A stretch of DNA of 64,000 nt from an uncultured Gammaproteobacteria bacterium (GTDB lineage: Bacteria; Patescibacteriota; Microgenomatia; UBA8517), in NCBI GenBank assembly GCA_964635715.1, contig CAZWNZ010000001.1, positions 10,358 through 74,357 of the forward strand. Reading direction: 5' to 3'. The translations under genes were made by a program, and so were the position numbers. This document shows positions 1 through 64,000 of this stretch, in pieces. Under the pieces are notes generated by a model, which saw nothing but the letters and a program-made list of their open reading frames with translations, did no database searches and was not told the DNA's origin. The number at the start of each line of letters is the position of its first letter. Position 1 is the first letter of the stretch.

Positions 1-230
1 ATTTCCTTGCCCTCTTTTATTATTTTCTCTGAAAAGAAGTCAAGCTCAGAAATATTCTCACTTTTTTGATAGGTTGGCGAGTTTTCACCCAGTACGATAT
101 CTAAAGCGCCTATTATGTTACTCTTACCAGAATTATTTTTACCGACTATTATGTTTTTTCCTTTTTGAAAATCCAAATCTATATTTCTTATTGATCTAAA
201 ACCTGTTACTTTTAATTTTGAGAGAAACAT
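1..230 (-). CDS. P-loop ATPase N-terminal fragment (AAA_15/OLD-family-like Walker A); CDS runs off the window start
   Basis: Reverse-strand translation from ATG (rc of 228-230) gives MFLSKLKVTGFRSIRNIDLDFQKGKNIIVGKNNSGKSNIIGALDIVLGENSP..., open to position 1. Walker A GKNNSGKS. Absent from the ORF track only because it is partial. Confidence 0.45.
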   Translation of the reverse strand, partial: MFLSKLKVTGFRSIRNIDLDFQKGKNIIVGKNNSGKSNIIGALDIVLGENSPTYQKSENISELDFFSEKIIKEGKE

Positions 231-718
231 CTTGCTAATAATATTCCTAATTTTGAAAACATCAAATTTTTATTTCGGCTTCTAGTCCAAGCAATAAACT
301 GGGATCAGAAATTGGGACTCGAACAAAAAACTTTTTGGAACCAATTTATTATACCCCCATCTGAATCCGCCTATGAAACTTGCATCCCAATCTCCATTGA
401 AGTCGCCCTTGTTCCAAATAACCCACTCTGGCTTTTTTAGTCTTGTTTTTCCAAAACCCATCTGTATCCGCCCATGAAATTTACTTGTGGTTTTTAACCC
501 ACTAAATTTTTAGATTTGGATTTTTGTGAGTGAATACATTTAAGAAGTCCGAATAGTCCGACCGAGATATGAATCGACGGGAGTTTGAGGACAAAGAATG
601 AATGAACAAAAATACAACCTAATAAATTTTCGTGGGAGTCTTTTCTTTCCATATATTCTTTGGACGAGCAAAGAATATATGATGGGTATTGCAAGAATGG
701 AACAAATTTTTGTTTTGG

Positions 719-1360
719 TTAAAAACCAACAGTTGCTGTTAGCCCCAGGGGGATCTCCTGAGAATCTGATATTACGGCTCGGACGTAGAGCTTTTTCCCG
801 TCACTCAAAACTTTTGTAGTCTTTCCCTTCAATTCCATTCCCAAACTTGTTATTTTGACTTTTGCTTCCTTTTCCTCCTTGAAGCTTTTTATATCCTTCT
901 CCCCAATCTCAACTTCCACATAGTAGGAGGAGGAGTCAATTATTTTGAAAGAGGAACTGGCGGGAGTGATATTTATGCCGGGAACTACATTGCTATCATC
1001 CATCACTACTCCACCTACAGGAGAAAATAGATCACAGGAGTCCACCGCTGCTTTTGCAAGTTCCACACTTTTAACAGCAGCATTTAGCATTGCCTGTTTT
1101 TCCGTTTTCAGATATTTATCTATTGCCTCAGTTGGAGAGGGATTTTTCTGATTAAATATTTCAAAGTCCGCTCTCACCTTTTCAAAATCCGCCAGTTCTC
1201 TATCCAGTGTTGTTTGGGCAACTTTGCGGTCGAGAGAAGCCAGAAGGTTTCCTTTTCTGACTGTGTCACCGGTAAATTTTTTAACGGAAACAATTTTTCC
1301 TGAAGTTGCAAAACGAACATCAACAATACGCGCTTTTACTACTCCTTTAAAAGTAGTCAT
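719..1360 (-). CDS. HlyD-family membrane-fusion / efflux adaptor protein, apparently lacking the N-terminal TM anchor
   Basis: Split biotinyl-lipoyl hairpins (GKIVSVKKFTGDTVRKGNLLASLD ... SPVGGVVMDDSNVVPGINI) separated by a coiled-coil, followed by a beta-barrel segment. No TM helix at the N-terminus. Confidence 0.55.
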   Translation of the reverse strand: MTTFKGVVKARIVDVRFATSGKIVSVKKFTGDTVRKGNLLASLDRKVAQTTLDRELADFEKVRADFEIFNQKNPSPTEAIDKYLKTEKQAMLNAAVKSVELAKAAVDSCDLFSPVGGVVMDDSNVVPGINITPASSSFKIIDSSSYYVEVEIGEKDIKSFKEEKEAKVKITSLGMELKGKTTKVLSDGKKLYVRAVISDSQEIPLGLTATVGF

Positions 1361-1536
1361 ACATTTATATTATCATTTCTTAGAAACTGCGAGAAAACTA
1401 CTAAATCCGTATGGTACAATCGATTTGTGACAGAAGGAATAAGTCCTCGCCACCACAAAATCCTGGGGAAATAATTAAAAATAATTCCCATATCCTCAAT
1501 GTATTAATTTCTATTAAATATACGACTGTATATTTA

Positions 1537-1567
1537 TCTTTAACGATGCATTGATGTATGATAAAAG
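1537..1567. repeat. 31-bp direct repeat, 5' copy flanking TrpR-like gene 1 (contains tandem ATGCAT dyads and the gene start codons)
   Basis: tctttaacgatgcattgatgtatgataaaag, near-identical to 1992-2022. Confidence 0.8.
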
Positions 1568-1976
1568 TATGCCACAAGTTTCAAAACGGAGAATAGATCC
1601 AAAAGTTGAGAAAGAACTTCAAAATTCACTGGCCTACATAATTAAAGATTTAAAAACAAAAGATGAGGTTAACGAATTTTTATCGTCAGCTCTTACCGAC
1701 ACTGAAAGAGTGATGGTCGCAAAAAGAGTATTGACCGCATATCTTCTTGAAAATGGAGTTGAAGAAAGCCAAATTGCCCAAACTCTTAAACTAACTAATT
1801 CAACAATAACCCGTTTTAAAATGTGGATCAAATTACATAAAAGTGGCTTTGATCTAGTTTTCAAAAAACTAAAGAAAAAAGGAGTTGAAGACGTTGGGAA
1901 ACAGGTACTTTTAAAAATTCTTAAATACGCTTCGAATGCAGCATTTGGCCGCGTCCCAACACCAAAAATTCCCTAA
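1551..1976 (+). CDS. TrpR/YerC-like helix-turn-helix DNA-binding protein (paralogue 1 of 3)
   Basis: LSSALTDTERVMVAKRVLTAYLLENGVEESQIAQTLKLTNSTITR matches the Trp-repressor helix pattern (LTPxERxxxxxRxxIxxxLL...SxxTIxRGS). True start is probably the ATG at 1554 or 1569. Confidence 0.6.
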   Translation: MMYDKSMPQVSKRRIDPKVEKELQNSLAYIIKDLKTKDEVNEFLSSALTDTERVMVAKRVLTAYLLENGVEESQIAQTLKLTNSTITRFKMWIKLHKSGFDLVFKKLKKKGVEDVGKQVLLKILKYASNAAFGRVPTPKIP

Positions 1977-1991
1977 TAGTTAATTTCCACT

Positions 1992-2022
1992 TCTTTAACG
2001 ATGCATTGATGCATGATAAAAA
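1992..2022. repeat. 31-bp direct repeat, 3' copy flanking TrpR-like gene 1
   Basis: tctttaacgatgcattgatgcatgataaaaa; 29/31 match to 1537-1567. Confidence 0.8.
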
Positions 2023-2450
2023 TTAAGAGAGATCTTTGAAGCGGCCAACTTCGTAAGGAGGAAAACAAATCTCGTAAGCCACTAAGGGAGTATTGCCCGC
2101 CTGCCATTGCATTGTTTCACCAACCATTACATCGACCTTCAGTTCCACACCTTCTTCTGATTCGTAAATTTTTTCCTGCTCACCTTTTGAAACGATAAGC
2201 CTTCCATTACCTGAAATGTATCCCTCAACAGTTCTGTCTCCTTTTAATACTTTTTGTAATGGAGTTTTATAACCTGGCTGAACTCTAATAATTCCCAAAT
2301 CTTTCGTCTCGTCATCATCAAATTTATAAACATCACACTCTACACCTCTACACCTTCAGAAACATTCATTGTCTCAACGAAGGATACTTTTTGTTTTTGC
2401 CCTTCAAATTCAAACTCTGTTAGATAGATTGAATCACCAACTATTTCCAT
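2023..2450 (-). pseudogene. hypothetical ~140-aa protein split by a frameshift caused by an 8-bp tandem duplication (ctctacac x2 at 2338-2353)
   Basis: Upstream frame MEIVGDSIYLTEFEFEGQKQKVSFVETMNVSEGVEV* (from ATG rc 2448-2450). Removing one 8-bp unit joins it in frame to ...ECDVYKFDDDETKDLGIIRVQPGYK... (ORF 2023-2298). Confidence 0.45.
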
Positions 2451-2482
2451 AGTTTGTATTTTACCTCAAAACCGAAGTTTTT

Positions 2483-2770
2483 TTACTTTGAAGTTTTGGC
2501 TTTTTTCTCAGAGGTTGATTTTTTAGCCTTGAATTCAGCGTATTTTTGTTTATCTGTCTTCTTTGCATGGAATTTTCCTTTACCACGCATCAAAGGAAGT
2601 CTTTTTAAGAAACTTTTCCTCATCTTCATACCTTCAAAAAGAACTCCAATATGACCCCTGCTTTTTTGTCCTTTTTGTCCACGGCTTGAGGTGTGAGATC
2701 CTTTTCCGGATCCCATTCCACGTCCGAGTCTTTTTTTGCTTTTTGTTACAACTTTCGGTAAATTTGTCAT
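2483..2770 (-). CDS. rplO: 50S ribosomal protein L15, N-terminal domain only (C-terminal domain replaced by a Lys-rich tail)
   Basis: MTNLPKVVTKSKKRLGRGMGSGKGSHTSSRGQKGQKSRGHIGVLFEGMKMRKSFLKRLPLMRGKGKF matches the L15 N-terminus (GRGxGSGxGKTxGRGxKGQKSRSG...FEGGQMPLxRRLPKRGF). The rest is a K-rich tail. No secY downstream. Confidence 0.6.
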   Translation of the reverse strand: MTNLPKVVTKSKKRLGRGMGSGKGSHTSSRGQKGQKSRGHIGVLFEGMKMRKSFLKRLPLMRGKGKFHAKKTDKQKYAEFKAKKSTSEKKAKTSK

Positions 2771-2792
2771 GTTATTTCTCCTTCGATTTCGC

Positions 2793-3284
2793 TCAGGACT
2801 TACGTTTTGTTTCAACTATTCCTGATATTGTTTCGAGTGCTTTTAAGGTTGCGTAAACGTTAGATATTTTATTCTTTGTTCCTAAAATTTTTCCAACTGC
2901 ATCCCTAATTCCGGCAGCTTCCAAAACAACCCTCATCGGTCCCCCTGCAATAATCCCGGATCCGGGAGGTGCTGGTTTCAATAAAATCTTTGCTGCAGAA
3001 AACTTTTCATTCACCGAATAAGGAATCGTTGTCCCCACAAGGGGAACCAAAATCATATTTCTTTTTGCCGCTTCGATAGATTTTCTAATAGCATTCCTTA
3101 CATCTGTAGCTTTGGCAATTCCCACCCCCACTTTTCCTTTTCTGTCGCCAACCACAACAAGAGATGAAAATCTAATTTGATTTCCACCTTTGGTTTTCTT
3201 GGAAATACGGTTTATCTGAACCACTGTTTCCTCAAACTCTTTGGGACCTTGATCGTAATTACTGTTTCTTCTATTAAATGCCAT
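2793..3284 (-). CDS. rpsE: 30S ribosomal protein S5
   Basis: S5 signature (GRxxRFxALVVVGDxxGxVGxGxGKAxEVxxAIxKA...). spc-operon position between L18 and L15; no L30 gene in the 22-nt gap to rplO. Confidence 0.93.
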   Translation of the reverse strand: MAFNRRNSNYDQGPKEFEETVVQINRISKKTKGGNQIRFSSLVVVGDRKGKVGVGIAKATDVRNAIRKSIEAAKRNMILVPLVGTTIPYSVNEKFSAAKILLKPAPPGSGIIAGGPMRVVLEAAGIRDAVGKILGTKNKISNVYATLKALETISGIVETKRKS

Positions 3285-3307
3285 TTTATTAAATTTTAAT
3301 TCCTAAA

Positions 3308-3667
3308 TTAGAATTCCAATCCTCCTTTTCTTGCTCCTTCAGCAAGGGCTTTTACCCTTCCATGAAATCTAAAACCATTTCTATCAAAAGTGACTTTCTT
3401 TATTTTCTTAACTAATGCTTTTTTTGCCAACTCTTCACCAACTTTTTCTGCAATTTGGGTTTTGGTTTCTTTGGTTTTCCCTTTAATATGAATGTCCGAA
3501 CAGGCAACTAAAGTTTTTGCCGATAAATCATCCACCAACTGCCCATAGATGTGAGCATTTGAACGGAATACAGAAAGCCTCGGACGATCCGATGTGCCAG
3601 TAATTCTAGCACGAACCCTGGTCTTTCTTTGCATATATCTTTTAGCTTTTAATTGTAAATTTTTCAT
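3308..3667 (-). CDS. rplR: 50S ribosomal protein L18
   Basis: RPRLSVFRSNAHIYGQLVDD motif; operon position. Confidence 0.92.
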   Translation of the reverse strand: MKNLQLKAKRYMQRKTRVRARITGTSDRPRLSVFRSNAHIYGQLVDDLSAKTLVACSDIHIKGKTKETKTQIAEKVGEELAKKALVKKIKKVTFDRNGFRFHGRVKALAEGARKGGLEF

Positions 3668-3670
3668 AAT

Positions 3671-4225
3671 TTAGGCGGTTCCTCCCGTCTTCGCTGCAGC
3701 GGCTTTACCCGCTTTCCTTCTGATAATTTCGTCTATGTATTTAATTCCTTTTCCTTTATATGGTTCCGGTGGTCTGGCTGCTCTAATGCTTGCAGCCGTC
3801 TGTCCGACAACTTCTCTGTTATATCCTTCGACTGTAACTATATTTTTTTCAACTTTAAAACTGATACCCTCCGGGGCTTTAATTTTTACAGGGTGTGAAT
3901 ACCCGATTGTTAAAGACAATTCTGATCCGACAATCTCAGCTCTGAAACCGGTTCCGACCAATTCCAATTTTTTACTCCACCCCGTCGACACTCCGGTAAC
4001 ATCATTATTAATAAGCGCCCTCGTTGTTCCAAAAAGGGACATTACATATTTACTATTACCTTTAGCACTTACCTGCACTTTTCCGTCAGCCACTTCGACG
4101 CCGATTTCAGGAGCAAAATGACGTTTAATTGTTCCTTTAGGGCCCGTAATGGTAACAGAGTGACCGCTTACTTCTACGGTTACTGCTGCTGGTATTATAA
4201 CTGGTTGTCTTCCGATCTTACTCAT
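3671..4225 (-). CDS. rplF: 50S ribosomal protein L6
   Basis: MSKIGRQPVIIPAAVTVEVSGHSVTITGPKG; operon position. Confidence 0.93.
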   Translation of the reverse strand: MSKIGRQPVIIPAAVTVEVSGHSVTITGPKGTIKRHFAPEIGVEVADGKVQVSAKGNSKYVMSLFGTTRALINNDVTGVSTGWSKKLELVGTGFRAEIVGSELSLTIGYSHPVKIKAPEGISFKVEKNIVTVEGYNREVVGQTAASIRAARPPEPYKGKGIKYIDEIIRRKAGKAAAAKTGGTA

Positions 4226-4308
4226 TTTTGTTTTATTCTAAATTTGTATGAAAAGCTCCGTTTATTTTACTCATGTTTTTATTTTTTATTTATAGTGAAA
4301 CTGTCAAA

Positions 4309-4689
4309 CTACCAAATTTCCGCTATTACTTCCCCTCCCGTTCTGTCTTTTATTGCCTTCAAAGATGATGTGACTCCTTTGGGAGTTGAAACAAGATAAA
4401 CTGAAGGTCCTCTTTTCTTTTCAAGTTCTTCAGTACCCATGTAAATTCTTAGACCTGGTTTTGAAACAAGTTTAAGATTCATCAATCTTGGACTTTTGTT
4501 TTTGAATGTCAAAGTTACGGTCAAAATTCCTTTTTCGTTTTTAACTGTGTCAACAAACCCCATTTTCTTTAGAGTTTCAGCAATAGCAACAAGTTTCTTG
4601 TTAGATTTAACAGTGACTTCCCTGTTTCCCGCCATTGCAACATTTTTGATTCTTATTAAAAAGTCTCCGATTGAGTAATTAGTATTCAT
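4309..4689 (-). CDS. rpsH: 30S ribosomal protein S8
   Basis: DFLIRIKNVAMAGNREV...GGEVIAEIW S8 termini. Confidence 0.93.
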   Translation of the reverse strand: MNTNYSIGDFLIRIKNVAMAGNREVTVKSNKKLVAIAETLKKMGFVDTVKNEKGILTVTLTFKNKSPRLMNLKLVSKPGLRIYMGTEELEKKRGPSVYLVSTPKGVTSSLKAIKDRTGGEVIAEIW

Positions 4690-4707
4690 ATTAGTTTTGT
4701 TCTAAAA

Positions 4708-4893
4708 TTACCAGGATGCCTTTCTGACACCCGGAATTTCACCCTTAAGCGCATGTTCTCTAAAACACAGTCTACAGATGCCGAATTTGCGCATATAGCC
4801 ACGGCCCCTACCGCAGATTTTACATCTGTTTCTATATCGTACCTTAAATTTTAGTTTTTTTGTTTCCCGAACCTCTTTTGCTGTTGTACTCAT
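4708..4893 (-). CDS. rpsZ: 30S ribosomal protein S14 type Z (zinc-binding, 61 aa)
   Basis: [24 protein letters not shown]4 motif; 61 aa; lies between rplE and rpsH. Confidence 0.9.
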
Positions 4894-5441
4894 TTTTTGT
4901 CCTCCTTGCTAAACTGCATTCCTAAAAGTTCTAATAGTTTTTTTGATTTATCAATATCTTTTGCTGTTGTAACAAACGTTACTTCCATACCATGAGGGCT
5001 CGCACTTTTTGTCGTGTCTATTTCAGGAAAAACGGTATGCTCGGCAAAACCCAGAGTATAGTTTCCCATTTTGTCAAAAGATTTTAAAGATACCCCCCTA
5101 AAATCTCTTAAACGGGGCAAAACGATCGAAAAAAGTCTGTCTAGGAAAGAATACATTCTTTCACCTCTCAAAGTTACGGAAAGCCCTACCGGCATTCCGG
5201 CACGCAAAGAAAAGCTGGCTATTGATACTTTTGCATTTCTAACCGAAGGAAATTGCCCTGTGATTGTAGCTAAATCTTTTTTGAGAGCATCCATGGCTCC
5301 CTGGTTTTTAGACAAATTACCGACTCCCATATTAACAATTACCTTCTCCATTTTTGGAACTGCAAAAGTATTGTTAACACCAAACTCTTTCACAAGAGCC
5401 TCTTTAATTTCTTTGTTATATTTTTCCTGTAATCTATTCAT
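4890..5441 (-). CDS. rplE: 50S ribosomal protein L5
   Basis: L5 family sequence ([14 protein letters not shown] ... [12 protein letters not shown]); operon position. Confidence 0.93.
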
Positions 5442-5468
5442 ATTTTATTAATTCACTGACCTGGCAAT

Positions 5469-5783
5469 TTATTTACTGTCTATTTCTTTTCCGCACTTTT
5501 TACAAAAACGTACTTTTTCTTCTCCTGCAAATTTAAATCCAATTCTGGAAACTTTTTTGCATTTTGGGCAAACCAGCGCAATCTTTCCAAATCCCAAAGC
5601 TCTTGGGATATCATAAATTCCGCCTTTTACATCCCCAAAACCTTTGACATGTTTTTTGTAAAGATTAATTCCAGGAACAATAGCTTTAGAGTCGGTCGGT
5701 AATATTTTTTCAATTTTACCATCCCTTCCTTTATCTTTACCTGCTGTTATTTTTACGTTGTCTCCTACTTTAAATTTAATCAT
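5469..5783 (-). CDS. rplX: 50S ribosomal protein L24 with C-terminal CxxC...CxxC zinc-ribbon extension
   Basis: KOW motif KVGDNVKITAGKDKGRDGKI. C-terminus CPKCKKVSRIGFKFAGEEKVRFCKKCGKEI. Start taken at MIKFKVGD (ATG rc 5781-5783). Confidence 0.88.
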   Translation of the reverse strand: MIKFKVGDNVKITAGKDKGRDGKIEKILPTDSKAIVPGINLYKKHVKGFGDVKGGIYDIPRALGFGKIALVCPKCKKVSRIGFKFAGEEKVRFCKKCGKEIDSK

Positions 5784-5810
5784 ATTCTTAATAATTACCA
5801 ATACTACCAA

Positions 5811-5911
5811 TAAGTACCAATTTCAAATTTCCAATTAATTGGGTATTTGTATTTATTTGATTATTGGTGTTCATTGGTATTTTTTTACCACGTCATCGTG
5901 GCAAGCTTTGC
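5811..5911. repeat. imperfect ~95-bp palindromic intergenic element (copy I) between rplX and rplN
   Basis: Left arm attaccaatactaccaataagtaccaatttcaaatttccaat pairs with right arm attgggtatttgtatttatttgattattggtgttcattggtattttt. Homologous to the element at 7347-7441. Confidence 0.7.
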
Positions 5912-6277
5912 TTATACTACCTCTCTCGCTAATGACGCTATCTTGTTATATCCGGCTTCTTTGATTTCTCTGGCTATGGGCCCTAAAATCCTTGTCCCCC
6001 TGGGTAGTCCTTGTTTATCAATTACAACCCCTGCATTATCATCAAATCTGATATAGCTTCCGTCTTCTCTTCTGATTTCTTTATGTGTCCTGACTATCAA
6101 AACTTTTACTTTTTCGTGATTAGCCACAACTCCCGCCGGATCGGCATCTTTGACCACACCCAGAACAACATCTCCTACTGTAGCTACCTTACCGACTCTT
6201 CCGGGAATTCCGATAATCATTATCCTTTTTGCCCCGCTATTGTCTGCCGAAACCAACATTGTTCTAAGTTGTACCAT
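5912..6277 (-). CDS. rplN: 50S ribosomal protein L14
   Basis: MVQLRTMLVSADNSGAKRIMIIGIPG; operon position. Confidence 0.93.
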   Translation of the reverse strand: MVQLRTMLVSADNSGAKRIMIIGIPGRVGKVATVGDVVLGVVKDADPAGVVANHEKVKVLIVRTHKEIRREDGSYIRFDDNAGVVIDKQGLPRGTRILGPIAREIKEAGYNKIASLAREVV

Positions 6278-6296
6278 AAGTTTAGTAATCTAGATT

Positions 6297-6545
6297 CTAA
6301 CTTCTAGCCTTCCCCCTTTCTTTTACTACTTCTGTAATTTTCCACTTCTTTAATTTTGAAACCGGCTTGCAATCACGGAACTTAACCATATCCCCAATTT
6401 TTGTACCAATCTCATCATGAACCTGATATTTAGTCGACCTTGTGAACCTCTTTTTATAAAGAGGGTGAATTTTTACTCTTTCCACTGAAACAGTTGCCGT
6501 TTTGGCTTGCTTCAGTCCTATTACTTTTCCTGTAAATATTTTCAT
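6297..6545 (-). CDS. rpsQ: 30S ribosomal protein S17
   Basis: GKVIGLKQAKTATVSVERVKIHPLYKKRF; operon position. Confidence 0.92.
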   Translation of the reverse strand: MKIFTGKVIGLKQAKTATVSVERVKIHPLYKKRFTRSTKYQVHDEIGTKIGDMVKFRDCKPVSKLKKWKITEVVKERGKARS

Positions 6546-6583
6546 ATGTTTAGATGATACTAATTTTAAATCTCATACGAATG

Positions 6584-6859
6584 TCACGAATTATTTTTTT
6601 TGTCAGAATTCGCATCATTCGTGTCGTTTTTATCAGTTTTATTCGCGTCGGTCAATTTCTCAATAATCTCTTTTTCTCGGATCAAGGTTAGTATTTTAGC
6701 AATTTCGGAAGACAAATTCCTCTTCAATTTTAAATTTTTCTCTTTTCCTCCCAAAATTTTCATTTTTGCCTTTTCTTCATCATTCTTTTTGGCAATAACA
6801 ATCTTCCTTAATTCCTTAATATTTTTACCCCTTAATTCGTTATATTCTTTCTTTTTCAT
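6584..6859 (-). CDS. rpmC: 50S ribosomal protein L29 with Lys/Asn/Asp-rich C-terminal tail
   Basis: ELRGKNIKELRKIVIAKKNDEEKAKMKILGGKEKNLKLKRNLSSEIAKILT fits L29; located between rplP and rpsQ. Confidence 0.85.
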   Translation of the reverse strand: MKKKEYNELRGKNIKELRKIVIAKKNDEEKAKMKILGGKEKNLKLKRNLSSEIAKILTLIREKEIIEKLTDANKTDKNDTNDANSDKKNNS

Positions 6860-6872
6860 AATGCTTTGGCTT

Positions 6873-6909
6873 TATATAAAATTCATCTTCATGCAAACTT
6901 GTTTGCATA
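6873..6909 (-). promoter_or_regulatory. conserved palindrome (TGCAAACTTGTTTGCA) plus TATATA-box element 14 nt upstream of rpmC; copy A of 3
   Basis: tatataaaattcatcttcatgcaaacttgtttgcata; compare 35995-36033 and 44716-44752. Confidence 0.5.
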
Positions 6910-6926
6910 ATTCTTCTGACAGAATT

Positions 6927-7346
6927 TTATATATTACCCTCCTCTCTACTAACCATTTTGACATCAATTGGTAGCTTTGCAGATGCCTTTCTAAAGGCCT
7001 CCTTGATAGCTGACGCTTCAGCACCAGCCACTTCAAATAGAATTAATCCCGGTTTAACTACCGCAACATATGTTGAAATATCTCCTTTGCCTCCACCCAT
7101 TCTTTTTCCCGCAGGTCGGCTGGTTATTGGTTTGTCGGGAAAAACTCTAACCCAGACTCTACCACCTCTTTTAAGATGGTGTGTTATTGTACGCCTTGCA
7201 GCTTCTATTTGTGCAGCCGTCACCCATGCAACCTCCTGAGCTTTCAAACCATAATCTCCAAAGGAAATTGAGTTTCCGCGGGTTGCGGGACCCTTTCTTC
7301 TGCCTCTGAACTCTTTTATATATTTTCTTCTTTTTGGTTGTAACAT
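6927..7346 (-). CDS. rplP: 50S ribosomal protein L16
   Basis: MLQPKRRKYIKEFRGRRKG...GGGKG L16 family; operon position. Confidence 0.93.
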   Translation of the reverse strand: MLQPKRRKYIKEFRGRRKGPATRGNSISFGDYGLKAQEVAWVTAAQIEAARRTITHHLKRGGRVWVRVFPDKPITSRPAGKRMGGGKGDISTYVAVVKPGLILFEVAGAEASAIKEAFRKASAKLPIDVKMVSREEGNI

Positions 7347-7441
7347 TGTTCAATTTCAAATAAATACCAATTTCAAATTCCAAATTTCCAAAACGAAGTT
7401 TGTTACGTATTGGGAATTTGTATTTATTGGTTTATTGGTAC
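7347..7441. repeat. imperfect ~95-bp palindromic intergenic element (copy II) between rpsC and rplP
   Basis: Arm aaataaataccaatttcaaattccaaatttccaa pairs with arm attgggaatttgtatttattggtttattggtacttatt. Shares ccaataagtaccaat and caaat/ccaat blocks with 5811-5911. Confidence 0.7.
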
Positions 7442-8095
7442 TTATTGTTCTCCTTTCTTGTGTATCCACACCTTAACTCCCACATACCCTCTTTTCAAAA
7501 GGGCCGGAAATTGTGCATAATCTATTTCTTCTCTCAATGTCTGAGACGGAACTGATCCCTGATGAAACTTTTCAACTCGGGAAATTTCTGCTCCATTTAT
7601 ACGTCCTGCCAATACAACTTTTATACCCAATGCCCCTCCTGCCATAACTCTTTCGATTGCCTTCTGAACGGCACGCCTATGAGGAATCCTTCGCTCCATC
7701 TCTCCGGCTATTCTTTCTGCTACTAAACATGCCGAAAGTTCGGGATTTTTAACTTCGTTAATTCTTATATCGATTTTTATATCTTTGATACTTTTACCAC
7801 GGGCTTTACTCATTATTTCCAATATGTATCTTTTAACATCTTCTATACCTGTTCCACCGCGTCCGATAACCACACCGGGTCTACTTACGGTTATAATAAC
7901 AACTATACTTTTTGGCAATCTTTCGATTTCAACAGCCGTAACTCCTGCAAGTTTAAGTCTTTTTGTTAACTCCTGACGAATTTTTATATCTTCAACCAAA
8001 AAGTTCTTAAAGTTTGCAGGGTCAGCAAACCACCTTGATTTCCAGGGAAGGTAGCTACCAATTCTTATACCGGTCGGGTTAACTTTTTGTCCCAT
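7442..8095 (-). CDS. rpsC: 30S ribosomal protein S3
   Basis: MGQKVNPTGIRIG...KH domain; operon position. Confidence 0.94.
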   Translation of the reverse strand: MGQKVNPTGIRIGSYLPWKSRWFADPANFKNFLVEDIKIRQELTKRLKLAGVTAVEIERLPKSIVVIITVSRPGVVIGRGGTGIEDVKRYILEIMSKARGKSIKDIKIDIRINEVKNPELSACLVAERIAGEMERRIPHRRAVQKAIERVMAGGALGIKVVLAGRINGAEISRVEKFHQGSVPSQTLREEIDYAQFPALLKRGYVGVKVWIHKKGEQ

Positions 8096-8613
8096 TATTT
8101 TTTCTCAGAAGAGTCACCTTTGGTTCCCCTTCTGCCTTTCCCTCCTTTTTCAGGAGCTGCAACCGTAGCTTTAACTTCTGTTTTATCATTTGTCATTTGT
8201 TTATTTGCAGATTTGCTTATGTCCGAATCAAGCTTGCTTATTTGCTTATCAGCCTTGCTGTCTCTATTCAGCGTAGTTAATACTACGCGTATGTGTGCCA
8301 TTCTCTTTTTATAAGGATGCCACATTCCTCTGGACACCGGTCTTCCTCTTTTTAAGCGGGGACCTTCTCCTATTTGGATTTCTTTGAATATCAAATCTGT
8401 ATCAGAAACTCCTTGTGCTTTCGCATTTGCAACAGCCGCCTTAATTACTTTTGCTAAATCACCGGCTGCTCTCTTTTGCACAAAAGGCAGTCTTTCCACA
8501 GCATCAATCGGCTTCATTTTTTTGATTAAAGCCACAATCAGTCTAATTTTTCTCGGGCTTTCCAAAAGAAACTTCTGTGTTGCTTTAAACTCTTTTTGAT
8601 TATTGTTTTTCAT
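8095..8613 (-). CDS. rplV: 50S ribosomal protein L22 with Lys-rich C-terminal extension
   Basis: L22 core ...AKATQKFLLESPRKIRLIVALIKKM...; operon position. Confidence 0.9.
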   Translation of the reverse strand: MKNNNQKEFKATQKFLLESPRKIRLIVALIKKMKPIDAVERLPFVQKRAAGDLAKVIKAAVANAKAQGVSDTDLIFKEIQIGEGPRLKRGRPVSRGMWHPYKKRMAHIRVVLTTLNRDSKADKQISKLDSDISKSANKQMTNDKTEVKATVAAPEKGGKGRRGTKGDSSEKK

Positions 8614-8623
8614 TTTTTTAACG

Positions 8624-8905
8624 TTAGGTCTTGTCCATGGTACGCTTTACAATTTCTCCATGTCCTCTAAATGTTCTGGTCGGAGCAAATTCACCCAAAC
8701 GATGTCCAACCATATCCTCAGTTACAAAAACATTTATAAAAACGTGTCCGTTATGAACCTGGAAATACTTTCCGACAAATCCCGGTGCAATCTGACATTT
8801 TCTCGACCACGTTTTGATAGGACTCTCTTTAAGTCCCATCCCTTTTTCTACTTTTTTGACTAATATTGGGTCTATGTACGGCCCTTTTTTAGAACTTCTT
8901 GCCAT
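8624..8905 (-). CDS. rpsS: 30S ribosomal protein S19
   Basis: [16 protein letters not shown]...[33 protein letters not shown]. Confidence 0.94.
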
Positions 8906-8916
8906 AATTTATATAT

Positions 8917-9669
8917 TTAACCTAAAACAGATCTGCCTCCACGATGTTGAACAATCATTCTATTGGAATATTTTTTCTTTGTACGGGTTTTACCTACTGC
9001 ACGCCTACCGTAAACTGTTTTTTGGTATTTCATTCCAACACTGCTTCGTCCTTCTCCTCCTCCATGCGGGTGGGCATGAGGATTCATTGCAACTCCGCGG
9101 ACACTGGGCCTAACACCCATATGTCTCTTTCGCCCTGCTTTACCAATAATTTTATTCTTTTCATCTTCATTGCCTATTTGGCCTATCTCAGCCATACATT
9201 CAGGGTCGAATCTTCTTATTTCACTCGATGGCAATTTGACTAATACCCATTTTTCTTCTTTTCCAAAGATTACCGCCACACTTCCGGCTCCTTTGACCAT
9301 CTGTCCACCTTTCCCGCTGGTTATCTCAATATTATGGATCGGTGTTCCAACCGGTATAGCTCTTAAAGGCAAGGCATTCCCCGCTTCTGTCGGGGCCACA
9401 TCGGAAGCTAGGATTTTAGACCCGACTTTAACACCAATTGGGCAAATAATGTAGCGCTTATCTCCATCCTCATATGATACAAGAGCTATGTCAGCATTTC
9501 TATTCGGATCGTATTCTATTGACCTTACAACTCCCCAAACATCTTTTTTATTTCTTCGAAAATCCACTTCACGCAAAAATCTTTTTTCGCGTCCACCCTG
9601 ATGCCTGACAGTAACTTTACCTTTAGATCTTCCTGACTTTTTAGCCAATATACTTTTTAGTTTTTTCAT
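8917..9669 (-). CDS. rplB: 50S ribosomal protein L2
   Basis: L2 hallmark ...GRNADIALVSYEDGDKRYIICP...HMGVRPSVRGVAMNPHAHPHGGGEGR. Confidence 0.95.
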   Translation of the reverse strand: MKKLKSILAKKSGRSKGKVTVRHQGGREKRFLREVDFRRNKKDVWGVVRSIEYDPNRNADIALVSYEDGDKRYIICPIGVKVGSKILASDVAPTEAGNALPLRAIPVGTPIHNIEITSGKGGQMVKGAGSVAVIFGKEEKWVLVKLPSSEIRRFDPECMAEIGQIGNEDEKNKIIGKAGRKRHMGVRPSVRGVAMNPHAHPHGGGEGRSSVGMKYQKTVYGRRAVGKTRTKKKYSNRMIVQHRGGRSVLG

Positions 9670-9678
9670 AATTTCAAA

Positions 9679-9954
9679 TTATTTCTTCCCCTCTTCAAAA
9701 ACATCAATTTTATCACCGCTTTTTAAAACCACAATTCCCTTTTTAACTGCCAATTTGTTAAATTTACGTCCTCTGGCATTTCTTCCTTTTTCCGGACCAA
9801 TTTTTGCTGTTCTAACTTCAGTGACGGTAACATCAAAAATTTGAGCAATCTTGGCAGCTACCTGTTTTTTTGTCATGAAACTATCAATTTTGAACGTATA
9901 CTTACCATTCTTTGCGTCTGCTAAACTCTTTTCTGTAAAAATTGGTTTTAACAT
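9679..9954 (-). CDS. rplW: 50S ribosomal protein L23
   Basis: MLKPIFTEKSLADAKNGKYTFKIDSFMTKKQVAAKIAQIFDV; operon position. Confidence 0.9.
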   Translation of the reverse strand: MLKPIFTEKSLADAKNGKYTFKIDSFMTKKQVAAKIAQIFDVTVTEVRTAKIGPEKGRNARGRKFNKLAVKKGIVVLKSGDKIDVFEEGKK

Positions 9955-9972
9955 ATTATTAGTCGCTAGAAA

Positions 9973-10668
9973 TTAGCCATTAGATGTCAGTTTTTTTGCC
10001 TCTTTCTTGTCTGTTTTCTTAATCAACTTCTTTTCTTTTGCCTCTTGCCCTCCACCTTTTACCTGATTTCCGAATATCTCTCCATCTACAACAATCATTC
10101 CGCCTTTGTAAATATCCAGTGCATTTGAATTCTTATAATAAACAGGTTTTGCGTTTTCTAAGTTTCTCAAATACCTGACAGCTTCTTTTGATTTTTCCGA
10201 AAGAACAAAAGTAAATTTCTTCGCTCCGGTTTCTTTCTCCAACACTTTTATCAAACTACCGGCTAATTTTGTTTTATTAAGAGACGGTATTCCTGTGACA
10301 AAAGCCATCTGTTTGTCACTGGCTTTTAAAGAAAAGGCCATAAATTTGGCTTTATTTTTAATATCGTTGGCCAGATTTAAAACTCTTTTGACAGGTCTGG
10401 GCCCTAGTGCAACCCCTCCACCGACAAACAAATTTGCCCTTCTGCTTCCGTGACGGGCTCCTCCTGTTCCTTTTTGTTTATATATCTTCTTTGTGGTTCT
10501 ATTAATTTCTGCTCTGGTTTTAGTTTTTCTAAGACCAATATGAGCCCTGTCCTCATAGACATAAATTGCCTGTGCCAAAAGGGGCATATTAACCTCCACA
10601 CTAAATTCCTTTGGCAATACCATATCTTCTGTTTTTGTTCCTTTAATCGTGTATGTTTGTATCTTCAT
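9973..10668 (-). CDS. rplD: 50S ribosomal protein L4 with Lys-rich C-terminal tail
   Basis: Uncharacteristic tail but core QKGTGGARHGSRRANLFVGGGVALGPRP is L4; operon position. Confidence 0.9.
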   Translation of the reverse strand: MKIQTYTIKGTKTEDMVLPKEFSVEVNMPLLAQAIYVYEDRAHIGLRKTKTRAEINRTTKKIYKQKGTGGARHGSRRANLFVGGGVALGPRPVKRVLNLANDIKNKAKFMAFSLKASDKQMAFVTGIPSLNKTKLAGSLIKVLEKETGAKKFTFVLSEKSKEAVRYLRNLENAKPVYYKNSNALDIYKGGMIVVDGEIFGNQVKGGGQEAKEKKLIKKTDKKEAKKLTSNG

Positions 10669-10674
10669 ATGATT

Positions 10675-11490
10675 TTAAGCTTGTGCTTGTTCTTCAGTTT
10701 TGGCTGCTTCCGGTTTTGACTCTTCTTTAACCTCTTGTCCTTCACCTTTTACACCCTCTTCTGCCGGAGCTTCGCCTTCAACCACCTGTGCTATCACTTC
10801 TTTTTCAAGATCTTTCAAGCTACCTGATTTAATTCTTTTAATCGTTACCATGGATCCTGTGGTGCCGGGAATTTGTCCCGAAATTTCAATTGTATTTGTT
10901 TTTTCATCGACTGAAATTATGTGCAAATTTTTGATGGTAACAGTCTCTCCACCCATTCTTCCAGCCATTTTTTTGCCTTTATAGACTCTTCCCGGTGTCG
11001 TAGTCTGCCCGATTGATCCCGGAGCACGTTCACGATCGCTTTGTCCATGGGTTCTTGGCCCACCTCTAAAGTGCCATCTTTTGACAACTCCTGCAAAACC
11101 TTTCCCCTTAGAAGTTCCTGTGACGGCAACAATGTCTCCGCGCTTTAATACTTCGGCAGCATTGACAATATCTCCAACTTTAAGAGCGGAACCTGTTACG
11201 GATTCCGGTTCTTTCTCAAGCCTAACCTCTCTAAGATATCTCGGGAATGAATTTGGAATTTGGAATTTGGAATTTGGAATTTTTTTGAGGTGTCCTTGAA
11301 GGGGTTTTGAAGTATTTTTTGCAGGCCTATCTGAAAATCCGAGCTGAATTGCCCAGTATCCGTCGCGTTCCTCTTTTTTAATTTGTGTCACGACACAAGG
11401 GCCCGCAATTACTTTTGTAACGGGAATCCTAAAACCTTGAACAAAGGTTTGTGAACATATTCCTTTCGATCCTAAAATAGTATTAATCAT
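10675..11490 (-). CDS. rplC: 50S ribosomal protein L3 with loop insertion encoded by a heptanucleotide repeat and an acidic C-terminal tail
   Basis: TGTSKGKGFAGVVKRWHFRGGPRTHGQS...APGSIGQTTTPGRVYKGKKMAGRMG L3 core. Insertion KIPNSKFQIPNSFPRY lies in the loop equivalent to E. coli AGVEAGRGLWEF. Confidence 0.92.
   Translation of the reverse strand: MINTILGSKGICSQTFVQGFRIPVTKVIAGPCVVTQIKKEERDGYWAIQLGFSDRPAKNTSKPLQGHLKKIPNSKFQIPNSFPRYLREVRLEKEPESVTGSALKVGDIVNAAEVLKRGDIVAVTGTSKGKGFAGVVKRWHFRGGPRTHGQSDRERAPGSIGQTTTPGRVYKGKKMAGRMGGETVTIKNLHIISVDEKTNTIEISGQIPGTTGSMVTIKRIKSGSLKDLEKEVIAQVVEGEAPAEEGVKGEGQEVKEESKPEAAKTEEQAQA
11251..11282. repeat. (atttgga)x4.5 heptanucleotide microsatellite inside the rplC coding sequence
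   Basis: atttggaatttggaatttggaatttggaattt encodes IPNSKFQIPNS on the minus strand. Confidence 0.85.
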
Positions 11491-11540
11491 TTTGGTTTTG
11501 GAGCCCGTTAGATGTGAACACTATCTAATGGGCCATTAAA

Positions 11541-11570
11541 CAACAAAAAAGCGCCTTTGCCAGGCGCTTC
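11541..11570 (-). terminator. rho-independent terminator downstream of the membrane-protein gene 11675-12664
   Basis: Minus-strand reading aagcgcc tggcaa aggcgct followed by tttttt (plus aaaaaa at 11544-11549). Confidence 0.6.
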
Positions 11571-11674
11571 CCCTGAAGCCATCCTTTCAAAGACTCTTAA
11601 TCGTGGCTAGTGTTTATCATAACCACTATCATGTTATGAGGGGAATTATATCAGAACTTCTTGAGCTCCGCAAG

Positions 11675-12664
11675 CTAAATTGCAACAATGATGGTTGAAA
11701 TCACAATGAGAAGAACAACCGGAATTGTTTTTTTGATATTTTTATAGAATATTAGCCAAAAAATAGGCACAATTGGTGCTAAATACCTGCCTAAATTTTC
11801 CAAAAAAGGAACAAGATTGATACCAAGCGTAAAAATATAAAAAGCAGTAATAATCCAAAATTCCAAGCCACGGGATTTGAGAGCCTTCCAATATAAACAA
11901 ATATAAAAAGTAATGTAAAAAAAACCCGATAGCAAAATTCTGTACCAATGCCACCTTGCAGCTCTTATAAGATCGTAGAAAAGCTGTCCCATCCCAAAGC
12001 TAATTCTTGAAGGATGCAGCGCCTCGTAAGTAAAGAGCTGATAAAAAGGATTTTTTATTCCGAAAAAATACACGTTATAGATCACTAAAAGCACAACCGG
12101 AATCAAAAAATATGGTAGGTTAAGAACAGCCTTTTTAATTTTTTTTGTCATGATCATATAAAACACCATGCCAGCAAATATGGCTATTCCTGCAATTCTG
12201 AAAGTAACCGAGATACCCAAGACCAGAAACGCCCAACGAAATAAATCTTTTTTATAGAAATAAATTGCAAGAAGCATCAAAAATACAAAAGGCATCTCGG
12301 TATCAATTAGGGAAGACAAATTGAGTAATATCGGTGGAAAAATTAGTGGCAAAAAACTATATTTTGAACCCGTTAATTTATAGAGCAAAACATAGGATCC
12401 GATTAAAGACAATATTACAACTACATAACCTGCCAGAAATGAATTTCCTGTTATAAAATGAAGCAAATAAATGACAATTGGAAGCCCGGGCAAAAGGCGC
12501 GATTCAAAAAATGAAATTTTTCCAACATTTAAAGGAAGTGTCTCCGAATAACCAACATAGTTATCTTGCTGAACAATCCCATTATTAAATCTAATAAATG
12601 CCAAAAACACCGATATTATTACGCAAAGAATAAACAATTTATGTTTGTATATTTTTGTAAGCAT
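11675..12664 (-). CDS. polytopic membrane protein, putative glycosyltransferase/polymerase (GT-C, EpsG or Wzy-like fold); inserted between rpsJ and rplC
   Basis: About 10 predicted TM helices; aromatic and Pro-rich loops (FESRLLPGLPIVIY...). No soluble domain. Adjacent to a sugar-nucleotide epimerase. Confidence 0.35.
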   Translation of the reverse strand: MLTKIYKHKLFILCVIISVFLAFIRFNNGIVQQDNYVGYSETLPLNVGKISFFESRLLPGLPIVIYLLHFITGNSFLAGYVVVILSLIGSYVLLYKLTGSKYSFLPLIFPPILLNLSSLIDTEMPFVFLMLLAIYFYKKDLFRWAFLVLGISVTFRIAGIAIFAGMVFYMIMTKKIKKAVLNLPYFLIPVVLLVIYNVYFFGIKNPFYQLFTYEALHPSRISFGMGQLFYDLIRAARWHWYRILLSGFFYITFYICLYWKALKSRGLEFWIITAFYIFTLGINLVPFLENLGRYLAPIVPIFWLIFYKNIKKTIPVVLLIVISTIIVAI

Positions 12665-12690
12665 TCGGAAGTATTATACTCTGAAACAAC

Positions 12691-13566
12691 ATGATACTTG
12701 TCACCGGTTCTTCTGGATTTATCGGCAGTAAACTTTTACCCCTTATTAGAAAGAAATATCCAAAAGAAGTTGTTACGGTTTTGAACAAAAATAATTGCAA
12801 TTTAGTAACCGGTCGGGGGCTATCGAAGCTTTCGGGAAAACCAAAAATAGTCTTTCATCTTGCTGCAACAACTGACACATCCAAAAGAGATCAGAGATGT
12901 AACGATATTGGAACCAAAAACCTTTTGAAGGCACTTCCAAGCCTCGGTCCAAAAACGCATTTTATATATACAAGCTCTCAAGTTGTATATTCGGGGAGAA
13001 GCGACACCGGAAAATTAATCACTTCAAAAACAGCTACTGCCACGAATAACAAGTACGGCAAAACTAAACTCATGGCAGAAAAAATTCTTCTTAGGGCCGC
13101 TAAAGAAAAAGGATTCAAACTGACGATAATAAGACTTCCAACTGTTTGGGGAGAAAATCCCAGAAAAAATGCTTTTTTGAATTTTTTGAGAAAACTTACT
13201 AAAAAGAATTCTATATTTTCAAGATTTGACTGGCCGGGCAAAGTTGCTCTTGTCTATGTTGAGGACGCAGTAAAATATATACTTAAGGCGGGGGAAATGC
13301 ATCCACAAACCATTTCTATAGCCGTAGAAAATCTAACTCTTGCCCAAATTTTTGAAAAAAATTACATAAATCAAGGTAAAATTTATAAGCAAATTAAGGT
13401 TCCGAACTTTGTTTGGAGCTTAGCTAGATTCTTAAGACCGTATTTAAAATATTTTGAATTTATTCTTCCAACAAGTCTTTTTAATTATCTTTGGAGAACA
13501 TCAATAATTGTGGATAGTCCCCTTGCCTGCAAGGTAAACATAAAAGGTAAAAAATTTGCCGGATAA
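12691..13566 (+). CDS. NAD-dependent epimerase/dehydratase (extended SDR family)
   Basis: N-terminal Rossmann motif MILVTGSSGFIGSKL; about 290 aa, typical of UDP-sugar epimerases and dehydratases. Confidence 0.7.
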   Translation: MILVTGSSGFIGSKLLPLIRKKYPKEVVTVLNKNNCNLVTGRGLSKLSGKPKIVFHLAATTDTSKRDQRCNDIGTKNLLKALPSLGPKTHFIYTSSQVVYSGRSDTGKLITSKTATATNNKYGKTKLMAEKILLRAAKEKGFKLTIIRLPTVWGENPRKNAFLNFLRKLTKKNSIFSRFDWPGKVALVYVEDAVKYILKAGEMHPQTISIAVENLTLAQIFEKNYINQGKIYKQIKVPNFVWSLARFLRPYLKYFEFILPTSLFNYLWRTSIIVDSPLACKVNIKGKKFAG

Positions 13567-13705
13567 TTGGTTACGGCTACCAGGAATGGGTTTTGCACCC
13601 ATTGGATTGTTAAAATGTTTTATTGTTAAATGGTTGTATGGGTAAATATCTGAAACTAAATGATATTAGCTCCTACAAAAAGGCGTTTACTTTATCAAAT
13701 TATGT

Positions 13706-13930
13706 ATGGAATATTGTAGACAAATGGAATTTCCTAGCAAAAAAGATAAGATTAACTTTTATCGTATGAGTAGGGGTTCAACTTTGGAATGTCTTGACTG
13801 GACTCAAAAGGCATATGTTAGGAAACTGATTACCAAATCTGAATATAAAAACATCATGTCAGATTTAAAAAGCATGCCCCTAGAAATTAATCAACTAATT
13901 AAATTCACGAATTTGAAGCTAAAAGAATAG
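13706..13930 (+). pseudogene. four-helix-bundle protein (TIGR02436 / '23S rRNA intervening-sequence protein' family), C-terminal fragment only
   Basis: EYCRQMEFPSKKDKINFYRMSRGSTLECLDWTQKAYVRKLI...EINQLIKF matches the family C-terminal half (AEGxxRxSxKEFxxFLxIARGSxxEL...). The N-terminal ~50 aa are missing, and an out-of-frame remnant (KKAFTLSNYVWNIVDKWNFLAKK) lies upstream. Confidence 0.45.
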
Positions 13931-13965
13931 CAATTTGACAATTTAACAATACAACAATTGAGATC

Positions 13966-14274
13966 TTACATCTTAATCTCAATGGAGACACCTGCCGGGA
14001 GGTCCATGTTTCCAAGAGAATCCACCGTACGGGGAGAGGGATCGATAATATCAATTAAACGTTTGTGAACTAAAATTTCAAAGTGTTCTTGGGCATCTTT
14101 GTCCGTAAAAGGAGACTCTTTAACAGCCATCATGGATCTTTTTGTGGGGAGAGGAATGGGGCCGATTATTTTTGCACCAGTGGCTAGAGCGGTATCAACA
14201 ATTTTTGCTGCCGCCTCATCTACTACTCTATGATCGTAGCTTTTGAGCTTTACTCTAAGTCTTGAGCTTGCCAT
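13966..14274 (-). CDS. rpsJ: 30S ribosomal protein S10
   Basis: RLRVKLKSYDHRVVDEAAAKIVDTALATGAKIIGPIPLPTK...; immediately downstream of tuf. Confidence 0.94.
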   Translation of the reverse strand: MASSRLRVKLKSYDHRVVDEAAAKIVDTALATGAKIIGPIPLPTKRSMMAVKESPFTDKDAQEHFEILVHKRLIDIIDPSPRTVDSLGNMDLPAGVSIEIKM

Positions 14275-14310
14275 TTCTGGTTAAAGTGCTGTTGTCGCCA
14301 TCTGGCGTCC

Positions 14311-15504
14311 TTATTTAATAATTTTCGTAATGACTCCATCACCTACGGTGTGGCCGCCTTCACGAATTGCAAATCTAAATCCTTCCTCTATTGCGACCGG
14401 TTGAATAAGCTTCACGGTCATTTTGGCATTGTCTCCAGGCATGACCATTTCAATTCCTTCCGGAAGTGTGGCTTCACCTGTAATGTCAGCTGTCTTGATG
14501 TAGAACTGTGGCTTGTAGCCTGTAAAGAACGGTGTGTGGCGTCCACCTTCCTCTTTGCTCAAGATATAAACTTCTGCTTCAAAATCTGTGTGGGGGGTAA
14601 GAGAACCCGGCTTGGCCAAAACCTGTCCACGCTCTACCTGGCTCTTCTCAATTCCACGAAGTAGAACTCCTACGTTATCACCCGCCTGAGCCTCATCAAG
14701 AGTCTTTCTAAACATTTCAAGTCCTGTAACAATAGACTTTTGAGTTTCCTTAAGACCAACAATTTCAATTTCTTCGTTAACTTTAATTATTCCACGATCA
14801 ACTCTTCCGGTCACAACTGTACCACGACCTTGAATCGTAAAAACATCTTCAACAGCCATCAAGAAAGGTTTGTCTGTTTCACGAACCGGATCCGGAATAT
14901 AGGTATCAACTGCATTCATTAGCTCTTCAATTTTCTTTTCTGCTTCTGCATCACCTTCTATTGCCTTAAGGGCTGATCCTCTGATAACCGGAACTTCATC
15001 ACCCGGATAACCGTATTTCTTAAGAAGTTCACGCACATCAGCTTCAACTAAATCAATAAGTTCAGGGTCAGTTACCATGTCACATTTATTTAAGAAGACC
15101 ACAATTGCCGGAACATTAACCTGTTTAGCCAAAATAACGTGTTCACGAGTTTGAGGCATTGGGCCGTCTGCCGCAGACACAACCAAAATTGCTCCATCCA
15201 TCTGAGCTGCACCGGTGATCATGTTCTTGATGTAATCGGCATGACCTGGAGCATCTATATGAGCATAATGCCTTTTTTCTGTTTCGTACTCCTGATGTGA
15301 AAGATTAATTGTAACTCCACGCTCTTTCTCTTCGGGAGCTGAGTCAATATCTTCATATTTTTTTGCTGCGGCTAAACCTTTCTTGGACAAAACCATCGTG
15401 ATAGCGCTGGTGAGGGTGGTTTTACCATGATCGACATGACCAATGGTACCAATGTTCACATGGGGTTTGCTTCTTTCAAAGTGTTGTTTTGCTTCTCCTG
15501 CCAT
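14311..15504 (-). CDS. tuf: elongation factor Tu
   Basis: [39 protein letters not shown] and related EF-Tu motifs; 397 aa. Confidence 0.97.
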
Positions 15505-15568
15505 AGGTATATATTGTATTACTTACTTTTCTAACTTACAAGAGTTAATTTCTCTTGCCCAAGATTGA

Positions 15569-15598
15569 ATTATACTCGAGGCTAAATAGGCATGTCAA
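15569..15598 (-). promoter_or_regulatory. sigma70-type promoter for tuf (TTGACA-N18-TATAAT on minus strand)
   Basis: Minus-strand cTTGACAtgcctatttagcctcgagTATAATtca; -35 at 15593-15598, -10 at 15569-15574. Confidence 0.55.
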
Positions 15599-15639
15599 GA
15601 ACTAATAATGTCTAACAATTTTGATTATAAGTTCGTAGA

Positions 15640-17808
15640 TTACCCTCTTGGCATTTCAACCTTACCGCTTTTTGCCACAACTTGGGCCGTAATGTGGCTG
15701 GGAACTATATCATAATGCGATGGTTCGACATAAGCCCTGGCTCTACCTTGAGTTAAGGACCTAAGCTTGGTGGCATATCCTGAAAGTTCGGCTAAAGGTG
15801 CCTGGGCATAAATTACAGTCTCGCCTGCTTTCTCTTCTGAGCCGGAAACCTGCGCACGTTTACTGGAAAGGTCTCCTATTACATCTCCCATATATTCACC
15901 GGGTGTAAAGACCTCAACTTTCATAATAGGTTCAAGAAGGGTCGGGTTACTGTGTTTAAATGCATCCTCAAGAGCCATTGACCCTGCAATTTTGAAAGCC
16001 ATTTCAGAAGAATCAACCTCATGGTAACTTCCGTCATAAACAACAACCCTCATGTCAACCATCGGGAATCCTGCCATAACTCCGTTCTCCATTTTTTCAA
16101 CAATCCCTTTCTCAATAGCCGGAACATATTCTGACGGAATAGCCCCACCTTTGATTTCGCTTTTGAATTCAAATCCCTCACCGCGTCCGAGAGGCTCAAG
16201 TCTAAGCAAACAGTGTCCATATTGCCCGCGACCACCTGTCTGCCTGATGTATTTTCCCTCACCTTGTCCGATCTTACCAATAGTCTCTTTATAGGCAACC
16301 TGGGGTGCACCTGTACTGGCAATAACATTAAATTCTCTTTTCATACGATCTACCAGTACTTCAAGCTGAAGTTCTCCCATACCGCTAATAATGGTTTGTC
16401 CGGTTTCGGGGTTGCTTTTGATCCTAAACGTCGGATCCTCATCCGAAAGTTTATTTAAAGCTATTCCCATTTTTTCCTGATCAATCTTAGTGGCAGGTTC
16501 AATCGCCAAAGAAATAACAGGTTCCGGGAAATTAATTGATTCAAGAATAATCGGATGAGTAGAATCACAAATCGTATCACCGGTTGAAGTGTCTTTTGTT
16601 CCCACAACTGCTACAATTTCACCGGCAAATGCTTCTTCAATAAGTTCTCTTTGGTCTGCATGAAGCAAAACCAGCTTGCCGATTCTCTCGTTTTTTTGAT
16701 TTGAAGTGTTGTAAACCTCTTGTCCGGTTTTAATTGATCCTGAATAAACTCTGACATAAACCAAACGTCCGACGTGAGGATCTGTCATTACTTTAAAAGC
16801 AAGGGCACTCATCGGAGCTTCGTTTTTCCTGTCACGCGTTTCCTCAGTGCCCGTCTTTGGGTTAGTACCGACAACGGGAGGCAAGTCGGTAGGAGACGGC
16901 AAATATTCGACTACACCATTCAAAAGAAGCTGGCTTTCAGCCGTACGATTATCACCGCCAAACACCGGGAAGAATTTTCCGGTTATAACTCCTTTTCTAA
17001 TCGCTCTTTTAATAACTGACTCATCCGGTTCTTTTCCTTCAAGGTATAGATTCAGGGCTTCATCATCAAACTCGGAGACTTTCTCTATTAGCTCGGTTCT
17101 GTATTTCTTAGCCATATCAACTAAATCTGCCGGAATTTCCTCTTCGACCAAATCATGATCTTCTACCGCTTTGTACGTAAAAGCCTTCATTTTTATAAGA
17201 TCTACCACTCCCCTATGTTCATGCTCGAGTCCGATTGGAATTATGATCGGTGAAGCATTGGCTTTGAGTCTTTCACGAATTGACTTGATTGCAGATTCGA
17301 AATCTGCACCAATTAAATTTAACTTATTAAGAACACAAATTCTCGGAACATTGTATTTGTCAGCCTGTCTCCAAACCGTTTCGGATTGACTTTCAACTCC
17401 AGTTCTGCCGTCAAAGACCATAACAGCTCCATCCAAAACTCTCAAAGATCGCTCAACCTCTGCTGTAAAGTCGATGTGGCCGGGGGTGTCGATAATATTA
17501 ATTCTGTAATGCCCGGCCTCAACTGAAGTACTTTCTTTAATATCCCAAAAAGCAGTGATAGCAGCCGAAACAATTGTTATTCCACGTTCCCGCTCTTGAG
17601 CCATCCAATCCGTAACAGTTGTTCCTTCATCAACTGAACCCAATTTATAAGTGCGCCCTGTTTCAAAAAGAAGACGTTCTGTAGTTGTAGTTTTGCCGGC
17701 ATCGATATGGGCAATAATTCCAATGTTTCTAATTTTTTCATAGGAAACATTGCGATCTTTTGTCGCAGTAATTACTATACTAGCCTTTTTCTTTGCTACT
17801 TCTGCCAT
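15640..17808 (-). CDS. fusA: elongation factor G
   Basis: AHIDAGKTTTTERLLF...; 722 aa; str-operon position. Confidence 0.97.
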   Translation of the reverse strand: MAEVAKKKASIVITATKDRNVSYEKIRNIGIIAHIDAGKTTTTERLLFETGRTYKLGSVDEGTTVTDWMAQERERGITIVSAAITAFWDIKESTSVEAGHYRINIIDTPGHIDFTAEVERSLRVLDGAVMVFDGRTGVESQSETVWRQADKYNVPRICVLNKLNLIGADFESAIKSIRERLKANASPIIIPIGLEHEHRGVVDLIKMKAFTYKAVEDHDLVEEEIPADLVDMAKKYRTELIEKVSEFDDEALNLYLEGKEPDESVIKRAIRKGVITGKFFPVFGGDNRTAESQLLLNGVVEYLPSPTDLPPVVGTNPKTGTEETRDRKNEAPMSALAFKVMTDPHVGRLVYVRVYSGSIKTGQEVYNTSNQKNERIGKLVLLHADQRELIEEAFAGEIVAVVGTKDTSTGDTICDSTHPIILESINFPEPVISLAIEPATKIDQEKMGIALNKLSDEDPTFRIKSNPETGQTIISGMGELQLEVLVDRMKREFNVIASTGAPQVAYKETIGKIGQGEGKYIRQTGGRGQYGHCLLRLEPLGRGEGFEFKSEIKGGAIPSEYVPAIEKGIVEKMENGVMAGFPMVDMRVVVYDGSYHEVDSSEMAFKIAGSMALEDAFKHSNPTLLEPIMKVEVFTPGEYMGDVIGDLSSKRAQVSGSEEKAGETVIYAQAPLAELSGYATKLRSLTQGRARAYVEPSHYDIVPSHITAQVVAKSGKVEMPRG

Positions 17809-17896
17809 ATCAGTTTGAATCTAGAATCTTGAATGTGGAATCTAGAGGACAAGAGTGATTTTAACAGGAGATTGAATCTAAATCAATAACAGATGA

Positions 17897-18330
17897 TTAA
17901 AATTTTCTATTTACTAGATGCCTATCTGTGTAAATAAGAACGTTTTGACCTTTGAAATTTAGATTATCTCTCTTTACTTTGAAACCTTGATTTTTTGCAT
18001 AATCAATTAGTGATTCTAACCAATTTACATTTGGTTTTTTAACTAAGGGTTCATCAATTACACAACAGGGTCAACCACGGTTACATCCCAGCCGTTTATA
18101 TTTAACAAAAGTGAAAGCAATCCTTTTCCACCACCAACATCTAAGGCTTTGGTGGGTTTGTATTTTTGGCTAAGCCACATCTGTAAAAGCTGAAAACGAA
18201 ACTTGTTGTTCAATCTTCGTTTTGTATTCATTAATCGGATTATACATTTTTTTAAATAATGAATTATATTATCTATTTTAATATTAATTAGTTCGATGGT
18301 TCGAACTATGGTACTATAAATATATGACAC
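17897..18330 (-). pseudogene. class I SAM-dependent methyltransferase remnant, frameshifted after motif I
   Basis: ORF 18058-18330 ends ...ALDVGGGKGLLSLLLNINGWDVTVVDPVV* (motif I). A second frame continues DEPLVKKPNVNWLESLIDYAKNQGFKVKRDNLNFKGQNVLIYTD... to a stop at 17897-17899. Confidence 0.45.
18289..18309. repeat. 21-bp direct repeat, 5' copy flanking TrpR-like gene 2 (8-4-8 dyad tagttcga-tggt-tcgaacta)
   Basis: tagttcgatggttcgaactat, identical to 18765-18785. Confidence 0.85.
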
Positions 18331-18767
18331 AAGTTTCTAGACATTTTATGAATCCTGATATTGAAAAGCGAGTTTATGAGGTATTTATAGAATCTGTTAA
18401 AAACACCAGAAATTCAAATGAAGTAATTGATTTTTTAAATGACTTACTTTCCCCTGTCGAAAAAATTATGATGGCAAAAAGAGTGGCCGTCGCATTTCTT
18501 TTACTTCAGGATAAATATACCTATGACCAAATTTCCAAAACCGTAAAGGTTAGTAGGGGTACAATTGCAAAAATTCATACCACTTTTGCTCTACAAGGAA
18601 AGGGGTATAGAAAAATTCTGGGAGATATTCTTAAAAGGAAAGTTGCGAAAATTGCATTATCGGAACTATTAGACGCGATAACTCTTCTTCCTCCAAAAGG
18701 TGCAAATCTTGGAGAATGGAAAAAGATGAAACGAAATGACAAATTAAAGAGAGAAAGTCCAATATAG
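18324..18767 (+). CDS. TrpR/YerC-like helix-turn-helix DNA-binding protein (paralogue 2 of 3)
   Basis: FLNDLLSPVEKIMMAKRVAVAFLLLQDKYTYDQISKTVKVSRGTIAKI (TrpR helix pattern). Confidence 0.6.
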   Translation: MTQVSRHFMNPDIEKRVYEVFIESVKNTRNSNEVIDFLNDLLSPVEKIMMAKRVAVAFLLLQDKYTYDQISKTVKVSRGTIAKIHTTFALQGKGYRKILGDILKRKVAKIALSELLDAITLLPPKGANLGEWKKMKRNDKLKRESPI

Positions 18768-18785
18768 TTCGATGGTTCGAACTAT
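18765..18785. repeat. 21-bp direct repeat, 3' copy flanking TrpR-like gene 2 (overlaps its TAG stop)
   Basis: tagttcgatggttcgaactat. Confidence 0.85.
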
Positions 18786-18884
18786 CGAACTACTTCGTGA
18801 GATAATCAACGATTAGATTAATTTAGTCTAATAAAAGAAACTATTAAGAAAATTACTTGAAGTCAATAGCAAAAAATGCCGATT

Positions 18885-19364
18885 CTACCAACGAAAATGA
18901 CTGAAGGCCTTATTTGCTTCTGCCACCCTTTCCATATCAGTTCTTTTCTTCACTGCCGCACCTTCGCCTTTTGCTGCATCCATTATTTCCGCTGCCAATT
19001 TTGCACCGTAAGTGTGAAATTCCGAGTTGGGTCGGGAATTAGCTGCAGCAACCAACCATCTAATAGCTAATGAGTCGCGTCTCACTCCGCGAACAGCCTG
19101 AGGAACCTGATATGCAGCACCACCGATTCTTCTTGGACGAACCTCCATAGTTGGTTTAATATTTTCCAGAGCCTGATTAAAAACTTTCAACGGATCACCA
19201 TCTGTTTTTTCTTTAATAATGTCGAATGCTTCGTAAACCTCATGTCTGGCCACTGATTTCTTACCATCAAACATACTCCTGTTAATAAGTTTAGTAACAA
19301 GCCTGCTACTGTAAAACGGATCAGGTTCTACGACTCTTACTTTAATTGCTCCTTTTCTTGCCAT
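18885..19364 (-). CDS. rpsG: 30S ribosomal protein S7
   Basis: S7 family (...MFDGKKSVARHEVYEAFD...AVRGVRRDSLAIRWLV...). Confidence 0.94.
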   Translation of the reverse strand: MARKGAIKVRVVEPDPFYSSRLVTKLINRSMFDGKKSVARHEVYEAFDIIKEKTDGDPLKVFNQALENIKPTMEVRPRRIGGAAYQVPQAVRGVRRDSLAIRWLVAAANSRPNSEFHTYGAKLAAEIMDAAKGEGAAVKKRTDMERVAEANKAFSHFRW

Positions 19365-19367
19365 ACT

Positions 19368-19784
19368 TTATTTTGATGCCCCTTTCTTTGCTCCATATTT
19401 GCTTCTTCCCGCCTGACGGCCGGAAACTCCGGTTGTATCATATCTGCCTCTAACTACATGGTATTTGACTCCGGGAAGGTCCTTAACACGCCCTCCTCTT
19501 ACCATAACAATTGAATGCTCCGCAAGTTCATGTCCTTCTCCCGGAATATAAGCTGTAATTTCCTGTTTATTGGAAAGTCTTACTCTGGCAACTTTACGAA
19601 GAGCAGAGTTCGGTTTTTTAGGTGTCATCGTACGGACAGCCAGGACAACCCCTCTTTTAAATGACGAGTGGCTATTGGAAAATTTTCTTGTCACAGCATT
19701 GAAAGACCTCTTTAATGCTGTCGTTTTAGTCTTTCTGAGAACTCTCTTTCTGCCGGTTCTTACTAATTGGTTTATTGTTGGCAT
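19368..19784 (-). CDS. rpsL: 30S ribosomal protein S12
   Basis: [14 protein letters not shown]...[18 protein letters not shown]... Confidence 0.95.
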
Positions 19785-19788
19785 ATTT

Positions 19789-22700
19789 TTAATCTTGAGA
19801 TATACGTGCTCTCTCGGGTGATACCGGGATAAGTCTGCCTATAATAACATTCTCCTTAAGGCCAACAAGGTTGTCTTCACGTCCCAAAAGGGATGCCTCA
19901 GTTAGAACATCAGTTGTTTGTTCAAATGACGCAGCTGAAAGCCAGCTGTCTGTGTAAAGAGCACGCCTGGTTATACCCAAAACAACCTGTTGTGCACTTG
20001 CGGGTTCACCTCCGGCTGCCAACACTTTATCGTTTTCTTCATCAAAATTAGTACGTGAGGTTAACTCTCCCGGAAGGAAAGGTGTATCTCCGGTGGTCAC
20101 TATTCTAACCTCATCACTCATTTTTCTAACTATAACTTCTATGTGCCTGTCGTTAATCGGAATCCCCTGTGATTCATAAACTTTCTGAATTTCATTAACA
20201 ATATATTCTTGTGCCGAACGAAGACCCTTTATCGATAATATATCTTTTATATCCAATGATCCTTTAGACAAGGCTTTTCCTGCCTCAATTAATTCTCCGT
20301 CCTCAACAGCCAACTCTAAAGTTTTTGGAATTATGTATTCCTTCTCTTCTTTAGGTGTCCCTTTGCTGGTAACTGTAACTTTCCAACCATCATCAGATTC
20401 AGAAACTCGCACTTTTCCTGTAATCTCTGAAAGTGCCGAAACAACTTTGGGAAGACGGGCTTCAACTAATTCCTCAACACGAGGAAGACCCTGGGTAACA
20501 TCAACACCTACAACACCGGCTGAATGTTTAGTACGAAGAGTAAGTTGAGTTCCGGGTTCTCCGATTGACTGAGCGGCAACAACTCCGACAGGTGAACCCA
20601 CTTCAACCAAAGATTTTGTTCCAAGATCCCATCCATAACACTTTACACAAATTCCACGTCTGGCTTTGCAGGTAAGAGGGGATCTTATAATAACCGATTC
20701 AATTCCCTCTGCATCAATCTTTTTAGCCGCTACCTCATCTATAATCTCGCCTGCTGGTACAATAACTGTCTTTTTACTCTTACCTACAACATCTTTTGCA
20801 GCAAACCTGCCCATAATTCTGGCAGCAAATGATTGTGGTCTGATTTCTTTCTTAACTTCAAAGCCTTCTTTTGCTCCACAATCATCAAGTCTAACGATAA
20901 GGTCATGTGCCACATCAACAAGTCTACGTGTAAGATAACCCGCATCAGCGGTCTTGATAGCTGTATCAGTAAGTCCCTTTCTTGATCCACGGGAGGATGT
21001 AACATATTCAAATTCGGAAAGGCCTTCTCTGAAATTGCTCTTAATGGGAAGCTCAACAATCTTACCCATAGGGTCAACTACCAAACCGCGGATGGCGGCC
21101 AGCTGTTTGACCTGATCCCTTGAGGCACGTCCGACTTTTGCGTCAATAACTATACGTATCGGGTTTGTTGGCTCCATTTCATTCCATGTTTTGTCTGCCA
21201 AATCCTCAGAAACGTCAATCCAAACTTCCTGAGTGAGGCGTCTCTTTTCTTCAGCTGTAATAAGACCCTGATTAAAGTTTTCCTCTATCTCAGAAACTTT
21301 TTTATCAGCTTCACCAAGAACCTTGGCTTTGCCTGGATAAACTTTGGCATCAAAAATTCCGAATGAAATTCCGGAAATTGTTCCACCATAAAATCCTAAA
21401 TCTTTAACATCGTCAACAAGCTGGACGACTCTTTCTCTGGACACTGTTGAGTACGCTTTAACAAACAAACCTTTTATTACAGAAGACGTAACCGACTCAT
21501 TTATGAAATCAAAATTTTCTGGCAAAACTTCATTGAAAAGAAGTCTACCGACTGTTGTCTCAATGATTTTTTTATCCAATCTAACTTGTATCTTTTGCCT
21601 AATATCAATTTTTCCGATTTGTTGAGCAAAGATTGCTTCCTCTTTATCGGAAAAAATGGTCGGGTAGACTTTAAGATCAGTGTTGGCTGATGTCAGATAG
21701 AAAACGCCAAGTGCAATTTCTTTGCTAGAAGGAGTCGCTGCCGGACCTCCATCACTAGGTTTTAACAAATTGTTTGTAGGAAGCATTAGTGTCTTAGCTT
21801 CTTCAACTGCTTTATCTGAAAGCGGAACATGTACAGCCATCTGATCTCCGTCAAAATCAGCATTAAATCCGCTACAAACTGCAGGATGAAGTCTTATAGC
21901 ACTTCCCTCAATAAGAACCGGATAGAATGATTGAATTGAAAGTTTGTGTAAAGTAGGTGCACGATTCAAAAGAACAGGATGATCTTTGGTAATTTCCTCC
22001 AAAATATCAAAAACCTCCGGCGGGCGTCTTTCGAGCATGTTCTTAGCACTTTTAACATTCGGGGCAATTCCGCGTGCAATCATTTCACGAAGCACAAACG
22101 GCTTAAACATCTCAAGAGCCATGTCTTTTGGAAGTCCGCATTGAGTAAGTTTTAATTCAGGCCCAACGATGATAACGCTACGTCCTGAGTAATCAACACG
22201 CTTACCCAAAAGATTCTGTCTAAATCTTCCTTGTTTTCCTCGAAGCATGTCTGAAAGAGATCTAAGAGGTTGTCTACCCCTAGATTTCCTGGTCGCTTTT
22301 CTTTGAGATGCATCAATCAAAGAATCCACAGCCTCCTGAAGCATTCTTTTCTCATTTCGTAGTATTATTTCAGGAGCTCCAAGACCAATAAGGTGTTTTA
22401 AACGATTATTTCTATTAATAACCCTTCTATAGAGATCATTTAAGTCAGATGTTGCAAAACGCCCACCAGAAAGCTGAACCATTGGGCGGAGGTCAGGAGG
22501 TAAAACCGGTAAGACTTTCAAAACCATCCATGCCGGATTGATTTTGGCACGCTTAAGACCATCAATAAGTTTAAGTCTTTTAACTATCTTAATATATTTC
22601 GAGCTTCCACCTTTTGTAGAATTAATCTCTTCGCGAAGCTCCTTGGCTACTTCTTCAATGTTTACTTTACCTATTGCCTCAAGAACAGCGTCAGCACCCA

Positions 22701-23508
22701 TTTTGGCTGTAAAGAATTCTGTCGCTTCATGTTCATAGAGCTCATCGTATTCCTCTTCACTTAAAATGCTTAAGGGTTTTAATCCTTTAACAATAATTGT
22801 AAGGTTGTCAAAAAGCTCGCTTGTGCGGGCGATCGTGTTTTTCTCTTCCTCATTAAGTGCGGCCTCCTTTTTTCTAAGGTTAAGTTCAATTTCAGCCAGT
22901 GCCAATGATGCCTGTTCTTTATCTTTAATTTTTGTTTCAACTTTTCCTTTCGCCTCATTTTCTTCAACTTTAAGAGCATCGCGTTTTGATTTAAAGCTCT
23001 CAGCTATCTCGTTCAAACTTTCTTCTTTTGCCTCAAGAATGTTTTTGATAGAAGCTTTCCTGCCTTCTTCATCAACTTCAGTAACCAAATACCTGGCGAA
23101 ATAAATTACCTGTTCAACTCCCCTGGGAGCCACACCCAAAAGAAGAGAGATTTTGCTGGGAGCTCCTTTGAAAAACCAAACGTGAGCAACGGGGGTGGCT
23201 AAAGTAATATGACCCATTCTTTCGCGCCTGACACGACTTTCGGTGACTTCAACTCCACATTTGTCGCAAATCACACCCTTGTATCTTATTCTCTTGTATT
23301 TTCCACAGTAACATTCCCAATCCTTTGTCGGACCAAAAATGCGCTCATCAAAAAGTCCGTCTTTTTCAGGTTTTAAGGTTCTATAATTGATAGTTTCTGG
23401 TTTAGTAATTTCTCCACGAGACCATGCACGAATCTCCTCAGGAGAGGCCAACCTTATAATTAAACTTTTAAAATCCGCTAAATTTTTAAGATCTGTTAAT
23501 TGTTCCAT
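19789..23508 (-). CDS. rpoC: DNA-directed RNA polymerase subunit beta'
   Basis: [12 protein letters not shown] catalytic motif; zinc-finger Cys cluster [23 protein letters not shown]; 1239 aa. Confidence 0.97.
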
Positions 23509-23520
23509 GAAATTCGTATT

Positions 23521-26500
23521 TTAACTCACAATCTCTGTTACTTCCATCGGACCTTTGTCTTCTGTTAACTCATCTGTTGCAACAATTTCTGCCCCGGCAG
23601 CTTCAGCCAGTTGTTCACCTTCCGCTAGATCGACAGAAGAAGTGTCTTTTACAACTACTGCACCTTTAGGATCAATTGATAAACCTAAAGAATTAAGTTC
23701 TCTAACTAAAACTTTAAAGCTTTCCGGAATTGTCGATTCTGGAATTTCTGTTCCTTTAACTATCGCTTCAAAAGCCTTTGCACGACCCAAAACATCATCG
23801 GATTTTATCGTCAACATTTCCTGCAAAGTGTGAGACGCTCTGTGTGCTTCAAGCGCCCAAACCTCCATTTCACCAAGGCGCTGACCTCCCATTTGAGCTT
23901 TACCTCCAAGAGGTTGTTGAGTAACCAAAGAATATGGACCTGTAGATCTGGCATGTGTTTTGTCTTCTACCATGTGAGTAAGTTTCATTATGTAAGAAAC
24001 TCCGACGACTGTTTCTTCCTCAAATGACTGGCCGGTTCTACCATCATAAAGCCTGGTTTTTCCATTAACCGGAAGTCCTGCCTTTTTAAGCTCGTCGGCA
24101 ATAACATCAGCATCAATTTTGTCAAAAACAGGAAGTGCTCCTTTAATTCCTTCTGATTTCAACGCCCAACCAAGGTGAGCTTCCATAAGTTGACCCAAAT
24201 TCATACGGGAAATAACAGAAAGAGGTGAAATTAGAATGTCGACCGAAGTTCCGTCCTCCAAATAAGGCATGTCTGCTACGGGCATAATTTTGCTCACAAC
24301 ACCTTTATTTCCATGACGTCCGGCAACTTTATCACCAACAGTGATCTTTCTAATTTGGGCAACTCTGATAATCACTTTCTTAATTACACCCGGGCCAAGT
24401 TCGTCACCTTTGTCGCGATCAAGAATCTGAACTTCAACAACAGTTCCACGTTCTCCATGTGGAACCCTCAAAGAAGTATCACGCACTTCTCTTGCCTTTT
24501 CTCCGAATATTGCCCTAAGAAGTCTTTCTTCCGATGTCAATTCCGTTTCACCCTTGGGGGCAATTTTACCAACTAGAATATCATTTGGTCCAACTTCAGC
24601 TCCAATCATAACAATTCCATCACTTGCCAAATTGGCAAGTTCAGCCTCGGATACATTGGGGATATCATTTGTAATTTCTTCCGGTCCAAGCTTTGTATCA
24701 ACAACTTCGGCTTCGTATTCTTCGATGTGAACAGATGTTAAAAGATCTTCTTTAACAAGCCTGTCTGAAATAAGGATTGCGTCTTCAAATCCGTAACCTC
24801 CAAGGCTGGTGTATGCGATAGTGAGGTTTCGACCCAAACCAAGTTCTCCATCTTCACTGGAAGGTCCATCTATCAAAAGATCACCGGGAACAACTTTTCC
24901 ACCCGGTTTAATTCTGGTTATTTGGTTATAGCAGGTTGAATGAGCTGTTCTTTTAAATTTTGTGAGATAGTACACCTCTTTAGTGCCGCCATCGGTCACC
25001 TCAACATCCCCATCTGTCATATCTCCGTCTTTTAGTTTCTTTTCAAGCTTAACAACCACTTTTTCGCCATCAGCAAACTCCACAACACCCGAATGTTTTG
25101 CCCTTATGACTCTCTGCATACCGGAAGAAATTTCGCCTTCCATTCCGGTTCCAACGATTGGAGATTCAGGATTCACTAAAGGAACTGCCTGACACTGCAT
25201 GTTAGATCCCATAAGTGCACGGTTTCCTTCATCATTTGCAAGAAATGGAATTAACGAAGCGGAAGCGCCAATAACCTGACGGGGTGTGACATCGATATAT
25301 TCAACCAAGTTTGCAGGACCCTCGATAAACTTTCCCTTATACCTTAGAGGTACTCTTTTGTCTGTTAGATAGCCTTTCTCATCCATACCAACTCCTGAAT
25401 GTGTGATGTAATGATCTTCTTCATCATCAGCTGTCAAATAAACAATTTCATCACTAACCTTAGCTTTTTTGCCTTCTTTAACAACTTTTTTATATAAGGT
25501 TTCTATAAAACCAAACTCATCAACCTTGGCATATAAGGCCAAATAGGTAACAAGTCCAATGTTTGGTCCCTCCGGACTTCTTATTGGATCAATTCTTCCA
25601 TATTGAGAAGCATTAACGTCACGAATAGAGAAGGATGCTCTTTCTCTATTGATTCCACCTGTTCCCAGTACGGAAACACGTCTAAGATTATCGACTTCGC
25701 TCAGGGGATTTGTGTCATCCAAAATTGTGGAAAGTTGATTACTTCTAAAAAATTCATTCAATGATGCTATTAACGGTCTGGCGTTAATTAAAGTCGCAGG
25801 AAGCGGCTTGTCATCCGGAGAAATCAAGCTCATTTTTTCCTTAACACTTCTCTCCAGCCTCAAAAGTCCGACCCTAAAAGCGTTAACAGCCACAAGCTCA
25901 CCAACGCGCCTTAATCTGCGGTTACTTAAATGGTCTATATCGTCAACTTTGCCCGATCCGTTCTGCAATCCAACAAGATAGGATATTGTGGCCACTGCAT
26001 CCTGTTTGGTTAATACCCAATTGGCTTTTTCATTAGGAATACTAATATCAAGTTTTTTGTTGATTTTAAATCTTCCGACTTTACCTAAATCATACCTTCT
26101 GCCGTCTGTAAAAAGAGATGCAAAGAGTCCCTCGGCATTTTCTAAAACCGCTGGCTCACCCGGTCTCATCTTTCTGTAAATTTCAATCAAAGCTTCCTCT
26201 CTGGTTTTTGTAGCATCTTTATTTAAAGTCGCAGTAATATATTTATGATCCTTGTCTGTATCTACAGTTTTGAACGCATCAATTATTGCCTGATCACTAT
26301 CCAAACCTAAAGCACGAAGAAATGTAGAAGCCAAAACTTTCCTGCGTCTATCAATTCTGGCATAAATAAGATCCCCCCTTGTAATCTCGAACTCAAGCCA
26401 GCTGCCGTGAAGAGGACGTACTTCGGCTTTATAAAGAATTCTTCCTGAAGAAGGATCAAGTTCACCGGAAAAATAAGCACCCGGAGATCTGACAATCTGA

Positions 26501-26892
26501 TTAATAACCGCCCTCTCAATCCCATTAATAATAAATGTTCCCGCCGAAGTCATTTGAGGAATGTCTCCTAAGAAAACATCCTGGGAGACTTCAGATCCGG
26601 TTCTTTTATTAACAAGCGTTGCGCGAATCTTTAGAGGGGAGGAATACGTTATACCTTTTTTCTGTGCAAGTCTTGGAGAAATTCCTGGAAGACCTAGTGA
26701 ATGTTCGCCCAAAAACAGCTGCCAATTTTTGCCTGTAAAATCATCGATCGGAGAAACTGTTATGAGCTCTTCTTTTATACCCTCAGATAAAAACCATTGC
26801 CAACTTTCTCTTTGTACTTGGCTTAAATTAATTTCTGGTAAATCCTTTTCCTCCTTACCAAAATTTTTGCGGGTTTGTTTTTGAACTCTCAT
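23521..26892 (-). CDS. rpoB: DNA-directed RNA polymerase subunit beta
   Basis: RpoB motifs (GDKVAGRHGNKGVVS, ...MNVGQ-like); 1123 aa; adjacent to rpoC. Confidence 0.97.
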   Translation of the reverse strand: MRVQKQTRKNFGKEEKDLPEINLSQVQRESWQWFLSEGIKEELITVSPIDDFTGKNWQLFLGEHSLGLPGISPRLAQKKGITYSSPLKIRATLVNKRTGSEVSQDVFLGDIPQMTSAGTFIINGIERAVINQIVRSPGAYFSGELDPSSGRILYKAEVRPLHGSWLEFEITRGDLIYARIDRRRKVLASTFLRALGLDSDQAIIDAFKTVDTDKDHKYITATLNKDATKTREEALIEIYRKMRPGEPAVLENAEGLFASLFTDGRRYDLGKVGRFKINKKLDISIPNEKANWVLTKQDAVATISYLVGLQNGSGKVDDIDHLSNRRLRRVGELVAVNAFRVGLLRLERSVKEKMSLISPDDKPLPATLINARPLIASLNEFFRSNQLSTILDDTNPLSEVDNLRRVSVLGTGGINRERASFSIRDVNASQYGRIDPIRSPEGPNIGLVTYLALYAKVDEFGFIETLYKKVVKEGKKAKVSDEIVYLTADDEEDHYITHSGVGMDEKGYLTDKRVPLRYKGKFIEGPANLVEYIDVTPRQVIGASASLIPFLANDEGNRALMGSNMQCQAVPLVNPESPIVGTGMEGEISSGMQRVIRAKHSGVVEFADGEKVVVKLEKKLKDGDMTDGDVEVTDGGTKEVYYLTKFKRTAHSTCYNQITRIKPGGKVVPGDLLIDGPSSEDGELGLGRNLTIAYTSLGGYGFEDAILISDRLVKEDLLTSVHIEEYEAEVVDTKLGPEEITNDIPNVSEAELANLASDGIVMIGAEVGPNDILVGKIAPKGETELTSEERLLRAIFGEKAREVRDTSLRVPHGERGTVVEVQILDRDKGDELGPGVIKKVIIRVAQIRKITVGDKVAGRHGNKGVVSKIMPVADMPYLEDGTSVDILISPLSVISRMNLGQLMEAHLGWALKSEGIKGALPVFDKIDADVIADELKKAGLPVNGKTRLYDGRTGQSFEEETVVGVSYIMKLTHMVEDKTHARSTGPYSLVTQQPLGGKAQMGGQRLGEMEVWALEAHRASHTLQEMLTIKSDDVLGRAKAFEAIVKGTEIPESTIPESFKVLVRELNSLGLSIDPKGAVVVKDTSSVDLAEGEQLAEAAGAEIVATDELTEDKGPMEVTEIVS

Positions 26893-26972
26893 TATGTTTG
26901 GAAATTAAAACAACTAAAGACCCGCCACCATGAAGCGAGACGAGCGTACCATTCACGTACGCCTAAGATGGG

Positions 26973-27000
26973 ATTATACCTATATTTTCTCCTTTGTCAA
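26973..27000 (-). promoter_or_regulatory. consensus sigma70 promoter for rpoB (TTGACA-N16-TATAAT), about 75-nt leader
   Basis: Minus-strand cTTGACAaaggagaaaatataggTATAATccc; -35 at 26995-27000, -10 at 26973-26978. Confidence 0.6.
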
Positions 27001-27117
27001 GGACAAAAAGTTACCAGTAATCAGTTATTAGTAACCAGTCAGTTAATAAAGTGGCTAAGTTACTTAGAAACTGAATTACTAACTGATTATTGAATACTGG
27101 TCAACTATTCAACTTTT

Positions 27118-28068
27118 TTATCTGAGGTATTTTGCAATATTTGCATTGTGCTCACTCAAAGTTTTTGCATAATGTATCTTGCCATTCGTATCATGAATGT
27201 AATACCAATAATTATTACTCTCGGGGTCAAGCGCCGCCTTTATTGATGAAAGTCCCGGATTGGCAATTGGGGTTGGTGGAAAGCCTTGATATTTATAAGT
27301 ATTGTATGAAGAGGTTGTCGACAAATCTTCCAATGTTAATATTGGCCACCAGTCTTTTGATGTGCCGACGGCATACTGAACCGAAGCGTCTACTTGTAAA
27401 GGCCAGCCTGCATCAAGCCTGTTAAGTAAAATTCCGGCAACAACAGGCCTTTCTCCATCTGTTTTTGTTTCTCTTTCTATTAATGATGCTAAAACTACTA
27501 CCTGAGAAAAGGAAAGACCTGAATTGTTTTTGATACCTTCTGTCTTGGCTGTAAAAGTATCTGTCATTTTCTGAACAACAAAGTCCGCTGTCACATCTCT
27601 CGGGAAAAGATAAGTTTCTGGAAATAAATATCCTTCTTTACCTTTTGAGGCCTCCAAAAATTCTGTAACAAAAGATGCATCTTTATCCAAAACCGTCACA
27701 AACTTTTGTGCAATTTCCTCCCTTCTTAATCCTTCCGGAATTGTAACCCAAAGCTCAACGGGACCTTTCATAAGTGCATTAACCGTTTGAAACAATGAAT
27801 AAGAAGGCGTTAGCATAAATTCACCGGCTTGCACTTTTCCTGTTTGACCTGAGAATTGAAGATATATTTTGAAAGCAAGCGCACTTTTGATCAGGCCTGC
27901 CGATTCAAGTTTGTTACCTATTTGTGATACAGATGACCCTTTATTTATAACAAAGTAGTCAAAATGTTCTTCTGTACTTACAGATCCGGAGTTTTTATAA
28001 AAAAAATAGCCTCCGAAGGCAGCAATAGCAATAACTACCAGGAATAAAAACACTAATATTTTTTTCAT
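27118..28068 (-). CDS. mltG: endolytic murein transglycosylase MltG (YceG-like)
   Basis: N-terminal TM; YceG motifs ...GYLFPETYLFP... and GFPPTPIANPG. Confidence 0.85.
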   Translation of the reverse strand: MKKILVFLFLVVIAIAAFGGYFFYKNSGSVSTEEHFDYFVINKGSSVSQIGNKLESAGLIKSALAFKIYLQFSGQTGKVQAGEFMLTPSYSLFQTVNALMKGPVELWVTIPEGLRREEIAQKFVTVLDKDASFVTEFLEASKGKEGYLFPETYLFPRDVTADFVVQKMTDTFTAKTEGIKNNSGLSFSQVVVLASLIERETKTDGERPVVAGILLNRLDAGWPLQVDASVQYAVGTSKDWWPILTLEDLSTTSSYNTYKYQGFPPTPIANPGLSSIKAALDPESNNYWYYIHDTNGKIHYAKTLSEHNANIAKYLR

Positions 28069-28073
28069 AAAAC

Positions 28074-28277
28074 TCAGGCCACCTCGTCAAGAAGAGCGCG
28101 CCTGTACTTATCAGTTTTGAGGTTGTGAATAAAAATCCTTCCGCATTTAACACAAGTTACTTGTTCGCCATATTTCGAATTTTTAGTTTTTCCGTCAGAA
28201 AGGGGTGTTCCACAACCAACACACCTTCCCTGAGAAAGTAGCCAGGCCTGCATTGGTGCGATTATACTTTTAAACAT
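28074..28277 (-). CDS. small zinc-ribbon protein (CxxC...CxxC), function unknown
   Basis: GRCVGCGTPLSDGKTKNSKYGEQVTCVKCG. Confidence 0.4.
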   Translation of the reverse strand: MFKSIIAPMQAWLLSQGRCVGCGTPLSDGKTKNSKYGEQVTCVKCGRIFIHNLKTDKYRRALLDEVA

Positions 28278-28423
28278 TCTAATAAATTATACCATGAAGC
28301 GCTCTAGGTCAAGCTGATAAAACCTTTGGACACAAACCGAGCCCTAAACAGAAAATCATCAACACCAAAAAAGTGTGAATCAAATCTGCCTAGGGCTCGT
28401 AAAACTATTCAAATCAAAGAGAG

Positions 28424-28972
28424 TTATTCATAAACATGGGGTCCACCAGGTGTATCACCAAGATTGGTTTCATTGTAATCAGTTACTAAAATTCCTTGAC
28501 GCCTATCCGGGGATGTTATTACAACATCCTCTTCATAATCTTCATCACCACAATGACAAAATCTAGCCTGACATTTTCCACCACAATGTTCATAAATGTA
28601 ATGACCACAATCACATTTCTCAAATTCAAATTGATCAACATTTCCAATTTGAAATTTTGAATTTCTTTCTCTTTCAATATAGTCATTCACTACTGCGTAT
28701 TTGGTACTGAAGCACCATGGAAAACATTTTGGACGACCTTTACTTCCCCTAGAAACAAGGAAACATAAACTTTCTCCTGCTTTGGGGTATGGGAGGTCAT
28801 ATGGCACATCAAGTTTACTAAAAGCAATTTCACTATTTCTGATTTCTAGCGCTCTACCGTCACCAAAATGAAGAAATATTTCAACATCTTCTCCGTCTGG
28901 CTTCACAAAACCATAACCTTTCACCTTATCAAACCAAACAACTCTTCCAAATTTTAATTCCATTTCACTCAC
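28424..28972 (-). CDS. cold-shock domain protein fused to a C-terminal Cys/His-rich (probable zinc-binding) domain
   Basis: N-terminus GRVVWFDKVKGYGFVKPDGEDVEIFLHF is a CSD; C-terminus CFPWCF...CDCGHYIYEHCGGKCQARFCHCGDEDYEE. Confidence 0.6.
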   Translation of the reverse strand: MSEMELKFGRVVWFDKVKGYGFVKPDGEDVEIFLHFGDGRALEIRNSEIAFSKLDVPYDLPYPKAGESLCFLVSRGSKGRPKCFPWCFSTKYAVVNDYIERERNSKFQIGNVDQFEFEKCDCGHYIYEHCGGKCQARFCHCGDEDYEEDVVITSPDRRQGILVTDYNETNLGDTPGGPHVYE

Positions 28973-29234
28973 TCACGTTTCGATTCTTTTGTCGCTTGCC
29001 CGCAAGGGTTCAAGTATCAGGAATCTAGCTACTTAAAAAGCAGCATTCCGAGCACAGTTTAAGTATGCCCAGAGTGCTGCCTTCAAATAGCTTTAGAGCA
29101 AGTTATCTCTTTGAAAGTTAAAGAACTTTTTGGCTAAGCTCAAGGCTATAGCCAAACTCGAATTCCAAGCAAATATAGAATTCAAGTATCCGATAGTATA
29201 ATATATCAGGGGCTAAAAATCCAGTGTATTACTG

Positions 29235-29612
29235 TTACGTAACACTAGTACACTTTGAGGATTGGCGGCTGGGTCGAAAATTATTTTTTTCAAATTTTTT
29301 ACTCCAAATAATACTAACCTCAACAAACCCTTTATTTATTAAATCTTGAGGTAAATTTTTAAAAGGACAACTACCAGCTCTCTCTAATTCACCAATAATC
29401 TTTCTTGCAATAGTAACTTGATTTTCGGTTGATTTTAAAACAGTGGCCATTTCACTAAGATTCAGGCCGGGAATACGCCTATGTTCCCAAAAATGATTTA
29501 CTAAATGAGCCGCACCATTTATATCCATTAATTGATTTTCCGGAAGGTCTTTAAGAAATGAGAGATCGAGTTCTTGTCTGGAATTGTCAGTTTCTTTTGA
29601 TTGCTCTACCAT
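29235..29612 (-). CDS. hypothetical protein, possible helix-turn-helix
   Basis: LNLSEMATVLKSTENQVTIARKIIGELERAG resembles an HTH; no confident family assignment. Confidence 0.3.
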   Translation of the reverse strand: MVEQSKETDNSRQELDLSFLKDLPENQLMDINGAAHLVNHFWEHRRIPGLNLSEMATVLKSTENQVTIARKIIGELERAGSCPFKNLPQDLINKGFVEVSIIWSKKFEKNNFRPSRQSSKCTSVT

Positions 29613-29650
29613 AACTGGAATTATATTAAGAATAATCGCAAAGTCAAAAA

Positions 29651-30034
29651 TTAGAAATTTAAATAATTTTGAAGCATTATGGCGGCGGCGTAGGCGTCTT
29701 CCATTTCTTTACGTTTCTTCCTGCCTATTCCGGCCTCTATTGATAAAGTTTGTGCATCGTGTGAAGTTAAAGTTTCGTCAAATGTTTCGACACTAATGGC
29801 CAATGGCAAATGACTAATGGCTAAAGCAAAGTTTTTACTTTCTTCTCCCATTTCTCCTTCCGAAACACCTACTACAACTTTTTCTATTTCCTCTTTTTCG
29901 ATAATTTTTTTAATCTCATTGATTAATAAATCCCCATCTTTGTATCTAATCACTTTGAGCGGTTCCGCCAACGGCCCGTCAGCCAAAGCCAACCCAACCT
30001 TACTCCTGCCATAATCAATTCCAAGTATTTTCAT
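29651..30034 (-). CDS. ruvX: Holliday-junction resolvase-like nuclease YqgF/RuvX
   Basis: MKILGIDYGRSKVGLALADGPLAEPL... RNase H-like YqgF N-terminus; ~127 aa. Confidence 0.8.
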   Translation of the reverse strand: MKILGIDYGRSKVGLALADGPLAEPLKVIRYKDGDLLINEIKKIIEKEEIEKVVVGVSEGEMGEESKNFALAISHLPLAISVETFDETLTSHDAQTLSIEAGIGRKKRKEMEDAYAAAIMLQNYLNF

Positions 30035-30121
30035 AAATTAGTATTTAGTAGTTAGAAATTAGAAACTAGATCTGGAATGTATTTTAGCAGTTCCTAACTA
30101 CTAACTTCTAGATTCCAACTC

Positions 30122-30811
30122 CTAGTCTTCGGGTGGAACCACCCTTGCCCTCACAATAAGTCTTTTCGGATATCTGGGGTCTCCCGGAGGTATGCAGGTT
30201 ACAAGAGTTATAAAAGAATCGCTGGAATCCTGATCCAGCACTTGCAAATCGGTCGGTGCAACCTCAAACATCTCTTCCACTTTGTAGGTGTATGATACGC
30301 CGTCATAATCGACGAACACAAAATCTCCGACCTTCATTGTCGGCAGCATTGTAAAAATAGAGATATAATTTTTCGGATTATTGAAAATCGGCAAAATTGA
30401 ATGACCGAATATAACAGCATTGCCGCGTTTTCCCGGAAGAGCTGTTCCCGGATATTGAATGAGGCTTTTGCTCAAATCTTCTCCGCCTATTGCCACTGTT
30501 GCCGATTCTATCTTGAGTTTTGGTATTGAGAGTGTGTAATAAGACACTTTTTCTGCGGTGAAATCCTCTACTGTTGCTCCGTTGGTAAACCAGCTGCTGG
30601 CCATGGTATCTTCTGTTCCTATGCCTGTCGATTCCGTCATAACTTTTTGTATCTGACCCTCCGAGTCGGCCAGCGGAGAAATTAGCTTGGTATAATTTTT
30701 CGAATATGTAGCATCATAGCTGACAATCGGATAAATCACCCCTATTAAAATGACTATTCCTGAAATACCTGAAATTAAAGCTGATATGCGCAATATTGTC
30801 TTTTGTTTCAT
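30122..30811 (-). CDS. sortase-family transpeptidase
   Basis: N-terminal TM; catalytic triad context IFGHS ... TLVTC ... RLIVRA. Confidence 0.7.
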   Translation of the reverse strand: MKQKTILRISALISGISGIVILIGVIYPIVSYDATYSKNYTKLISPLADSEGQIQKVMTESTGIGTEDTMASSWFTNGATVEDFTAEKVSYYTLSIPKLKIESATVAIGGEDLSKSLIQYPGTALPGKRGNAVIFGHSILPIFNNPKNYISIFTMLPTMKVGDFVFVDYDGVSYTYKVEEMFEVAPTDLQVLDQDSSDSFITLVTCIPPGDPRYPKRLIVRARVVPPED

Positions 30812-30856
30812 GCCAACAATTTTACTATATATTAATTTACAATCACTCGGGGAAAA

Positions 30857-33070
30857 TTACTCGGGTTTCACATCTACGGTAATATTCTTGGAAATTCTTG
30901 GGATGGTTTTCAAAAATCCCGGGAACTTAATTTTTAAAACAATATCCGCATGGTCAAAACCCTGAATAGAATTTAAGTATGAGGTGGCAATAGTTGTTGT
31001 CTTGCCGGATATCGTACTTTTTATCTTTTCCGCATCAACCTCAGGTAGGAAGTTTCCACCCACCACAACATCATAAACGTAATTGCCGTCTTGTTCTTCC
31101 ACAAAAGTGAACCTGAAATCTATCTGATCTGAAGTTAATATATAACCCGACGGGGATTTGTCGCCCAAAATTCCCTTTGCATATTCTAGAATTTGCTCCC
31201 TTTCTACTACCAAACCGGTAGCGTTAATTGTCAAAGCAAGCTTCAAATTGCTCGCCTGATCTCCAACATCATAATCGAAAATCTCTTTGGCAACATCCAA
31301 TCCGGCCAGGTCATTAACAAAGAGCTCGTCTGCAGAAATTTTTGCCGACAATTCCGATTTTGCATTCTGGCTAAGTTCTGTTTTCAACCCCTCCTCAAGC
31401 TCCGTTTGATCATCTTTGCTAACCGCCGAAATTTGCTGGCTACTACCGCCACTAAAGTCTGCTGTAGATGTTGCAGCAACAAGAGATTTGGAATAATTTC
31501 CAACACTAAATACTTCGCCCTTGGCTAAATTGTAGGTCGATCCAATATCATAAGCTGTGACATTCACAGTTGCAGTACCTGGGGAACCCGGCAAAATTTG
31601 ACCGGATATAGAGGCTTCATTATTTGTCAAAAATTTGAAACCTGACGAAGAAGTTAAAACTGTTCCTGACGTGAGATTTATAGCAACGCTGTTCCCGTTG
31701 GCTATCTCCACCGAACCTGACGCTTTATCACCAATAAGTTTGGTTCCTGTGGTTGATTTTGTTTTCTCACCGGACACTTCGCTTGTTACGGTTTTTGCAG
31801 GAATGATGTTGTTTTCTTGATTAAATTGATCTTTCGTACTGAATGTAATCCGCGCGCTCTCTTCCGCTCTCTTGGATGTAACATAAATAGTCACTTTAGC
31901 AGTTTGTGCAAACCACCATAAGCCAGCCACAGCCAGTAGAGCTAATCCGAGAATGGATAAGACCACCATCGGGACTCTTTTTTTCCCGGTAGAATTAATA
32001 TTTGGCTTGGAAAACATCTTGGAGAAAGAGTGGAATAGCTGTTTAGATTTGGTGAAATAATCTATATGTCCTTTTTGCGGTTGTGTGATCGGCGCTTCTA
32101 CCTGCTGAAATGGAGCTTTGGGATAAACATCAGTTGGGGGCGATTGTACAGGAACAACATTTTGGACATCTTCATTTTTCATCGAAGAAACGTCTTCCTC
32201 CAAAGCAAATCCCAAACTTTCCGCAGTCACGGGCTTTGTCTCTTCCGGTTTTTCATTTATTTCCTCATATTGAGGCTCCTCAACTTCTTTATATTCAGAC
32301 TTTTCGCTGCTGACCACTCCTTTGACGTCTCCCATCTCTGCTCCACCCGCTAAAGCTGTTGCTAATACTTTTTTATCCACACTTAAGACCTCCACCTGAG
32401 GTGTGTGTAAAAAGCTGATTTTACCTTCGCCCCAATTAGCCTGAAGCAAAGTCTGTTTTGCCTCCTCAAGCTCGCCTTCTTTTCCGTCATAGACAATGAA
32501 CCTTGTTGGTAGGGGTGATATCCCCTCAAATCTTGAAAGCCCCTCAATCACGTCATCCACCAGAGACACACTTCTTGAAACTTCCGTTGTTCCTGCCAGT
32601 TCGCCAAGTTTAAATACCGAAATTTCTAAATTTTCACCACTGGTATTCAAAACAATCGCATTAAGAGGTGATGATTCCTCGGATTTATATAAGTGAGCAA
32701 TTGCCTCAGGTAAGACAACGAATCCAACAGGAGTCAGAGAAAGCTCTGTGCAAAGTTTTTTTATTTTAAGAAGATTCTCCGGAGAAATCACTCCATCTTT
32801 TACCCATGAAGTGGAAACCCCAAAAACCGTCTTTGATGGTTCCGGATAATCCTCGGGGAGTTTTTGTATTGCCGATGAAAGAGCTGCATCAGTCGCTTCA
32901 ACCAACTCCTCATCATTTTCCCACGGAATTCCCGCCCCTATCCCGACAACCTTTGCCTCACCCTCACCTATATACCAAATTCCGGATTGCACCAAACCTT
33001 TTTCTATTACAAGTGCCCAAAAAAGCTCAGGTGGACTTTCTTTACTTGTTATCAAATCTTTAAGGTTCAT
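30857..33070 (-). CDS. large membrane protein: N-terminal cytoplasmic actin-fold (PilM/FtsA-like) domain, Pro/Glu-rich linker, one TM, ~350-aa Ser/Thr-rich extracellular domain
   Basis: N-terminus ...ALVIEKGLVQSGIWYIGEGEAKVVGIG...AIVLNTSGENLEISVFKLGELAG resembles PilM/FtsA nucleotide-binding strands. TM VVLSILGLALLAVAGLWWF at about residue 370. Confidence 0.35.
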   Translation of the reverse strand: MNLKDLITSKESPPELFWALVIEKGLVQSGIWYIGEGEAKVVGIGAGIPWENDEELVEATDAALSSAIQKLPEDYPEPSKTVFGVSTSWVKDGVISPENLLKIKKLCTELSLTPVGFVVLPEAIAHLYKSEESSPLNAIVLNTSGENLEISVFKLGELAGTTEVSRSVSLVDDVIEGLSRFEGISPLPTRFIVYDGKEGELEEAKQTLLQANWGEGKISFLHTPQVEVLSVDKKVLATALAGGAEMGDVKGVVSSEKSEYKEVEEPQYEEINEKPEETKPVTAESLGFALEEDVSSMKNEDVQNVVPVQSPPTDVYPKAPFQQVEAPITQPQKGHIDYFTKSKQLFHSFSKMFSKPNINSTGKKRVPMVVLSILGLALLAVAGLWWFAQTAKVTIYVTSKRAEESARITFSTKDQFNQENNIIPAKTVTSEVSGEKTKSTTGTKLIGDKASGSVEIANGNSVAINLTSGTVLTSSSGFKFLTNNEASISGQILPGSPGTATVNVTAYDIGSTYNLAKGEVFSVGNYSKSLVAATSTADFSGGSSQQISAVSKDDQTELEEGLKTELSQNAKSELSAKISADELFVNDLAGLDVAKEIFDYDVGDQASNLKLALTINATGLVVEREQILEYAKGILGDKSPSGYILTSDQIDFRFTFVEEQDGNYVYDVVVGGNFLPEVDAEKIKSTISGKTTTIATSYLNSIQGFDHADIVLKIKFPGFLKTIPRISKNITVDVKPE

Positions 33071-33153
33071 AAAATGTTAATAACTCAAAAATAATCGACA
33101 GAAATCTTAACTTAAATTAATAGTTTTTAGATATGGCTTTTAGTTATTCGCTT

Positions 33154-35001
33154 TTAGCTTTTAATTAAAGCGGCATATATTCTAATAATTCCTGCTCCAA
33201 TTTTCTCTTGTTTAATTATTCTAACATCCCCAATCTCACCTGTGCGAGTAACATGTGGTCCACCACACACTTCTCGACTGAAAGGAGATCCTGAGCGAGC
33301 TTCGCGAGTCGAAGGACCGATTGAATACACTTTTACTTCTTTTCCGTATTTTTCTGCAAAGAAGTGCATTGCGCCCAACTTTATTGCATCGGATAAACTC
33401 ATTGTAGTAAAACTCACTGGCAAATCTTCTTTTATCTTTTTATTCATCAGGTCCTCAACTTCTCCGACCTCTTCATCTGTAAGCTTTTGTGGATGAGAAA
33501 AATCAAATCTTAATCTTTCTGCAGTAATATGACTTCCTTTTTGTCCAACATGTTCACCCAACACTTCTCTTAGTGCCGCCTGCAATAAATGTGTAGCTGT
33601 ATGTAGTTTTGTAGTAACAATAGACGCCTCAGACAGTCCCCCCTTAAACATTCCAGCAGATGCACTTCTTGAGGCATCTTTGTGTTTTTCAAATTCCGTT
33701 TCAAAGGCATTTTTTTCTTCAGGAGAGAAACTAAAGCCATTTTGTTTTAGAATTTCTATAGTCAGCTCAAGGGGAAACCCTTCGGTTTGATAAAGATCAA
33801 AAGCGAATTCTCCATTAATTAATTTCCCGTCATTTACAGCTTTCGTTAATTTTCCAAGTCCCCGCTTTAATGCTGCTTCAAAACGAGTTGCCTCAGTTGT
33901 TAGATTCTCCTCAATAAATTGCCAATTTTTATCTACGTTGGGATAAAACTTTCTATACTCTTCTGCAATATGTGCGATAGCAAGCCCAGAAATTCCAGAT
34001 CCTAAAAGGTGAAAGTGAAACATTGCGCGCCTGATGAGTCTTCTTAATGCATAACCTTGAAGTTTGTTGCTTGGAACAACTCCCTCAGCAAGTAAATTTG
34101 TTGATGCCCGAAGGTGGTCTGCAATAATTCTAAAACTCCTATCTTTACTAGAGTCCGTGGAATAAGCTGTCCCAACTTCTTTTTCGATTTTTTGAATAAC
34201 ACCGATAAACATATCGATTTTGAAAACGTCTGGATTATCAACTAGAGCTGCTGCTGCTCGCTCCAGTCCGCCCCCAAAATCAACATTTTTTTGAGGAAGT
34301 TCTTTTAGAGACCCGTCCTCCATTTTTTGGTACTGCACAAACACTGAATTTCCTATTTCTAAAAATTTTCCACAGTCACAATTGGGATGGCAGAAGTCAC
34401 CAAACTTTGGGTCGTGGGGAACGTCGGTAAATTCATAAAAAATTTCACTATCAGGACCACCTATTTCTCCCGCTGGCATATTTGAGGGGACGCCAGCCCT
34501 ACTCCACCAATTTTTTTCTGGTCCATAAAAATGAATATGGGTTTCGGGAACACCCAGACCTTTCCATATTTCAAAAGATTCAGTGTCTTTTGGAACACCG
34601 TCTGTTCCTTCAAAAACGCTTACGTGTAGTCTTTCAGGAGAGATCCCTAATTCTTTTGTATAAAATTCCCACACAAAGGCAAGTTGTTCTTTTTTGAAAT
34701 AATCTCCCAAGCTCCAGTTGCCAAGCATTTCAAAAAAAGTTATGTGACGATTGTCCCCAACTTCCTCAAGATCCTGAAGCCTTAGTGAGGGTTGAGAATC
34801 TGTAAGTCTTACTCCTTCAGGATGTTTTTCCCCTTTCAAAAAAGGGACCAGTTGTTGCATTCCACTACTTGTAAAAAGGGTCGTTGGATCCCCTTCAATA
34901 ATAAGTGGGCTTGGAATAATTTCTTTATGTCCCTGCTTTTTAAAAAACTCTAAATATTTTTTCCTAATCTCTGTTGTAGTCATGGCTAAAGTATAGTACA
35001 A
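33154..35001 (-). CDS. alaS: alanine--tRNA ligase (catalytic and editing domains; C-Ala domain absent)
   Basis: N-terminus EIRKKYLEFFKKQGHKEIIPSPLI...LFTSSGM; editing motif HTATHLLQAAL...; 615 aa. True start probably MTTTEIR (ATG rc 34981-34983). Confidence 0.9.
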   Translation of the reverse strand: MYYTLAMTTTEIRKKYLEFFKKQGHKEIIPSPLIIEGDPTTLFTSSGMQQLVPFLKGEKHPEGVRLTDSQPSLRLQDLEEVGDNRHITFFEMLGNWSLGDYFKKEQLAFVWEFYTKELGISPERLHVSVFEGTDGVPKDTESFEIWKGLGVPETHIHFYGPEKNWWSRAGVPSNMPAGEIGGPDSEIFYEFTDVPHDPKFGDFCHPNCDCGKFLEIGNSVFVQYQKMEDGSLKELPQKNVDFGGGLERAAAALVDNPDVFKIDMFIGVIQKIEKEVGTAYSTDSSKDRSFRIIADHLRASTNLLAEGVVPSNKLQGYALRRLIRRAMFHFHLLGSGISGLAIAHIAEEYRKFYPNVDKNWQFIEENLTTEATRFEAALKRGLGKLTKAVNDGKLINGEFAFDLYQTEGFPLELTIEILKQNGFSFSPEEKNAFETEFEKHKDASRSASAGMFKGGLSEASIVTTKLHTATHLLQAALREVLGEHVGQKGSHITAERLRFDFSHPQKLTDEEVGEVEDLMNKKIKEDLPVSFTTMSLSDAIKLGAMHFFAEKYGKEVKVYSIGPSTREARSGSPFSREVCGGPHVTRTGEIGDVRIIKQEKIGAGIIRIYAALIKS

Positions 35002-35089
35002 ATTGAATCTAGAATATAGAATTTCGAATTCAGTTAAAAAACCGCAGACAGAAAAGGCTTCTTTTTTCCTAGATTCCAGATTCTAATTA

Positions 35090-35326
35090 CTAGCTCCCAC
35101 CGTGGGTTTCAAGCTTTTTATTTTTATGAAGAATCTCCATTACTGAAGTTAATTTGTCCGGCCTAATTAATCCTCCTCCCAATATTGAATCTTCCAAAAG
35201 ACTGTTTAATCTTTTCACGGCACGCCGAAGATCAATAATTATCAGCATTACTTGGATACCAACAACAACCAAAAGAAAAGTCAGACTTATTACTACGACG
35301 ATTAAAAGTGTTTGAACTGAATCCAT
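35090..35326 (-). CDS. small single-TM membrane protein
   Basis: TLLIVVVISLTFLLVVVGIQVMLIIIDL hydrophobic N-terminus. Confidence 0.35.
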   Translation of the reverse strand: MDSVQTLLIVVVISLTFLLVVVGIQVMLIIIDLRRAVKRLNSLLEDSILGGGLIRPDKLTSVMEILHKNKKLETHGGS

Positions 35327-35350
35327 AAGTTAGTAACTAGTTACTAGCCC

Positions 35351-35974
35351 CTAGTTTCTGACATTTATTTTGCGCGAAACTGTTGTTGTCTTGCCACTTC
35401 TGGATTGAGCAACAATCGTTATTTCTTCAGCACTGTCAGCAATCTCTATATTAACAGAAAATTTACCATCTTCATCTACCAATACCGGTTGATTGTCGAC
35501 GGTAATCTTAACATCTACATCCGTTGAACCAAAAACTAAAACCGAGTCACCAGCTATAATCTGTCCTTCTACAGGACTCACCACATTTATACTTGGAGGT
35601 GAAACAAATTTTTTATACTGGAAACCCAAATACCCAAGAATGAAAATAACAACAAGAGCAATTCCCAAAATAAACGTAATTCTGGGATTCCATGACTGTT
35701 TTGACGAGATATCAGGCTTAGGATTGATATTTGTTTTTGTTAAAGTGTAGTCCCGTTTAAGAATTGCTGTAGCCGTAGCTTCATCCACATCCAAGGCCGA
35801 AGCAATACTTTTAACGAATCCCAAAACAGTAGGAAAAGGCGGAAGCACCTGCCAATTTTCGTTTTCCAGATCTTTGATAAATGAAGCTTTAATTTTAGTA
35901 ATTTCCTCAAGCTTTTCGTAAGAGTACTTCTTTTCTTTTCGGGCACTAATAATTATTTGGCCAATTTTTCTCAT
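35351..35974 (-). CDS. rodZ: RodZ-like membrane protein with N-terminal helix-turn-helix
   Basis: IKASFIKDLENENWQVLPPFPTVLGFVKSIASALDVDE (RodZ HTH pattern), TM at ~residue 100, C-terminal beta domain. Confidence 0.6.
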   Translation of the reverse strand: MRKIGQIIISARKEKKYSYEKLEEITKIKASFIKDLENENWQVLPPFPTVLGFVKSIASALDVDEATATAILKRDYTLTKTNINPKPDISSKQSWNPRITFILGIALVVIFILGYLGFQYKKFVSPPSINVVSPVEGQIIAGDSVLVFGSTDVDVKITVDNQPVLVDEDGKFSVNIEIADSAEEITIVAQSRSGKTTTVSRKINVRN

Positions 35975-35994
35975 GCTTTAAACTTGTTTAAAAT

Positions 35995-36033
35995 ATATAA
36001 AACTTATCCTCTTATTGCAAACTTGTCTGCACG
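35995..36033 (-). promoter_or_regulatory. conserved palindrome (TGCAAACTTGTCTGCA) plus TATATA-box element 20 nt upstream of rodZ; copy B of 3
   Basis: tatataaaacttatcctcttattgcaaacttgtctgcac. Confidence 0.5.
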
Positions 36034-36136
36034 ATTCTACCAATTAAGTTTTATATAATATAAAAAACCTTATAAAATTCACCCTATTGTAGACTTGCTC
36101 ACATAAATTCCTGGTAGAATTTCATATTACAATTCC

Positions 36137-38251
36137 TCATTCTTGAGCAGGAGGATTTTCAGAGGAAGTTAGAAAACTTTCGGCATTTTGAACTAAAACC
36201 TCACGAGGCTTACTGCTTCCATCACTTGCAGCAATAACTCCGGCCGCCTCTAATTGATCCACAATTCTGGCTGCCCTAGCATAACCGATTGAGAGTCTTC
36301 TTTGAAGTAATGAGGCCGACGCCCTGTCATATTGGCAAACAACTTTGACAGCCTCTTTAAAAAGATCGTCGACATCTCCTTCCACACCCGGAACAGTGGA
36401 AATGCCAGATTTTGTCATTGTAGTCACCTCCTCAGTATACTGGGCATTTACTCCTTGATCTTTCAAAAAGGAAGTCAGAGCCACAACTTCTTTATCACCA
36501 ATAAATGCCCCCTGAATTCTCATTGGCTTGGCCTGCTCTGGAGGCAAATAAAGCATGTCTCCTTTTCCAAGAAGTTTTTCTGCACCCTGAGTATCCAAAA
36601 TAACACGGGAGTCTATTTGTGAAGAAACCGCAAAGGCAATTCTCGAAGGTACATTGGCTTTAATAAGACCGGTAATAACATCCACAGATGGCCTCTGTGT
36701 TGCCAAAACCATATGTATTCCGGTGGCACGCGACATTTGGGCAATTCTGGTAATTGCATCTTCAACTTCAACCGGGGAGAAAAGCATAATGTCCGCAAGT
36801 TCATCAATAAAAAGTACTATATAAGGAAGAGCCTGAAAACCGGACATTTCATTGTAGCTTTCAATATTTCTTGCCCCCGCCTGAGCAAAAAGTTTATAAC
36901 GTCTGTCCATCTCCGCCATGAGCCACCTGAGGGCTGAGATGACCTTGTCTGGTTCAACAATTACAGGAGAAAGAAGATGGGGCAAACCATTGTAACGGGT
37001 TAACTCCACACGCTTGGGATCAACAAGAATAAACTTCACTTCTGTAGGGGCAGCTCTAAAAAGAAGTGATACTAGAAAAGCGTTTATACATACAGATTTT
37101 CCCGAACCAGTTTGTCCTGCGATCAAAACGTGAGGCATTTTTCCGATATCGGCAACTATTGGTTTACCGGAAACATCAAGCCCCAAAGCAACCTCAAGTT
37201 TTGATTTAGCTCCTTGCATTTCTTGCGCCTCCATAATTTTTCTTAACGGAACAAATTCAGGAGATTTGTTTGGAAGCTCAATTCCAACAAGATTTCTGCC
37301 TGGGATAGGCGCTTCTATTCTGATAGTTCCGGTTGGGGCAGAAAGGGCAAGTGCTAAGTCTCTTTCCAGGGAAGTAATCTTGGAAAGTTTTGTACCGAGG
37401 GCAACTTCAATCGCGTATTGGGTAACAGCCGGACCAAGATTCACCTCAACTACATTAGCAGTAATTCCAAAAGATTCTAAAGTTTTTTCGATTGTTGCAG
37501 CATTTCCTTTAATGTCGCCACGATCAGCTTTTCCGCCATCAAGACCACCTAAAATATCGAATGTTGGATATTTCCAAACAGCTTCTTCACCGGGGATATT
37601 GCTAACAAGTTTTTGTTCTAATGGTTCTTTTGGAGCAGAGGATACTGGAACTGCCCCGGGTTTGGGATTTCCAAATGTATTGAAGTTCCCTCCAGAAACT
37701 TTCATCTGACCCCTTGGAAGAGTTGCTCCTCCAATTTTAATTTGAGTTTTGTTCCCGTGAATATACACACCCGACTGTCGGATAAATTCTTTAAAAATTT
37801 TATAAACCTGATCTATCGAGGTGTTGAATAAAATTATCAAACCAATTATACCCAAACCCGTAAAAATAATTCCTGCTCCGACACCCATTACAAGTGCAGC
37901 GATGGCTTCCCAAACGATAGTACCCACAATACCTGCCCTACCTAAAGCTGTTAAGGAAAGAAAAAAAAGAAGTCCTCCAACAATCACATTAGGCTGACCT
38001 AAAATAAATTTAACTTTTGACAGCAAAAAAGCAAAAGAAAGAAAAATAAAGGGCAGTAAAATTGAAGACCATGAAAAATATTCTAAAAGGAAATCGTTAA
38101 ATTTCAGAAGGATCATTCCCTGCCGGGAAAAAGAAACCAAAATCAAACCCGCTATCGAAAAGAATATAACTTGAGAAATAGAAAACGCAGTTTCTTTTTT
38201 GAGCTTTAATCTAAACGACCTTTTTGTGAATCTCTTTCTTTTCTTACTCAT
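36137..38251 (-). CDS. ftsK: DNA translocase FtsK/SpoIIIE
   Basis: N-terminal TM domain; motor domain with HVLIAGQTGSGKSVCINAFLVSLL Walker A. Start taken at MSKKRK. Confidence 0.9.
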   Translation of the reverse strand: MSKKRKRFTKRSFRLKLKKETAFSISQVIFFSIAGLILVSFSRQGMILLKFNDFLLEYFSWSSILLPFIFLSFAFLLSKVKFILGQPNVIVGGLLFFLSLTALGRAGIVGTIVWEAIAALVMGVGAGIIFTGLGIIGLIILFNTSIDQVYKIFKEFIRQSGVYIHGNKTQIKIGGATLPRGQMKVSGGNFNTFGNPKPGAVPVSSAPKEPLEQKLVSNIPGEEAVWKYPTFDILGGLDGGKADRGDIKGNAATIEKTLESFGITANVVEVNLGPAVTQYAIEVALGTKLSKITSLERDLALALSAPTGTIRIEAPIPGRNLVGIELPNKSPEFVPLRKIMEAQEMQGAKSKLEVALGLDVSGKPIVADIGKMPHVLIAGQTGSGKSVCINAFLVSLLFRAAPTEVKFILVDPKRVELTRYNGLPHLLSPVIVEPDKVISALRWLMAEMDRRYKLFAQAGARNIESYNEMSGFQALPYIVLFIDELADIMLFSPVEVEDAITRIAQMSRATGIHMVLATQRPSVDVITGLIKANVPSRIAFAVSSQIDSRVILDTQGAEKLLGKGDMLYLPPEQAKPMRIQGAFIGDKEVVALTSFLKDQGVNAQYTEEVTTMTKSGISTVPGVEGDVDDLFKEAVKVVCQYDRASASLLQRRLSIGYARAARIVDQLEAAGVIAASDGSSKPREVLVQNAESFLTSSENPPAQE

Positions 38252-38279
38252 AGTCCAATCATTGTATATCGAAGTAGGT

Positions 38280-39935
38280 TTAAACCTCAACAACAACCGG
38301 TAATATCATTGGCCTCCTGCCGGTTTTTTGGAAGAAATATCTTTCCAGGAAATCGATAGAAATATTTTTAACAATATTTGAATTTATCTTTTTCTTCTTT
38401 TGAAGAGCTTTTACAAGCTCTCTCCCCGCGTCTTCCAAAACTTTTCCATACTTTTGTTCAAAGACAAATCCACGGCTTAAGATTTCCGGGTTTTCTGTTA
38501 AGATGCCTTCATTTCTATCAAAGTGAAGTATAGCTATAACAATTCCTTCTTTGGAAAGAATATGGCGATCTCTTAGAACTACATTCCCCACATCCCCGAT
38601 TCCCAATCCATCAACTAAAACTTCTTTAACAGGAATCCTACCGGATCGCTTGGCATAATTATTGGAAAACTCTACAACATCTCCTGATTCCAGTTCTAAA
38701 ACATCTTCCTCTTTTGCCCCCATGCTTCGGGCAATCATTCCATAAGCCCTCATATGTCTCACCGTACCCCCTATCGGAATAAAATATTTAGGTTTAATCA
38801 AAGCAAAAAGCATTTCAATATCTTTCTGGCACCCGTGGCCGGAAACATGAAGATCTTCCTGAGTATCGTAATAATGGACATCAACATTATCTTCAATAAG
38901 CTTATCTACAAGGTAATCAACATTAGCCTTACTCCCGGGAGGGGCTGGGTCGGCGGAAAATATTACCGCGTCCCCTTTTCCAACCGTCAAAAAATCATGT
39001 TCCCCGATTATTAAGCGGTAAAGGGCGCTTCCGGGTTGGCCATAACAACCGGAAATAATAAAAAGGAGCTGGTTGGGTTGCATTCTGATCGCCTGTTTAG
39101 ATTTAATTACTGCTCCATTTTCATAAAAAAGATAACCAAGATCTCTTGCAATTTCTGCTTTTCTCTCAATTGATCGGCCAACAAGAACAACTTTTCTGCC
39201 TAATTTTTGAGCCACATTTATTGTTTGTTGCATGCGGCTGATGTTTGAGGAAATTGTAGTTAAATATATCTTACCTTTAATTTTTCTTGCAACTGTTTCA
39301 ATTCTGTCTTCCAACTCTCTTTCACTTTCGGTATAGCCCGGAGATGTTGAACCGAGAGCATCGGACGCTAAAGCTAAAGCTCCGCCGGAAGCAAGAGTTG
39401 CCGCCTTAACTGCGTCAAATGGTCGGCCATCAACAGGAGTCCAATCAAATTTATAATCCGGTACATGGAACATCTTGCCTTCAGGAGTATCTATGCAAAA
39501 ACCTACTCCATCCGGAACCGAATGGCTAACCCTGAAAGGAGTCACTTTAAAAACGCCAAGGCTAAGCACATCACGCTCAGGATCAAAAACTTTAAGATTT
39601 GCATCCTTAATTTCATAATCGTCCAACTTGTCCTGAATAAAGCCTGCGACTAGTTTCGTGGAATATATCGGAACACTTACTTCTTTCAGAAGAAACGGAA
39701 GAGCTCCCAGGTGATCTTCATGACCATGGGAAACCAAAACCCCCCGGAGTTTGTTCTTGTTTTTAATAATGTACGAAAAATCAGGGATAACAAGGTCGAC
39801 CCCAAACATGTCGCTATCTGGAAAACCCACGCCGCAATCAACGATTATCATATCGTTCCCGTATTCATAAACATAAAGATTCTCCGTCACACCTGTGGTG
39901 CCGGATAATGCGATGAATTTGAGTTTATTTTGCAT
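38280..39935 (-). CDS. rnj: ribonuclease J (metallo-beta-lactamase / beta-CASP)
   Basis: VSHGHEDHLGALPFLL motif; 551 aa. Confidence 0.88.
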   Translation of the reverse strand: MQNKLKFIALSGTTGVTENLYVYEYGNDMIIVDCGVGFPDSDMFGVDLVIPDFSYIIKNKNKLRGVLVSHGHEDHLGALPFLLKEVSVPIYSTKLVAGFIQDKLDDYEIKDANLKVFDPERDVLSLGVFKVTPFRVSHSVPDGVGFCIDTPEGKMFHVPDYKFDWTPVDGRPFDAVKAATLASGGALALASDALGSTSPGYTESERELEDRIETVARKIKGKIYLTTISSNISRMQQTINVAQKLGRKVVLVGRSIERKAEIARDLGYLFYENGAVIKSKQAIRMQPNQLLFIISGCYGQPGSALYRLIIGEHDFLTVGKGDAVIFSADPAPPGSKANVDYLVDKLIEDNVDVHYYDTQEDLHVSGHGCQKDIEMLFALIKPKYFIPIGGTVRHMRAYGMIARSMGAKEEDVLELESGDVVEFSNNYAKRSGRIPVKEVLVDGLGIGDVGNVVLRDRHILSKEGIVIAILHFDRNEGILTENPEILSRGFVFEQKYGKVLEDAGRELVKALQKKKKINSNIVKNISIDFLERYFFQKTGRRPMILPVVVEV

Positions 39936-39962
39936 ACTAATCTCCGATTACTAATTGTAAAT

Positions 39963-40637
39963 TTAAACAAGATTTATTTGTTCCGCTTTCGGAACCTCAT
40001 TTTTCTTATCTTGCCCTTCCGTAGCTTTACGCGAAGGATGGTCTTCCTTCATTTTACGCAATATTTCCTTTAATTGATAGAAGTCATTCTTTTCGGCTTC
40101 CAGAATGCTTCCGTTTCTAAGCGAGGCTGCAGGGTGATACATGGGAATTACAATAAATTTTTTATTATGCCAGGTAATTTCATATTTCTTTCCATGGACC
40201 TGTGAGATGAAAACATTAGGTAAAAACTTAGCCATAGAAAATCTGCCCAAAGTAATTATTACTTCCGGATTTATTATCTCAATAATCTGATCCAGATATT
40301 TGCCGTAAGCTTCAATTTCGTTCGGAAGTGGGTCACGGTTTTCCGGAGGTCTATGGTGAACAATATTTGTAATAAATACTTCTTTCCGTTCCAATCCGGC
40401 AAGAGGAAACAGTTTATCCAAAAGTTTGCCCGCTTGACCGACAAAAGGTTCCCCAATTTTATCTTCATTAAAACCCGGTCCCTCACCGATACAAAGAATT
40501 GAAGTTTCTGTATTTCCTGTACCAAAAACTAGTTTTGTAGCTCCTTTTTTAAGAGGAAGGGTTTCATCTTCATCCATCTTGTCTTTCAATAGGTGTAACA
40601 ATTTGTATCTATTTTTGTTTTTATTGTTTTTTTCCAT
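39963..40637 (-). CDS. udg: uracil-DNA glycosylase, family 4
   Basis: ILCIGEGPGFNEDKIGEPFVGQAGKLLDKL and C-terminal HPAASLRNG motifs. Confidence 0.8.
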   Translation of the reverse strand: MEKNNKNKNRYKLLHLLKDKMDEDETLPLKKGATKLVFGTGNTETSILCIGEGPGFNEDKIGEPFVGQAGKLLDKLFPLAGLERKEVFITNIVHHRPPENRDPLPNEIEAYGKYLDQIIEIINPEVIITLGRFSMAKFLPNVFISQVHGKKYEITWHNKKFIVIPMYHPAASLRNGSILEAEKNDFYQLKEILRKMKEDHPSRKATEGQDKKNEVPKAEQINLV

Positions 40638-40655
40638 AAAATTGATCCTAAATAC

Positions 40656-40679
40656 TACATTACTATATAGTAATGTAGT
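40656..40679. repeat. perfect 24-bp palindrome ctacattactat|atagtaatgtag, same family as those flanking TrpR-like gene 3; orphan copy 16 nt upstream of the udg start
   Basis: Compare cttcaatactatatagtattgaag (49195-49218) and ctacaatactatatagtattgtag (49676-49699). Confidence 0.8.
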
Positions 40680-40685
40680 GGAGTA

Positions 40686-41165
40686 TTATTCTCTCTCGTT
40701 GATAAACTCTACCTTGTTTTTAACCGTGTCATACACTGCAAAGTTTATTCCCATCACCGTTGCTCCGGGACGTATCATTTTGACAGGCGTTTCAACACTT
40801 TCATATTTTGAATGATAATGGCCATTTATTATTAAATCCAATTTTTTACCTCCAAAATATTCCCTATTATCAGATGGTTTATGAGTAATTCCAATACTCC
40901 TTCCACCAATACTAACAATCAAATATTCTTCTCCAAATTGTTTTGCTTTCTTTTTTAAATCACCAACCAGTTCACTATCCACATCTGCATTTCCCAAAAC
41001 TGTATAAAAAGGGATTCCGGAAAGTCTTACCACTTCGGCAGAAGTTGATGTATCCCAATCTCCTGCGTGAATTATGCTGTTTACTCTAATTTTTTTTGCA
41101 AAGCCGGCAATATGCTTAAGATTTGCTATGTTGCCATGACTATCCCCAATGATTAGCACCTTCAT
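40686..41165 (-). CDS. metallophosphoesterase (YfcE-like)
   Basis: MKVLIIGDSHGNI...IHAGDW...GNAD phosphoesterase motifs. Confidence 0.75.
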   Translation of the reverse strand: MKVLIIGDSHGNIANLKHIAGFAKKIRVNSIIHAGDWDTSTSAEVVRLSGIPFYTVLGNADVDSELVGDLKKKAKQFGEEYLIVSIGGRSIGITHKPSDNREYFGGKKLDLIINGHYHSKYESVETPVKMIRPGATVMGINFAVYDTVKNKVEFINERE

Positions 41166-41180
41166 TCAACCTATTGTATA

Positions 41181-42227
41181 TTACTGTGGCAAAAACTCTT
41201 TGACATTTTGTGAGGTCACATGAACACTTTGCGCTTTTCCTTCAACCATCATTCTAGCAACTTTCCTTACAACTCCATCAACGTTTCGTTCAAGTGTACG
41301 AATTCCGGCATCGTACCCTAAAGGCCTGACAATATTTGCCCAAACATCGTCATCTATTGTCAACGTTCCCGACGGAAGTCCTGCTGCTTTCATAGCAGAA
41401 GGAAGTATATATTTTTGTGCAATGGTAACCTTCTCCTGGTCAGTATAGGAAGGCATTGCAATAGGCTCAAGTCTATCCATAACAGCTGTAGCTATGTTTG
41501 TGGTATTGTTGGCAGTTGCTATAAAGAGTGCTTCCGACAAGTCGAATGGAAAATCGATATAGTGATCGGTAAAAGCATGATTTTGTTTAGGATCAAGAAG
41601 TTCAACCAAAACACCCATTATTGAACTTCTTCCTTCATCAGTTACTCTATCAATCTCATCTAAAAGTACTACGGGATTTTTGCTTTGGGTATCCCGCAGT
41701 GCTTTAATAATTTTCCCCGGCTCTGCTTCAGGATGCATTCTACTCTGTCCGCGAAGGTCGAGAGGATCTCCCATTCCACCAAAAGGAATTCTGGCAATCG
41801 GACGTCCCAAAGCCTCCGCAATTGAATATGCAATTGTTGTTTTTCCTGTACCCACCAGACCCACAAAACACAAAATTGGTGCACGGTAAACATCCGCTCC
41901 TTCACCGCGTTCCTGTTTTAATTTCATAACACTCATGTATTCCAAAACACGGGTCTTAATATCAGCAAGGCCAAAGTGGTGTTTTTCCAAAATTACTTTT
42001 GCATTTTCCAGGTCCAGTGTGTCCTGCGTCCTTTTATTCCATGGGAGAAACGTAATCCAATCGATATACTTTTCCATCCTATCGTACTCAGGCAGAAATG
42101 ATGATGAGCTGGTAAGCTTTGAGAGCTGATTGAGACGGGTTAAAACCATCTCACGAAGTTTATCCGGCAAATCGGCAGTTTTAATTTTCTCAATTAAAGT
42201 AGTAATTTCCTGGGCAGCAGAATCCAT
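41181..42227 (-). CDS. Lon-like AAA+ ATPase module without the N-terminal LAN domain or the S16 protease domain
   Basis: YIDWITFLPWNK...HFGLADIKTRVLEYM...ILCFVGLVGTGKTTIAYSIAEALGRP...PVVLLDEIDRV...LFIATANN...MDRLEP track the Lon middle and AAA+ region. ORF ends at 348 aa, directly abutting the next gene. Confidence 0.65.
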   Translation of the reverse strand: MDSAAQEITTLIEKIKTADLPDKLREMVLTRLNQLSKLTSSSSFLPEYDRMEKYIDWITFLPWNKRTQDTLDLENAKVILEKHHFGLADIKTRVLEYMSVMKLKQERGEGADVYRAPILCFVGLVGTGKTTIAYSIAEALGRPIARIPFGGMGDPLDLRGQSRMHPEAEPGKIIKALRDTQSKNPVVLLDEIDRVTDEGRSSIMGVLVELLDPKQNHAFTDHYIDFPFDLSEALFIATANNTTNIATAVMDRLEPIAMPSYTDQEKVTIAQKYILPSAMKAAGLPSGTLTIDDDVWANIVRPLGYDAGIRTLERNVDGVVRKVARMMVEGKAQSVHVTSQNVKEFLPQ

Positions 42228-42353
42228 AATTTTTAATTATCAATTATCAATTTACATTGAATTTACAATGAATTCAATTTCCAAACGATTTGAAAATTTA
42301 AAAAATGAAAATTTGTTGAAAATTGCAAACTGAAAACTGAAAATTACTTTTGT

Positions 42354-44696
42354 TTAGAAGTCTTTCTTCTCGGAGACTAATCTACTGGTTGGAAAATGGG
42401 GCCCACCCGATCTGTCTGAATTTGATGAAAAACCGCTTCTTCTGTCTCCTCCACCGAATCCGCCTCGGGAAACACCCCTGTCTCCACCTCTTGAAAAGCC
42501 GCCCCGGGAACCACCCCTTGAAAATCCACCACGACTTCCTCCACCGAATCCGCCTCGGGAACCACCCCTGTCTCCACCAAAACCTCCGCGTGGCCTTTCT
42601 TCTCTGGGCTTGTCCTTAGTAGGATCCATATTCATTGAAAGATTGATTCTTCCTTGATCGTCAACTTCTTTTACTCTAACTTGAACTTTTTGCCCAATGT
42701 GAACAACATCCCCAGCATCTTTTACAAATCCTTCCTGACCCATGTCAGTTACATGAACCATTCCATCTTTTCCGGGAAGTATATTTACAAAAGCTCCAAA
42801 AGACATCAATCTTACAACTTCTCCTTCATAAATTTCTCCAGCTTTAACTTCTTTTGCAAAACCGGTAACCCAGGCAATTGCCTTCTCCATCTTTTCTGGA
42901 TCTACTCCGGAAACACTAACACCTCCGTCGTCATTTACGTCAACTTGAGTTCCTGTATCCGCCATCAACTTCTTGATATTCTTGCCGCTTGGCCCTATGA
43001 ATTCTCCAATTCTATCAACAGGAATTTTTACAACCTTAATCTTTGGGGCATATTCTGAAACTGTTTTTCGGGATTCTGGAAGAGTTTCAATGATTTTTTT
43101 CATTATCTCGGCCCTTGCCTCTTTTGCTTGTGCAAGTCCCTTTTCCAAAACATCGGAAGTAATATTAAGAGCTTTGCAGTCCATTTGAAGAGCTGTAATA
43201 CCGACATTCGTTCCCGCAACTTTGAAGTCCATGTCTCCATTGAAATCCTCAATTCCCATGAGATCTGTCAAAACTGCAAAATTCTTTTCATCTTCTATAA
43301 TAAGACCCATTGCAATTCCGGCAACAGGGGCCTTAATCGGAACTCCGGCATCCATCAAAGAAAGTGTTGAACCAACAACTGACGCCATTGAAGTGGATCC
43401 ATTTGAACTCATAACTTCAGATACAACTCTTATTGCATAAGGAAACTCTTCCTGTGAAGGAATAACGGGCAAAAGTGCTCGTTCGGCAAGAGCACCATGT
43501 CCAATTTCACGCCTATTTGGTTGCCCAACACGGCCAGTTTCTCCTGTTGCATAAGGAGGCATGGAATAGTGGTGCATATAATGTTTTTCTTCTTCACCTT
43601 CGGCACTTTCCAAAAGCTGTCCCATGGATTCGCTCCCAAGTGTTGCAACTGAAAGAACTTGAGTTTGACCTCTGGAAAATATCGCACTACCATGGGTTCT
43701 TGGTAAAATTCCCACTTCTCCGTTTAATTTCCTAAGTTCGGTTACTTTTCTACCATCCGGTCTTATTCCTTTTTTCAATATTTGTTCTCTTATATAGTCT
43801 TTCTTCATATGATCGACTATTTCTAAAACAAACTTTTTGTCTTCTTCCTTGTCAAACTGAGTTTTTATTGCTTCAACAAATTCTGAGTATTCGTTAGATG
43901 GGCCATCATGATTGGCCATATTCTTAACCAGACCGGCCATTTTGTCTCCAACTAACTTTTTAACTTGATTTTCAAGATCTGCCGAAGGCTTTATCTCCTT
44001 ATAAACTTCTCTTTCTACACCCTTTTCTTTAGCTAGCTCTTCAATCAATTTAAGAACTGCTTTACTTTCTTTTTCAGCAAACTTGATCCCACCAATAATT
44101 TGTTCTTCTGTAACCTCCTTGGCTCCTGCCTCAACCATCAAAACAGCATCCTTGGTTGAAGAAACTGTCAAATCCATCGGTGAAGTTTCAAAATCAGTGG
44201 AAGTTGGATTCACTATATATTTATCATCCTTCATTCCGATAGACAGAGGAGCAATCGGGCCTTTCCAGGGTAGAGGGCTAAGGTGAATTGCGGCACTTCC
44301 CGCAATGGCACCCAATATCTTAGGGTCATTTTCTCCATCAACAGAAAGAACCATAATAACAAGTTGAACTTCTTTTTTATAAGTCTTAGGGAAAAGAGGA
44401 CGAATCGAACGATCGATTAAGCGTCCTGCTAAAATCTCTTCATCTGTTGGTCTACCCTCACGCTTTACCCAGCGGCTGCCTTTAATACGGCCTCCTGCAT
44501 AAAGCCTTTCCTGGTATTCAACAGAAAGTGGAAAATAATCCATTTCCATTTTAAGAGGAGCCACAGCAACAGTAGCTAAAACGACCGTGTCTCCAATGCG
44601 AGCCATTACTTCGCCAGCGGCTTGTTCAGCAAGGTTACCTGTGGTTAAGGTAAGTGTACGTCCACCTAATTCGATGGACTTCTCAATTTTTTTCAT
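42354..44696 (-). CDS. pnp: polynucleotide phosphorylase with C-terminal RGG/RG-repeat tail
   Basis: Two RNase PH domains, KH and S1 (GEIYEGEVVRLMSFGAFVNI...). Tail GGFGGDRGGSRGGFGGGSRGGFSRGGSRGGFSRGGDRGVSRGGFGGGDRR. Confidence 0.93.
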   Translation of the reverse strand: MKKIEKSIELGGRTLTLTTGNLAEQAAGEVMARIGDTVVLATVAVAPLKMEMDYFPLSVEYQERLYAGGRIKGSRWVKREGRPTDEEILAGRLIDRSIRPLFPKTYKKEVQLVIMVLSVDGENDPKILGAIAGSAAIHLSPLPWKGPIAPLSIGMKDDKYIVNPTSTDFETSPMDLTVSSTKDAVLMVEAGAKEVTEEQIIGGIKFAEKESKAVLKLIEELAKEKGVEREVYKEIKPSADLENQVKKLVGDKMAGLVKNMANHDGPSNEYSEFVEAIKTQFDKEEDKKFVLEIVDHMKKDYIREQILKKGIRPDGRKVTELRKLNGEVGILPRTHGSAIFSRGQTQVLSVATLGSESMGQLLESAEGEEEKHYMHHYSMPPYATGETGRVGQPNRREIGHGALAERALLPVIPSQEEFPYAIRVVSEVMSSNGSTSMASVVGSTLSLMDAGVPIKAPVAGIAMGLIIEDEKNFAVLTDLMGIEDFNGDMDFKVAGTNVGITALQMDCKALNITSDVLEKGLAQAKEARAEIMKKIIETLPESRKTVSEYAPKIKVVKIPVDRIGEFIGPSGKNIKKLMADTGTQVDVNDDGGVSVSGVDPEKMEKAIAWVTGFAKEVKAGEIYEGEVVRLMSFGAFVNILPGKDGMVHVTDMGQEGFVKDAGDVVHIGQKVQVRVKEVDDQGRINLSMNMDPTKDKPREERPRGGFGGDRGGSRGGFGGGSRGGFSRGGSRGGFSRGGDRGVSRGGFGGGDRRSGFSSNSDRSGGPHFPTSRLVSEKKDF

Positions 44697-44715
44697 AATT
44701 TAAATTTATTTAAGT

Positions 44716-44752
44716 TATATAAAACTTATCTTCTTGCAAATTTATTTGCATA
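44716..44752 (-). promoter_or_regulatory. conserved palindrome (TGCAAATTTATTTGCA) plus TATATA-box element 20 nt upstream of pnp; copy C of 3
   Basis: tatataaaacttatcttcttgcaaatttatttgcata. Confidence 0.5.
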
Positions 44753-44788
44753 ACATTAGTGACAAAGTTTTATATTATTATTCAATTT

Positions 44789-45058
44789 TTATTTATCTAA
44801 CTTTAACTCTGTGAGGAGTTTTTTGTAGCGTTCTTCATCGCGTCTGTGTAAGTAGCTCAGGAGTCTTCTCCTTTTGGCTACCATAGAAAGAAGCCCGCGA
44901 CGGCTATGAACATCTTTTTTGTGTTCTTTAAGGTGTAATACCAATTTGTCGATTTTAATGGAAAGAAGGGCAACTTGAACTTCAGGAGAACCTGTATCGC
45001 CTTTTTCTCTGGCAAATTTCTTTATTACGTCTACTTTTTCGTCTTTAGCTAATGCCAT
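44789..45058 (-). CDS. rpsO: 30S ribosomal protein S15
   Basis: GDTGSPEVQVALLSIKIDKLVLHLKEHKKDVHSRRGLL. Confidence 0.93.
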   Translation of the reverse strand: MALAKDEKVDVIKKFAREKGDTGSPEVQVALLSIKIDKLVLHLKEHKKDVHSRRGLLSMVAKRRRLLSYLHRRDEERYKKLLTELKLDK

Positions 45059-45152
45059 TTTAGTGTCATGAGAATCAATGTAAGGCTATTTCAAGCCAAA
45101 CTTTGATTTCATCTTTGTGTATTATATCAGGCTTCGAATCAAAACGCAAAGG

Positions 45153-46130
45153 TTAACTTACGTTAGTCCCTTTAAAAATCTTTGGCTGGAGCCAATCGTC
45201 GGGAGGATTAATATCAGGCGTTTCTACGCCCATTTCTCCTGAAGGTTTGTTGGGCTGAGTTTCAACCTGTGCAATAGGAGTCACTTGTTGCACTTGCTTA
45301 CTGGCCGTGACTTCGGCTGAGACTGGCTCTACTTTTTGTACTTGTTCGCCATATGGTCTTGCTGGAATCGAGCCGACAGGAAAGCCAGCCGGACTTAATC
45401 TGGTCCTGGGTGATCTTTGTGCATTATTCCTCAAAAGATAGGCGAAAGTCTCAAATGTATCAGCAGTAACTTCCGGATTTGCAAAGTTGCTGCTTCCATC
45501 TTCAATTCCCATAACTAAATTTGTTGCCACATCGGTATCTACTGTTAATCCATTATCCTTTATTAAAACCGCCATCAGTTCGCTTGTTGTGGCACTTGGC
45601 TTTGCAAAGGATAAAATTTCACGCTTAGCTTCCAAGGCTCTTGTTCCTATGTGTACCACTTTTGAATTGGCCAAATCGGTCAAAGACAAAATTGGAAAAT
45701 GTGTTTCATTTGCCCCACCGATTAAAATTATCAAATCGGCTGCAGTTCCTGAGTAATCAATTGTTATCTGTTCCTTCTGCGGTGCGGTAAAACCGCTTTT
45801 TGGAGTGACTGTAAGTTTAAATTCTCCACCTTCAATATCGTAACCAACTTTATCTATGTTTGCAGCTTCATAATTAGCAAACTTAATAGTTAGATTTTTC
45901 TTTCCTAATTCTTGGCTTATTTTATTTATCCCAATAAGTCTATTAAATCCCACCATCATTGGTGTCGGGCAAAAAATGCTAATATCTTTTCTTTCATGAA
46001 TTGAAAGATAAAGAGCAAGACCTGCCGCAACTTGATCAAAATATGGTTTGGTTGGCAATGCTATGAGAACAGAGGACGCCGAATCAACTAATGATAAAAA
46101 ATTATTTTCCATTTTGTGGTAAGTAATCAA
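45153..46130 (-). CDS. NrnA/DHH-like protein with degenerate catalytic motifs and a Pro/Gln-rich C-terminal tail
   Basis: Architecture parallels NrnA (VLIALPTKPYFDQVAAGLALYL...DLIILIGGANETHF), but DHH and HxH..PDxD residues are replaced. Located between infB and rpsO. Confidence 0.35.
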   Translation of the reverse strand: MITYHKMENNFLSLVDSASSVLIALPTKPYFDQVAAGLALYLSIHERKDISIFCPTPMMVGFNRLIGINKISQELGKKNLTIKFANYEAANIDKVGYDIEGGEFKLTVTPKSGFTAPQKEQITIDYSGTAADLIILIGGANETHFPILSLTDLANSKVVHIGTRALEAKREILSFAKPSATTSELMAVLIKDNGLTVDTDVATNLVMGIEDGSSNFANPEVTADTFETFAYLLRNNAQRSPRTRLSPAGFPVGSIPARPYGEQVQKVEPVSAEVTASKQVQQVTPIAQVETQPNKPSGEMGVETPDINPPDDWLQPKIFKGTNVS

Positions 46131-46152
46131 TATTGGAGCAGTTTTTTTCCAA

Positions 46153-47580
46153 TTACTTAGTGACCGATACTATCACGTCTCCGATAGTAAAATCAAGTTG
46201 AGGATCAATGATCACACCAAATTCTTCCGATTGACCTACGGATGGGATCTCCTGTTTTTGTTTTCTTATTGAGACAGCTTTTCCTTTTCCAATTTCTTTT
46301 TCTCCTCTTTGCAAAACAAGCAAGTCGCCCTTTGTAATTCTTCCGGAAACAACTTTACATCCTGCAACCTTTTTATTATCAAACGGGAAAGATGCAAGAA
46401 CTTCCGCTCTTCCAAGAATCTCAACCCTTCCTTTTTTTAAAATCTCTTCAAGTTTTTGCAAAAGCTCATAAATAATTTGAAATCTTTCAACTTTAACTTT
46501 TTCCGCCTCGGCAAGCTTAACTATGTCTGCAGAAATTTTTGATTCGAAGGCAAAAACGTAAGCATTGCCTGTTTTTGCATCAATAACATCCGAACATGTA
46601 ACATCCCCGACACCTTGCCCGACAACAACTATTTTGGGCGGAAGTGAGGCAATAATTGCTTCCAAAGAACCGGCGTTATCGGCTTTAATGATTACAGGTA
46701 TCTCGTCATTAGAAAGCCTTCTTAAATCAAAGGTTCCACGGATTTTTTTCTCGATCTTTTGGGGTTCGTGAGGTTCTTTTGTAATTGAAACTCCAACAGA
46801 GGGCACTTCAGAAAAGCCACATATTCTGGCAGGATCCCCTGGCAAGACTTCCTTAATAGATTTTCCTTTGTCATCAAACAAAGCCCTTATTTTGCAACAT
46901 ATTTTTTCGGCATAGACTGTCTCACCAACTTTCAAACTTCCATTTCTAACAACCACCGAGGCTACTGGTCCCATTTTATCTTTCCCGGATTCGATAACTA
47001 CAGCTTCCAGTGGGGCATTTATATTCCCTTTCAATTCGGCTACATCTGCCATAAGAATAAGTATTTCCAAAAGTTCGGAGATTCCATTGTTTGTTTTTGC
47101 TGAAACCGAGATAAATGGAACATCGCCCCCTCTGCCCTCGAAGAATACACCTTCTTTTTCCAATTCGCCTTGAAGGTGTTCGGAGCTTGCACCAGCAACA
47201 TCAGATTTTGTTCCGGCTACCACAAATGGAATTCCGGCCTCTTTAATAATTTCGAGGGCTTCCATTGTTTGTGGTTTTACACCATCATCTTGGGCAACAA
47301 CCAAGATAGCCAAATCAGCTACTTTAGCACCTCTTCCACGCATCTTAGAAAATGCTGCATGACCTGGAGTATCTATGAAAACGATAGAACTAGTTTTCCC
47401 TTCTGCTGCAGTAAAATCAATTTTTGAAGCACCAATTTTTTGAGTGATTCCACCCGCCTCGCGTGCAGTAATATTGGTTTTTCGAATCGTATCAAGAAGT
47501 GTGGTTTTTCCATGATCAACATGCCCAAGTACTACTACGATAGGCGAACGACTATTTATCTCTGAAATATTTTTATCCAT
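46153..47580 (-). CDS. infB: translation initiation factor IF-2 (short form)
   Basis: [23 protein letters not shown]-domain, then beta-barrel domains; 475 aa. Confidence 0.92.
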   Translation of the reverse strand: MDKNISEINSRSPIVVVLGHVDHGKTTLLDTIRKTNITAREAGGITQKIGASKIDFTAAEGKTSSIVFIDTPGHAAFSKMRGRGAKVADLAILVVAQDDGVKPQTMEALEIIKEAGIPFVVAGTKSDVAGASSEHLQGELEKEGVFFEGRGGDVPFISVSAKTNNGISELLEILILMADVAELKGNINAPLEAVVIESGKDKMGPVASVVVRNGSLKVGETVYAEKICCKIRALFDDKGKSIKEVLPGDPARICGFSEVPSVGVSITKEPHEPQKIEKKIRGTFDLRRLSNDEIPVIIKADNAGSLEAIIASLPPKIVVVGQGVGDVTCSDVIDAKTGNAYVFAFESKISADIVKLAEAEKVKVERFQIIYELLQKLEEILKKGRVEILGRAEVLASFPFDNKKVAGCKVVSGRITKGDLLVLQRGEKEIGKGKAVSIRKQKQEIPSVGQSEEFGVIIDPQLDFTIGDVIVSVTK

Positions 47581-47680
47581 AGTTTTATTTATTCTAAAAG
47601 TAAGAATCTAGTAGCTAGAAGTTAGTAGCTAGGAGTATCAAAAAGTTTGAAGGTGAAAAAATAATTTGATAGTTTTCATT

Positions 47681-48847
47681 TTACTCAGACTTTTTTGGTT
47701 CTTCTGCCACCTCGCCCTCTGACTGACTAGATGTCTCACTGTTTTGTTCCGATTCAACTTTTTCTTCTTTTATTGGTTCTTCTTTTATTGGGTCTTCCTT
47801 TACCTCTTGCCCTTCACCAATCACTTCGACAGCTTCACCGTTGCCCTCTACTTCAATTCTGTAGCCGGTCAATTTTGCAGTCAATCTTACATTTTGCCCG
47901 TCTTTTCCGATAGCAACTGAGAGCTGATCTTCAGGAGCCGTTACTCTTGCCGTCTTTGTTTCCTCATTAATCGAAACAGACAAATCTTCAGCTGGCGAAA
48001 GAGAAGATTTTATGAGCTCGGCGACATCTTCACTCCAGGAAATGACATCAACTCTTTCTCCACCGATTTCATTTGTAACAGCCTGAACTCTGACACCCTT
48101 TTGCCCTACACAACTTCCCACAGGGTCCACGCCGGTTTGTTCCGAAAAAACTGCAACTTTTGTCCTAACACCGGCTTCTCTGGCAATTGCTTTTATTACT
48201 ACTGAACCAGATCCTATCTCAGGCACCTCTCTGGCAAAAAGTTTAGCTACGAATTCAGGTGAAGATCTAGACAAAAAGATTTCCTTACCTCTTGGAGTTT
48301 CGTCAATTTCTTTAATTAAAAACGTTAAACGTTGATTCAAATTCAACCTCTCGTTGGGAATCCTATTGTCAACCAAAAGGATCGCTTCGGTTCTTCCCAG
48401 ATCAATTCTGACATTTGGTCCATCGAATCTTAATACCAATCCTGTAACTAAAGATCCCACTTTCTCCTGGAATTCCTCCATAATTACACCTTTTTCAGCC
48501 TCGCGAATTTTTTGATGAATTACCTGCTTTGCAGTTTGAGCCGCAATTCTTCCAAATCCGGGCGGAGTCACATCATGTTTCCCTTTTTTAGCCTCTTTGA
48601 TCTGTTCTTCTGTGGCGTCCTCAGCAGGCAATTCCCACGCAAAAACTTTCGTTTCACCATCCACAGGATCAATAACCGCGTCATAATCAAAACTGTCAAC
48701 TTCGACACCTTGCTCTTTTGCATCTCTCTTGTAAGCGGCAATTATTGCCTGTTTGATTGTTTCTATTATCACGTTGGCGTCTAGCCCACGTTCTGCGGCT
48801 ATTGCTTTTAGCGCTTGGCTAAATTCTGTTCTTGCTGTTTGTTGCAT
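47681..48847 (-). CDS. nusA: transcription termination/antitermination factor NusA with acidic C-terminal tail
   Basis: MQQTARTEFSQALKAIAAERGLDANVIIETIKQAI N-terminus, S1 and KH domains. The ORF-track start (48880) would translate the upstream hairpin, so the start is taken at ATG rc 48845-48847. Confidence 0.88.
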   Translation of the reverse strand: MQQTARTEFSQALKAIAAERGLDANVIIETIKQAIIAAYKRDAKEQGVEVDSFDYDAVIDPVDGETKVFAWELPAEDATEEQIKEAKKGKHDVTPPGFGRIAAQTAKQVIHQKIREAEKGVIMEEFQEKVGSLVTGLVLRFDGPNVRIDLGRTEAILLVDNRIPNERLNLNQRLTFLIKEIDETPRGKEIFLSRSSPEFVAKLFAREVPEIGSGSVVIKAIAREAGVRTKVAVFSEQTGVDPVGSCVGQKGVRVQAVTNEIGGERVDVISWSEDVAELIKSSLSPAEDLSVSINEETKTARVTAPEDQLSVAIGKDGQNVRLTAKLTGYRIEVEGNGEAVEVIGEGQEVKEDPIKEEPIKEEKVESEQNSETSSQSEGEVAEEPKKSE

Positions 48848-48853
48848 ATTATT

Positions 48854-48878
48854 AAAAAAAGGTGGGACGAGTCCCACC
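48854..48878 (-). terminator. intrinsic terminator-like hairpin plus U-tract immediately upstream of the nusA start codon (candidate attenuator)
   Basis: Minus-strand ttggtgggactcgtcccacc followed by ttttttt. Stem ggtggga/tcccacc with loop ctcg. Confidence 0.5.
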
Positions 48879-49194
48879 AAATCAAATACTCAATTCCAGA
48901 TACAAGTTTAACTCATTAAAGCTAAAAACTCAAGCTACATAAGTAAGTTAATTTTGAGTATTAGTCTTCCCGAACATCTGCTGAAGTTCTTTTTCCGTCG
49001 GGTTTCTTTTTTCCTATTCACATTTTTTCATTAACCTGCAAATAGGACAGTCATCAATAATACAATTATTGCTTGATACCATAATGGCGTCACCTACTTT
49101 TTTACTGGATGTTTTCATCCTACCGTTTATAAATTTATATCATTCAAATCTGCAAATATTCAAGTGATTATTTTTATGATATATTGAATATATA

Positions 49195-49218
49195 CTTCAA
49201 TACTATATAGTATTGAAG
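49195..49218. repeat. perfect 24-bp palindrome cttcaatactat|atagtattgaag, 4 nt upstream of the TrpR-like gene 3 start
   Basis: Self-complementary by inspection. Confidence 0.85.
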
Positions 49219-49222
49219 TGCT

Positions 49223-49672
49223 ATGACTAAAATTTCAAAATTGCCATTAAGATCTGATGTTTGGAATCGGATTTTTGATTTGTTCGTCAGTACCCTATCC
49301 AACCAAAGAGATAAAAAGAAATTATCAAATTTTATTAATGATTTTTTCTCGCCAACTGAAAGAATAATGTTTGCAAAAAGGTTGGCTATTGCGGTTCTGG
49401 TCGCAAAAGGCCAAGATTATCAAAGTATCCACGAAATTTTGAAAGTAAGTCCACCAACTATTGCAAAACTTAGTTTAAGAATCAAATATATGGGGGAGGG
49501 TTTAAACCCTGTTATTAGAGATATTTTTAAGAGTCAGGCGTTGCAAATTATATGGAAAGAAACTGAAGATCTGTTTGATTTGCCAACAAAAGGTAACTTA
49601 AAATCGCCCGAAAGATTTAAAAGAAAACTTCGAAGAGTGAAGCAAATTAATAAAATGAGATCGGAATTTTAA
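49223..49672 (+). CDS. TrpR/YerC-like helix-turn-helix DNA-binding protein (paralogue 3 of 3)
   Basis: FINDFFSPTERIMFAKRLAIAVLVAKGQDYQSIHEILKVSPPTIAKL. Confidence 0.6.
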   Translation: MTKISKLPLRSDVWNRIFDLFVSTLSNQRDKKKLSNFINDFFSPTERIMFAKRLAIAVLVAKGQDYQSIHEILKVSPPTIAKLSLRIKYMGEGLNPVIRDIFKSQALQIIWKETEDLFDLPTKGNLKSPERFKRKLRRVKQINKMRSEF

Positions 49673-49675
49673 CTA

Positions 49676-49704
49676 CTACAATACTATATAGTATTGTAGT
49701 TTTT
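49676..49704 (+). terminator. perfect 24-bp palindrome ctacaatactat|atagtattgtag plus TTTTT; 3' copy of the gene-3 flanking repeat and probable terminator
   Basis: Begins 3 nt after the TAA stop; followed by ttttt at 49700-49704. Confidence 0.6.
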
Positions 49705-49734
49705 AGGCACAAAATTACATTAATTTCATCAAAT

Positions 49735-50229
49735 TTATGAGATTAATCGTTTGGCTTCTTCCAAAAAAACTAAGTCTCTTTGTTGAATAAATTTACCTTC
49801 ATAATTATTTGATTTGTCATTTTTGATGGCTTCGATGACTCCATTTAATGTCATCCAAACAAGTCGGTGACCTTCTTCAATCTCTTTAGACTCCCAGTGG
49901 GGAGTTCCTTTAGATTTTATTTTTCCTAAATAACAATACGAAGTCTGATAAAGATAAAGTTTGGATCGATATTCTTCCACTTTTCCGATCTCTCCTATAA
50001 TTTCTATTTCACATCCAGTTTCTTCCTTTATCTCTCTTTTACAGGCAGTTATTTCATCTTCATCTTTTTCAATCCCGCCGCCAGGTAATTTATAATAATT
50101 ATATTTAGATACGAATTCGAGAGGAATCTGATCATTCTCATCAAAAGCTACAGCACGAGATGCAAAACGTTTCCAATTATTTTTATTTTCTTTGTACGGT
50201 TTATCTTCTATATATTTTAGAAGTCTCAT
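49735..50229 (-). CDS. NUDIX hydrolase
   Basis: Nudix box [25 protein letters not shown]. Confidence 0.8.
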
Positions 50230-51104
50230 AATTCCACTTTTTCCATCTTTTCGATAATTTCTTTTTGTTCCCTTGAGAGTTTTTCAGGAACAATTACATT
50301 GATTCTCACATATTCATCTCCTTTACCACGACCGTGGAGATGGGTAACACCACGCTCGCGAAGCCTCATCATTGTTCCACCCTGAGTCCCCGGGCGGATT
50401 TTTAACTTTAGTTCACCATCGATTGTTGGCACTTTAATTTCCCCACCTAAAGCGGCTAAAGAAAATGAAATACCAATCGAAACGTAAATATCGTCATCCT
50501 GCCTGTCAAAAAGCGTATCCGGTTTAATGTTTATGGACAACCTAAAATCGCCAAAATCAATTGTTGCCCCTTCATAAATACCTGCCGGGATTTTAATTTT
50601 TCTTTTTTTGCCTCCAATTGAAACCTCTTTACTAACACCTTTTACTGCGTCCATAAAAGAAATCGATATTGAGTACCTTGGCTTGGGTCTCCGACCCTGA
50701 GCGGAGCTGAACGGGTTTCCGCCTCCAAAAAAGGCTTCAAAAATATCAAACGGATCTCCAAAACCACCCTCACCAAACGGCGAACCGCCACCACTAGTAT
50801 ATGTATAGGTAAACGGGCTGCCCTGACCCCCGAATCCACCCGCAAAAGGATTTCCGCCGGGAGCTCCACCTGGAGTAAATGCAGCGTGTCCATATTGATC
50901 GTAGGCAGATTTCTTCCCCGGATCGGAAAGCACTTGATAAGCCTCATTTATCTCTTTAAATTTCTTCTCGGCAGTCTCTTTATCGTCTTTATGACGGTCA
51001 GGATGCCACTCCAAAGCTGCCTTTCTATAGGCTTTTTTTATCTCATCAGCGGAAGAACTTTTTGATACCCCGAGGATATCGTAGTAATCAGATTTTGTGG
51101 CCAT
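50226..51104 (-). CDS. dnaJ: DnaJ-family co-chaperone (J-domain, G/F region, C-terminal substrate-binding domains; no CxxCxGxG zinc finger)
   Basis: [33 protein letters not shown] with HPD motif; Gly/Phe-rich linker. Confidence 0.85.
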
Positions 51105-51115
51105 TTTAATGGAGA

Positions 51116-53050
51116 TTACTCTACAACTTCACCCTCTTCAACCCCTTCGGCAGGCTCAGGGCTTTTAGCTTTCTCGTCTTTTTCTGACTCATCACTCTTT
51201 TCCTCATCACTCCCTCGACTTTGCTCGGGACCTGCAGAGCCCTTGTCTCCTTCGGCATACATGGCTTGTCCAATCTGACTTAAAGTATCCGAAAGGTCTT
51301 TTGTAACTGCCTCGATATCCTCTTTGCTTGAATCTTCCTTCCCGACAACTTCTTTGACTTTAGCAACTTTTTCCTCGACCTTGGTTTTAACATCAGCTGG
51401 AACCTTGTCCCCTGCATCTTTCAGGGCTTTTTCTGCTGTTGCAACCATAGCATCGGCGTTATTTTTGATCTTGATAGTTTCGGCTTTCTTTTCATCTTCC
51501 TCTTTGTGCTTTTCTGCCTCTTCCTGCATTCTTTTAATCTCATCATCGGAAAGCCCAACTGCACCTGTAATTTTGATGTTTTGAGTCTTACTGGTTGCTT
51601 TATCTTTTGCTGTCACAGTCAAAATTCCAGAAGCATCCATGTCAAAAATAACTTCAACCTGGGGAACTCCACGGGGTGCAGGAGGAATTCCGTCAAGAAT
51701 AAATGTTCCAAGAGTTTTATTATCTGTACTCATTGGCCTCTCACCCTGAGTTACAACAATTTGAACCTGAGTTTGATTATCGGCAGCCGTTGAAAAGACT
51801 TCTGTTTTAGAGGTTGGAACAGTTGTGTTTCTTGGAATCATGGGAGTGGCCACTCCGCCAAGAGTTTCAATTGCAAGAGTTAAGGGTGTAACATCCAATA
51901 AAAGAATATCTTTGACTTCGCCTCCCAAGACTCCCCCTTGGATTGCAGCACCAACCGCAACAACTTCATCTGGATTTACCGACTGATTCGGATCTTTGCC
52001 AAAAAAGTTTCTAACGGTTTCGACAACTTTAGGCATTCTGGTCATTCCACCCACCATAACTATCTCATTAATGTCGTGCGCATCAAGCTTTGCATCTTTC
52101 AAACAAAGCTCAACAGGCTTAAGGGTTTTTTGGATAAGTTCATCAACAAGCCCTTCCATTTTGGAACGGGTGAGCTTCATTGTTAGATGAAGCGGTTGAC
52201 CATCTTTTTGAGTTATATAAGGTTGGTTAATTTCGACCTCCGAAGCCGCAGAGAGCTCAATTTTAGCTTTTTCAGCGGCGTCACGTACTCTTTGGTAGGC
52301 TTGAGTATCTGCTTTAAGATCTACACCCTGCTCTTTTTTGAACTCAGAAACAATATAATCAACTATCACTGCATCAAAATCATCTCCCCCAAGGTGTGTG
52401 TCACCGTTTGTGGCTTTAACTTCAATAACACCATCCCCAATTTCAAGAATCGAAATGTCAAATGTTCCTCCACCAAGATCATACACAGCAATTTTTTCAG
52501 AGTTTTTCTTGTCAAGTCCGTAAGCAAGTGCAGCAGCTGTTGGTTCATTAATAATTCTTTCAACTTTAAGTCCGGCAATTTCACCTGCTTGTTTTGTTGC
52601 CTGGCGCTGTGCATCATCAAAATATGCCGGAACTGTAATAACAGCTTGTTCGACTTTTTCTCCTAAATGTTTTTCTGCGTCTTTCTTAAGCTTCATCAAA
52701 ATTCTGGAACTTATTTCTTGGGGAGTGTAGTTCTTACCCTCAATTTCGATATCAGCCATACCATTTTTTCCTTCGGTAATCTTGTAAGGAACCATATCGA
52801 TTGTTCTTTTAACCTCCTTGTCTTCAAATCTTCTCCCCATCATGCGTTTTGCTGAATATACTGTGTTTTTGGAATTAAGAATCATTTGACGCTTAGCCAC
52901 ATCTCCAACTAGATTTTTAATAGGTTCAACCACTGAAGGCGTTGTGTTTTTGCCGGTATCTACTGCCGGAATAACTTTCGGACGACCACCTTCCATTACT
53001 GCCACGCAGCTATTTGTTGTACCTAAATCGATTCCAATAATTTTACTCAT
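51116..53050 (-). CDS. dnaK: molecular chaperone DnaK (Hsp70)
   Basis: [14 protein letters not shown]..., DLGGGTFD and other Hsp70 signatures; 644 aa. Confidence 0.97.
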
Positions 53051-53085
53051 ATGTTTTTATAATTTTATATTATTCTCGATATATT

Positions 53086-53547
53086 TTAATTATTAATTTT
53101 AGACACCTTTACTTTTGCGTGTCTAATTACTTGTCCATCTTTAAATTTCCAACCTTTCAAAACTAACTCTGAAATAGTATTATCTCGCTCTCCAGCCGTA
53201 ACTTCAATAGCGTCCATGTTGTTTGTATCAAATTCATCCCCAATTTTAGGGCTTATTTCAACCAAACCCTCCTCATTTAGTACCTTTTTAAATTCACCTA
53301 TGCAAATTGCAAAGCCTGCATCTTGCAAATGAGTTTGTGCGTTCTCGAGATTGTCTAAAACCGGTAAAAGTTTTGTAATAATCCCGATTGAGGTCACCTT
53401 ACTTAACACCTCACGCTCTTTTTCAACCCTTTTTACTAAATTATCGTAATCCGCGAGTGTGCGAAGAAGCTGAGCCTTCAAAAGTTCTGCCTCTTCATTT
53501 ACTCTTTTCCCTGTTTTTAATGTATTTCCCTTTTTTGTTTTTTCCAT
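53086..53547 (-). CDS. grpE: nucleotide exchange factor GrpE
   Basis: Coiled-coil N-terminus and GrpE C-terminal domain; lies between hrcA and dnaK. Confidence 0.85.
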   Translation of the reverse strand: MEKTKKGNTLKTGKRVNEEAELLKAQLLRTLADYDNLVKRVEKEREVLSKVTSIGIITKLLPVLDNLENAQTHLQDAGFAICIGEFKKVLNEEGLVEISPKIGDEFDTNNMDAIEVTAGERDNTISELVLKGWKFKDGQVIRHAKVKVSKINN

Positions 53548-53598
53548 ATGTTTTCTCCATCCACTAAATACTATATCCTAGATTCTAGCTACTAATTT

Positions 53599-54369
53599 CT
53601 ATTTATTGGCTACTTCCTCAATCATGTTTCCAAAATATCTCAAAATCGGAATCGCTGTCGCATAGTTGGCTCTTGCAGGCCCAATGATTCCCAACGCACC
53701 TCTTCTCCCTTTAATCTTGAAGTGTGTGGAAATTATTCCGGTCGGCGCAAGTCCAGGAATTCCCAGCTCTTCCCCAAAAAGAACGGCCAAGGGCGATGCC
53801 GGCTCAAATCCAAAAAATAATTTATCTAATTCATCCAGTTCTTCAAAGACCGAAAAAAGACTTTGACAAGTCATAACATCTGAAAATTCAGGATTTTCAA
53901 AAATATATGAATGACCTGCGTACCAAAACCTATCCTTTTTATCATTTTTTGGAGAATCATCTTTAATCCCTGCTACTGCAAGAGATCTTGTTCTTGTAGC
54001 AAGTGCACGGGTGGCCTCGTCCATAAGTTCATCCAAATCGTCCCTGGAGTCCCAAACTTCTTCTTTTGCCTTAACTTCGTCGATTACACTCATTTGTTTT
54101 TCTTCCATGAGTTGATTTATATAAAACTTCATAGCAACAGGTGTCGGAACACGGCCGGCTGAAGCATGGGGTTGTTTAAGAAAATTTAATTTTGTCAGAG
54201 AAACCATCTCGTTCCTGATAGTCGCGGGAGAAATACCCAGGTTATATTTTTTATCCAAAGCCTCTGAACCAACAGGTTCGGCCGTAGCAATATATTCATC
54301 AACTATCGTCTTCAAAATTTGTGTCTGCCTTGATGTAAGTCCTTCAGTCATATTAGCAGTATCGTACAT
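53599..54369 (-). CDS. hrcA: heat-inducible transcription repressor HrcA
   Basis: LTSRQTQILKTIVDEYIATAEPVGSEAL N-terminal wHTH; heads the grpE-dnaK-dnaJ operon. Alternative start at ATG rc 54349-54351. Confidence 0.85.
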   Translation of the reverse strand: MYDTANMTEGLTSRQTQILKTIVDEYIATAEPVGSEALDKKYNLGISPATIRNEMVSLTKLNFLKQPHASAGRVPTPVAMKFYINQLMEEKQMSVIDEVKAKEEVWDSRDDLDELMDEATRALATRTRSLAVAGIKDDSPKNDKKDRFWYAGHSYIFENPEFSDVMTCQSLFSVFEELDELDKLFFGFEPASPLAVLFGEELGIPGLAPTGIISTHFKIKGRRGALGIIGPARANYATAIPILRYFGNMIEEVANK

Positions 54370-54379
54370 CGAGTGCTAA
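54353..54379 (-). promoter_or_regulatory. CIRCE-like inverted repeat (TTAGCAGTA-N9-GAGTGCTAA) overlapping the hrcA translation start
   Basis: Plus strand ttagcagta tcgtacatc gagtgctaa; consensus is TTAGCACTC-N9-GAGTGCTAA (7/9 + 9/9). Confidence 0.65.
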
Positions 54380-54400
54380 TTAATGTCAATACCATAAATT

Positions 54401-56161
54401 TTAAGACCCGCTTGGGGTTTCTGTGGTTGGGGTAATTGGTTCTTCCTCTTTGGATGGAAGCGATGGAAAAACTCTCTTGGTAATAATTCTTTTGGCTAAA
54501 TTCAAAAAATACTTAGCTTCATCGACACGGAATAAAAGCGACAAAAGAGTGTAAATAATTAGTCCTACCAAAAAAGTAACAGTTGTAAGAATTATCACGT
54601 TACCTGTATAGCGAGTATCCAGTACAAATTTTTCGAAAGGAAAAGTGTTGGTAGCATCAATTCCGCTTAAAAAAGAAAGCCTTTTAACCCATACGGACTT
54701 ATCAAAAATTTTGAGCATAAAGAACATTGCAGTTCCAGAAACAACTGTTGCCATAAAAATCTTCAGGGTATGAATAACAAATCTCAAATCGACTATCTTT
54801 TCAATCTTTTTATTGATCAAAACAAGTAAAATTACAGATTCGACAAGTGTGCTGATAGCAAAAGATGCAGCCAGCGCCCAAACTCCCAAACCAAGACCTC
54901 TTATCAGAATAAAATCTGCGACAACTAAAATAGTTAATCCAACAAACGATACTTTTACCGGAGTTTTTGTATCGTTTAATGCAAAAAAAGAACGGGTAAG
55001 AATCGACATCAAAGTCTGAAAAACAACGGATATCGCAAAAACCGAAAGAATCGTTCCGGTCTGAACGGTAGAATTCCAATCAAAGATCTTTGTTCCATAA
55101 ATAAGTCTAACAACGGGAATTCTTAAAGCGATCAAGGCTGCCGATATTGGAAGTGTAAAAAACATTGCTTGATAAATTGCGGATAGGAGAATCTTTCTGA
55201 ACTCTTTTTTATTGTTGTCCACATCGGAAAGCATTGGTAGTACAGCCTTTGCGAGGGAAGTACCGAAGAGACTTACTGGTAAAAGTTGTAATGAATTGGC
55301 AAAAGTATAGTAGGTATAAGATGCCTGTGAAATTATTGATGAAAGAAAAAGTTCAGCACTTTTCCCCACCTGGTCAAATGCTAAATCAACTACTCTGGGA
55401 AAGGCTAATTGTCCGATTTTTTTGACGTTGTCATCAGGTTTAAAATTCCAAGTGAATCTAAACCCAAGTTTGCGCGAAAGAGGGTATTGAATAATAAAAT
55501 GTGCAAAAGCTCCTATAACTACTCCAACCGCAGGGGCAATCAATCCCAAGCGTGGGGTGAGAACAACAGTCCCAAAAATTATACCCAAATTATAAAAAAT
55601 CGGCGCCAGAGCGGGAATCAAAAAGCGCCTTAATGATTCCAAAACTCCGGTTAAAACATAACTAATTACAAAAAAACCCTGTGCAGCGAAAAGAATTCTG
55701 GCAAGAAAAGCTATTTGGTTCGTTTCGTAATCCCCATAACCAGGAGCAATTACTGAGTAAATCTGGGGGGCAAAAACTCCTATTATCAATACCGCAAAAG
55801 CAAAAATTGCAAGCCCTATTGAGACCACCTTACCAGCAAGTTGCCAAGCTTGCGCTTCACCATTTTTTAATGTCTTCGTGAAAATGGGTATAAAAGCTGA
55901 TGAAAAAGTCCCAAAAACCAACACTTGAAATACTGCATCCGGAAGTCTGAATGCAGCAAAGAAAAGTGATAACGATTCCGGAGTAAAATAGCTGGCCAAA
56001 ACTCTTTGTCTGACAAGTCCCAGGATCATAGAGATGGCAATCATTACCATGATAAGTGTCGCTGCAGAAAGAACTGTGTTTTGTTGGGAATTTATTATTT
56101 TTTTGCTCCTGGATATCAAGTTTTCCATAACTCTCTGTTGATATTCTAGCCTCTTTGTCAT
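54401..56161 (-). CDS. murJ: lipid II flippase MurJ (MviN)
   Basis: ~14 TM helices; MurJ-like N-terminus ...LGLVRQRVLASYFTPESLSLFFAAFRLPD... Confidence 0.85.
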   Translation of the reverse strand: MTKRLEYQQRVMENLISRSKKIINSQQNTVLSAATLIMVMIAISMILGLVRQRVLASYFTPESLSLFFAAFRLPDAVFQVLVFGTFSSAFIPIFTKTLKNGEAQAWQLAGKVVSIGLAIFAFAVLIIGVFAPQIYSVIAPGYGDYETNQIAFLARILFAAQGFFVISYVLTGVLESLRRFLIPALAPIFYNLGIIFGTVVLTPRLGLIAPAVGVVIGAFAHFIIQYPLSRKLGFRFTWNFKPDDNVKKIGQLAFPRVVDLAFDQVGKSAELFLSSIISQASYTYYTFANSLQLLPVSLFGTSLAKAVLPMLSDVDNNKKEFRKILLSAIYQAMFFTLPISAALIALRIPVVRLIYGTKIFDWNSTVQTGTILSVFAISVVFQTLMSILTRSFFALNDTKTPVKVSFVGLTILVVADFILIRGLGLGVWALAASFAISTLVESVILLVLINKKIEKIVDLRFVIHTLKIFMATVVSGTAMFFMLKIFDKSVWVKRLSFLSGIDATNTFPFEKFVLDTRYTGNVIILTTVTFLVGLIIYTLLSLLFRVDEAKYFLNLAKRIITKRVFPSLPSKEEEPITPTTETPSGS

Positions 56162-56220
56162 ATACTAACAACCACAAATGAATTTTAGATTTTAAATTTA
56201 AAATTCCGAGTTAACTAGCC

Positions 56221-56514
56221 ATGCCAGTAACAAAAACAGCAAAGAGAGCCCTCAGGGGTTCGAAAAATAAAGCAGAAGTAAATAAGCTTTTAATAAAAAG
56301 GCTTGAGATTGCTATCCGTATGGCAAAAAAGTCTAAATCTCCCAAAGAAGTTCTGACTGCAACTTCTCTAGCTGATCGTGCCGCAAAAAAAAGAATCATT
56401 CATAAAAATAAAGCGGCTAGAGTTAAATCCCAACTAGCAAAATTGATTACTGCAAACAAAGTTTCAAAGATTAAAAAAACCACTTCTAAAAAAGTTTCTT
56501 CTAATAAGAAATAA
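56221..56514 (+). CDS. rpsT: 30S ribosomal protein S20
   Basis: TKTAKRALRGSKNKAEVNKLLIKRLEIAIRMA...KRIIHKNKAARVKSQLAKLI matches S20 (...KGLIHKNKAARHK...). Confidence 0.85.
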   Translation: MPVTKTAKRALRGSKNKAEVNKLLIKRLEIAIRMAKKSKSPKEVLTATSLADRAAKKRIIHKNKAARVKSQLAKLITANKVSKIKKTTSKKVSSNKK

Positions 56515-56577
56515 TTTGCTTCTTTCACGCATTTACATGTGCTATATTGGTTTAAGGCCGTGTGTCTTATATAGTTT

Positions 56578-57108
56578 ATGCCCAAAAATAAAGCAATCAA
56601 TTTACTGCCTTTAGAGGAGTTTAACGCTTCAACCACCGGCCGTGTTCTAAAATGGGCGACAGGAACTTTCCGTGTGATTGTAATTATCACTGAAATGGTT
56701 GTTATGGGAGCTTTTTTGTCACGGTTCTGGCTGGATGCCCAAAATTCAACTCTAAACAACGCAATAAAAGCAAAAAGTGCCCAAATTTCCGCACAAACTG
56801 ATTTAGAGCAGCGTTTCAGAAACACTCAATTAAAACTGAATGTATTTAAACAAATTGATCAAAGTAATAATTTATCTTCTTATGTTGACAACATTACCAG
56901 CAAGGTTCCTGAAAATATCACTTTATCAAAAATATCCATTGAGAAAGAGGCTATATCTATTACGGGTTCGTCTTTATCGGATTATGATATCGCGGTATTT
57001 ATAGCCAGTCTGCAAAATCCACCATTTAAAGAGGCTGTTTTAAGTCAGGTGGGTTCATCTGAAAACAATCCCGGAGAAACCAATTTTACAGTGAGCGCGA
57101 TTTATTAA
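56578..57108 (+). CDS. pilN: type IV pilus assembly protein PilN-like
   Basis: INLLP signature at residues 7-11, TM, coiled-coil, C-terminal ferredoxin-like periplasmic region. Confidence 0.65.
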   Translation: MPKNKAINLLPLEEFNASTTGRVLKWATGTFRVIVIITEMVVMGAFLSRFWLDAQNSTLNNAIKAKSAQISAQTDLEQRFRNTQLKLNVFKQIDQSNNLSSYVDNITSKVPENITLSKISIEKEAISITGSSLSDYDIAVFIASLQNPPFKEAVLSQVGSSENNPGETNFTVSAIY

Positions 57109-57112
57109 TACT

Positions 57113-57772
57113 ATGGCATCAGGTTGGAGATCATCATATTACCGATATAAACAACTGTTTCTAAATGTTTCTGCCACTTATAAAAAGAGGTCGGATCTTC
57201 GTGCGTTTTTGGAAATAGTTTTGTCGTTAATTGCAGTAATCATTTTCGTAGTTTTTGCATTAAAACCTACCGCCTTAACCATTATTAGTCTTGTCCAACA
57301 GATAAAAGAAGAGAAAAAGGTTCTAACCTCACTCAACCAAAAGGTCAGTGACTTGCAAAAAGCATCCACTCTTTTAACCCAAAATCAAATGTTTTTGGAT
57401 AACATTAATCTTGCCATCTCCACTACACCAAGTCCTGATATATTTGCAAAACAAATATTGGGAATGTCTGCCAAAAATAATGTTGAGCTGATGGCTTTAT
57501 CCATTAACGAAGTTGTTATAATTGGGAACACAAAAAAGATAGTTTCCAAAGAAACAGAACCATTGCCTGAGAATGCTAACGAAATTGGATACTCGATCAG
57601 TATAAAAGGCGGTTTTGCCAATATAAACACATTTTTAAAAGATATTGAAAATCTCAGAACAATATCGAAAATAGACAGCCTCACAATTAGCTCTTCCATA
57701 AGTGACTCTGGAAGGGTTATAGTGGCTGTAATTTCAGGTAGAATTCCTTATTTGGAACAAGTCAAAAAATGA
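57113..57772 (+). CDS. pilO: type IV pilus assembly protein PilO-like
   Basis: Short cytoplasmic N-terminus, TM (LEIVLSLIAVIIFVVFAL), coiled-coil, C-terminal domain; follows pilN with a 4-nt gap. Confidence 0.55.
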   Translation: MASGWRSSYYRYKQLFLNVSATYKKRSDLRAFLEIVLSLIAVIIFVVFALKPTALTIISLVQQIKEEKKVLTSLNQKVSDLQKASTLLTQNQMFLDNINLAISTTPSPDIFAKQILGMSAKNNVELMALSINEVVIIGNTKKIVSKETEPLPENANEIGYSISIKGGFANINTFLKDIENLRTISKIDSLTISSSISDSGRVIVAVISGRIPYLEQVKK

Positions 57773-58137
57773 AAAAAAATCGTCTCCCCAAACCAATAAC
57801 CATACTAATATTGACACTTTTAACTGCAGTACTTTGGGTAGGTTTAAATATATATAGAACTTTTACAATTAAGCCGGATGCTCCTGTTCCTGAAAGTGTA
57901 TCCAATCCTTTGAATCCGGTACTCAACACTGAAGTCATTCAGCAAATAGAATCCGCTATTTACATTCCCGATTCTGAAATTCCACAAATTGGTACAAACA
58001 TTCAAATAACAGCGACACCCCTGCCTGTGCTGACCGAGGAGGAAATGACCGAAGCTGAAACAGGATCCGAAACTGAATCAACCGAAAGCGGATCTTTTCA
58101 GGCAACTGAAGATGAAACAACAACCGAAGAAAAATGA
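57769..58137 (+). CDS. small signal-anchored protein with acidic Glu/Thr-rich tail
   Basis: TM ITILILTLLTAVLWVGL; C-terminus EEEMTEAETGSETESTESGSFQATEDETTTEEK. 4-nt overlaps with both neighbouring genes. Confidence 0.4.
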   Translation: MKKNRLPKPITILILTLLTAVLWVGLNIYRTFTIKPDAPVPESVSNPLNPVLNTEVIQQIESAIYIPDSEIPQIGTNIQITATPLPVLTEEEMTEAETGSETESTESGSFQATEDETTTEEK

Positions 58138-59507
58138 TAAAGAAAAAAAATATACCAACAATACTTGGAATACTGCTTCTTTTGGGTGGCGTATTTACCG
58201 GTGTGATTCTTCTTAAGAACAATCAACTGTTCAGAATAGGTGCAAGTTCCACAGCAGCTCCCAAGGATGTAAGAGTCAGTAGTGTTTCTGATTCCACAGC
58301 TACCATTACTTGGGTCACCGGAGAACCCACATCGGCTTTTATTTCTTATGGTACCGATGAAAATACCGGAACCGTTATTAATGAGACAGAAAATGACCAA
58401 AAATATACCACTCACAGTATCACTATTACAGGTCTTTCTGCCAGTTCCACCTATTACTTAAAAATAAACTCTAACGGCACAACATTTGACAACAATGGGG
58501 TTCCTTGGCAATTTATTACAGGTGAAAATCTACCTCTAAGCCAGAAGTCGATTCCGATATCTGGATCCGTTATCTCCGCGTCAGGAACATCCATGAAAAG
58601 GGCAATTGTTTACATAACTATAAACGGTTATGTGATTTCAACAATGACCTCAGAAAATGGAACTTTTGTTTTACAAATCGGATCCGCCAGAACTCCCGAT
58701 CTTTCCGCTTATGCAGATATTGATCTTGAGAAAACCCTTCTGGAAATTTCGGTTACGGCGGAGACCGGAGAAACTGCAATTGCAAAAATCTTTTCTCAAT
58801 CCGCAAACCCAATTCCTGCATTAATAATTGGCCAAGATCAAGATTTCAGAAATTTGGAACCTTTATCCAACGGTTTAAATCCAGATGCCAATCTTAGCCT
58901 TCCTGAAAGTGCGACGGCTGAGTCTAAACTTGATGTCAGTCAATCCGAAACTATTTCTACAACAACCCTAACCTTGGACAGTATTACTGAAGGAGAGGTA
59001 ATCACCAGCAATCAACCTCAACTTTTCGGGGATGGGCCAAAAGGAACCGAGATTACAATTACTATTCACTCCGACACGGAAATTTCAGGATCGGCAGTTG
59101 TTTCATCAAGTGGCCTGTGGAATTGGTCGCTTCCAACCGATCTTTCTCCCGGTGCTCACACAATTACTATTTCCTGGATCGACTCACTAGGCATTGCCAG
59201 AACTCTAACCAGAAATTTTATCGTCCAAGCCGGTGAATTGCCTGCATTTGAAGCATCACCATCAGGCACTCCTACGACGACGCCAAAACCAAGTCAAACT
59301 CCTTCCCCCACACCAATTCCAAGTGCGACAAAAACTCCCTTAGCTACCAAAAGCCCAACCCCAAAGCCGACTGCTATTCCAACCACAACTCCGGAATCTT
59401 TACCTGAATCTGGAATCTTGACTCCGACTCTTCTACTATCTATGATGGGGATAGGCGTAATAACCTTTGCTTTTTATATTTGGAAAAAATCAGAAGATGA
59501 GTCCTAA
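58134..59507 (+). CDS. cell-surface protein: signal anchor, fibronectin type III-like domain, Pro/Thr-rich stalk, C-terminal LPESG sorting signal
   Basis: FN3-like APKDVRVSSVSDSTATITWVTGEPTSAFISYG...YYLKINS. C-terminus TPESLPESGILTPTLLLSMMGIGVITFAFYIWKKSEDES (LPxxG + hydrophobic + charged tail). Confidence 0.65.
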   Translation: MIKKKNIPTILGILLLLGGVFTGVILLKNNQLFRIGASSTAAPKDVRVSSVSDSTATITWVTGEPTSAFISYGTDENTGTVINETENDQKYTTHSITITGLSASSTYYLKINSNGTTFDNNGVPWQFITGENLPLSQKSIPISGSVISASGTSMKRAIVYITINGYVISTMTSENGTFVLQIGSARTPDLSAYADIDLEKTLLEISVTAETGETAIAKIFSQSANPIPALIIGQDQDFRNLEPLSNGLNPDANLSLPESATAESKLDVSQSETISTTTLTLDSITEGEVITSNQPQLFGDGPKGTEITITIHSDTEISGSAVVSSSGLWNWSLPTDLSPGAHTITISWIDSLGIARTLTRNFIVQAGELPAFEASPSGTPTTTPKPSQTPSPTPIPSATKTPLATKSPTPKPTAIPTTTPESLPESGILTPTLLLSMMGIGVITFAFYIWKKSEDES

Positions 59508-59542
59508 ATTGAATCTAGAATTATAAATTACTAATAATATCC

Positions 59543-60820
59543 ATGCCCAACCAAGATCCAACAAACAACAATCCTCCCCAAGAGAATACCCCGGTAAATC
59601 CTGTAAGTTCGGTCTCTTTTTCACCTCAGGCAGATTTACCGCCATTACCGCCGGAATTCCAAAATCTGGAAGGCAGTCAAGTTAATCCACCAACCGCCAA
59701 CTCAACGTCGTCATCCGATCCTACAGGAGATTCTGGTTCTGCAGCGCCGCCGCCAGCTTTTGCAAATATTGCCCCTGCTCCAAAGAAAAAGTTTGGAACC
59801 AAAAAAATAATTGCCACGATTTTAGGAATAATCGGGCTTGTGGGAGCGGTCGGAGCAGGAACATATCTTGTTGGACAAAAACAACTATTTCAACAAAAAG
59901 CCGACACACTATATGAATGTTCAAATGCTTACTGTGTAAGGTGTACTTGCGGATGTACATCATCCAATGCAGATTGCAGTGGACCAACTAATTGTAACCC
60001 CGATTGTCCAACCGCCACTCCAGTTTCAACGGACAGGCCTAATACATGCGAAGAAAATGGTTTTACATGTAAAACACCTGGCGGTGATGGTCATTGTCCA
60101 ACAGGGTCATATGATCGATCTGGAACATGTGCTAATGGTGTGTGTTGTTATACTCCATCCGACCCAGAACCCACATCCAGAACAGGATGGGGAATCGGAG
60201 AAGCTTGCACTAATACATCAGGAACGGGAACTCAGTGTGTTCTTGCTATTTGCCCATATGGGTGTGAAGGTAGTTGTGATTCTAACGATCCGGGTGTTAC
60301 TTTGAAATATGGAAATTGTGAGACACTTGCAAGTGAAGTGCTGAGTACTTGTGGCCAAGTTGATTTAGTTAATTCTTCAGGTGTTTATTGTGATGTTGAT
60401 CCATCGGATGGTATAGATGCTCAAATAACATGTCCTCAACCCAGATGTGCTGTTGATGATACACCTACGAGTGAGCCTAAATCTTCACCAACCCCAACTC
60501 CCACCACCGCTGCACCCTACTGCGCTGCCGTAAAAGCTTACGATACAGAATGGGAAGTACTTTCCTCAACCGACTTGACATCTCTATCAGAAGGATCTGT
60601 TGTTAACTTCTGTGTATCGGGTCTTCCATTATCCAATTCTTTCGACAAAGCTCAATTTACTATCAACGGTGTTAAACAAACTGAGACCTCTGTAAACAGA
60701 CCTCAATCGGCAGAGACAACTTATTACAACGAGTTCTGTCAGTCTTATACAATACCAAGCGGAACAACAACGTTTACTGTCACGGGTCAGATTCACCACT
60801 CTACGCTCGGGTGGTTTTAA
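59543..60820 (+). CDS. membrane-anchored protein: Pro-rich cytoplasmic N-terminus, one TM, large Cys-rich extracellular domain
   Basis: TM IIATILGIIGLVGAVGAGTYLV; more than 40 Cys in CxxC/CC clusters (CSNAYCVRCTCGCTSSNADCSGPTNCNPDCPT...). Confidence 0.5.
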   Translation: MPNQDPTNNNPPQENTPVNPVSSVSFSPQADLPPLPPEFQNLEGSQVNPPTANSTSSSDPTGDSGSAAPPPAFANIAPAPKKKFGTKKIIATILGIIGLVGAVGAGTYLVGQKQLFQQKADTLYECSNAYCVRCTCGCTSSNADCSGPTNCNPDCPTATPVSTDRPNTCEENGFTCKTPGGDGHCPTGSYDRSGTCANGVCCYTPSDPEPTSRTGWGIGEACTNTSGTGTQCVLAICPYGCEGSCDSNDPGVTLKYGNCETLASEVLSTCGQVDLVNSSGVYCDVDPSDGIDAQITCPQPRCAVDDTPTSEPKSSPTPTPTTAAPYCAAVKAYDTEWEVLSSTDLTSLSEGSVVNFCVSGLPLSNSFDKAQFTINGVKQTETSVNRPQSAETTYYNEFCQSYTIPSGTTTFTVTGQIHHSTLGWF

Positions 60821-60826
60821 AAATAT

Positions 60827-61423
60827 ATGAAAAAACCTGTTAGCAAAATCGGAACAATTTTAATAATAATAGCCACAGTCATTCTGGCTGGAATTGCGAT
60901 TTTTACAGCCTACAGATTGTATCAACTTAGACAAACCTCTGTCGCACCTAATGTTCCCAGCAGCATGCCAAAGGCTGAAGAATCAACTGCAAGCCCTGCT
61001 CCCACTAGCAATTGTTCCCTATCGTTTACCATATCGACATCCACTCCTACCACTACAGCCACAGCTACAGCTACTGCAACAGCCACAGCAACTGCGACGG
61101 CTACAGCTACTGCAACAGCCACGCCAACTTCATCCGGTACTCCGAACTCTTGCGGTGGAACTTGTGGAAGTAATACTAATTGTGGATCAGGTCTTTACTG
61201 TTATAACGGTTACTGTCGTAATCCATCGTGTTCTAATGAAATAGATTGTGTCTGTCCGACAGGCACCTCTACGGCCACAGCAACTGCGACAGCAAAAAGT
61301 TCCACCCCAACTTCTACACCTGAAGAAGTCACTCTTCCCGAGTCAGGTACAGGCTGGACGACTTTCATGGGTATCGGAGTCGGAATGTTGGTTGTTCTAG
61401 GATCAATTCTTTTAGCTCTCTAA
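60827..61423 (+). CDS. cell-surface protein with (Thr-Ala)n repeat, small Cys-knot module and C-terminal LPESG sorting signal
   Basis: TTATATATATATATATATATATATPT; CGGTCGSNTNCGSGLYCYNGYCRNPSCSNEIDCVCP; C-terminus EEVTLPESGTGWTTFMGIGVGMLVVLGSILLAL. Confidence 0.65.
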   Translation: MKKPVSKIGTILIIIATVILAGIAIFTAYRLYQLRQTSVAPNVPSSMPKAEESTASPAPTSNCSLSFTISTSTPTTTATATATATATATATATATATATPTSSGTPNSCGGTCGSNTNCGSGLYCYNGYCRNPSCSNEIDCVCPTGTSTATATATAKSSTPTSTPEEVTLPESGTGWTTFMGIGVGMLVVLGSILLAL

Positions 61424-61430
61424 TTTCATT

Positions 61431-61718
61431 GTGAATAAAATTACAAACTTTCTGAAACCAGGCATCGAATTTGCCAAAACAAATTTAGATACCATTATCG
61501 TTGTTCTTATCTCAGTCGGAATTTTCTTTCTTGGATACTATGTTACTGTTTATTCACTAGGAAAGCTGAAACCAAAGATCGTTTCTTATTATCCTTTTGA
61601 TAAATTTTTCCCAAAATCTGGGCGTTGGTCCGTGATGTATTTTTTAATTACAGTTCTTCTTTTGGGAGCTCTGGTTTATATAATTATAAAGGGAGGCTTC
61701 TATCTAGCACCGGCTTAA
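61431..61718 (+). CDS. small two-TM membrane protein
   Basis: Two hydrophobic helices (IIVVLISVGIFFLGYYV; VMYFLITVLLLGALVYIII). Confidence 0.35.
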   Translation: MNKITNFLKPGIEFAKTNLDTIIVVLISVGIFFLGYYVTVYSLGKLKPKIVSYYPFDKFFPKSGRWSVMYFLITVLLLGALVYIIIKGGFYLAPA

Positions 61719-61720
61719 AA

Positions 61721-64000
61721 TTATCTCCAGCTTGCTACCCAGTAGTAACTTTTGTCTAACCAAAGTGGAACTTGGAGTCCTGCCCAGTGTGGATAAAAAT
61801 AAATAAATGACAAAATGCAAATAGGCACAACGAAATACATTGCCTTTGGAAATCGTCTTAGTAAATAACCTATTGCAATACTCATAAATGGTATCGAGGG
61901 AAGATAGTGATAGAAAAACATTATCCTGGGAGATGCTGCCCACGGAGCAAAAAATATTAAATAACTAAATACCACAAAACCAAGCCTTTTATTTTTTTCA
62001 AGATAGGAAAAAACCGCACACAAGCAAATTGAGGCAATCCCAATCCAAAAAACAAAGGGATTACCCATTGCATATATTCGGGAAACCACCCCTCCGATTT
62101 CACTACTTGTGTAAAGATAAATTGGTCGAATCAAAAACGGCCAGGTCCACCATGAAGATGTGTAAGGATGTGTGGCTTCTAAGCCTGTGTGATACCACCA
62201 TATTTGCTTCTGCATGCCCCACCATATAGTCAAATTGTGCCCTGTTGTAAACATCGGTAAGTAGGATAAAAGGTAAATGATAAAAGGTAAAAGTAAAAAC
62301 CAAAGAATTGAGGGATTAAACTTATTTTTTCTTTTAAGCCATAGAACAAAAATTATCGGAGCCGCCCAAAGAGCTGACCACTTGGAAGAAAGTGCCAAAC
62401 CATAAAAAATAGCCGAAAAAAGATCTTTTTGTTTCATGAACATATAGATCGACAGGAGAGAAAAGAAAAGAATGTAGCTATCATTCATACCTATTCTATT
62501 CATAACCAAGGGAAGTCCGTCCAGCGAAAAAACTCCGGCAGAAATAAGACCAACAGTCTCATCTTTAAATATTTTCTTTGCTATTAAATAGATCAAATAA
62601 ACCGACCCTACACCCAAAATGGCGCCCGGGATTCTCCAACCAAATGAATTTTGGCCAAAAATGCTCATTCCAAGAACCATTCCAAGTTTTGCCAATGGCG
62701 GGTGTGTCCACTCATAAGCAAAGCCCTCAGGAGGAGTATTCCACCACTCCCAAGCCTTGGCAGAATCTTCTCCCATCATTGTTACTGCGGTAAAAGCATG
62801 ATAGACCTCGTCAAAATACATTTCCGTAGGACTCCCCAAGTTAAACACACGGACGGCAAAGGCGAAGGCTAAAATCACATAAAGAATGTACTTGGATTTA
62901 ATTTTCGAAAGTTTGATTTCAGGTAAATTGGAAATGTCCTGTGTTCGATCTTCTTTTCTAGAACCTGAAAAAAAGCGATTAATATGTAACCGCATTTTCT
63001 TCCAACCGATCTTGTAATTTTTAAAGATAACAATAAACATATATACCAAAAGTCCCACACCAACTACTTCGATAAATTTGACCAGAAGCTCAGGATAAAC
63101 TTCTACAAAATCATTAACAATCCATTGATAGGAATAAATAAGATTTAACAAATAAATTACTGAATAGCCGGCATAAGGAATAATAAATAAAGGATTTTCG
63201 ATCGTCAAAATTGCCAGAGGCGCAAATACAGGCAAGAGATGTCTTTCATGCATCCTGGTAAAAAACATAAAACTTGCCGCAAACACAAAGGCTATTAGAC
63301 TATAATAATTGATCTTGGTTTTAAATTTTTTAATTATTAAAAGTGCCGTCATTGCCAAAACAAAAATATAACCTCCGAATTGAAAATAAATATTATCCGG
63401 CTTCCAAAAACCAAAAAGTCCCCAGAAATTAAAAGAGTTTACTGAAGTATAAGGATATTGCCCCGCAGAAAGATTTAGGCGGCTAAGTATAAATGGAATT
63501 AAGTCTCCCTTAGCAAAAGGCACAAATCCCAAAATAAACAGAGCCATCCCCACAAAAACATACTGAATCATTTTTGCAAAACTCCATTTATTCTTAATCA
63601 TCATTAACACAATAATAGGCAAAATAAACGCTGCCTGAGGCTTTATTAAAGTTCCAACAGAAAGAATAATTGCAGATAAAATAAAATTACTATTCAGGAA
63701 ATATACTACAGCGACGGATGCAAGTGCGGTTAAAGAGTCTACTTGCCCCCAAAGTGAAGAATTTATAAAAACCGCCGGATTAAAAATATAGATTAAAGAT
63801 CCGATAAATCCCCATTTTTGGTTTTTATTTTTTGCTAAAATTTTATATATCAAATAACCCGTCAAAAGGTCTGCAAAAATTGCCGGTAATTTATAAAGCA
63901 TAACTTGCGGAATAATTCCTAACAGATTCACTTTTTCTAACAACCGAAGAATATATAAATATCCGGGTAGGTAATCGCACCAGGAACTGTAGAAATTTTT
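61721..64000 (-). CDS. very large polytopic membrane glycosyltransferase: N-terminal GT-C-like module fused to a C-terminal PMT/GT39-like module; 5' end beyond window
   Basis: C-terminal half carries PMT-family motifs MYFDEVYHAFTA ... EWTHPPLAKL. More than 20 TM helices. Reading frame stays open to position 64000. Confidence 0.55.
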   Translation of the reverse strand, partial: KNFYSSWCDYLPGYLYILRLLEKVNLLGIIPQVMLYKLPAIFADLLTGYLIYKILAKNKNQKWGFIGSLIYIFNPAVFINSSLWGQVDSLTALASVAVVYFLNSNFILSAIILSVGTLIKPQAAFILPIIVLMMIKNKWSFAKMIQYVFVGMALFILGFVPFAKGDLIPFILSRLNLSAGQYPYTSVNSFNFWGLFGFWKPDNIYFQFGGYIFVLAMTALLIIKKFKTKINYYSLIAFVFAASFMFFTRMHERHLLPVFAPLAILTIENPLFIIPYAGYSVIYLLNLIYSYQWIVNDFVEVYPELLVKFIEVVGVGLLVYMFIVIFKNYKIGWKKMRLHINRFFSGSRKEDRTQDISNLPEIKLSKIKSKYILYVILAFAFAVRVFNLGSPTEMYFDEVYHAFTAVTMMGEDSAKAWEWWNTPPEGFAYEWTHPPLAKLGMVLGMSIFGQNSFGWRIPGAILGVGSVYLIYLIAKKIFKDETVGLISAGVFSLDGLPLVMNRIGMNDSYILFFSLLSIYMFMKQKDLFSAIFYGLALSSKWSALWAAPIIFVLWLKRKNKFNPSILWFLLLPFIIYLLSYLPMFTTGHNLTIWWGMQKQIWWYHTGLEATHPYTSSWWTWPFLIRPIYLYTSSEIGGVVSRIYAMGNPFVFWIGIASICLCAVFSYLEKNKRLGFVVFSYLIFFAPWAASPRIMFFYHYLPSIPFMSIAIGYLLRRFPKAMYFVVPICILSFIYFYPHWAGLQVPLWLDKSYYWVASWR

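Follow-up and report, generated by a model that had tools for sequence, protein, structure and literature searches.

Operators of the TrpR family are palindromes of about 20 bp, approximately half of the hisR genes have a site upstream, and the DNA contacts of TrpR itself include residues T81 and R84 (PMC9413887). The gene described here, located in a window of 64,000 nucleotides (the whole stretch of DNA that was analysed) from an uncultured Woesebacterium, encodes a protein of this family and has one copy of a perfect palindrome just before its start codon and another just behind its stop codon. When this palindrome-gene-palindrome arrangement was sought in the full-text literature, only the work on HisR was retrieved and the arrangement was not found described.

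Short extragenic palindromes located at the 3′ ends of genes or between convergent genes are known as REP elements, and the gene of the REP-associated tyrosine transposase (RAYT) is flanked by two copies of them. DNA-binding proteins placed at dispersed sites can also act as polymerase barriers, as in Tus-Ter, RTP-Ter, the eukaryotic Reb1 and TTF-I, and the mitochondrial mTERF. Both tus and rtp are autoregulated via a site in their own promoter, and TTF-I has sites at either end of the rRNA gene. We know of no bacterial helix-turn-helix (HTH) family that defines the ends of ordinary genes. Very little has been established on the starts and ends of transcription units in bacteria of the candidate phyla radiation, whose tiny genomes contain few regulators that can be recognised and for which hardly any experimental genetics exists.

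The cassette and its palindromes

The gene and its two palindromes, referred to as cassette 3, are bordered by nusA/infB and by NUDIX-dnaJ-dnaK, all of them on the opposite strand; these neighbours agree with an earlier interpretation made from the letters of the window (the sequence-only reading), which had placed the cassette between nusA and a dnaK/NUDIX block. The 5′ copy of the palindrome, named P, occupies positions 49194-49219 with no strand assigned and is perfect over 26 bp, with a 24-bp core at 49195-49218 formed by the arms CTTCAATACTAT and ATAGTATTGAAG. The core is followed by TGCT and then by the ATG at 49223, leaving 4 nt between the end of the core and the start codon and 3 nt between the end of the 26-bp palindrome and the start codon. 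The 3′ copy at the gene end (49675-49700, equally without a strand) is also perfect over 26 bp, has a 24-bp core at 49676-49699 formed by the arms CTACAATACTAT and ATAGTATTGTAG, and begins 2-3 nt after the TAA stop at 49670-49672 (3 nt to the 24-bp core). A run of five T (TTTTT, 49700-49704, + strand) comes directly after it. Thus, the perfect palindromes that had been reported at 49195-49218 and 49676-49699, their distances of 4 nt to the ATG and 3 nt after the TAA, and the TTTTT that follows are all present in the sequence, and the perfection extends to 26 bp.

Between the two copies of cassette 3, each arm has a single difference, which is mirrored in the other arm (T/A to A/T). A third member of the set had been noticed upstream of udg, and it was recovered as a solo copy of P at 40654-40679 (no strand assigned; arms ACTACATTACTAT and ATAGTAATGTAGT, equal to ACTACATTACTATATAGTAATGTAGT), with the stop codon of a metallophosphoesterase gene 6 nt upstream and the udg ATG 16 nt downstream; the identical arm variant is found 5′ of the gene in the orthologous cassette of another locus, L002. 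When the 18-nt core was searched with at most 3 mismatches, 3 matches were found in the 64-kb window versus 0.03 expected, and this number was reached in 0 of 100 shuffles. Rfam families and tRNAs were also sought across the 64-kb window and none was found.

The TrpR-like protein

The open reading frame of cassette 3 (49223-49672, + strand) is a TrpR/YerC-family protein of 149 aa by Pfam, by sequence search of the PDB and by predicted fold, confirming the TrpR-like identity that the gene had been given from its translation. The core spans residues 18-106, the recognition helix reads ...SPPTIAKLS... and extra C-terminal helices are located at residues 94-117 and 129-148. The match to PF01371 (Trp_repressor) covers residues 18-99 and scores 41.0 bits against a gathering cut-off of 27 (E 2e-10), with 48.4 and 39.6 bits for the two paralogues in the window, and a profile of 31 orthologues searched against the PDB has the YerC/HisR-type structures 3FRW, 3G1C, and 3KOR as its sole matches. 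The AF2 model (pLDDT 78) is all-helical and shows the TrpR fold, including the HTH (helices D/E), plus two extra C-terminal helices; its top Foldseek matches are 3KOR, 3FRW, 3G1C, 1TRR, and 1TRO (probability 1.00, target-normalised TM-scores 0.66-0.78), those of the 1TRR/1TRO type being E. coli TrpR-operator complexes. No nuclease or other catalytic domain was found in the 149-aa protein, which consists of the TrpR fold and the two helices only.

Against TrpR, hhalign gave a weak alignment (E 0.008) that keeps the register, with T79, K82, and S84 placed on T81, R84, and S86 of TrpR, and in the same weak alignment I79, A80, and T83 of TrpR are replaced by P, P, and A in the cassette 3 protein. 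T79 and I80 are invariant across the 31 orthologues. The orthologues of cassette 3 are 149-aa proteins of Candidatus Woesebacteria, labelled 'YerC' or 'TrpR like' by their sources, and retain the dnaJ or nusA neighbourhood in several genomes, although not in all of them.

The 5′ copy and the promoter

A −35-like hexamer, TTGAAT (49184-49189, + strand), is located 4 nt upstream of the 5′ palindrome, and two −10-like hexamers of the same strand, TATAGT (49206-49211) and TAGTAT (49208-49213), lie inside its right half with spacers of 16 or 18 nt from TTGAAT. The overlap of the 5′ palindrome with the promoter, which the sequence-only reading had put forward as a check, is therefore seen with TTGAAT-16/18-TATAGT/TAGTAT. 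The match at cassette 3, taken alone, is not above chance in this AT-rich DNA, as the region holds 7 promoter-like matches versus 5.3 expected. Among the 5′ copies that belong to TrpR-like genes, 9 of 12 have a TTG hexamer 3-6 nt before the palindrome, versus 1 of 14 3′ copies, and the same hexamer occurs at 1 of 14 solo sites preceding start codons and at 12 of 140 other flanks (~9%). Moreover, in 81 family genes TTG peaks at −35/−37 and TAnnnT at −12/−17 relative to the ATG.

Since the enrichment of TTG at 5′ copies and the positional peaks agree family-wide, the 5′ copy is most likely an operator, which in this nearly leaderless gene would extend over the promoter spacer, the −10 box, and the transcription start. 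The predicted start site falls at about 49217-49221, 2-6 nt before the ATG, and the mRNA would carry almost no leader. An RNA hairpin of the 5′ copy would have −13.8 kcal/mol, and its predicted position is upstream of the transcription start. The lack of a Shine-Dalgarno motif was also considered as evidence for a leaderless mRNA and was rejected, given that an SD-like motif is found in only 7 of 45 other genes of the window; since the genome hardly uses such motifs, a missing one is uninformative.

The 3′ copy and transcription termination

The 3′ copy can form a hairpin of −12.7 to −14 kcal/mol on either strand, with an AT-rich stem (3 G-C of 11 pairs) and a tail of U4-5, and it had been proposed to double as a terminator. 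Nevertheless, a consensus terminator scan of 49600-49780 called none, and T-rich tails occur at 3 of 38 3′ copies of the family versus a background of 9%. At the dispersed sites described below, 12% of the flanks that follow the palindrome, as read along the gene that ends there, are T-rich versus 14% of other flanks (p = 0.62). Since U-tracts are at background and the scan leaves the cassette 3 site uncalled, the palindromes are not canonical terminators, and this was rejected as the general role of the 3′ copy. The claim of a terminator is thus not supported as stated and, with an AT-rich stem, an uncalled site, and family U-tracts at background, would at best describe a local and weak effect; the T5 run at 49700-49704 is a weak, local terminator-like tail that may help termination there and is no property of the family.

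Elements on both sides of the family genes

The TrpR-like family is widespread and expanded. Three paralogues are found within 64 kb, and each of them has its own element, one copy of which closely precedes the ATG while another closely follows the stop. Cassette 2 (18289-18792, + strand) lies antisense between rpsG and fusA, and its open reading frame at 18324-18767 is accompanied by the element TAGTTCGATGGTTCGAACTA(TGGTACTA/TCGAACTA) at 18289-18316 and 18765-18792. Cassette 1 (1537-2021, + strand), with a likely ATG at 1569 and an end at 1976, has a 30-nt direct repeat, TCTTTAACGATGCATTGATG[T/C]ATGATAAAA, at 1537-1566 and 1992-2021, and this element does not behave as a hairpin (fold z-scores of +0.6 and −0.3).

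The same architecture was sought among relatives in 80 loci fetched from Microgenomates, Parcubacteria/Paceibacterota, and Saccharibacteria by comparing the 90 nt upstream of the start with the 110 nt downstream of the stop. Of 78 family genes, 48 share an element of 18-33 nt between the two regions at p ≤ 0.01, the null being built from mismatched loci and itself inflated by related palindromes, and additional copies of the elements lie just beyond the 90 and 110 nt compared. The elements are mostly perfect or near-perfect palindromes and differ between subfamilies (e.g., TACGATATATCGTA, TGATTTAAATCA, ATGATTCGAATCAT, and ACTTCAATAC...GTATTGAAGT). Within one gene, the outer arms of the 5′ copy are often different from those of the 3′ copy, each being individually mirrored, and the arms of the 3′ copies are neither longer nor shorter than those of the 5′ copies (Wilcoxon p = 0.43). 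The orientation of the cassettes relative to the neighbouring genes is random.

Four unrelated subfamilies (L114, L126, L124, and L049) have only 30-38% identity to the nearest members previously collected, yet carry the palindrome type of cassette 3 (W3-type) and also share its recognition helix, in the form xPTIAKxS or PVTVAKV. This sharing of a recognition helix by divergent subfamilies with the same palindrome type is the best available evidence that the protein would read the palindrome. Helical phasing between the 5′ and 3′ copies, whose centre-to-centre distances are 420-546 bp, gave no signal at periods of 10-11.5; DNA looping between the two copies may occur all the same.

A dispersed family of palindromes

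The palindrome type of cassette 3 is a dispersed family, which is a new result. Metagenome contigs were scanned for ACTNNANTACTATATAGTANTNNAGT, and 133 sites were found in 116 loci, counts that refer to the exact core only and to loci ascertained on the presence of the palindrome; 29 of the 133 sites are next to a TrpR-like gene. Deduplication left 104 unique sites, of which only 19 adjoin a TrpR-like gene, so that ~80% of them have none nearby. The density is roughly one site per 50 kb, and one contig of 554 kb contains 11 sites from 12.8 to 436.8 kb, two of which flank its TrpR-like gene. The palindrome is therefore no private pair of operators but belongs to a family that is dispersed at gene ends and inside genes, which the sequence-only reading had missed. 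Solo copies of the elements of cassettes 1 and 2 were sought in 1.24 Mb and none was found; thus, dispersal may be special to the palindrome type of cassette 3.

Solo sites are concentrated in the 11% of the DNA that is non-coding according to crude, simple ORF calls in the fetched loci. Among unique intergenic solo sites, 15 are convergent, 4 divergent, and 30 co-directional, versus 7.4, 6.8, and 34.8 expected from the numbers of such regions (p = 0.007). Where the neighbouring genes are co-directional, P is closer to the stop of the upstream gene in 23 cases and to the start of the downstream gene in 8. P often lies 1-10 nt behind a stop, even when 100 nt are left to the next gene, and in some convergent pairs the TAA within the arm variant ACTTAATT is the stop codon of both genes. 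The genes that end at P are miscellaneous and include uvrD-like, polA 5′-3′ exonuclease, murA, murI, hisS, proS, trmD, rpsP, map, gatC, rfb, and NUDIX genes. The possibility that solo sites serve a coherent regulon as promoters or operators was considered and rejected, as these sites have no −35 box, are nearer to stops than to starts, and accompany miscellaneous housekeeping genes. About 22-30 sites are located inside genuine genes (e.g., uvrC, glycosyltransferases, and membrane proteins), in frame and always encoding T[ST][IL]LYS..V.

Symmetry of the arms

At least 15 arm variants occur, and, with a search pattern that leaves three positions free per arm, 76 of the 104 unique sites are perfectly mirrored versus 10.9 ± 3.0 (maximum 24) in 5000 shuffles. 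The symmetry continues beyond 26 bp into site-specific sequence by at least one base in 48 of the 76 sites and by at least three in 13. Only 4 of 50 mismatched arm cells are of the G.T type, which favours pairing at the level of DNA rather than RNA. A dimeric repressor needs neither perfect symmetry nor a site-specific outward extension, and therefore something besides dimer binding acts on P: the formation of a hairpin or cruciform may be important, or the arms may be kept identical by mutation templated on the hairpin. From the mirrored arm changes it had been concluded that the dyad symmetry is under selection; the mirroring stands (76 of 104 symmetric sites versus 10.9 expected), but selection is not proven, since templated (hairpin-directed) mutation could yield the same mirrored changes. 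A palindrome of 84 bp in one locus (L159) was discarded, since it reaches the end of its contig and probably arose by fold-back during assembly.

Persistence of the sites

P is found at the 3′ end of a UvrD-like helicase gene in four loci/species whose proteins are 45-70% identical, and at the 3′ end of a 5′-3′ exonuclease gene in three loci/species (57-65% identical), with unrelated flanks in both cases. The copy inside uvrC was evaluated as an insertion and rejected as such, since homologues without P keep an equal segment length and degenerate versions of P; thus, it is no recent insertion. Target-site duplications were not found, direct repeats of 2-8 nt at offsets 0-3 matching expectation. 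A phage origin was also rejected, the viral contigs holding no relative and a single palindrome match. These results make a long-term, selected residence more likely than a selfish mobile element.

Proposed mechanism

In the mechanism proposed here, a dimeric HTH protein of the TrpR/YerC type would recognise the 26-28 bp palindrome P (Y-ACTnnAnTACTATATAGTAnTnnAGT-R), and the shared recognition helix makes such binding quite probable. Bound at the 5′ copy, over the −10 box and the start site, the protein would shut off its own synthesis in a classical TrpR/HisR-type autorepression; this self-shut-off is suggested by the position of the 5′ copy on the predicted promoter of the gene itself, and it appears fairly likely. 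The 3′ copy would be one of the dispersed P sites behind the stops of assorted housekeeping genes in related Woesebacteria, where protein-bound P could act as a roadblock or insulator at the ends of transcription units, possibly helped by the P hairpin, and the gene of the regulator itself would then be enclosed between two such sites. That the gene-end copies, including 49675-49700 and 40654-40679, serve as protein-dependent boundaries of transcription units is possible, if doubtful. For the model as a whole, in which the protein would bind P, repress its own promoter, and mark or enforce gene ends, we regard the chances as about even. A roadblock at the 22-30 intragenic sites would be harmful unless binding is conditional, which speaks against the model.

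Alternative explanations

Under a purely local explanation, the 5′ palindrome would be an operator, the 3′ palindrome an intrinsic terminator sharing its sequence by chance, and the udg site the third operator of a small regulon. In favour of this, the hairpin of −12.7 to −14 kcal/mol is followed by UUUUU in the window, P is placed 16 nt upstream of the udg ATG, and TrpR-like genes lie directly upstream of udg in two other loci (L045 and L047). However, U-tracts are at background and the 3′ copy is uncalled by the terminator scan, a plain terminator would not be expected to change along with the operator from one subfamily to the next, and most sites are solo, behind stops or between convergent genes, with no −35 box and flanking genes of no common function; we consider this explanation unlikely. 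An action at the RNA level receives still less credence and seems highly improbable: P would be a stem-loop of the transcript (a 3′-end stabiliser or a terminator lacking a U-tract), and the protein would bind the hairpin and, by way of the 5′ hairpin, keep down its own translation. Mirrored changes and the variable extension of the stem do resemble stem covariation, the sites lie 1-10 nt after stops, and the 5′ hairpin adjoins the ATG. Nevertheless, by the conserved −35/−10 geometry transcription is predicted to start only where the 5′ palindrome ends, and thus this copy would not be transcribed; moreover, the 4 of 50 G.T cells indicate no tolerance of wobble, the cassette 1 element is not a hairpin, the TrpR fold is a DNA-binding one, and no Rfam family matches.

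Two further explanations take the dispersal of P as the starting point. P could be a REP-like element, selfish or domesticated, with palindrome-gene-palindrome as its 'autonomous' unit and the TrpR-like protein as its DNA-binding partner, in which case the bias to gene ends would reflect tolerance of insertions. The gene flanked by cognate palindromes, the extragenic solo copies at 3′ ends that are over-represented between convergent genes, the in-frame copies inside some genes, a genome-specific consensus of the flanks (CGACCAAT...ATTGGTCG in the Ga0172379 contigs), and the random orientation of cassettes that sit within conserved operons all agree with such an element, whereas a 149-aa protein with no catalytic domain, the lack of target-site duplications, a copy number as low as ~1 per 50 kb, sites at orthologous positions over deep divergence, a uvrC site that is no insertion, and the absence of gene and P from viral contigs save one palindrome match do not, and we attribute only a small chance to it. 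Alternatively, P could mark sites of chromosome organisation or replication, like parS/ParB, matS/MatP, or Ter/Tus-RTP, with an autoregulation such as that of tus through TerB. This would be in line with ~10 palindromes per half-megabase spread along a contig, some of them intragenic, with their conservation across species, and with one site in the protein's own promoter, but it is very unlikely given the strong non-coding enrichment and the anchoring to stop codons, which such systems do not require, the many paralogues with an element each, and the lack of a parA-like partner gene adjacent to cassette 3.

Returning to the proposed mechanism of binding, autorepression, and gene-end marking, its widest extension would be that bacteria of the candidate phyla radiation have the boundaries of their transcription units set by proteins, namely those of the TrpR-like type acting on their cognate perfect palindromes, with one palindrome for each paralogue and with hairpin or cruciform formation keeping the arms mirrored. 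We hold this extension to be a speculative one, with the odds clearly against it. The presumptive site on both sides of each family gene offers a ready-made dictionary of pairs of protein and DNA site, and the mirrored arm changes are a natural data set on the upkeep of perfect palindromes. Sites scattered at gene ends and conserved across species raise the question of whether sequence-specific DNA-binding proteins delimit genes, and the gene-end palindromes may point to an undescribed way of marking gene ends.

Comparison with known systems

The cassette 3 protein and the TrpR of E. coli belong to one Pfam family and have the same fold, and the weak alignment sets their recognition helices in register (T79/K82 with T81/R84); in both cases, the site is palindromic, has ACT/AGT motifs 8 bp apart, and lies over a −10 box at the gene's own promoter. 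However, TrpR has 108 aa, whereas the protein described here has 149 aa, bears the motif MTK[VI]S at its N terminus, and is extended by 45 aa at its C terminus; the TrpR site spans ~20 bp, whereas P is a perfect palindrome of 26-28 bp with a second copy behind the stop; and the dispersed copies of P are located at gene ends instead of promoters, with no tie to tryptophan genes. HisR (YerC) of Firmicutes (PMC9413887) includes the closest solved relatives (3FRW, 3G1C, and 3KOR) and also uses palindromic operators, of 20 bp, often at its own upstream site, but its motif, cacTTTAnnnnnnTAAAgtg, is unrelated to P, and HisR is usually encoded by a single-copy gene of fewer than 100 codons at his or transporter genes, in contrast to the three paralogues in 64 kb and the downstream site found here. 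No his or histidine-transport gene was found near cassette 3, whose neighbours are nusA, infB, NUDIX, dnaJ, and dnaK, and the genes at solo sites are miscellaneous; cassette 3 does not belong to a HisR/YerC regulon.

As in REP/RAYT systems, the cassette 3 gene is flanked by cognate palindromes and solo copies are extragenic at gene 3′ ends, although the protein has an HTH repressor-type fold instead of an HUH (Y1) nuclease, and the palindromes, at ~20 copies per Mb versus hundreds, are perfect and conserved at orthologous positions. Tus-Ter, RTP-Ter, Reb1, TTF-I, and mTERF rely on other folds, Ter sites are polar and clustered at the terminus, and a barrier at P is only a proposed one. The defining features of the REP/RAYT, Tus-Ter, and TTF-I systems are not those of cassette 3. 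Should protein-bound P nevertheless prove to delimit transcription units, such a boundary system would be a bacterial counterpart of Reb1, TTF-I, and mTERF.

TrpR-Like Genes and Palindromes in Conserved Neighbourhoods

The surroundings of udg carry a TrpR-like gene in some relatives and only a palindrome here. In two Paceibacterota genomes (L045 and L047), a TrpR-like gene with a related palindrome lies directly upstream of udg, and in a Gottesmanbacteria genome (L049) such a gene is located between the homologues of ORFs 41181-42227 (AAA ATPase) and 38280-39935 (RNase J). In the same neighbourhood of the window, by comparison with these three loci, there is no TrpR-like gene, but only a solo copy (40654-40679) of P, the palindrome that flanks cassette 3. 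Cassette 2, the paralogous TrpR-like gene with its own flanking element, is placed antisense between rpsG and fusA (region 17809-18884), within the conserved str operon. The rpsG-fusA gap also holds an antisense TrpR-like gene in the related locus L018 and one in sense orientation in the Paceibacterota genome L068, each of them with a different palindrome.

Forms and Contexts of the Palindromes

All the copies of P examined inside genes (L096, L098, L101, L106, L119, L167, L182, L193, and others) are read in one common frame, encoding TSILYSIEV and similar peptides, and none of them uses the other open frame, LQYYIVLK. A longer, genome-specific version, CGACCAAT-ACTTCATTACTATATAGTAATGAAGT-ATTGGTCG, is found in Ga0172379 contigs (L081, L093, L102, L120, L121, L152, L194), where the palindrome extends to about 42 bp and in some copies runs into TTTTT. 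The perfect 84-bp palindrome at L159:1393-1476, which reaches the very end of its 1476-nt contig, probably reflects folding back of the assembly at the palindrome rather than biology. At 5' copies, those preceding the ATG of a TrpR-like gene (L084, L118, L170, L184, and others), the first codons of the protein, ATGACAAAG (MTK), are conserved, and their complementary strand gives TTGTCA, which matches a -35 element well and lies 4 nt away from the palindrome; a divergent promoter may use the left half of the palindrome at these sites.

Two further elements are present in the window. An imperfect 32-bp palindrome, AGTGTATTACTGTTACGTAACACTAGTACACT (29223-29254), overlaps the stop of ORF 29235-29612 (- strand), and the palindrome TGTATCATTGTTACGTAACAATGATACA at L107:10261 resembles it; a further TrpR-like paralogue, whose gene would be located elsewhere, may recognise this element. 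A degenerate core with asymmetric arms, TACTATATATTA (30823-30834), lies 11 nt 5' of the ATG of ORF 30122-30811 (- strand) and 22 nt past the stop of ORF 30857-33070.

Gene Starts and the Hairpin before nusA

Nearly every gene of the window is encoded by the - strand; all three TrpR-like genes are encoded by the + strand. Shine-Dalgarno motifs are almost absent from the genome; across the whole window, an SD-like tetramer occurs at -20 to -4 in only 7 of the 45 ATG-start genes. On the - strand, a G+C-rich hairpin, GGTGGGACTCGTCCCACC (48861-48878), is followed by seven T residues, with the likely nusA ATG (about 48847) directly downstream; if nusA starts at the called TTG (48880), the hairpin falls within its ORF. 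The hairpin with its T tract looks like a terminator or attenuator ahead of nusA.

What the first reader, a model, noticed from the sequence alone, without database searches (positions are those of the whole stretch)
56578..61718. pilN-pilO operon that continues into genes for LPESG-anchored and Cys-rich surface proteins: a candidate novel surface-structure system
Eight plus-strand genes with 4-nt overlaps or short gaps. They are PilN-like (INLLP), PilO-like, a small acidic signal-anchored protein, an FN3-domain protein ending in LPESG + hydrophobic helix + KKSEDES, a Cys-rich signal-anchored protein, a (Thr-Ala)n/Cys-knot protein ending in LPESG + hydrophobic helix, and a small two-TM protein. 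Neither LPESG protein has a prepilin (class III) leader, so they are not type IV pilins. They have classic Gram-positive cell-wall sorting-signal architecture with Ser replacing the usual Thr. The only sortase in the window is 26 kb away, next to a PilM-like fusion. Co-transcription of inner-membrane T4P alignment proteins with sortase substrates is not a described arrangement.
Basis: partly seen in the sequence, partly recalled or inferred. Interest (0 to 1): 0.8.

Follow-up and report, generated by a model that had tools for sequence, protein, structure and literature searches.

The report
PilN-PilO operon with sortase-signal surface proteins
In a group of tiny uncultured bacteria (Woesebacteria), two membrane proteins of the type IV pilus machine are always encoded in one tight gene cluster with five surface proteins, two of which carry a cell-wall-anchoring signal; this pairing has not been described and may show how these cells fix or pass a pilus machine through their wall.

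Summary
Positions 56578-61718 carry seven tightly packed plus-strand genes (eight with rpsT upstream).

- **PilN:** above Pfam's cut-off. Its INLLP PilM-binding motif is invariant in more than 50 distinct orthologues.
- **PilO:** below the cut-off as a single sequence, but its family profile finds solved PilO structures.
- **Downstream genes:** a small anchored protein, a three-domain Ig/FN3 stalk protein, a Cys-rich type II membrane protein, a Thr-Ala/8-Cys protein and a two-TM protein.

LPESG is only a variant of LPXTG. Orthologues carry [LVIM]Px[TS]G (76 Thr, 41 Ser) or LPx[SA]G, always followed by a hydrophobic helix.

The order MurJ / S20 / PilN / PilO / small / FN3 / Cys-rich / TA / (2TM) / PMT is kept in about 90 fetched loci. 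All sources that give a name call them Woesebacteria, Microgenomates or Patescibacteria, apart from two likely mis-binned records. The whole region is collinear, so adjacency alone is weak evidence.

New here: FN3 and the Cys-rich protein share an N-terminal anchor, FN3 and TA share a C-terminal sorting domain, and the membrane anchors are the most conserved parts of all six proteins.

Best reading, inferred: PilN/PilO plus wall-anchored, probably O-glycosylated partners form the envelope part of the pilus machine. I found no paper describing this. I call it a new variant of known kinds, with moderate interest.

The parts
56221..56514 (+). rpsT (ribosomal protein S20). It is the first of eight consecutive + strand genes and may or may not share the transcript.
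   Evidence: Pfam S20p 39.2 bits and TIGR00029 38.1 bits. It sits in the same position in relatives. A promoter-like site lies at 56138-56166.
56578..57108 (+). PilN: N-terminal INLLP peptide inferred to be cytoplasmic, one TM helix (about residues 29-47), extracellular PilN domain.
   Evidence: Pfam PilN 35.7 bits against a cut-off of 22.8. The family profile hits PilN of 3jc8 at E 1.3e-6. N8 L9 L10 P11 are invariant. The TM region is the most conserved part.
57113..57772 (+). PilO-like protein: TM helix (about residues 32-50), coiled coil, C-terminal PilO/GspM-type domain.
   Evidence: Pfam PilO 17.8 bits, below the cut-off of 22. GspM E 0.0034. The family profile hits PilO chains 3jc8 at 5e-5, 5uvr at 0.012 and 2rjz at 0.028.
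57769..58137 (+). Small N-terminally anchored protein: conserved TM helix, a conserved segment of about 45 residues, and a variable tail (acidic here, Pro/Thr-rich in relatives).
   Evidence: Alignment A4. 387 representative clusters (50% identity) match at E<=0.001, and the 150 best listed are 63-136 aa long with the match at or near the N-terminus. Three distant members that I looked up all follow PilO. No Pfam or NCBIfam hit.
58134..59507 (+). FN3/Ig stalk protein: N-terminal anchor, three beta-sandwich domains, disordered Pro/Thr linker, LPESG (59400-59414), hydrophobic helix, KKSEDES tail.
   Evidence: Pfam Pur_ac_phosph_N, Big_13 and fn3. AlphaFold2 model with pLDDT 71. Foldseek finds tandem-Ig adhesin stalks. 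TIGR01167 scores 15.1 against a cut-off of 15.9. Of 120 homologues, 117 have [LVIM]Px[TS]G followed by a helix.
59543..60820 (+). Cys-rich type II membrane protein: N-terminal tail of about 90 residues (inferred cytoplasmic) with a DLPPLPPEF motif, a TM anchor homologous to that of FN3, a hypervariable Cys-rich middle, and a conserved C-terminal domain of about 100 residues.
   Evidence: hhalign of the FN3 anchor against the Cys anchor gives 97% probability, E 1e-10. tblastn gives 50% identity over 34 residues.
60827..61423 (+). Thr-Ala repeat / 8-Cys-module protein: conserved N-terminal anchor, LPESG (61334-61348), hydrophobic helix that ends the protein.
   Evidence: Orthologues end LPx[SA]G-T-x-WPT followed by a helix ending LLLAL. 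Its C-terminal domain is homologous to that of FN3 (hhalign 94.5%, E 8e-8). Cys counts of 1, 9 and 17 indicate 0, 1 or 2 copies of an 8-Cys module. The (ACAGCC)n repeat lies at 61047-61126.
61431..61718 (+). Small protein with two TM segments.
   Evidence: Hydropathy shows TM segments at about residues 22-40 and 68-86. It is present in about half of the related loci. No family hit.
61721..63943 (-). PMT-family protein O-mannosyltransferase, convergent with the cluster. It is the candidate glycosylase of the Pro/Thr/Ala-rich linkers.
   Evidence: Pfam PMT, PMT_2 and PMT_4TMC. A PMT gene is adjacent in all loci. In L090 PMT-family genes lie on the same strand directly downstream, as does a PMT_2 gene in L089; in L088 an opposite-strand AbiEii gene lies between.
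54401..56161 (-). MurJ lipid II flippase, divergent from rpsT and the cluster (context).
   Evidence: Pfam MurJ 239 bits. Conserved neighbour in relatives.
30122..30811 (-). The only sortase in the window, and the presumed enzyme for the two LPESG signals.
   Evidence: Pfam Sortase 88.6 bits. TIGR01076 57 bits against a cut-off of 39, with no class model reaching its cut-off. The sequence has GHS, TLVTC and a C-terminal Arg. No paralogue in the window.
30857..33070 (-). 737-aa membrane protein next to the sortase: cytoplasmic actin-like (ASKHA) domain, disordered linker, TM helix, extracellular baseplate-J-like domain.
   Evidence: AlphaFold2 model with pLDDT 78.5. In Foldseek, PilM 5eox is the top hit (E 5e-8), but PPX/GppA, FtsA and EutJ score similarly, and phage baseplate proteins match the C-terminal half. 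Pfam Baseplate_J 23.9 bits. Adjacency to the sortase is conserved.

Best explanation
This is a lineage-conserved cell-envelope operon of Woesebacteria, a group within the CPR (Candidate Phyla Radiation, also called Patescibacteria).

Its first two genes encode genuine PilN and PilO, the membrane 'alignment' proteins of the type IV pilus machine. PilN's invariant INLLP peptide binds a PilM that is encoded elsewhere.

The next genes encode single-pass surface proteins exported by Sec. They are held in the membrane by unusually conserved anchors, and for FN3 and the Cys-rich protein these anchors are homologous. Their Pro/Thr/Ala-rich linkers are probably O-glycosylated by the adjacent PMT enzyme.

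The FN3 stalk protein and the Thr-Ala/Cys protein carry a shared LPx[TSA]G sorting domain. The single housekeeping sortase cleaves it and links the proteins to peptidoglycan.

Together they form the wall-proximal part of the pilus apparatus in a cell with no outer membrane. They would tie the PilN/PilO ring to the wall or line the passage through it, occupying the gene positions that PilP and PilQ hold after pilN-pilO in diderm bacteria.

Shown: the gene identities, the motifs, the conservation and the synteny. Inferred: co-transcription, sortase cleavage, glycosylation, and any physical link between PilN/PilO and the surface proteins.
For: - PilN passes Pfam's cut-off, and both family profiles find solved PilN and PilO chains.
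- INLLP is invariant in more than 50 distinct orthologues.
- Gene spacing is 4-nt overlaps or gaps of 4-35 nt, and no terminator-like site lies between the genes (the only one found lies inside the last gene).
- The gene order is kept in about 90 loci, down to about 40% FN3 identity and 31-32% identity of the small protein. This includes loci where the flanks are interrupted by inserted genes (L088) or where FN3 is shortened or absent (L088, L089, L093).
- The sorting motif [LVIM]Px[TS]G or LPx[SA]G plus a helix is conserved. The FN3 and TA C-terminal domains are homologous.
- The membrane anchors are the best conserved parts of PilN, PilO, small, FN3, Cys-rich and TA. This is the opposite of ordinary cleaved signals and fits a membrane complex.
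- The FN3 and Cys-rich N-terminal anchors are homologous: 97% against at most 29% in 28 control comparisons with these N-terminal anchors.
- PMT genes are always adjacent.
- Sortase is reported as near-ubiquitous in Microgenomates (PMC6744442).
- A complete Microgenomates genome lists a pilus locus with PilM but no PilN or PilO (PMC7143001). This fits pilN/pilO being encoded elsewhere, as here.
Against: - No pilB, pilC, pilT, pilD, pilM or pilin gene lies in the 64-kb window.
- The entire region (HrcA to PMT) is collinear in all relatives. Conserved adjacency may therefore reflect general synteny within one lineage rather than selection for linkage.
- I could not reach lineages outside Woesebacteria.
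- The FN3 sorting signal scores just below the TIGR01167 cut-off. The TA protein has no basic tail.
- The sequence after the motif is strongly conserved, which is unusual for a segment that is cut off and discarded.
- No RNA, protein or structural data exist, and no complex could be modelled with these tools.
Confidence: 0.4

Rival explanations
1. Co-located but functionally independent. PilN/PilO serve the pilus machine. The downstream genes are ordinary sortase-anchored, glycosylated surface proteins (adhesins or wall/S-layer-like components for host contact). They share a transcript or neighbourhood with pilN/pilO in a compact, highly syntenic genome but do not associate with them physically.
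For: - The whole HrcA-MurJ-S20 ... PMT region is collinear in all relatives, so adjacency is not specific.
- The FN3 model is a generic tandem-Ig adhesin stalk.
- The middle regions of the Cys-rich and TA proteins are hypervariable in length and Cys content, as expected of exposed, fast-evolving surface proteins.
- The neighbours MurJ, PMT and LytR-CpsA-Psr are general envelope genes.
Against: - Stop/start overlaps between pilO, small and FN3 suggest translational coupling.
- The small protein always follows PilO, even at 31-32% identity.
- The membrane anchors of all partners are the most conserved segments.
- The cluster is kept where the flanks are interrupted by inserted genes.
Confidence: 0.3
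2. A non-pilus assembly platform. This PilN/PilO pair has been recruited, perhaps with the 737-aa actin-fold membrane protein and the sortase, as a membrane scaffold. The scaffold would gather surface proteins and hand them to the sortase at a defined site, making a distinct surface-structure system.
For: - pilN/pilO are separated from any other pilus gene in the 64 kb.
- The sortase is always next to a membrane protein with a cytoplasmic actin-like domain whose best structural hit is PilM.
- The downstream proteins share N- and C-terminal targeting modules, like clients of one pathway.
Against: - The invariant INLLP peptide is the canonical PilM-binding motif and argues for a normal PilM partner.
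- The 737-aa protein has no PilM sequence signal. Its fold matches PPX/GppA and FtsA equally well, and by eye it lacks the nucleotide-binding motifs.
- The sortase block lies 26 kb away in a housekeeping alaS-ruvX-mltG context.
- No second PilN/PilO set was demonstrated.
Confidence: 0.15
3. The C-terminal LPx[TSA]G-plus-helix segment is not cleaved by sortase. It would be a permanent second membrane anchor, or the signal for another processing enzyme, leaving FN3 and TA tethered to the membrane at both ends.
For: - The helix after the motif is highly conserved in sequence (LTPTLLLSIMG..; WPT..G.G.G..VI.GSLLLAL).
- TA lacks the basic tail that retains classical substrates.
- FN3 falls just under the TIGR01167 cut-off.
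- The N-terminal anchors also look uncleaved.
Against: - Pro and Gly of the motif are invariant. Position 4 varies only among Thr, Ser and Ala, the pattern expected at a sortase scissile site.
- A disordered Pro/Thr linker precedes the motif, as in wall-spanning regions of sortase substrates.
- A sortase is conserved in these genomes (PMC6744442).
- No exosortase-, archaeosortase- or rhombosortase-type sorting-signal model matched either protein in NCBIfam at E<=1.
Confidence: 0.15

Closest known systems
Type IVa pilus alignment subcomplex, pilMNOPQ operon (Pseudomonas aeruginosa, Myxococcus xanthus; PDB 3jc8)
   Same: PilN with an INLLP N-terminus, one TM helix and a ferredoxin-like domain. 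PilO with a TM helix, coiled coil and PilO domain. pilN-pilO are adjacent and followed by genes for envelope partners. Profile matches to the 3jc8 PilN and PilO chains.
   Different: No pilM upstream. No PilP lipoprotein and no PilQ secretin, since the cell has no outer membrane. The genes after pilO encode membrane-anchored Ig/FN3, Cys-rich and Thr-Ala proteins with sortase-type signals.
Type IV pilus loci of monoderm bacteria and of CPR Saccharibacteria (Clostridium, Streptococcus sanguinis, TM7x)
   Same: These organisms have PilM/PilN/PilO without a secretin, in a single-membrane envelope (PMC11623550, PMC11580942, PMC6744442).
   Different: There, pilM-pilN-pilO sit inside the pilB/pilC/pilD/pilin locus and no LPXTG protein is co-encoded. 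Here pilN-pilO are detached from all other pilus genes and fused into an operon with surface proteins.
Housekeeping sortase with LPXTG cell-wall sorting signals (Staphylococcus aureus SrtA type; TIGR01167)
   Same: Motif, then hydrophobic helix, then C-terminus, preceded by a Pro/Thr-rich wall-spanning linker. A sortase with His, Cys and Arg is present.
   Different: Position 4 is Thr, Ser or Ala and position 1 is Leu, Val, Ile or Met. The basic tail is weak (FN3) or absent (TA). The post-motif helix is sequence-conserved, with an extended xx[TW]PT signature. The sortase fits no described class model.
YSIRK-G/S signal peptides of Gram-positive LPXTG proteins (from my own knowledge)
   Same: A conserved sequence motif inside the N-terminal export signal, shared by several sortase substrates and thought to direct them to a particular secretion site.
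   Different: The motif here ([PA]TILG ... Q.Q.F..KA) is unrelated in sequence. In the Cys-rich protein it lies behind a 90-residue N-terminal tail (inferred cytoplasmic), so it is an anchor rather than a cleaved signal peptide. No function has been tested.
Actinobacterial surface glycoproteins anchored by sortase (Actinomyces oris GspA with LCP; Pmt O-mannosylation; from my own knowledge, with the GspA paper cited in PMC11623550)
   Same: A sortase substrate with a Ser/Thr/Pro-rich region, neighbouring PMT-family and LytR-CpsA-Psr genes.
   Different: No PilN/PilO link is known there. Glycosylation here is only inferred from gene neighbourhood.
Pam donor-strand pili of CPR bacteria (bioRxiv 10.64898/2026.03.03.709456)
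   Same: A CPR-specific surface filament system built from Ig-like proteins. PamR has two FnIII domains and a C-terminal TM helix, and homologues are reported in Microgenomatia.
   Different: The pam operon has PapD-like chaperones and sits beside ATP synthase, CorB and MFS genes. PilN, PilO and PilM do not occur in the paper's text, and sortase is named only once, as background on other pilus types. Homology of FN3 to Pam proteins could not be tested.

Membership tests
PilN (Pfam PF05137) | Score above the Pfam gathering cut-off | tested here: met
   35.7 bits against 22.8, residues 103-174.
PilN (Pfam PF05137) | N-terminal INLLP-type PilM-binding peptide followed by a single TM helix | tested here: met
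   AINLLP at residues 6-11. N8 L9 L10 P11 are invariant in 33 aligned and more than 50 distinct orthologues. TM helix at about residues 29-47.
PilN (Pfam PF05137) | Binds PilM and works in a type IV pilus machine | not testable with these tools
   No pilM or other pilus gene in the window.
PilO (Pfam PF04350) / GspM | Score above the curated cut-off | tested here: not met
   PilO 17.8 bits against 22. GspM 17.1 against 60.
PilO (Pfam PF04350) / GspM | Profile-level similarity to solved PilO, a TM/coiled-coil/C-terminal-domain architecture, and a position directly after pilN | tested here: met
   Profile A3 hits 3jc8 PilO at E 5e-5, 5uvr at 0.012 and 2rjz at 0.028. TM helix at about residues 32-50. 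The gene starts 4 nt after pilN ends.
LPXTG cell-wall sorting signal (TIGR01167) | Model score above the cut-off | tested here: not met
   FN3 protein 15.1 bits against 15.9. The TA protein is not listed at E<=1.
LPXTG cell-wall sorting signal (TIGR01167) | LPXTG-like pentapeptide conserved in orthologues | tested here: met
   117 of 120 FN3 homologues have [LVIM]Px[TS]G (76 Thr, 41 Ser). TA orthologues have LPx[SA]G.
LPXTG cell-wall sorting signal (TIGR01167) | Hydrophobic helix followed by a positively charged tail | tested here: inconclusive
   The helix is present in both. FN3 ends KKSEDES (WK.SE in relatives). TA ends in the helix with no basic residue in any orthologue.
LPXTG cell-wall sorting signal (TIGR01167) | Cleavage by sortase and linkage to peptidoglycan | not testable with these tools
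   Requires biochemistry.
Sortase (Pfam PF04203) | Family score and catalytic His/Cys/Arg | tested here: met
   88.6 bits against 26.6. GHS, TLVTC and a C-terminal Arg are visible in the sequence. No class A-F model reaches its cut-off.
Type IV pilin (class III signal) | Short basic leader ending in Gly, then F/M-T-L-I-E with Glu5 | tested here: not met
   No G[FMLIVAST]T[LIV][LIVM]E in the first 80 residues of any cluster protein. The residue before the conserved Thr is Pro, Ala, Gly or Ile, and position +5 is Gly or Ile.
PilM / GspL cytoplasmic domain (for the 737-aa neighbour of the sortase) | Sequence or specific structural match to PilM | tested here: inconclusive
   No Pfam, NCBIfam or PDB sequence hit. 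In Foldseek, PilM 5eox is first (E 5e-8), but PPX/GppA, FtsA, EutJ and sugar kinases fall within one order of magnitude.
Pam donor-strand pilus system | PamA/B-type pilins plus PapD-like membrane chaperones in one operon | not tested
   No Pam sequences were available to compare. No chaperone-like gene is seen in the cluster, and the neighbourhood differs.

The most novel reading that the evidence does not exclude
The downstream proteins share a common N-terminal membrane anchor and, for two of them, a common C-terminal sorting domain. They could be clients or subunits of a hybrid pathway. In it, a PilM/PilN/PilO-type platform would organise or extract non-pilin, membrane-anchored subunits, and a sortase would then fix them covalently to the wall. 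That would be a previously unknown kind of surface structure or trans-wall conduit, specific to Woesebacteria-like CPR bacteria, joining type IV pilus and sortase logic.
Probability: 0.1. Interest if true: 0.85.

Novelty: new variant of a known kind. Interest (0 to 1): 0.55.

Why it matters
How a type IV pilus machine is held in, and passes through, the wall of a bacterium with a single membrane is unresolved. In CPR bacteria the pili are thought to be central to life on a host cell. This conserved operon names concrete candidates for the missing wall-side parts of that machine: PilN/PilO together with wall-anchored, probably glycosylated proteins. It also gives the near-universal Microgenomates sortase its first conserved candidate substrates. 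It defines an extended sorting signal (LPx[TSA]Gxx[TW]PT plus a helix) and a shared N-terminal anchor that can be searched for genome-wide. If the link is only co-location, the result still adds a conserved set of surface glycoprotein candidates for host attachment.

Tried and rejected
- **Canonical pilins:** rejected. There is no class III leader and no Glu5.
- **Exosortase (VPDSG/PEP-CTERM), archaeosortase or rhombosortase signals:** considered because LPESG resembles VPDSG. No such NCBIfam model hit at E<=1, whereas the LPXTG model nearly passes. A sortase is present.
- **PilO-like protein as a divisome DivIC/FtsB protein:** the Pfam DivIC hit (18.7 bits) covers only the TM helix and coiled coil. 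The profile matches the PilO C-terminal domain of three solved PilO chains.
- **Sortase-polymerised Gram-positive pilus:** there is a single sortase, in a housekeeping context, and it fits no class model, class C included. I did not look for pilin or E-box motifs in the substrates.
- **Pam pili:** different operon content and neighbourhood. Homology was not testable.
- **Exact look-up of the window's FN3 protein:** found no record.
- **The listing of cluster members on distant small-protein hits:** gave no organism names.
- **FN3-versus-small anchor similarity (81%):** not better than one control (82%), so I do not rely on it.
- **Promoter/terminator scan:** uninformative.
- **Foldseek of the FN3 model:** gave only generic tandem-Ig stalks.

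Full report
**What is there**

The window is a housekeeping stretch of a Patescibacteria (CPR) chromosome. It carries ribosomal proteins, rpoB/C, EF-Tu/G, dnaK/J, grpE, hrcA, nusA, infB, pnp, ftsK, alaS and similar genes. No tRNA genes were found.

Between 56578 and 61718 there are seven + strand ORFs. The ribosomal protein S20 gene directly upstream makes eight + strand genes in a row. Spacing is tight: a 4-nt gap, two 4-nt overlaps (pilO/small and small/FN3), then gaps of 35, 6 and 7 nt. No terminator-like site lies between the genes; the only one found is inside the last gene. The cluster is flanked by a divergent MurJ gene and a convergent PMT-family glycosyltransferase gene.

**PilN and PilO**

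- Gene 1 passes the Pfam PilN cut-off (35.7 against 22.8 bits). It starts MPKNKAINLLP.
- In more than 50 distinct orthologues the NLLP core is invariant. This is the peptide known from PilM:PilN structures to bind PilM (my own knowledge; compare PDB 5eou, 'PilM:PilN1-12', listed).
- A 33-sequence profile of gene 1 hits the Myxococcus PilN chain of 3jc8 at E 1.3e-6.
- Gene 2 fails Pfam PilO as a single sequence (17.8 against 22 bits). Its 31-sequence profile hits three solved PilO chains: 3jc8 at 5e-5, 5uvr at 0.012 and 2rjz at 0.028.
- The DivIC hit on gene 2 covers only the TM helix and coiled coil.

I accept both calls.

**The downstream proteins**

- **Small protein (122 aa).** It has a conserved TM helix (P7, T16, T19 and W23 invariant), a conserved segment of about 45 residues and a variable tail. 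Against 1.84 billion representatives it defines a family of 387 clusters. The 150 best listed are 63-136 aa long, with the match at or near the N-terminus.
- **457-aa FN3 protein.** It models as an N-terminal helix, three beta-sandwich domains, a disordered Pro/Thr linker and a C-terminal helix (pLDDT 71). Foldseek finds only tandem-Ig adhesin stalks such as SiiE and the ice-binding adhesin.
- **425-aa Cys-rich protein.** It has an N-terminal tail of about 90 residues, inferred to be cytoplasmic, with a conserved DLPPLPPEF motif. A TM anchor follows, then a hypervariable Cys-rich middle (7-51 Cys among orthologues) and a conserved C-terminal domain.
- **198-aa TA protein.** It has a conserved N-terminal anchor, a (Thr-Ala)n stretch encoded by an (ACAGCC)n repeat, and an 8-Cys module present in 0, 1 or 2 copies among orthologues (Cys counts 1, 9 or 17).
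- **Last gene.** It encodes a two-TM protein.

**The LPESG signals**

- Among 120 homologues of the FN3 protein, 117 have [LVIM]Px[TS]G followed by a helix. Position 4 is Thr in 76 and Ser in 41.
- TA orthologues have LPx[SA]G.

There are differences from the textbook signal. FN3 scores 15.1 against the TIGR01167 cut-off of 15.9. The TA family has no basic tail at all. The sequence after the motif is strongly conserved (LTPTLLLSIMG...WK.SE, and T.WPT..G.G.G..VI.GSLLLAL). The two C-terminal domains are homologous to each other (hhalign 94.5%, E 8e-8) and share an extended LPx[TSA]Gxx[TW]PT signature.

The window holds one sortase. It has the catalytic residues but fits no described sortase class model. 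Méheust et al. report that sortase is near-ubiquitous in Microgenomates (PMC6744442).

**Conservation**

The FN3 protein has hundreds of full-length homologues at 50-77% identity. Source names for these and for the PilN and 737-aa families are Woesebacteria, Microgenomates or Patescibacteria. Two records with other names are probably mis-binned.

In five loci fetched earlier and 80 metagenome loci, every locus long enough shows HrcA- MurJ- S20+ PilN+ PilO+ small+ FN3+ Cys+ TA+ (2TM+) PMT-. More distant Woesebacteria keep PilN-PilO-small followed by some combination of the other genes:

- a shortened FN3 gene, or none
- the Cys-rich protein
- a TA-type protein ending LPDAG plus a helix
- in one locus (L091), extra paralogues

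PMT-family genes sometimes follow on the same strand.

The whole region, unrelated flanks included, is collinear. Part of the conservation is therefore plain lineage synteny.

**New observations**

1. The N-terminal anchors of the FN3 and Cys-rich proteins are homologous (hhalign 97%, E 1e-10; tblastn 50% identity over 34 residues). Cys-rich against TA gives 91%. The best of 28 control comparisons with these N-terminal anchors gives 29%. The FN3-versus-small value of 81% is not above noise.
2. In all six single-pass proteins the membrane anchors are the most conserved parts. For PilN, residues 1-60 are 62-87% identical to the window residue against 21-49% in the ectodomain. For the Cys-rich protein the anchor is 55-68% against 8-24% in the middle. 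Ordinary cleaved signal peptides behave the opposite way, so this pattern fits helices that pack against one another in a membrane complex.
3. A PMT-family gene is always adjacent. LytR-CpsA-Psr is within 10 kb in several loci. This suggests that the Pro/Thr/Ala-rich linkers are glycosylated.

**The 'PilM-like fusion'**

The 737-aa protein next to the sortase has no PilM sequence signal. Its model (pLDDT 78.5) shows a cytoplasmic actin-like domain of about 250 residues, a disordered linker, a TM helix and an extracellular baseplate-J-like domain. PilM is the first Foldseek hit (E 5e-8), but PPX/GppA, FtsA and EutJ are equally good. By eye, the usual phosphate-binding motifs are degenerate. The gene order ftsK, rodZ-like, alaS, 737-aa protein, sortase, ruvX, mltG is conserved, which is a housekeeping wall context.

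**Mechanism**

Shown: genuine PilN and PilO, sortase-type signals, operon-like packing, and conservation across a lineage.

Inferred: PilN binds a PilM encoded at the pilus locus. A complete Microgenomates genome lists PilM but no PilN or PilO at its pilus locus (PMC7143001). The downstream proteins are exported, stay membrane-anchored and are glycosylated. FN3 and TA are transferred to peptidoglycan by the single sortase. Together they would form the wall-side part of the pilus apparatus. In the gene order they take the place of PilP and PilQ, which these cells lack (PMC6744442 reports no PilQ in CPR).

I put this at 0.4. The rivals are:

- co-location of independent surface glycoproteins (0.3)
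- a non-pilus scaffold system (0.15)
- uncleaved C-terminal anchors (0.15; this rival cuts across the other three readings and is not exclusive of them)

**Novelty**

Four literature searches found nothing that links PilN/PilO with sortase substrates. The recent CPR Pam-pilus preprint describes a different operon in a different neighbourhood. The Clostridium work links pilus proteins to secretion of a matrix protein, but not by co-encoding with LPXTG proteins.

All the parts are known kinds and the combination is new, so I rate this a new variant of a known kind. Interest is 0.55. It is conserved and testable, and it bears on an open question. It remains purely genomic, it comes from an uncultured lineage, and general synteny is a live alternative.

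Noticed in passing
window 30857-33070 (-) and 30122-30811 (-); L086, L087: A conserved 737-aa membrane protein always sits immediately upstream of the sortase, inside an alaS-ruvX-mltG block. It has a cytoplasmic degenerate actin-like domain, a TM helix and an extracellular phage-baseplate-J-like domain. NCBI names relatives 'baseplate J/gp47 family protein'. Its function is unknown.
   Followed up: partly
window 58134-58250 and 59780-59925; L090 11433-11564; L091 10991-13651: The FN3 and Cys-rich proteins share a homologous N-terminal anchor (K-rich, [PA]TILG, GG..AG, Q.Q.F..KA). Relatives carry extra paralogues with this anchor, and one locus has a 43-aa ORF that is the anchor alone. I could not tell whether this is specific to the cluster or a general CPR export signal.
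   Followed up: partly
window 59543-59810: The Cys-rich protein has an N-terminal tail of about 90 residues (inferred cytoplasmic) with conserved 'PQ(A/S)DLPPLPPEFQN' and 'GSAAPP' motifs. The first loosely recalls PilN's 'INLLPxEEF' peptide. A possible docking motif, untested.
   Followed up: no
window 61047-61126: An imperfect (ACAGCC)n hexanucleotide repeat encodes (Thr-Ala)n. TA-family orthologues vary from 120 to 325 aa and carry 0, 1 or 2 copies of an 8-Cys module that also resembles part of the Cys-rich protein (tblastn 42% over 45 residues, E 0.05).
   Followed up: partly
window 61721-63943 (-); L088-L090: A PMT-family protein O-mannosyltransferase is always next to the cluster. It is convergent here. 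Two PMT-family genes in L090 and a PMT_2 gene in L089 lie on the same strand directly downstream; in L088 two lie on the same strand after an inserted opposite-strand AbiEii gene. LytR-CpsA-Psr is within 10 kb in L001 and L089.
   Followed up: partly
window 1551-1976, 18324-18767, 49223-49672 (all +): Three paralogous small Trp-repressor-family (PF01371) genes are scattered through the window. Each is on the + strand among mostly - strand housekeeping genes.
   Followed up: no
window 35351-35974 (-): A RodZ-like protein (HTH_25 plus one TM helix) carries a C-terminal Ig-like/Glucodextran_B domain. It is conserved between ftsK and alaS in relatives.
   Followed up: no
window 1-64000: GC skew is negative in every 2-kb bin but one (+0.009 at 12001-14000), falling as low as -0.30, including the + strand cluster. 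This indicates strong strand compositional asymmetry. A published Microgenomates genome was noted for the same kind of disparity (PMC7143001, title).
   Followed up: no
window 45153-46130 (-), 11675-12664 (-), 29235-29612 (-): Three ORFs of 325, 329 and 125 aa have no Pfam hit. NCBIfam, run on the 325-aa and 125-aa ORFs only, also gave no meaningful hit.
   Followed up: no
L005 (CAZRGC010000003.1); P0169: One related contig is deposited as 'uncultured Gammaproteobacteria' and one homologue as 'Vicinamibacterales'. Gene content and synteny are Woesebacteria-like, so these are probably mis-binned.
   Followed up: no

Follow-up and report, generated by a model that had tools for sequence, protein, structure and literature searches.

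Protein O-mannosylation by bacteria has, to our knowledge, been shown experimentally only in Actinobacteria, and the roles of the GT87-type partners of Pmt in these organisms are only now being worked out. In mycobacteria, the GT39 enzyme Pmt (Rv1002c), which lacks a MIR domain, uses polyprenyl-phosphate-mannose to start O-mannose chains on Ser/Thr-rich regions of Sec-exported proteins, and a second GT-C enzyme with a GT87/ALG6 fold, PimE, elongates the Pmt-initiated O-mannose (PMC12757957). The eukaryotic Pmt1-Pmt2 and Pmt4 dimers (PDB 6P25, 9I5K) are pairs of GT-C protomers with the GT39 fold, a DE motif in loop 1 and a C-terminal four-helix region. In the structure of yeast Pmt1-Pmt2 a scaffold role was described for Pmt2, and such a role is predicted for ML2687c, an inactive GT87-like protein, together with mycobacterial Pmt (bioRxiv 10.64898/2026.07.15.738315). 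A fusion of a GT87-like and a GT39 module has been mentioned for Paenibacillus (UniProt V9WAU2; bioRxiv 10.64898/2026.07.15.738315). A search of the literature on PMT in Patescibacteria/CPR returned nothing relevant. Here, we describe a protein of an uncultivated, ultra-small Woesebacteria/Microgenomates (CPR) bacterium, P0001, that is a single polypeptide of 23 helices in which two complete, lipid-sugar-dependent GT-C glycosyltransferases are joined by a cytoplasmic linker.

Two glycosyltransferase modules on one polypeptide

The window, that is the whole 64-kb stretch of DNA that was analysed, ends within the gene. On the minus strand, 760 of 760 codons are open between 61721 and the window edge at 64000, and the ORF ends with TAA, read from the complementary strand of 61721-61723. 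Since the frame is still open at 64000, the N terminus lies beyond the window, as the original prediction had it. The full-length protein, P0001, is 100% identical to the ORF in the window, which begins at K57. With 815 aa it is not the "giant" protein that had been announced. Its existing automatic annotation is GT39. Twelve helices belong to the N-terminal and 11 to the C-terminal module, with a K/R-rich cytoplasmic linker in between. The model of the full-length protein has a pLDDT of 83.7 and a pTM of 0.65, a value that is uninformative by itself. The features are as follows.

61721..64000, minus strand: ORF of the fused GT-C::GT39 glycosyltransferase, aa 57-815 of P0001 plus stop codon; the first 56 codons are beyond the edge
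63020..64000, minus strand: N-terminal GT-C module with 12 TM helices, aa 57-383 in the window, aa 1-383 as a whole (AlphaFold2, Foldseek, profile)
63959..63976, minus strand: DYLPGY, aa 65-70, in extracytoplasmic loop 1 of the N-module, aligned with ALG6 DYPP
63737..63751, minus strand: WGQVD, aa 140-144, at the outer end of TM3/TM4 of the N-module; W140, G141, Q142 and D144 invariant
63239..63250, minus strand: HERH, aa 307-310, in the N-module, aligned with ALG6 HEK; H307, E308 and R309 invariant
62906..63019, minus strand: K/R-rich cytoplasmic linker, aa 384-421; pLDDT below 50 at aa 403-413, mean of 10.9 K+R residues
61724..62905, minus strand: C-terminal GT39/PMT module, aa 422-815, 11 TM helices, no MIR domain (Pfam, alignment, Foldseek)
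62807..62812, minus strand: DE motif, D453-E454, in the first extracytoplasmic loop of the PMT module (topology from helix order and K/R bias)
62684..62704, minus strand: HPPLAKL motif, aa 489-495; H489, P490, P491, K494 and L495 invariant

A C-terminal PMT/GT39 module had been predicted, with a PMT HMM search as the way to check it, and the matches were obtained. Residues 376-578, counted along the window fragment, match Pfam PMT (PF02366) at E 2.4e-12 with 47.4 bits, compared with a gathering score of 22.7, and the window fragment also matches PMT_2 at E 1.4e-13. The C-terminal four-helix region is recognised by PMT_4TMC (PF16192; E 8.9e-17, 61.7 bits, cut-off 32.4) and can be aligned to Pmt4 and Pmt1. 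The stretch DEVYHAFTA corresponds to aa 453-461 of P0001, and D453-E454 aligns with the DE of Pmt4 from C. thermophilum; this DE and HPPLAKL are invariant in 76 full-length fusion homologues of 58-84% identity. In Foldseek, the best match of the full-length model is Pmt4 (9i5k; E 4.9e-9, TMt 0.64), followed by yeast Pmt1, Pmt2 and Pmt4, and PMTs rank ahead of ArnT, AftA and Emb. A search for a MIR domain after TM7 gave no match, and the loop there (aa 635-703) is short; the actinobacterial Pmt proteins likewise have no MIR domains (bioRxiv 10.64898/2026.07.15.738315). The cut-off of the NCBIfam equivalog for actinobacterial Pmt, NF058602, was not reached (59.1 bits, cut-off 800). By sequence, the C-module is thus a member of family GT39, below the level of an orthologue of actinobacterial Pmt as that equivalog defines it.

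The second, N-terminal GT-C module that had been proposed exists, but it comprises about 383 aa instead of about 330. Its AlphaFold2 model (pLDDT 95.9) has 12 helices and matches ALG6, Gpi14, PIG-U, ALG3 and PimE at TM 0.61-0.67 in Foldseek, PimE at TM 0.63. The family profile finds GPI-MT-I at E 8e-12 and ALG6 at E 8e-9. For the N-module of the window itself, Pfam gave no match at a threshold as loose as E<=10. Pfam searches with 67 of its homologues, in contrast, gave GT87 (PF09594) for 37, with a best E of 2.9e-10, PMT_2 for 21, PIG-U for eight and Alg6_Alg8 for six. The label "GT87-like" rests on the predicted fold and on these 37 of 67 family members. Neither the family profile nor its GT87-annotated member P0219 found the PimE chain at E<=10. 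Because residues could therefore not be mapped to PimE directly by sequence, the mapping was routed via ALG6. D40, which lies beyond the window edge, aligns with the Asp of ALG6 "GDFEAQRHW"; this Asp, D69, is the catalytic base of ALG6 (PMC12653191) and structurally equivalent to D58 of PimE (PMC12041525). Across the 67 divergent homologues (25-55% identity), Y66, P68, Y70, K93, W140, G141, Q142, D144, K176, H307, E308 and R309 are invariant, and D40, D65 and D100 are nearly so (>=90%); in the 76 fusion proteins all 15 residues are invariant. Judged by these residues, the N-module looks catalytically competent.

The topology was called from helix order and the positive-inside rule. Cytoplasmic segments have a K+R density of 0.25 over the 76 sequences and outer ones 0.063, a fourfold bias. 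As 12 and 11 helices flank a cytoplasmic linker, the DE motif comes to lie outside the cell, in the first extracytoplasmic loop as predicted. In two relatives, P0055 and P0090, a LysM domain is inserted into this very loop (loop 1 of the PMT module). Both active-site loops are outward-facing in this sequence-based topology.

Lineage and gene neighbourhood

The GC content of the host is about 0.38. The original prediction had been framed on Actinobacteria and had counted the gene among the glycan-related acquisitions of the window; neither view held. An actinobacterial origin was ruled out, the host belonging to the Woesebacteria (CPR), and so was horizontal acquisition, in view of a GC content of 0.36 at the fusion locus, within the 0.34-0.43 of the window, and of the conserved fusion and synteny. 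At least 80 species representatives show vertical conservation of the fusion with its neighbourhood, and both fusion and synteny persist down to 43% identity. The other acquisition that had been named was the insertion between rpsJ and rplC. The epimerase encoded there is real. For the 329-aa membrane protein beside it, comparisons with Pfam models, PDB chains and the N-module profile all ended without a match, which leaves the description as GT-like unsupported.

In Curtissbacteria, Blackburnbacteria and a third lineage, the two modules are encoded by separate, adjacent, overlapping genes, whose products map to aa 15-384 and aa 431-815 of P0001. The linker is found at the position of this gene boundary. 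Going by these alignments, the fusion arose from two adjacent overlapping genes that are still separate in sister lineages of the Microgenomates. The split pair is located beside the surface-protein cluster in two of the split-gene lineages and elsewhere in Curtissbacteria.

The following genes are relevant for the neighbourhood.

56578..58137, plus strand: first three genes of the cluster, encoding a PilN-like protein of 176 aa, a PilO-like protein of 219 aa and a bitopic acidic/Thr-rich protein of 122 aa
58134..59507, plus strand: 457-aa surface protein with FN3-like and Ig-like domains and a Pro/Thr-rich stalk, candidate substrate
59543..60820, plus strand: 425-aa membrane-anchored Cys-rich protein with Pro/Thr/Ser-rich segments, candidate substrate
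60827..61423, plus strand: 198-aa protein with a (TA)n run, a Cys-rich knot and a Thr-rich stalk, candidate substrate
30122..30811, minus strand: sortase (Pfam Sortase, E 3.6e-25)

The 457-aa protein matches Pur_ac_phosph_N and Big_13 in Pfam, reaches 72% S/T/P in a 40-aa window and ends with LPESG, a TM helix and KK; the 198-aa protein (up to 65% S/T/P) also ends with LPESG and a TM helix, but has no basic tail. In the 425-aa protein S/T/P amounts to up to 50%. Orthologues of the three are present at 59/59, 49/59 and 51/59 loci, respectively. The PilN-like gene (E 8.7e-9) and the PilO-like gene, for which the match is weak, are found at 59/59 loci and the gene of the 122-aa protein at 52/59. 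The neighbours with (TA)n and PT-rich stalks and LPESG signals are thus present as had been read from the sequence, and the window encodes a sortase as well, which is likely the processing enzyme for the LPESG signals.

The three proteins beside the fusion gene are the only Ser/Thr/Pro-rich ones in the window. Co-occurrence in relatives, which had been suggested as a check, is strong. A Ser/Thr/Pro-rich cluster lies just downstream of the fusion gene at all 59 related loci with enough flank, convergent in 58, and at 54 of 63 loci the downstream proteins include LPx[S/A]G followed by a TM segment at the C terminus. Ser/Thr/Pro-rich ORFs make up 124/430 downstream and 1/299 upstream of the fusion gene, an enrichment of about 120-fold. 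The fusion gene and the surface-protein genes converge, with 2 bp separating the stop codons, and the fusion gene therefore lies outside their operon. The upstream neighbourhood in relatives contains an LCP ligase, FemAB and further GT-C proteins of the PMT_2 type; MurJ is found beyond the cluster. It should be added that the region from dnaK to uvrD is syntenic as a whole in these small genomes and that the loci are phylogenetically related, so that the adjacency may reflect inherited gene order rather than a functional linkage.

Proposed function and its alternatives

Based on motifs, models and the mycobacterial analogy, we propose, at about even odds, that P0001 attaches sugars to the adjoining Ser/Thr/Pro-rich surface proteins and then extends them. 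The PMT module, with its invariant D453-E454 loop, would load Ser/Thr of the stalks with a hexose carried by polyprenyl-phosphate, most likely mannose, while the proteins leave the Sec translocon. The N-module, with D40 as the presumed catalytic base, would then add the next polyprenyl-phosphate-linked hexose to the sugar placed by the PMT module; PimE, a GT87 enzyme, extends Pmt-made O-mannose likewise in mycobacteria. The fusion would fix both modules as a permanent pseudo-heterodimer, comparable to Pmt1-Pmt2, and the sortase would finally join the glycosylated proteins to the wall. That glycosylation is dedicated to the adjoining proteins, as had been suggested, is still an inference. As to the sugar donor, a GtrB/DPM1-like GT2 that resembles polyprenyl-phosphate-sugar synthases follows the split pair in Curtissbacteria. 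In a homology search it proved to be a member of a broad family of polyisoprenyl-phosphate glycosyltransferases, and no Woesebacteria member turned up. No donor synthase of the GtrB/DPM1 type is encoded among the 69 ORFs of the window, and a scan reaching 10 kb from the fusion gene at 80 loci likewise failed to show a polyprenyl-phosphate-hexose synthase.

Other functions have to be weighed against this proposal. Only the PMT module may be catalytic towards proteins, the N-module mainly giving shape to the groove that binds the acceptor, as a scaffold or fixed partner in the dimer. A preprint predicts a heterodimer of Pmt and a GT87-like partner without catalytic residues and cites the Paenibacillus fusion in favour of obligate dimerisation (bioRxiv 10.64898/2026.07.15.738315). 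The fusion and the overlapping split genes would fit such a physical complex equally well. However, the polar set of the N-module (D40, DYxPxY, WGQxD, KP, HER) is conserved in outward loops at 25-55% identity. Such residues are normally lost in pseudo-enzymes. Moreover, standalone homologues of the N-module are plentiful, with 3607 cluster representatives at E<=1e-30, which argues that the family has an activity of its own, and we regard a pure scaffold role as unlikely.

Somewhat less probable still is that both modules make or modify something other than protein in the envelope, a glycolipid or a polymer (for instance a lipoglycan or wall-linked glycan), and that the adjacency is just conserved gene order. 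The LCP ligase, FemAB, PMT_2-type GT-C proteins and MurJ in the relatives' neighbourhood would suit this function, as would the convergent orientation to the surface-protein cluster, the missed Pmt equivalog cut-off and the fact that PimE itself uses glycolipid acceptors (PMC12041525). On the other hand, PF02366 and PF16192 are both PMT-specific and above their cut-offs, the best structural matches are PMTs, before ArnT, AftA and Emb, and the sole Ser/Thr/Pro-rich proteins of the window are the three beside the gene. In addition, all characterised GT39 enzymes known to us act on Ser/Thr of proteins. Protein O-glycosylation could also have its main substrates elsewhere in the genome, for example pilins or other exported proteins, with the cluster as no dedicated target; the substrates of actinobacterial Pmt are many Sec proteins scattered over the genome (PMC12757957), and in Curtissbacteria the split pair is away from the cluster. 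The adjacency at 59/59 Woesebacteria loci and in two split-gene lineages, together with the roughly 120-fold downstream enrichment of Ser/Thr/Pro-rich ORFs, speaks against this reading, which we consider comparably improbable.

If the start-then-extend proposal is followed to its end, Woesebacteria and related Microgenomates would possess a self-contained O-glycosylation machine with two active sites on one polypeptide, in which GT39 starts and the ALG6/GT87-like module extends on sortase-anchored Ser/Thr/Pro-rich targets. We put this forward tentatively, as the chances are somewhat against so complete a system. If true, it would be the first protein O-mannosylation system beyond Actinobacteria and eukaryotes, and the fusion would be natural Rosetta-stone evidence that GT39 enzymes are generally paired physically with a partner of the GT87 type. 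A CPR lineage with a very small genome retains both enzyme types, fused or overlapping, near plausible substrates, and the second active site appears intact; this lends independent comparative support to a physical and functional coupling of GT39 and GT87. It also predicts O-glycosylation of the surface proteins in these uncultivated episymbionts, and one gene plus a short stalk reporter would make a compact construct for testing it.

Comparison with known systems

The kind of system is already known, as is evident from the automatic GT39 annotation and the earlier mention of the Paenibacillus fusion, in which the module order is identical. The N-module profile finds such a protein in Paenibacillus sp. 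HJGM_3 (P0354, E 8.7e-91), with PMT and PMT_4TMC in the C terminus, and proteins of Clostridiales and Methanocellales also have the same module order. These fusions have 980-1040 aa, whereas in the Woesebacteria form only a cytoplasmic linker of 38 aa connects the modules. Between the modules, an F5/8 type C (discoidin) domain is present in P0354 and in P0300 from Methanocellales; it was not detected in P0325 from Clostridiales.

By profile and fold, the best matches of the N-module are ALG6 (GT57) and Gpi14/PIG-M (GT50), which depend on dolichyl-phosphate-hexose. With ALG6 it shares the catalytic Asp that opens the first outward-facing helix, DYxP and HE(K/R). However, the identity is only 14-17%, ALG6 has 14 helices compared with 12 in the N-module, and the targets of ALG6 and Gpi14 in the ER are lipid-linked oligosaccharides or GPI.

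P0001 resembles the eukaryotic Pmt1-Pmt2 and Pmt4 dimers in the features named at the outset, but it has no MIR domain after TM7, and its partner is a covalently attached member of another GT-C family. For the partner in the predicted mycobacterial Pmt-ML2687c heterodimer, catalytic residues are reported to be missing (bioRxiv 10.64898/2026.07.15.738315), whereas the N-module of Woesebacteria retains them. With mycobacterial Pmt and PimE, finally, the types of the modules and the proposed order of their action agree. By sequence, no match of the N-module to PimE could be detected, and the predicted activities are here combined on one polypeptide, or encoded by two overlapping genes in sister lineages, in a CPR host.

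The enzyme and its two modules

The enzyme gene is encoded on the minus strand, with the reverse complement of 61721-61723 as stop codon. As stated in the original prediction, the ORF leaves the window at 64000: the frame is open in 760 of 760 codons up to this base and, therefore, the N terminus of the enzyme lies outside. A 100% identical full-length protein of 815 aa (P0001, used here for numbering; AlphaFold2 model with a pLDDT of 83.7) was found in public assemblies, and the window starts at its K57. The hallmarks noticed before, DEVYHAFTA (aa 453-461) and HPPLAKL (aa 489-495), are invariant in 76 full-length homologues (58-84% identity) and are, therefore, no chance matches.

The C-terminal half (PMT module, aa 422-815) matches Pfam PMT (PF02366; 47.4 bits, cut-off 22.7), PMT_4TMC (PF16192; 61.7 bits, cut-off 32.4) and also PMT_2. 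Sequence alignment with Pmt4 of C. thermophilum and Pmt1 of yeast covers the surroundings of the DE motif and the four C-terminal helices, and the best Foldseek matches of the full-length model are Pmt4, Pmt1 and Pmt2. Pfam, alignment and fold matches agree with the proposed identity as a membrane glycosyltransferase with a PMT/GT39 module. Like actinobacterial Pmt, the module has no MIR domain; with the NCBIfam equivalog model for actinobacterial Pmt it reaches 59 bits, far short of the cut-off of 800, and is thus a member of the GT39 family without being orthologous to the mycobacterial enzyme.

The N-terminal half (N-module, aa 1-383) matches nothing in Pfam even at E<=10. Despite this, it is a real domain, and homologous standalone proteins of 370-450 aa exist. 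In an alignment of 67 homologues (25-55% identity), Y66, P68, Y70, K93, W140, G141, Q142, D144, K176, H307, E308 and R309 are invariant and D40, D65 and D100 are conserved in at least 90%. The AlphaFold2 model (pLDDT 95.9, pTM 0.93) matches the folds of ALG6, PIG-U, Gpi14, ALG3 and PimE (TM 0.61-0.67), in line with the predicted second polytopic GT-C-like module, and the family profile finds GPI mannosyltransferase I (E 8e-12) and ALG6 (E 8e-9). In the alignment with ALG6, DYLPGY is opposite DYPP, HERH is opposite HEK, and D40 corresponds to the Asp in 'GDFEAQRHW', which we take to be D69 in yeast numbering. This Asp is the catalytic base of ALG6 (PMC12653191) and, according to the PimE study, structurally equivalent to PimE D58 (PMC12041525). 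Among the 67 family members, Pfam finds GT87 in 37, PMT_2 in 21, PIG-U in 8 and Alg6_Alg8 in 6. No curated model captures the N-module, for which 'GT-C enzyme of the ALG6/GT87 type' is the best description, and its conserved outward-facing polar residues argue for catalytic activity. The profile of N-module homologues also recognizes the PMT half of the enzyme (E 9e-12; window-ORF aa 430-730); the two modules are distant paralogues in the GT-C superfamily.

Helices were assigned from the AlphaFold2 model combined with hydropathy. The predicted layout is an N-module of 12 helices and a PMT module of 11, joined by a K/R-rich linker (aa 384-421), and across the 76 sequences K+R per residue is 0.25 in segments assigned cytoplasmic versus 0.063 in those assigned outside. 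This model places D40, DYLPGY, WGQVD, HERH, D453-E454 and HPPLAKL all on the outer face; the DE motif is thus predicted to be extracytoplasmic, as anticipated, and not cytoplasmic. Independent support for this topology comes from two homologues, P0055 (881 aa) and P0090 (890 aa), whose PMT module has an extra LysM peptidoglycan-binding domain in loop 1, right after HPPLAKL; such an insertion makes sense only outside the cell. It also suggests that the enzyme works near the wall.

Genomic surroundings

Features next to the enzyme gene and elsewhere in the window are as follows.

56578-61718, plus strand: neighbouring surface-protein cluster, with the following genes
Genes 1-3, plus strand: PilN-like, PilO-like and small acidic bitopic protein (sequence, Pfam)
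Plus strand: 457-aa exported protein; FN3/Ig-like domains, Pro/Thr stalk, LPESG, then TM helix
Plus strand: 425-aa exported protein, Cys-rich
Plus strand: 198-aa exported protein; (TA)n run, Cys-knot, Thr stalk, LPESG, then TM helix
Last gene, plus strand, stop TAA 61716-61718: 95-aa two-helix protein
30122-30811, minus strand: sortase gene (Pfam Sortase, E 3.6e-25)
11675-13566, rpsJ|rplC insertion: 291-aa NAD-dependent epimerase/dehydratase (PF01370, E 3.8e-25) and, beside it, 329-aa membrane protein

The enzyme gene is not part of the surface-protein operon but convergent with it; only 2 bp separate the stops (61716-61718 and 61721-61723), which leaves no room for separate terminators. The predicted co-occurrence with Thr-rich LPESG proteins was indeed found: all 59 related loci with 7.5 kb or more of downstream sequence encode the PilN-like, PilO-like and FN3 proteins (convergent in 58, inverted in one), and a protein with a C-terminal LPx[S/A]G and TM helix is encoded downstream in 54 of 63 loci. 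Ser/Thr/Pro-rich ORFs make up 124 of 430 downstream versus 1 of 299 upstream of the enzyme gene (Fisher p 5e-31). Within the 64-kb window, only the three exported cluster proteins have at least 50% S/T/P over 40 residues. As caveats to the co-occurrence, the loci are related by descent and syntenic over the entire dnaK-to-uvrD region, and in Curtissbacteria the split enzyme pair is located elsewhere, away from the surface-protein cluster. The surface-protein orthologues carry LPx[S/A]G in place of LPXTG, most commonly LPQSG and LPEAG. The genes from the PilN-like to the (TA)n/Cys-knot LPESG protein (56578-61423, plus strand) are a conserved six-gene module; no PilM, pilin or ATPase gene adjoins it, and it may encode a surface structure other than type IV pili.

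Directly upstream of the enzyme gene, just past base 64000, two more polytopic membrane proteins are encoded on the opposite strand (locus L001, 3-1788). One, of 318 aa, matches no Pfam family, but 56 of 80 loci have it next to the fusion gene; the other, truncated by the contig end and no shorter than 283 aa, matches PMT_2 (E 1.6e-6). Relatives have a 495-529-aa PMT_2 protein, an LCP ligase and FemAB at this position. From its gene content, the locus is a multi-GT-C envelope island. Of the glycan-related genes proposed in the rpsJ|rplC insertion, the epimerase stands; the 329-aa membrane protein beside it, taken as GT-like, matches no Pfam family, PDB chain or N-module GT-C profile.

Host and origin of the fusion

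The GC content of the window (~0.38) and the named homologues, from Candidatus Woesebacteria and Microgenomates, show that the host is a CPR/Patescibacteria genome and no actinobacterium, against the actinobacterial framing of the original prediction. L006, L010, L024, L027 and ~25 other loci are labeled 'uncultured Gammaproteobacteria bacterium' and have the Woesebacteria-type fusion gene (45-71% identity) in a syntenic setting; their MAG labels appear to be incorrect.

A scan of species-representative genomes yielded 297 relatives, and the best 80 of these, three of them cut by contig ends, span both modules where the contig allows, down to 39% identity. Two separate genes in unchanged order encode the modules in Curtissbacteria, Blackburnbacteria and a third lineage; they share 20-22 nt or are separated by 12 nt and are collinear with P0001 aa 15-384 (38% identity) and 431-815 (40% identity). 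The Woesebacteria gene thus arose by fusion of a translationally coupled pair; nothing supports the view that it is an 'acquisition'.

The N-module family has 3607 cluster representatives at E<=1e-30. The N-module also precedes a PMT module in a Paenibacillus sp., a Clostridiales MAG and a Methanocellales archaeon. Further architectures were seen among the representative library matches (P0354, P0300, P0308, P0255, P0247, P0267): the two modules are separated by an F5/8 type C domain in the fusions of Paenibacillus (P0354) and Methanocellales (P0300) and in an unnamed 1271-aa protein, tandem double N-modules occur (P0255, Alg6_Alg8-like plus GT87-like), and in some proteins the N-module is C-terminal.

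Possible function

Mycobacterial Pmt uses polyprenyl-phosphate-mannose to place the first O-mannose on Sec substrates, which is then extended by the GT87 enzyme PimE (PMC12757957). By analogy, the PMT module would start an O-linked sugar on a protein and the N-module would extend it, both steps on one polypeptide, with the neighbouring stalk proteins as preferred substrates and sortase anchoring afterwards. We favor this division of labour, to which we give roughly an even chance, because both active sites are retained and an operonic pair was fused. The observation of the original prediction is confirmed and its interpretation partly supported, namely in enzyme identity, topology and co-occurrence. 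No GT2 donor synthase was found near the enzyme gene; in Curtissbacteria, the split pair is followed by a GT2 of the polyisoprenyl-phosphate glycosyltransferase type that has two helices at its C terminus, which is the kind of donor synthase to be expected.

LCP, FemAB, MurJ and further PMT_2 genes nearby would fit an enzyme that acts on a non-protein envelope polymer, which we consider improbable. Protein substrates encoded elsewhere are equally improbable. It is also unlikely that the N-module is a non-catalytic scaffold, given the conserved outward-facing polar residues and two retained active sites, although the partner predicted for mycobacterial Pmt is a catalytically inactive GT87-like protein. 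This heterodimer was predicted in a July 2026 preprint, which had already pointed out the fusion of GT39 enzymes of Paenibacillus with a GT87-family enzyme and cited it in support of the heterodimer (bioRxiv 10.64898/2026.07.15.738315).
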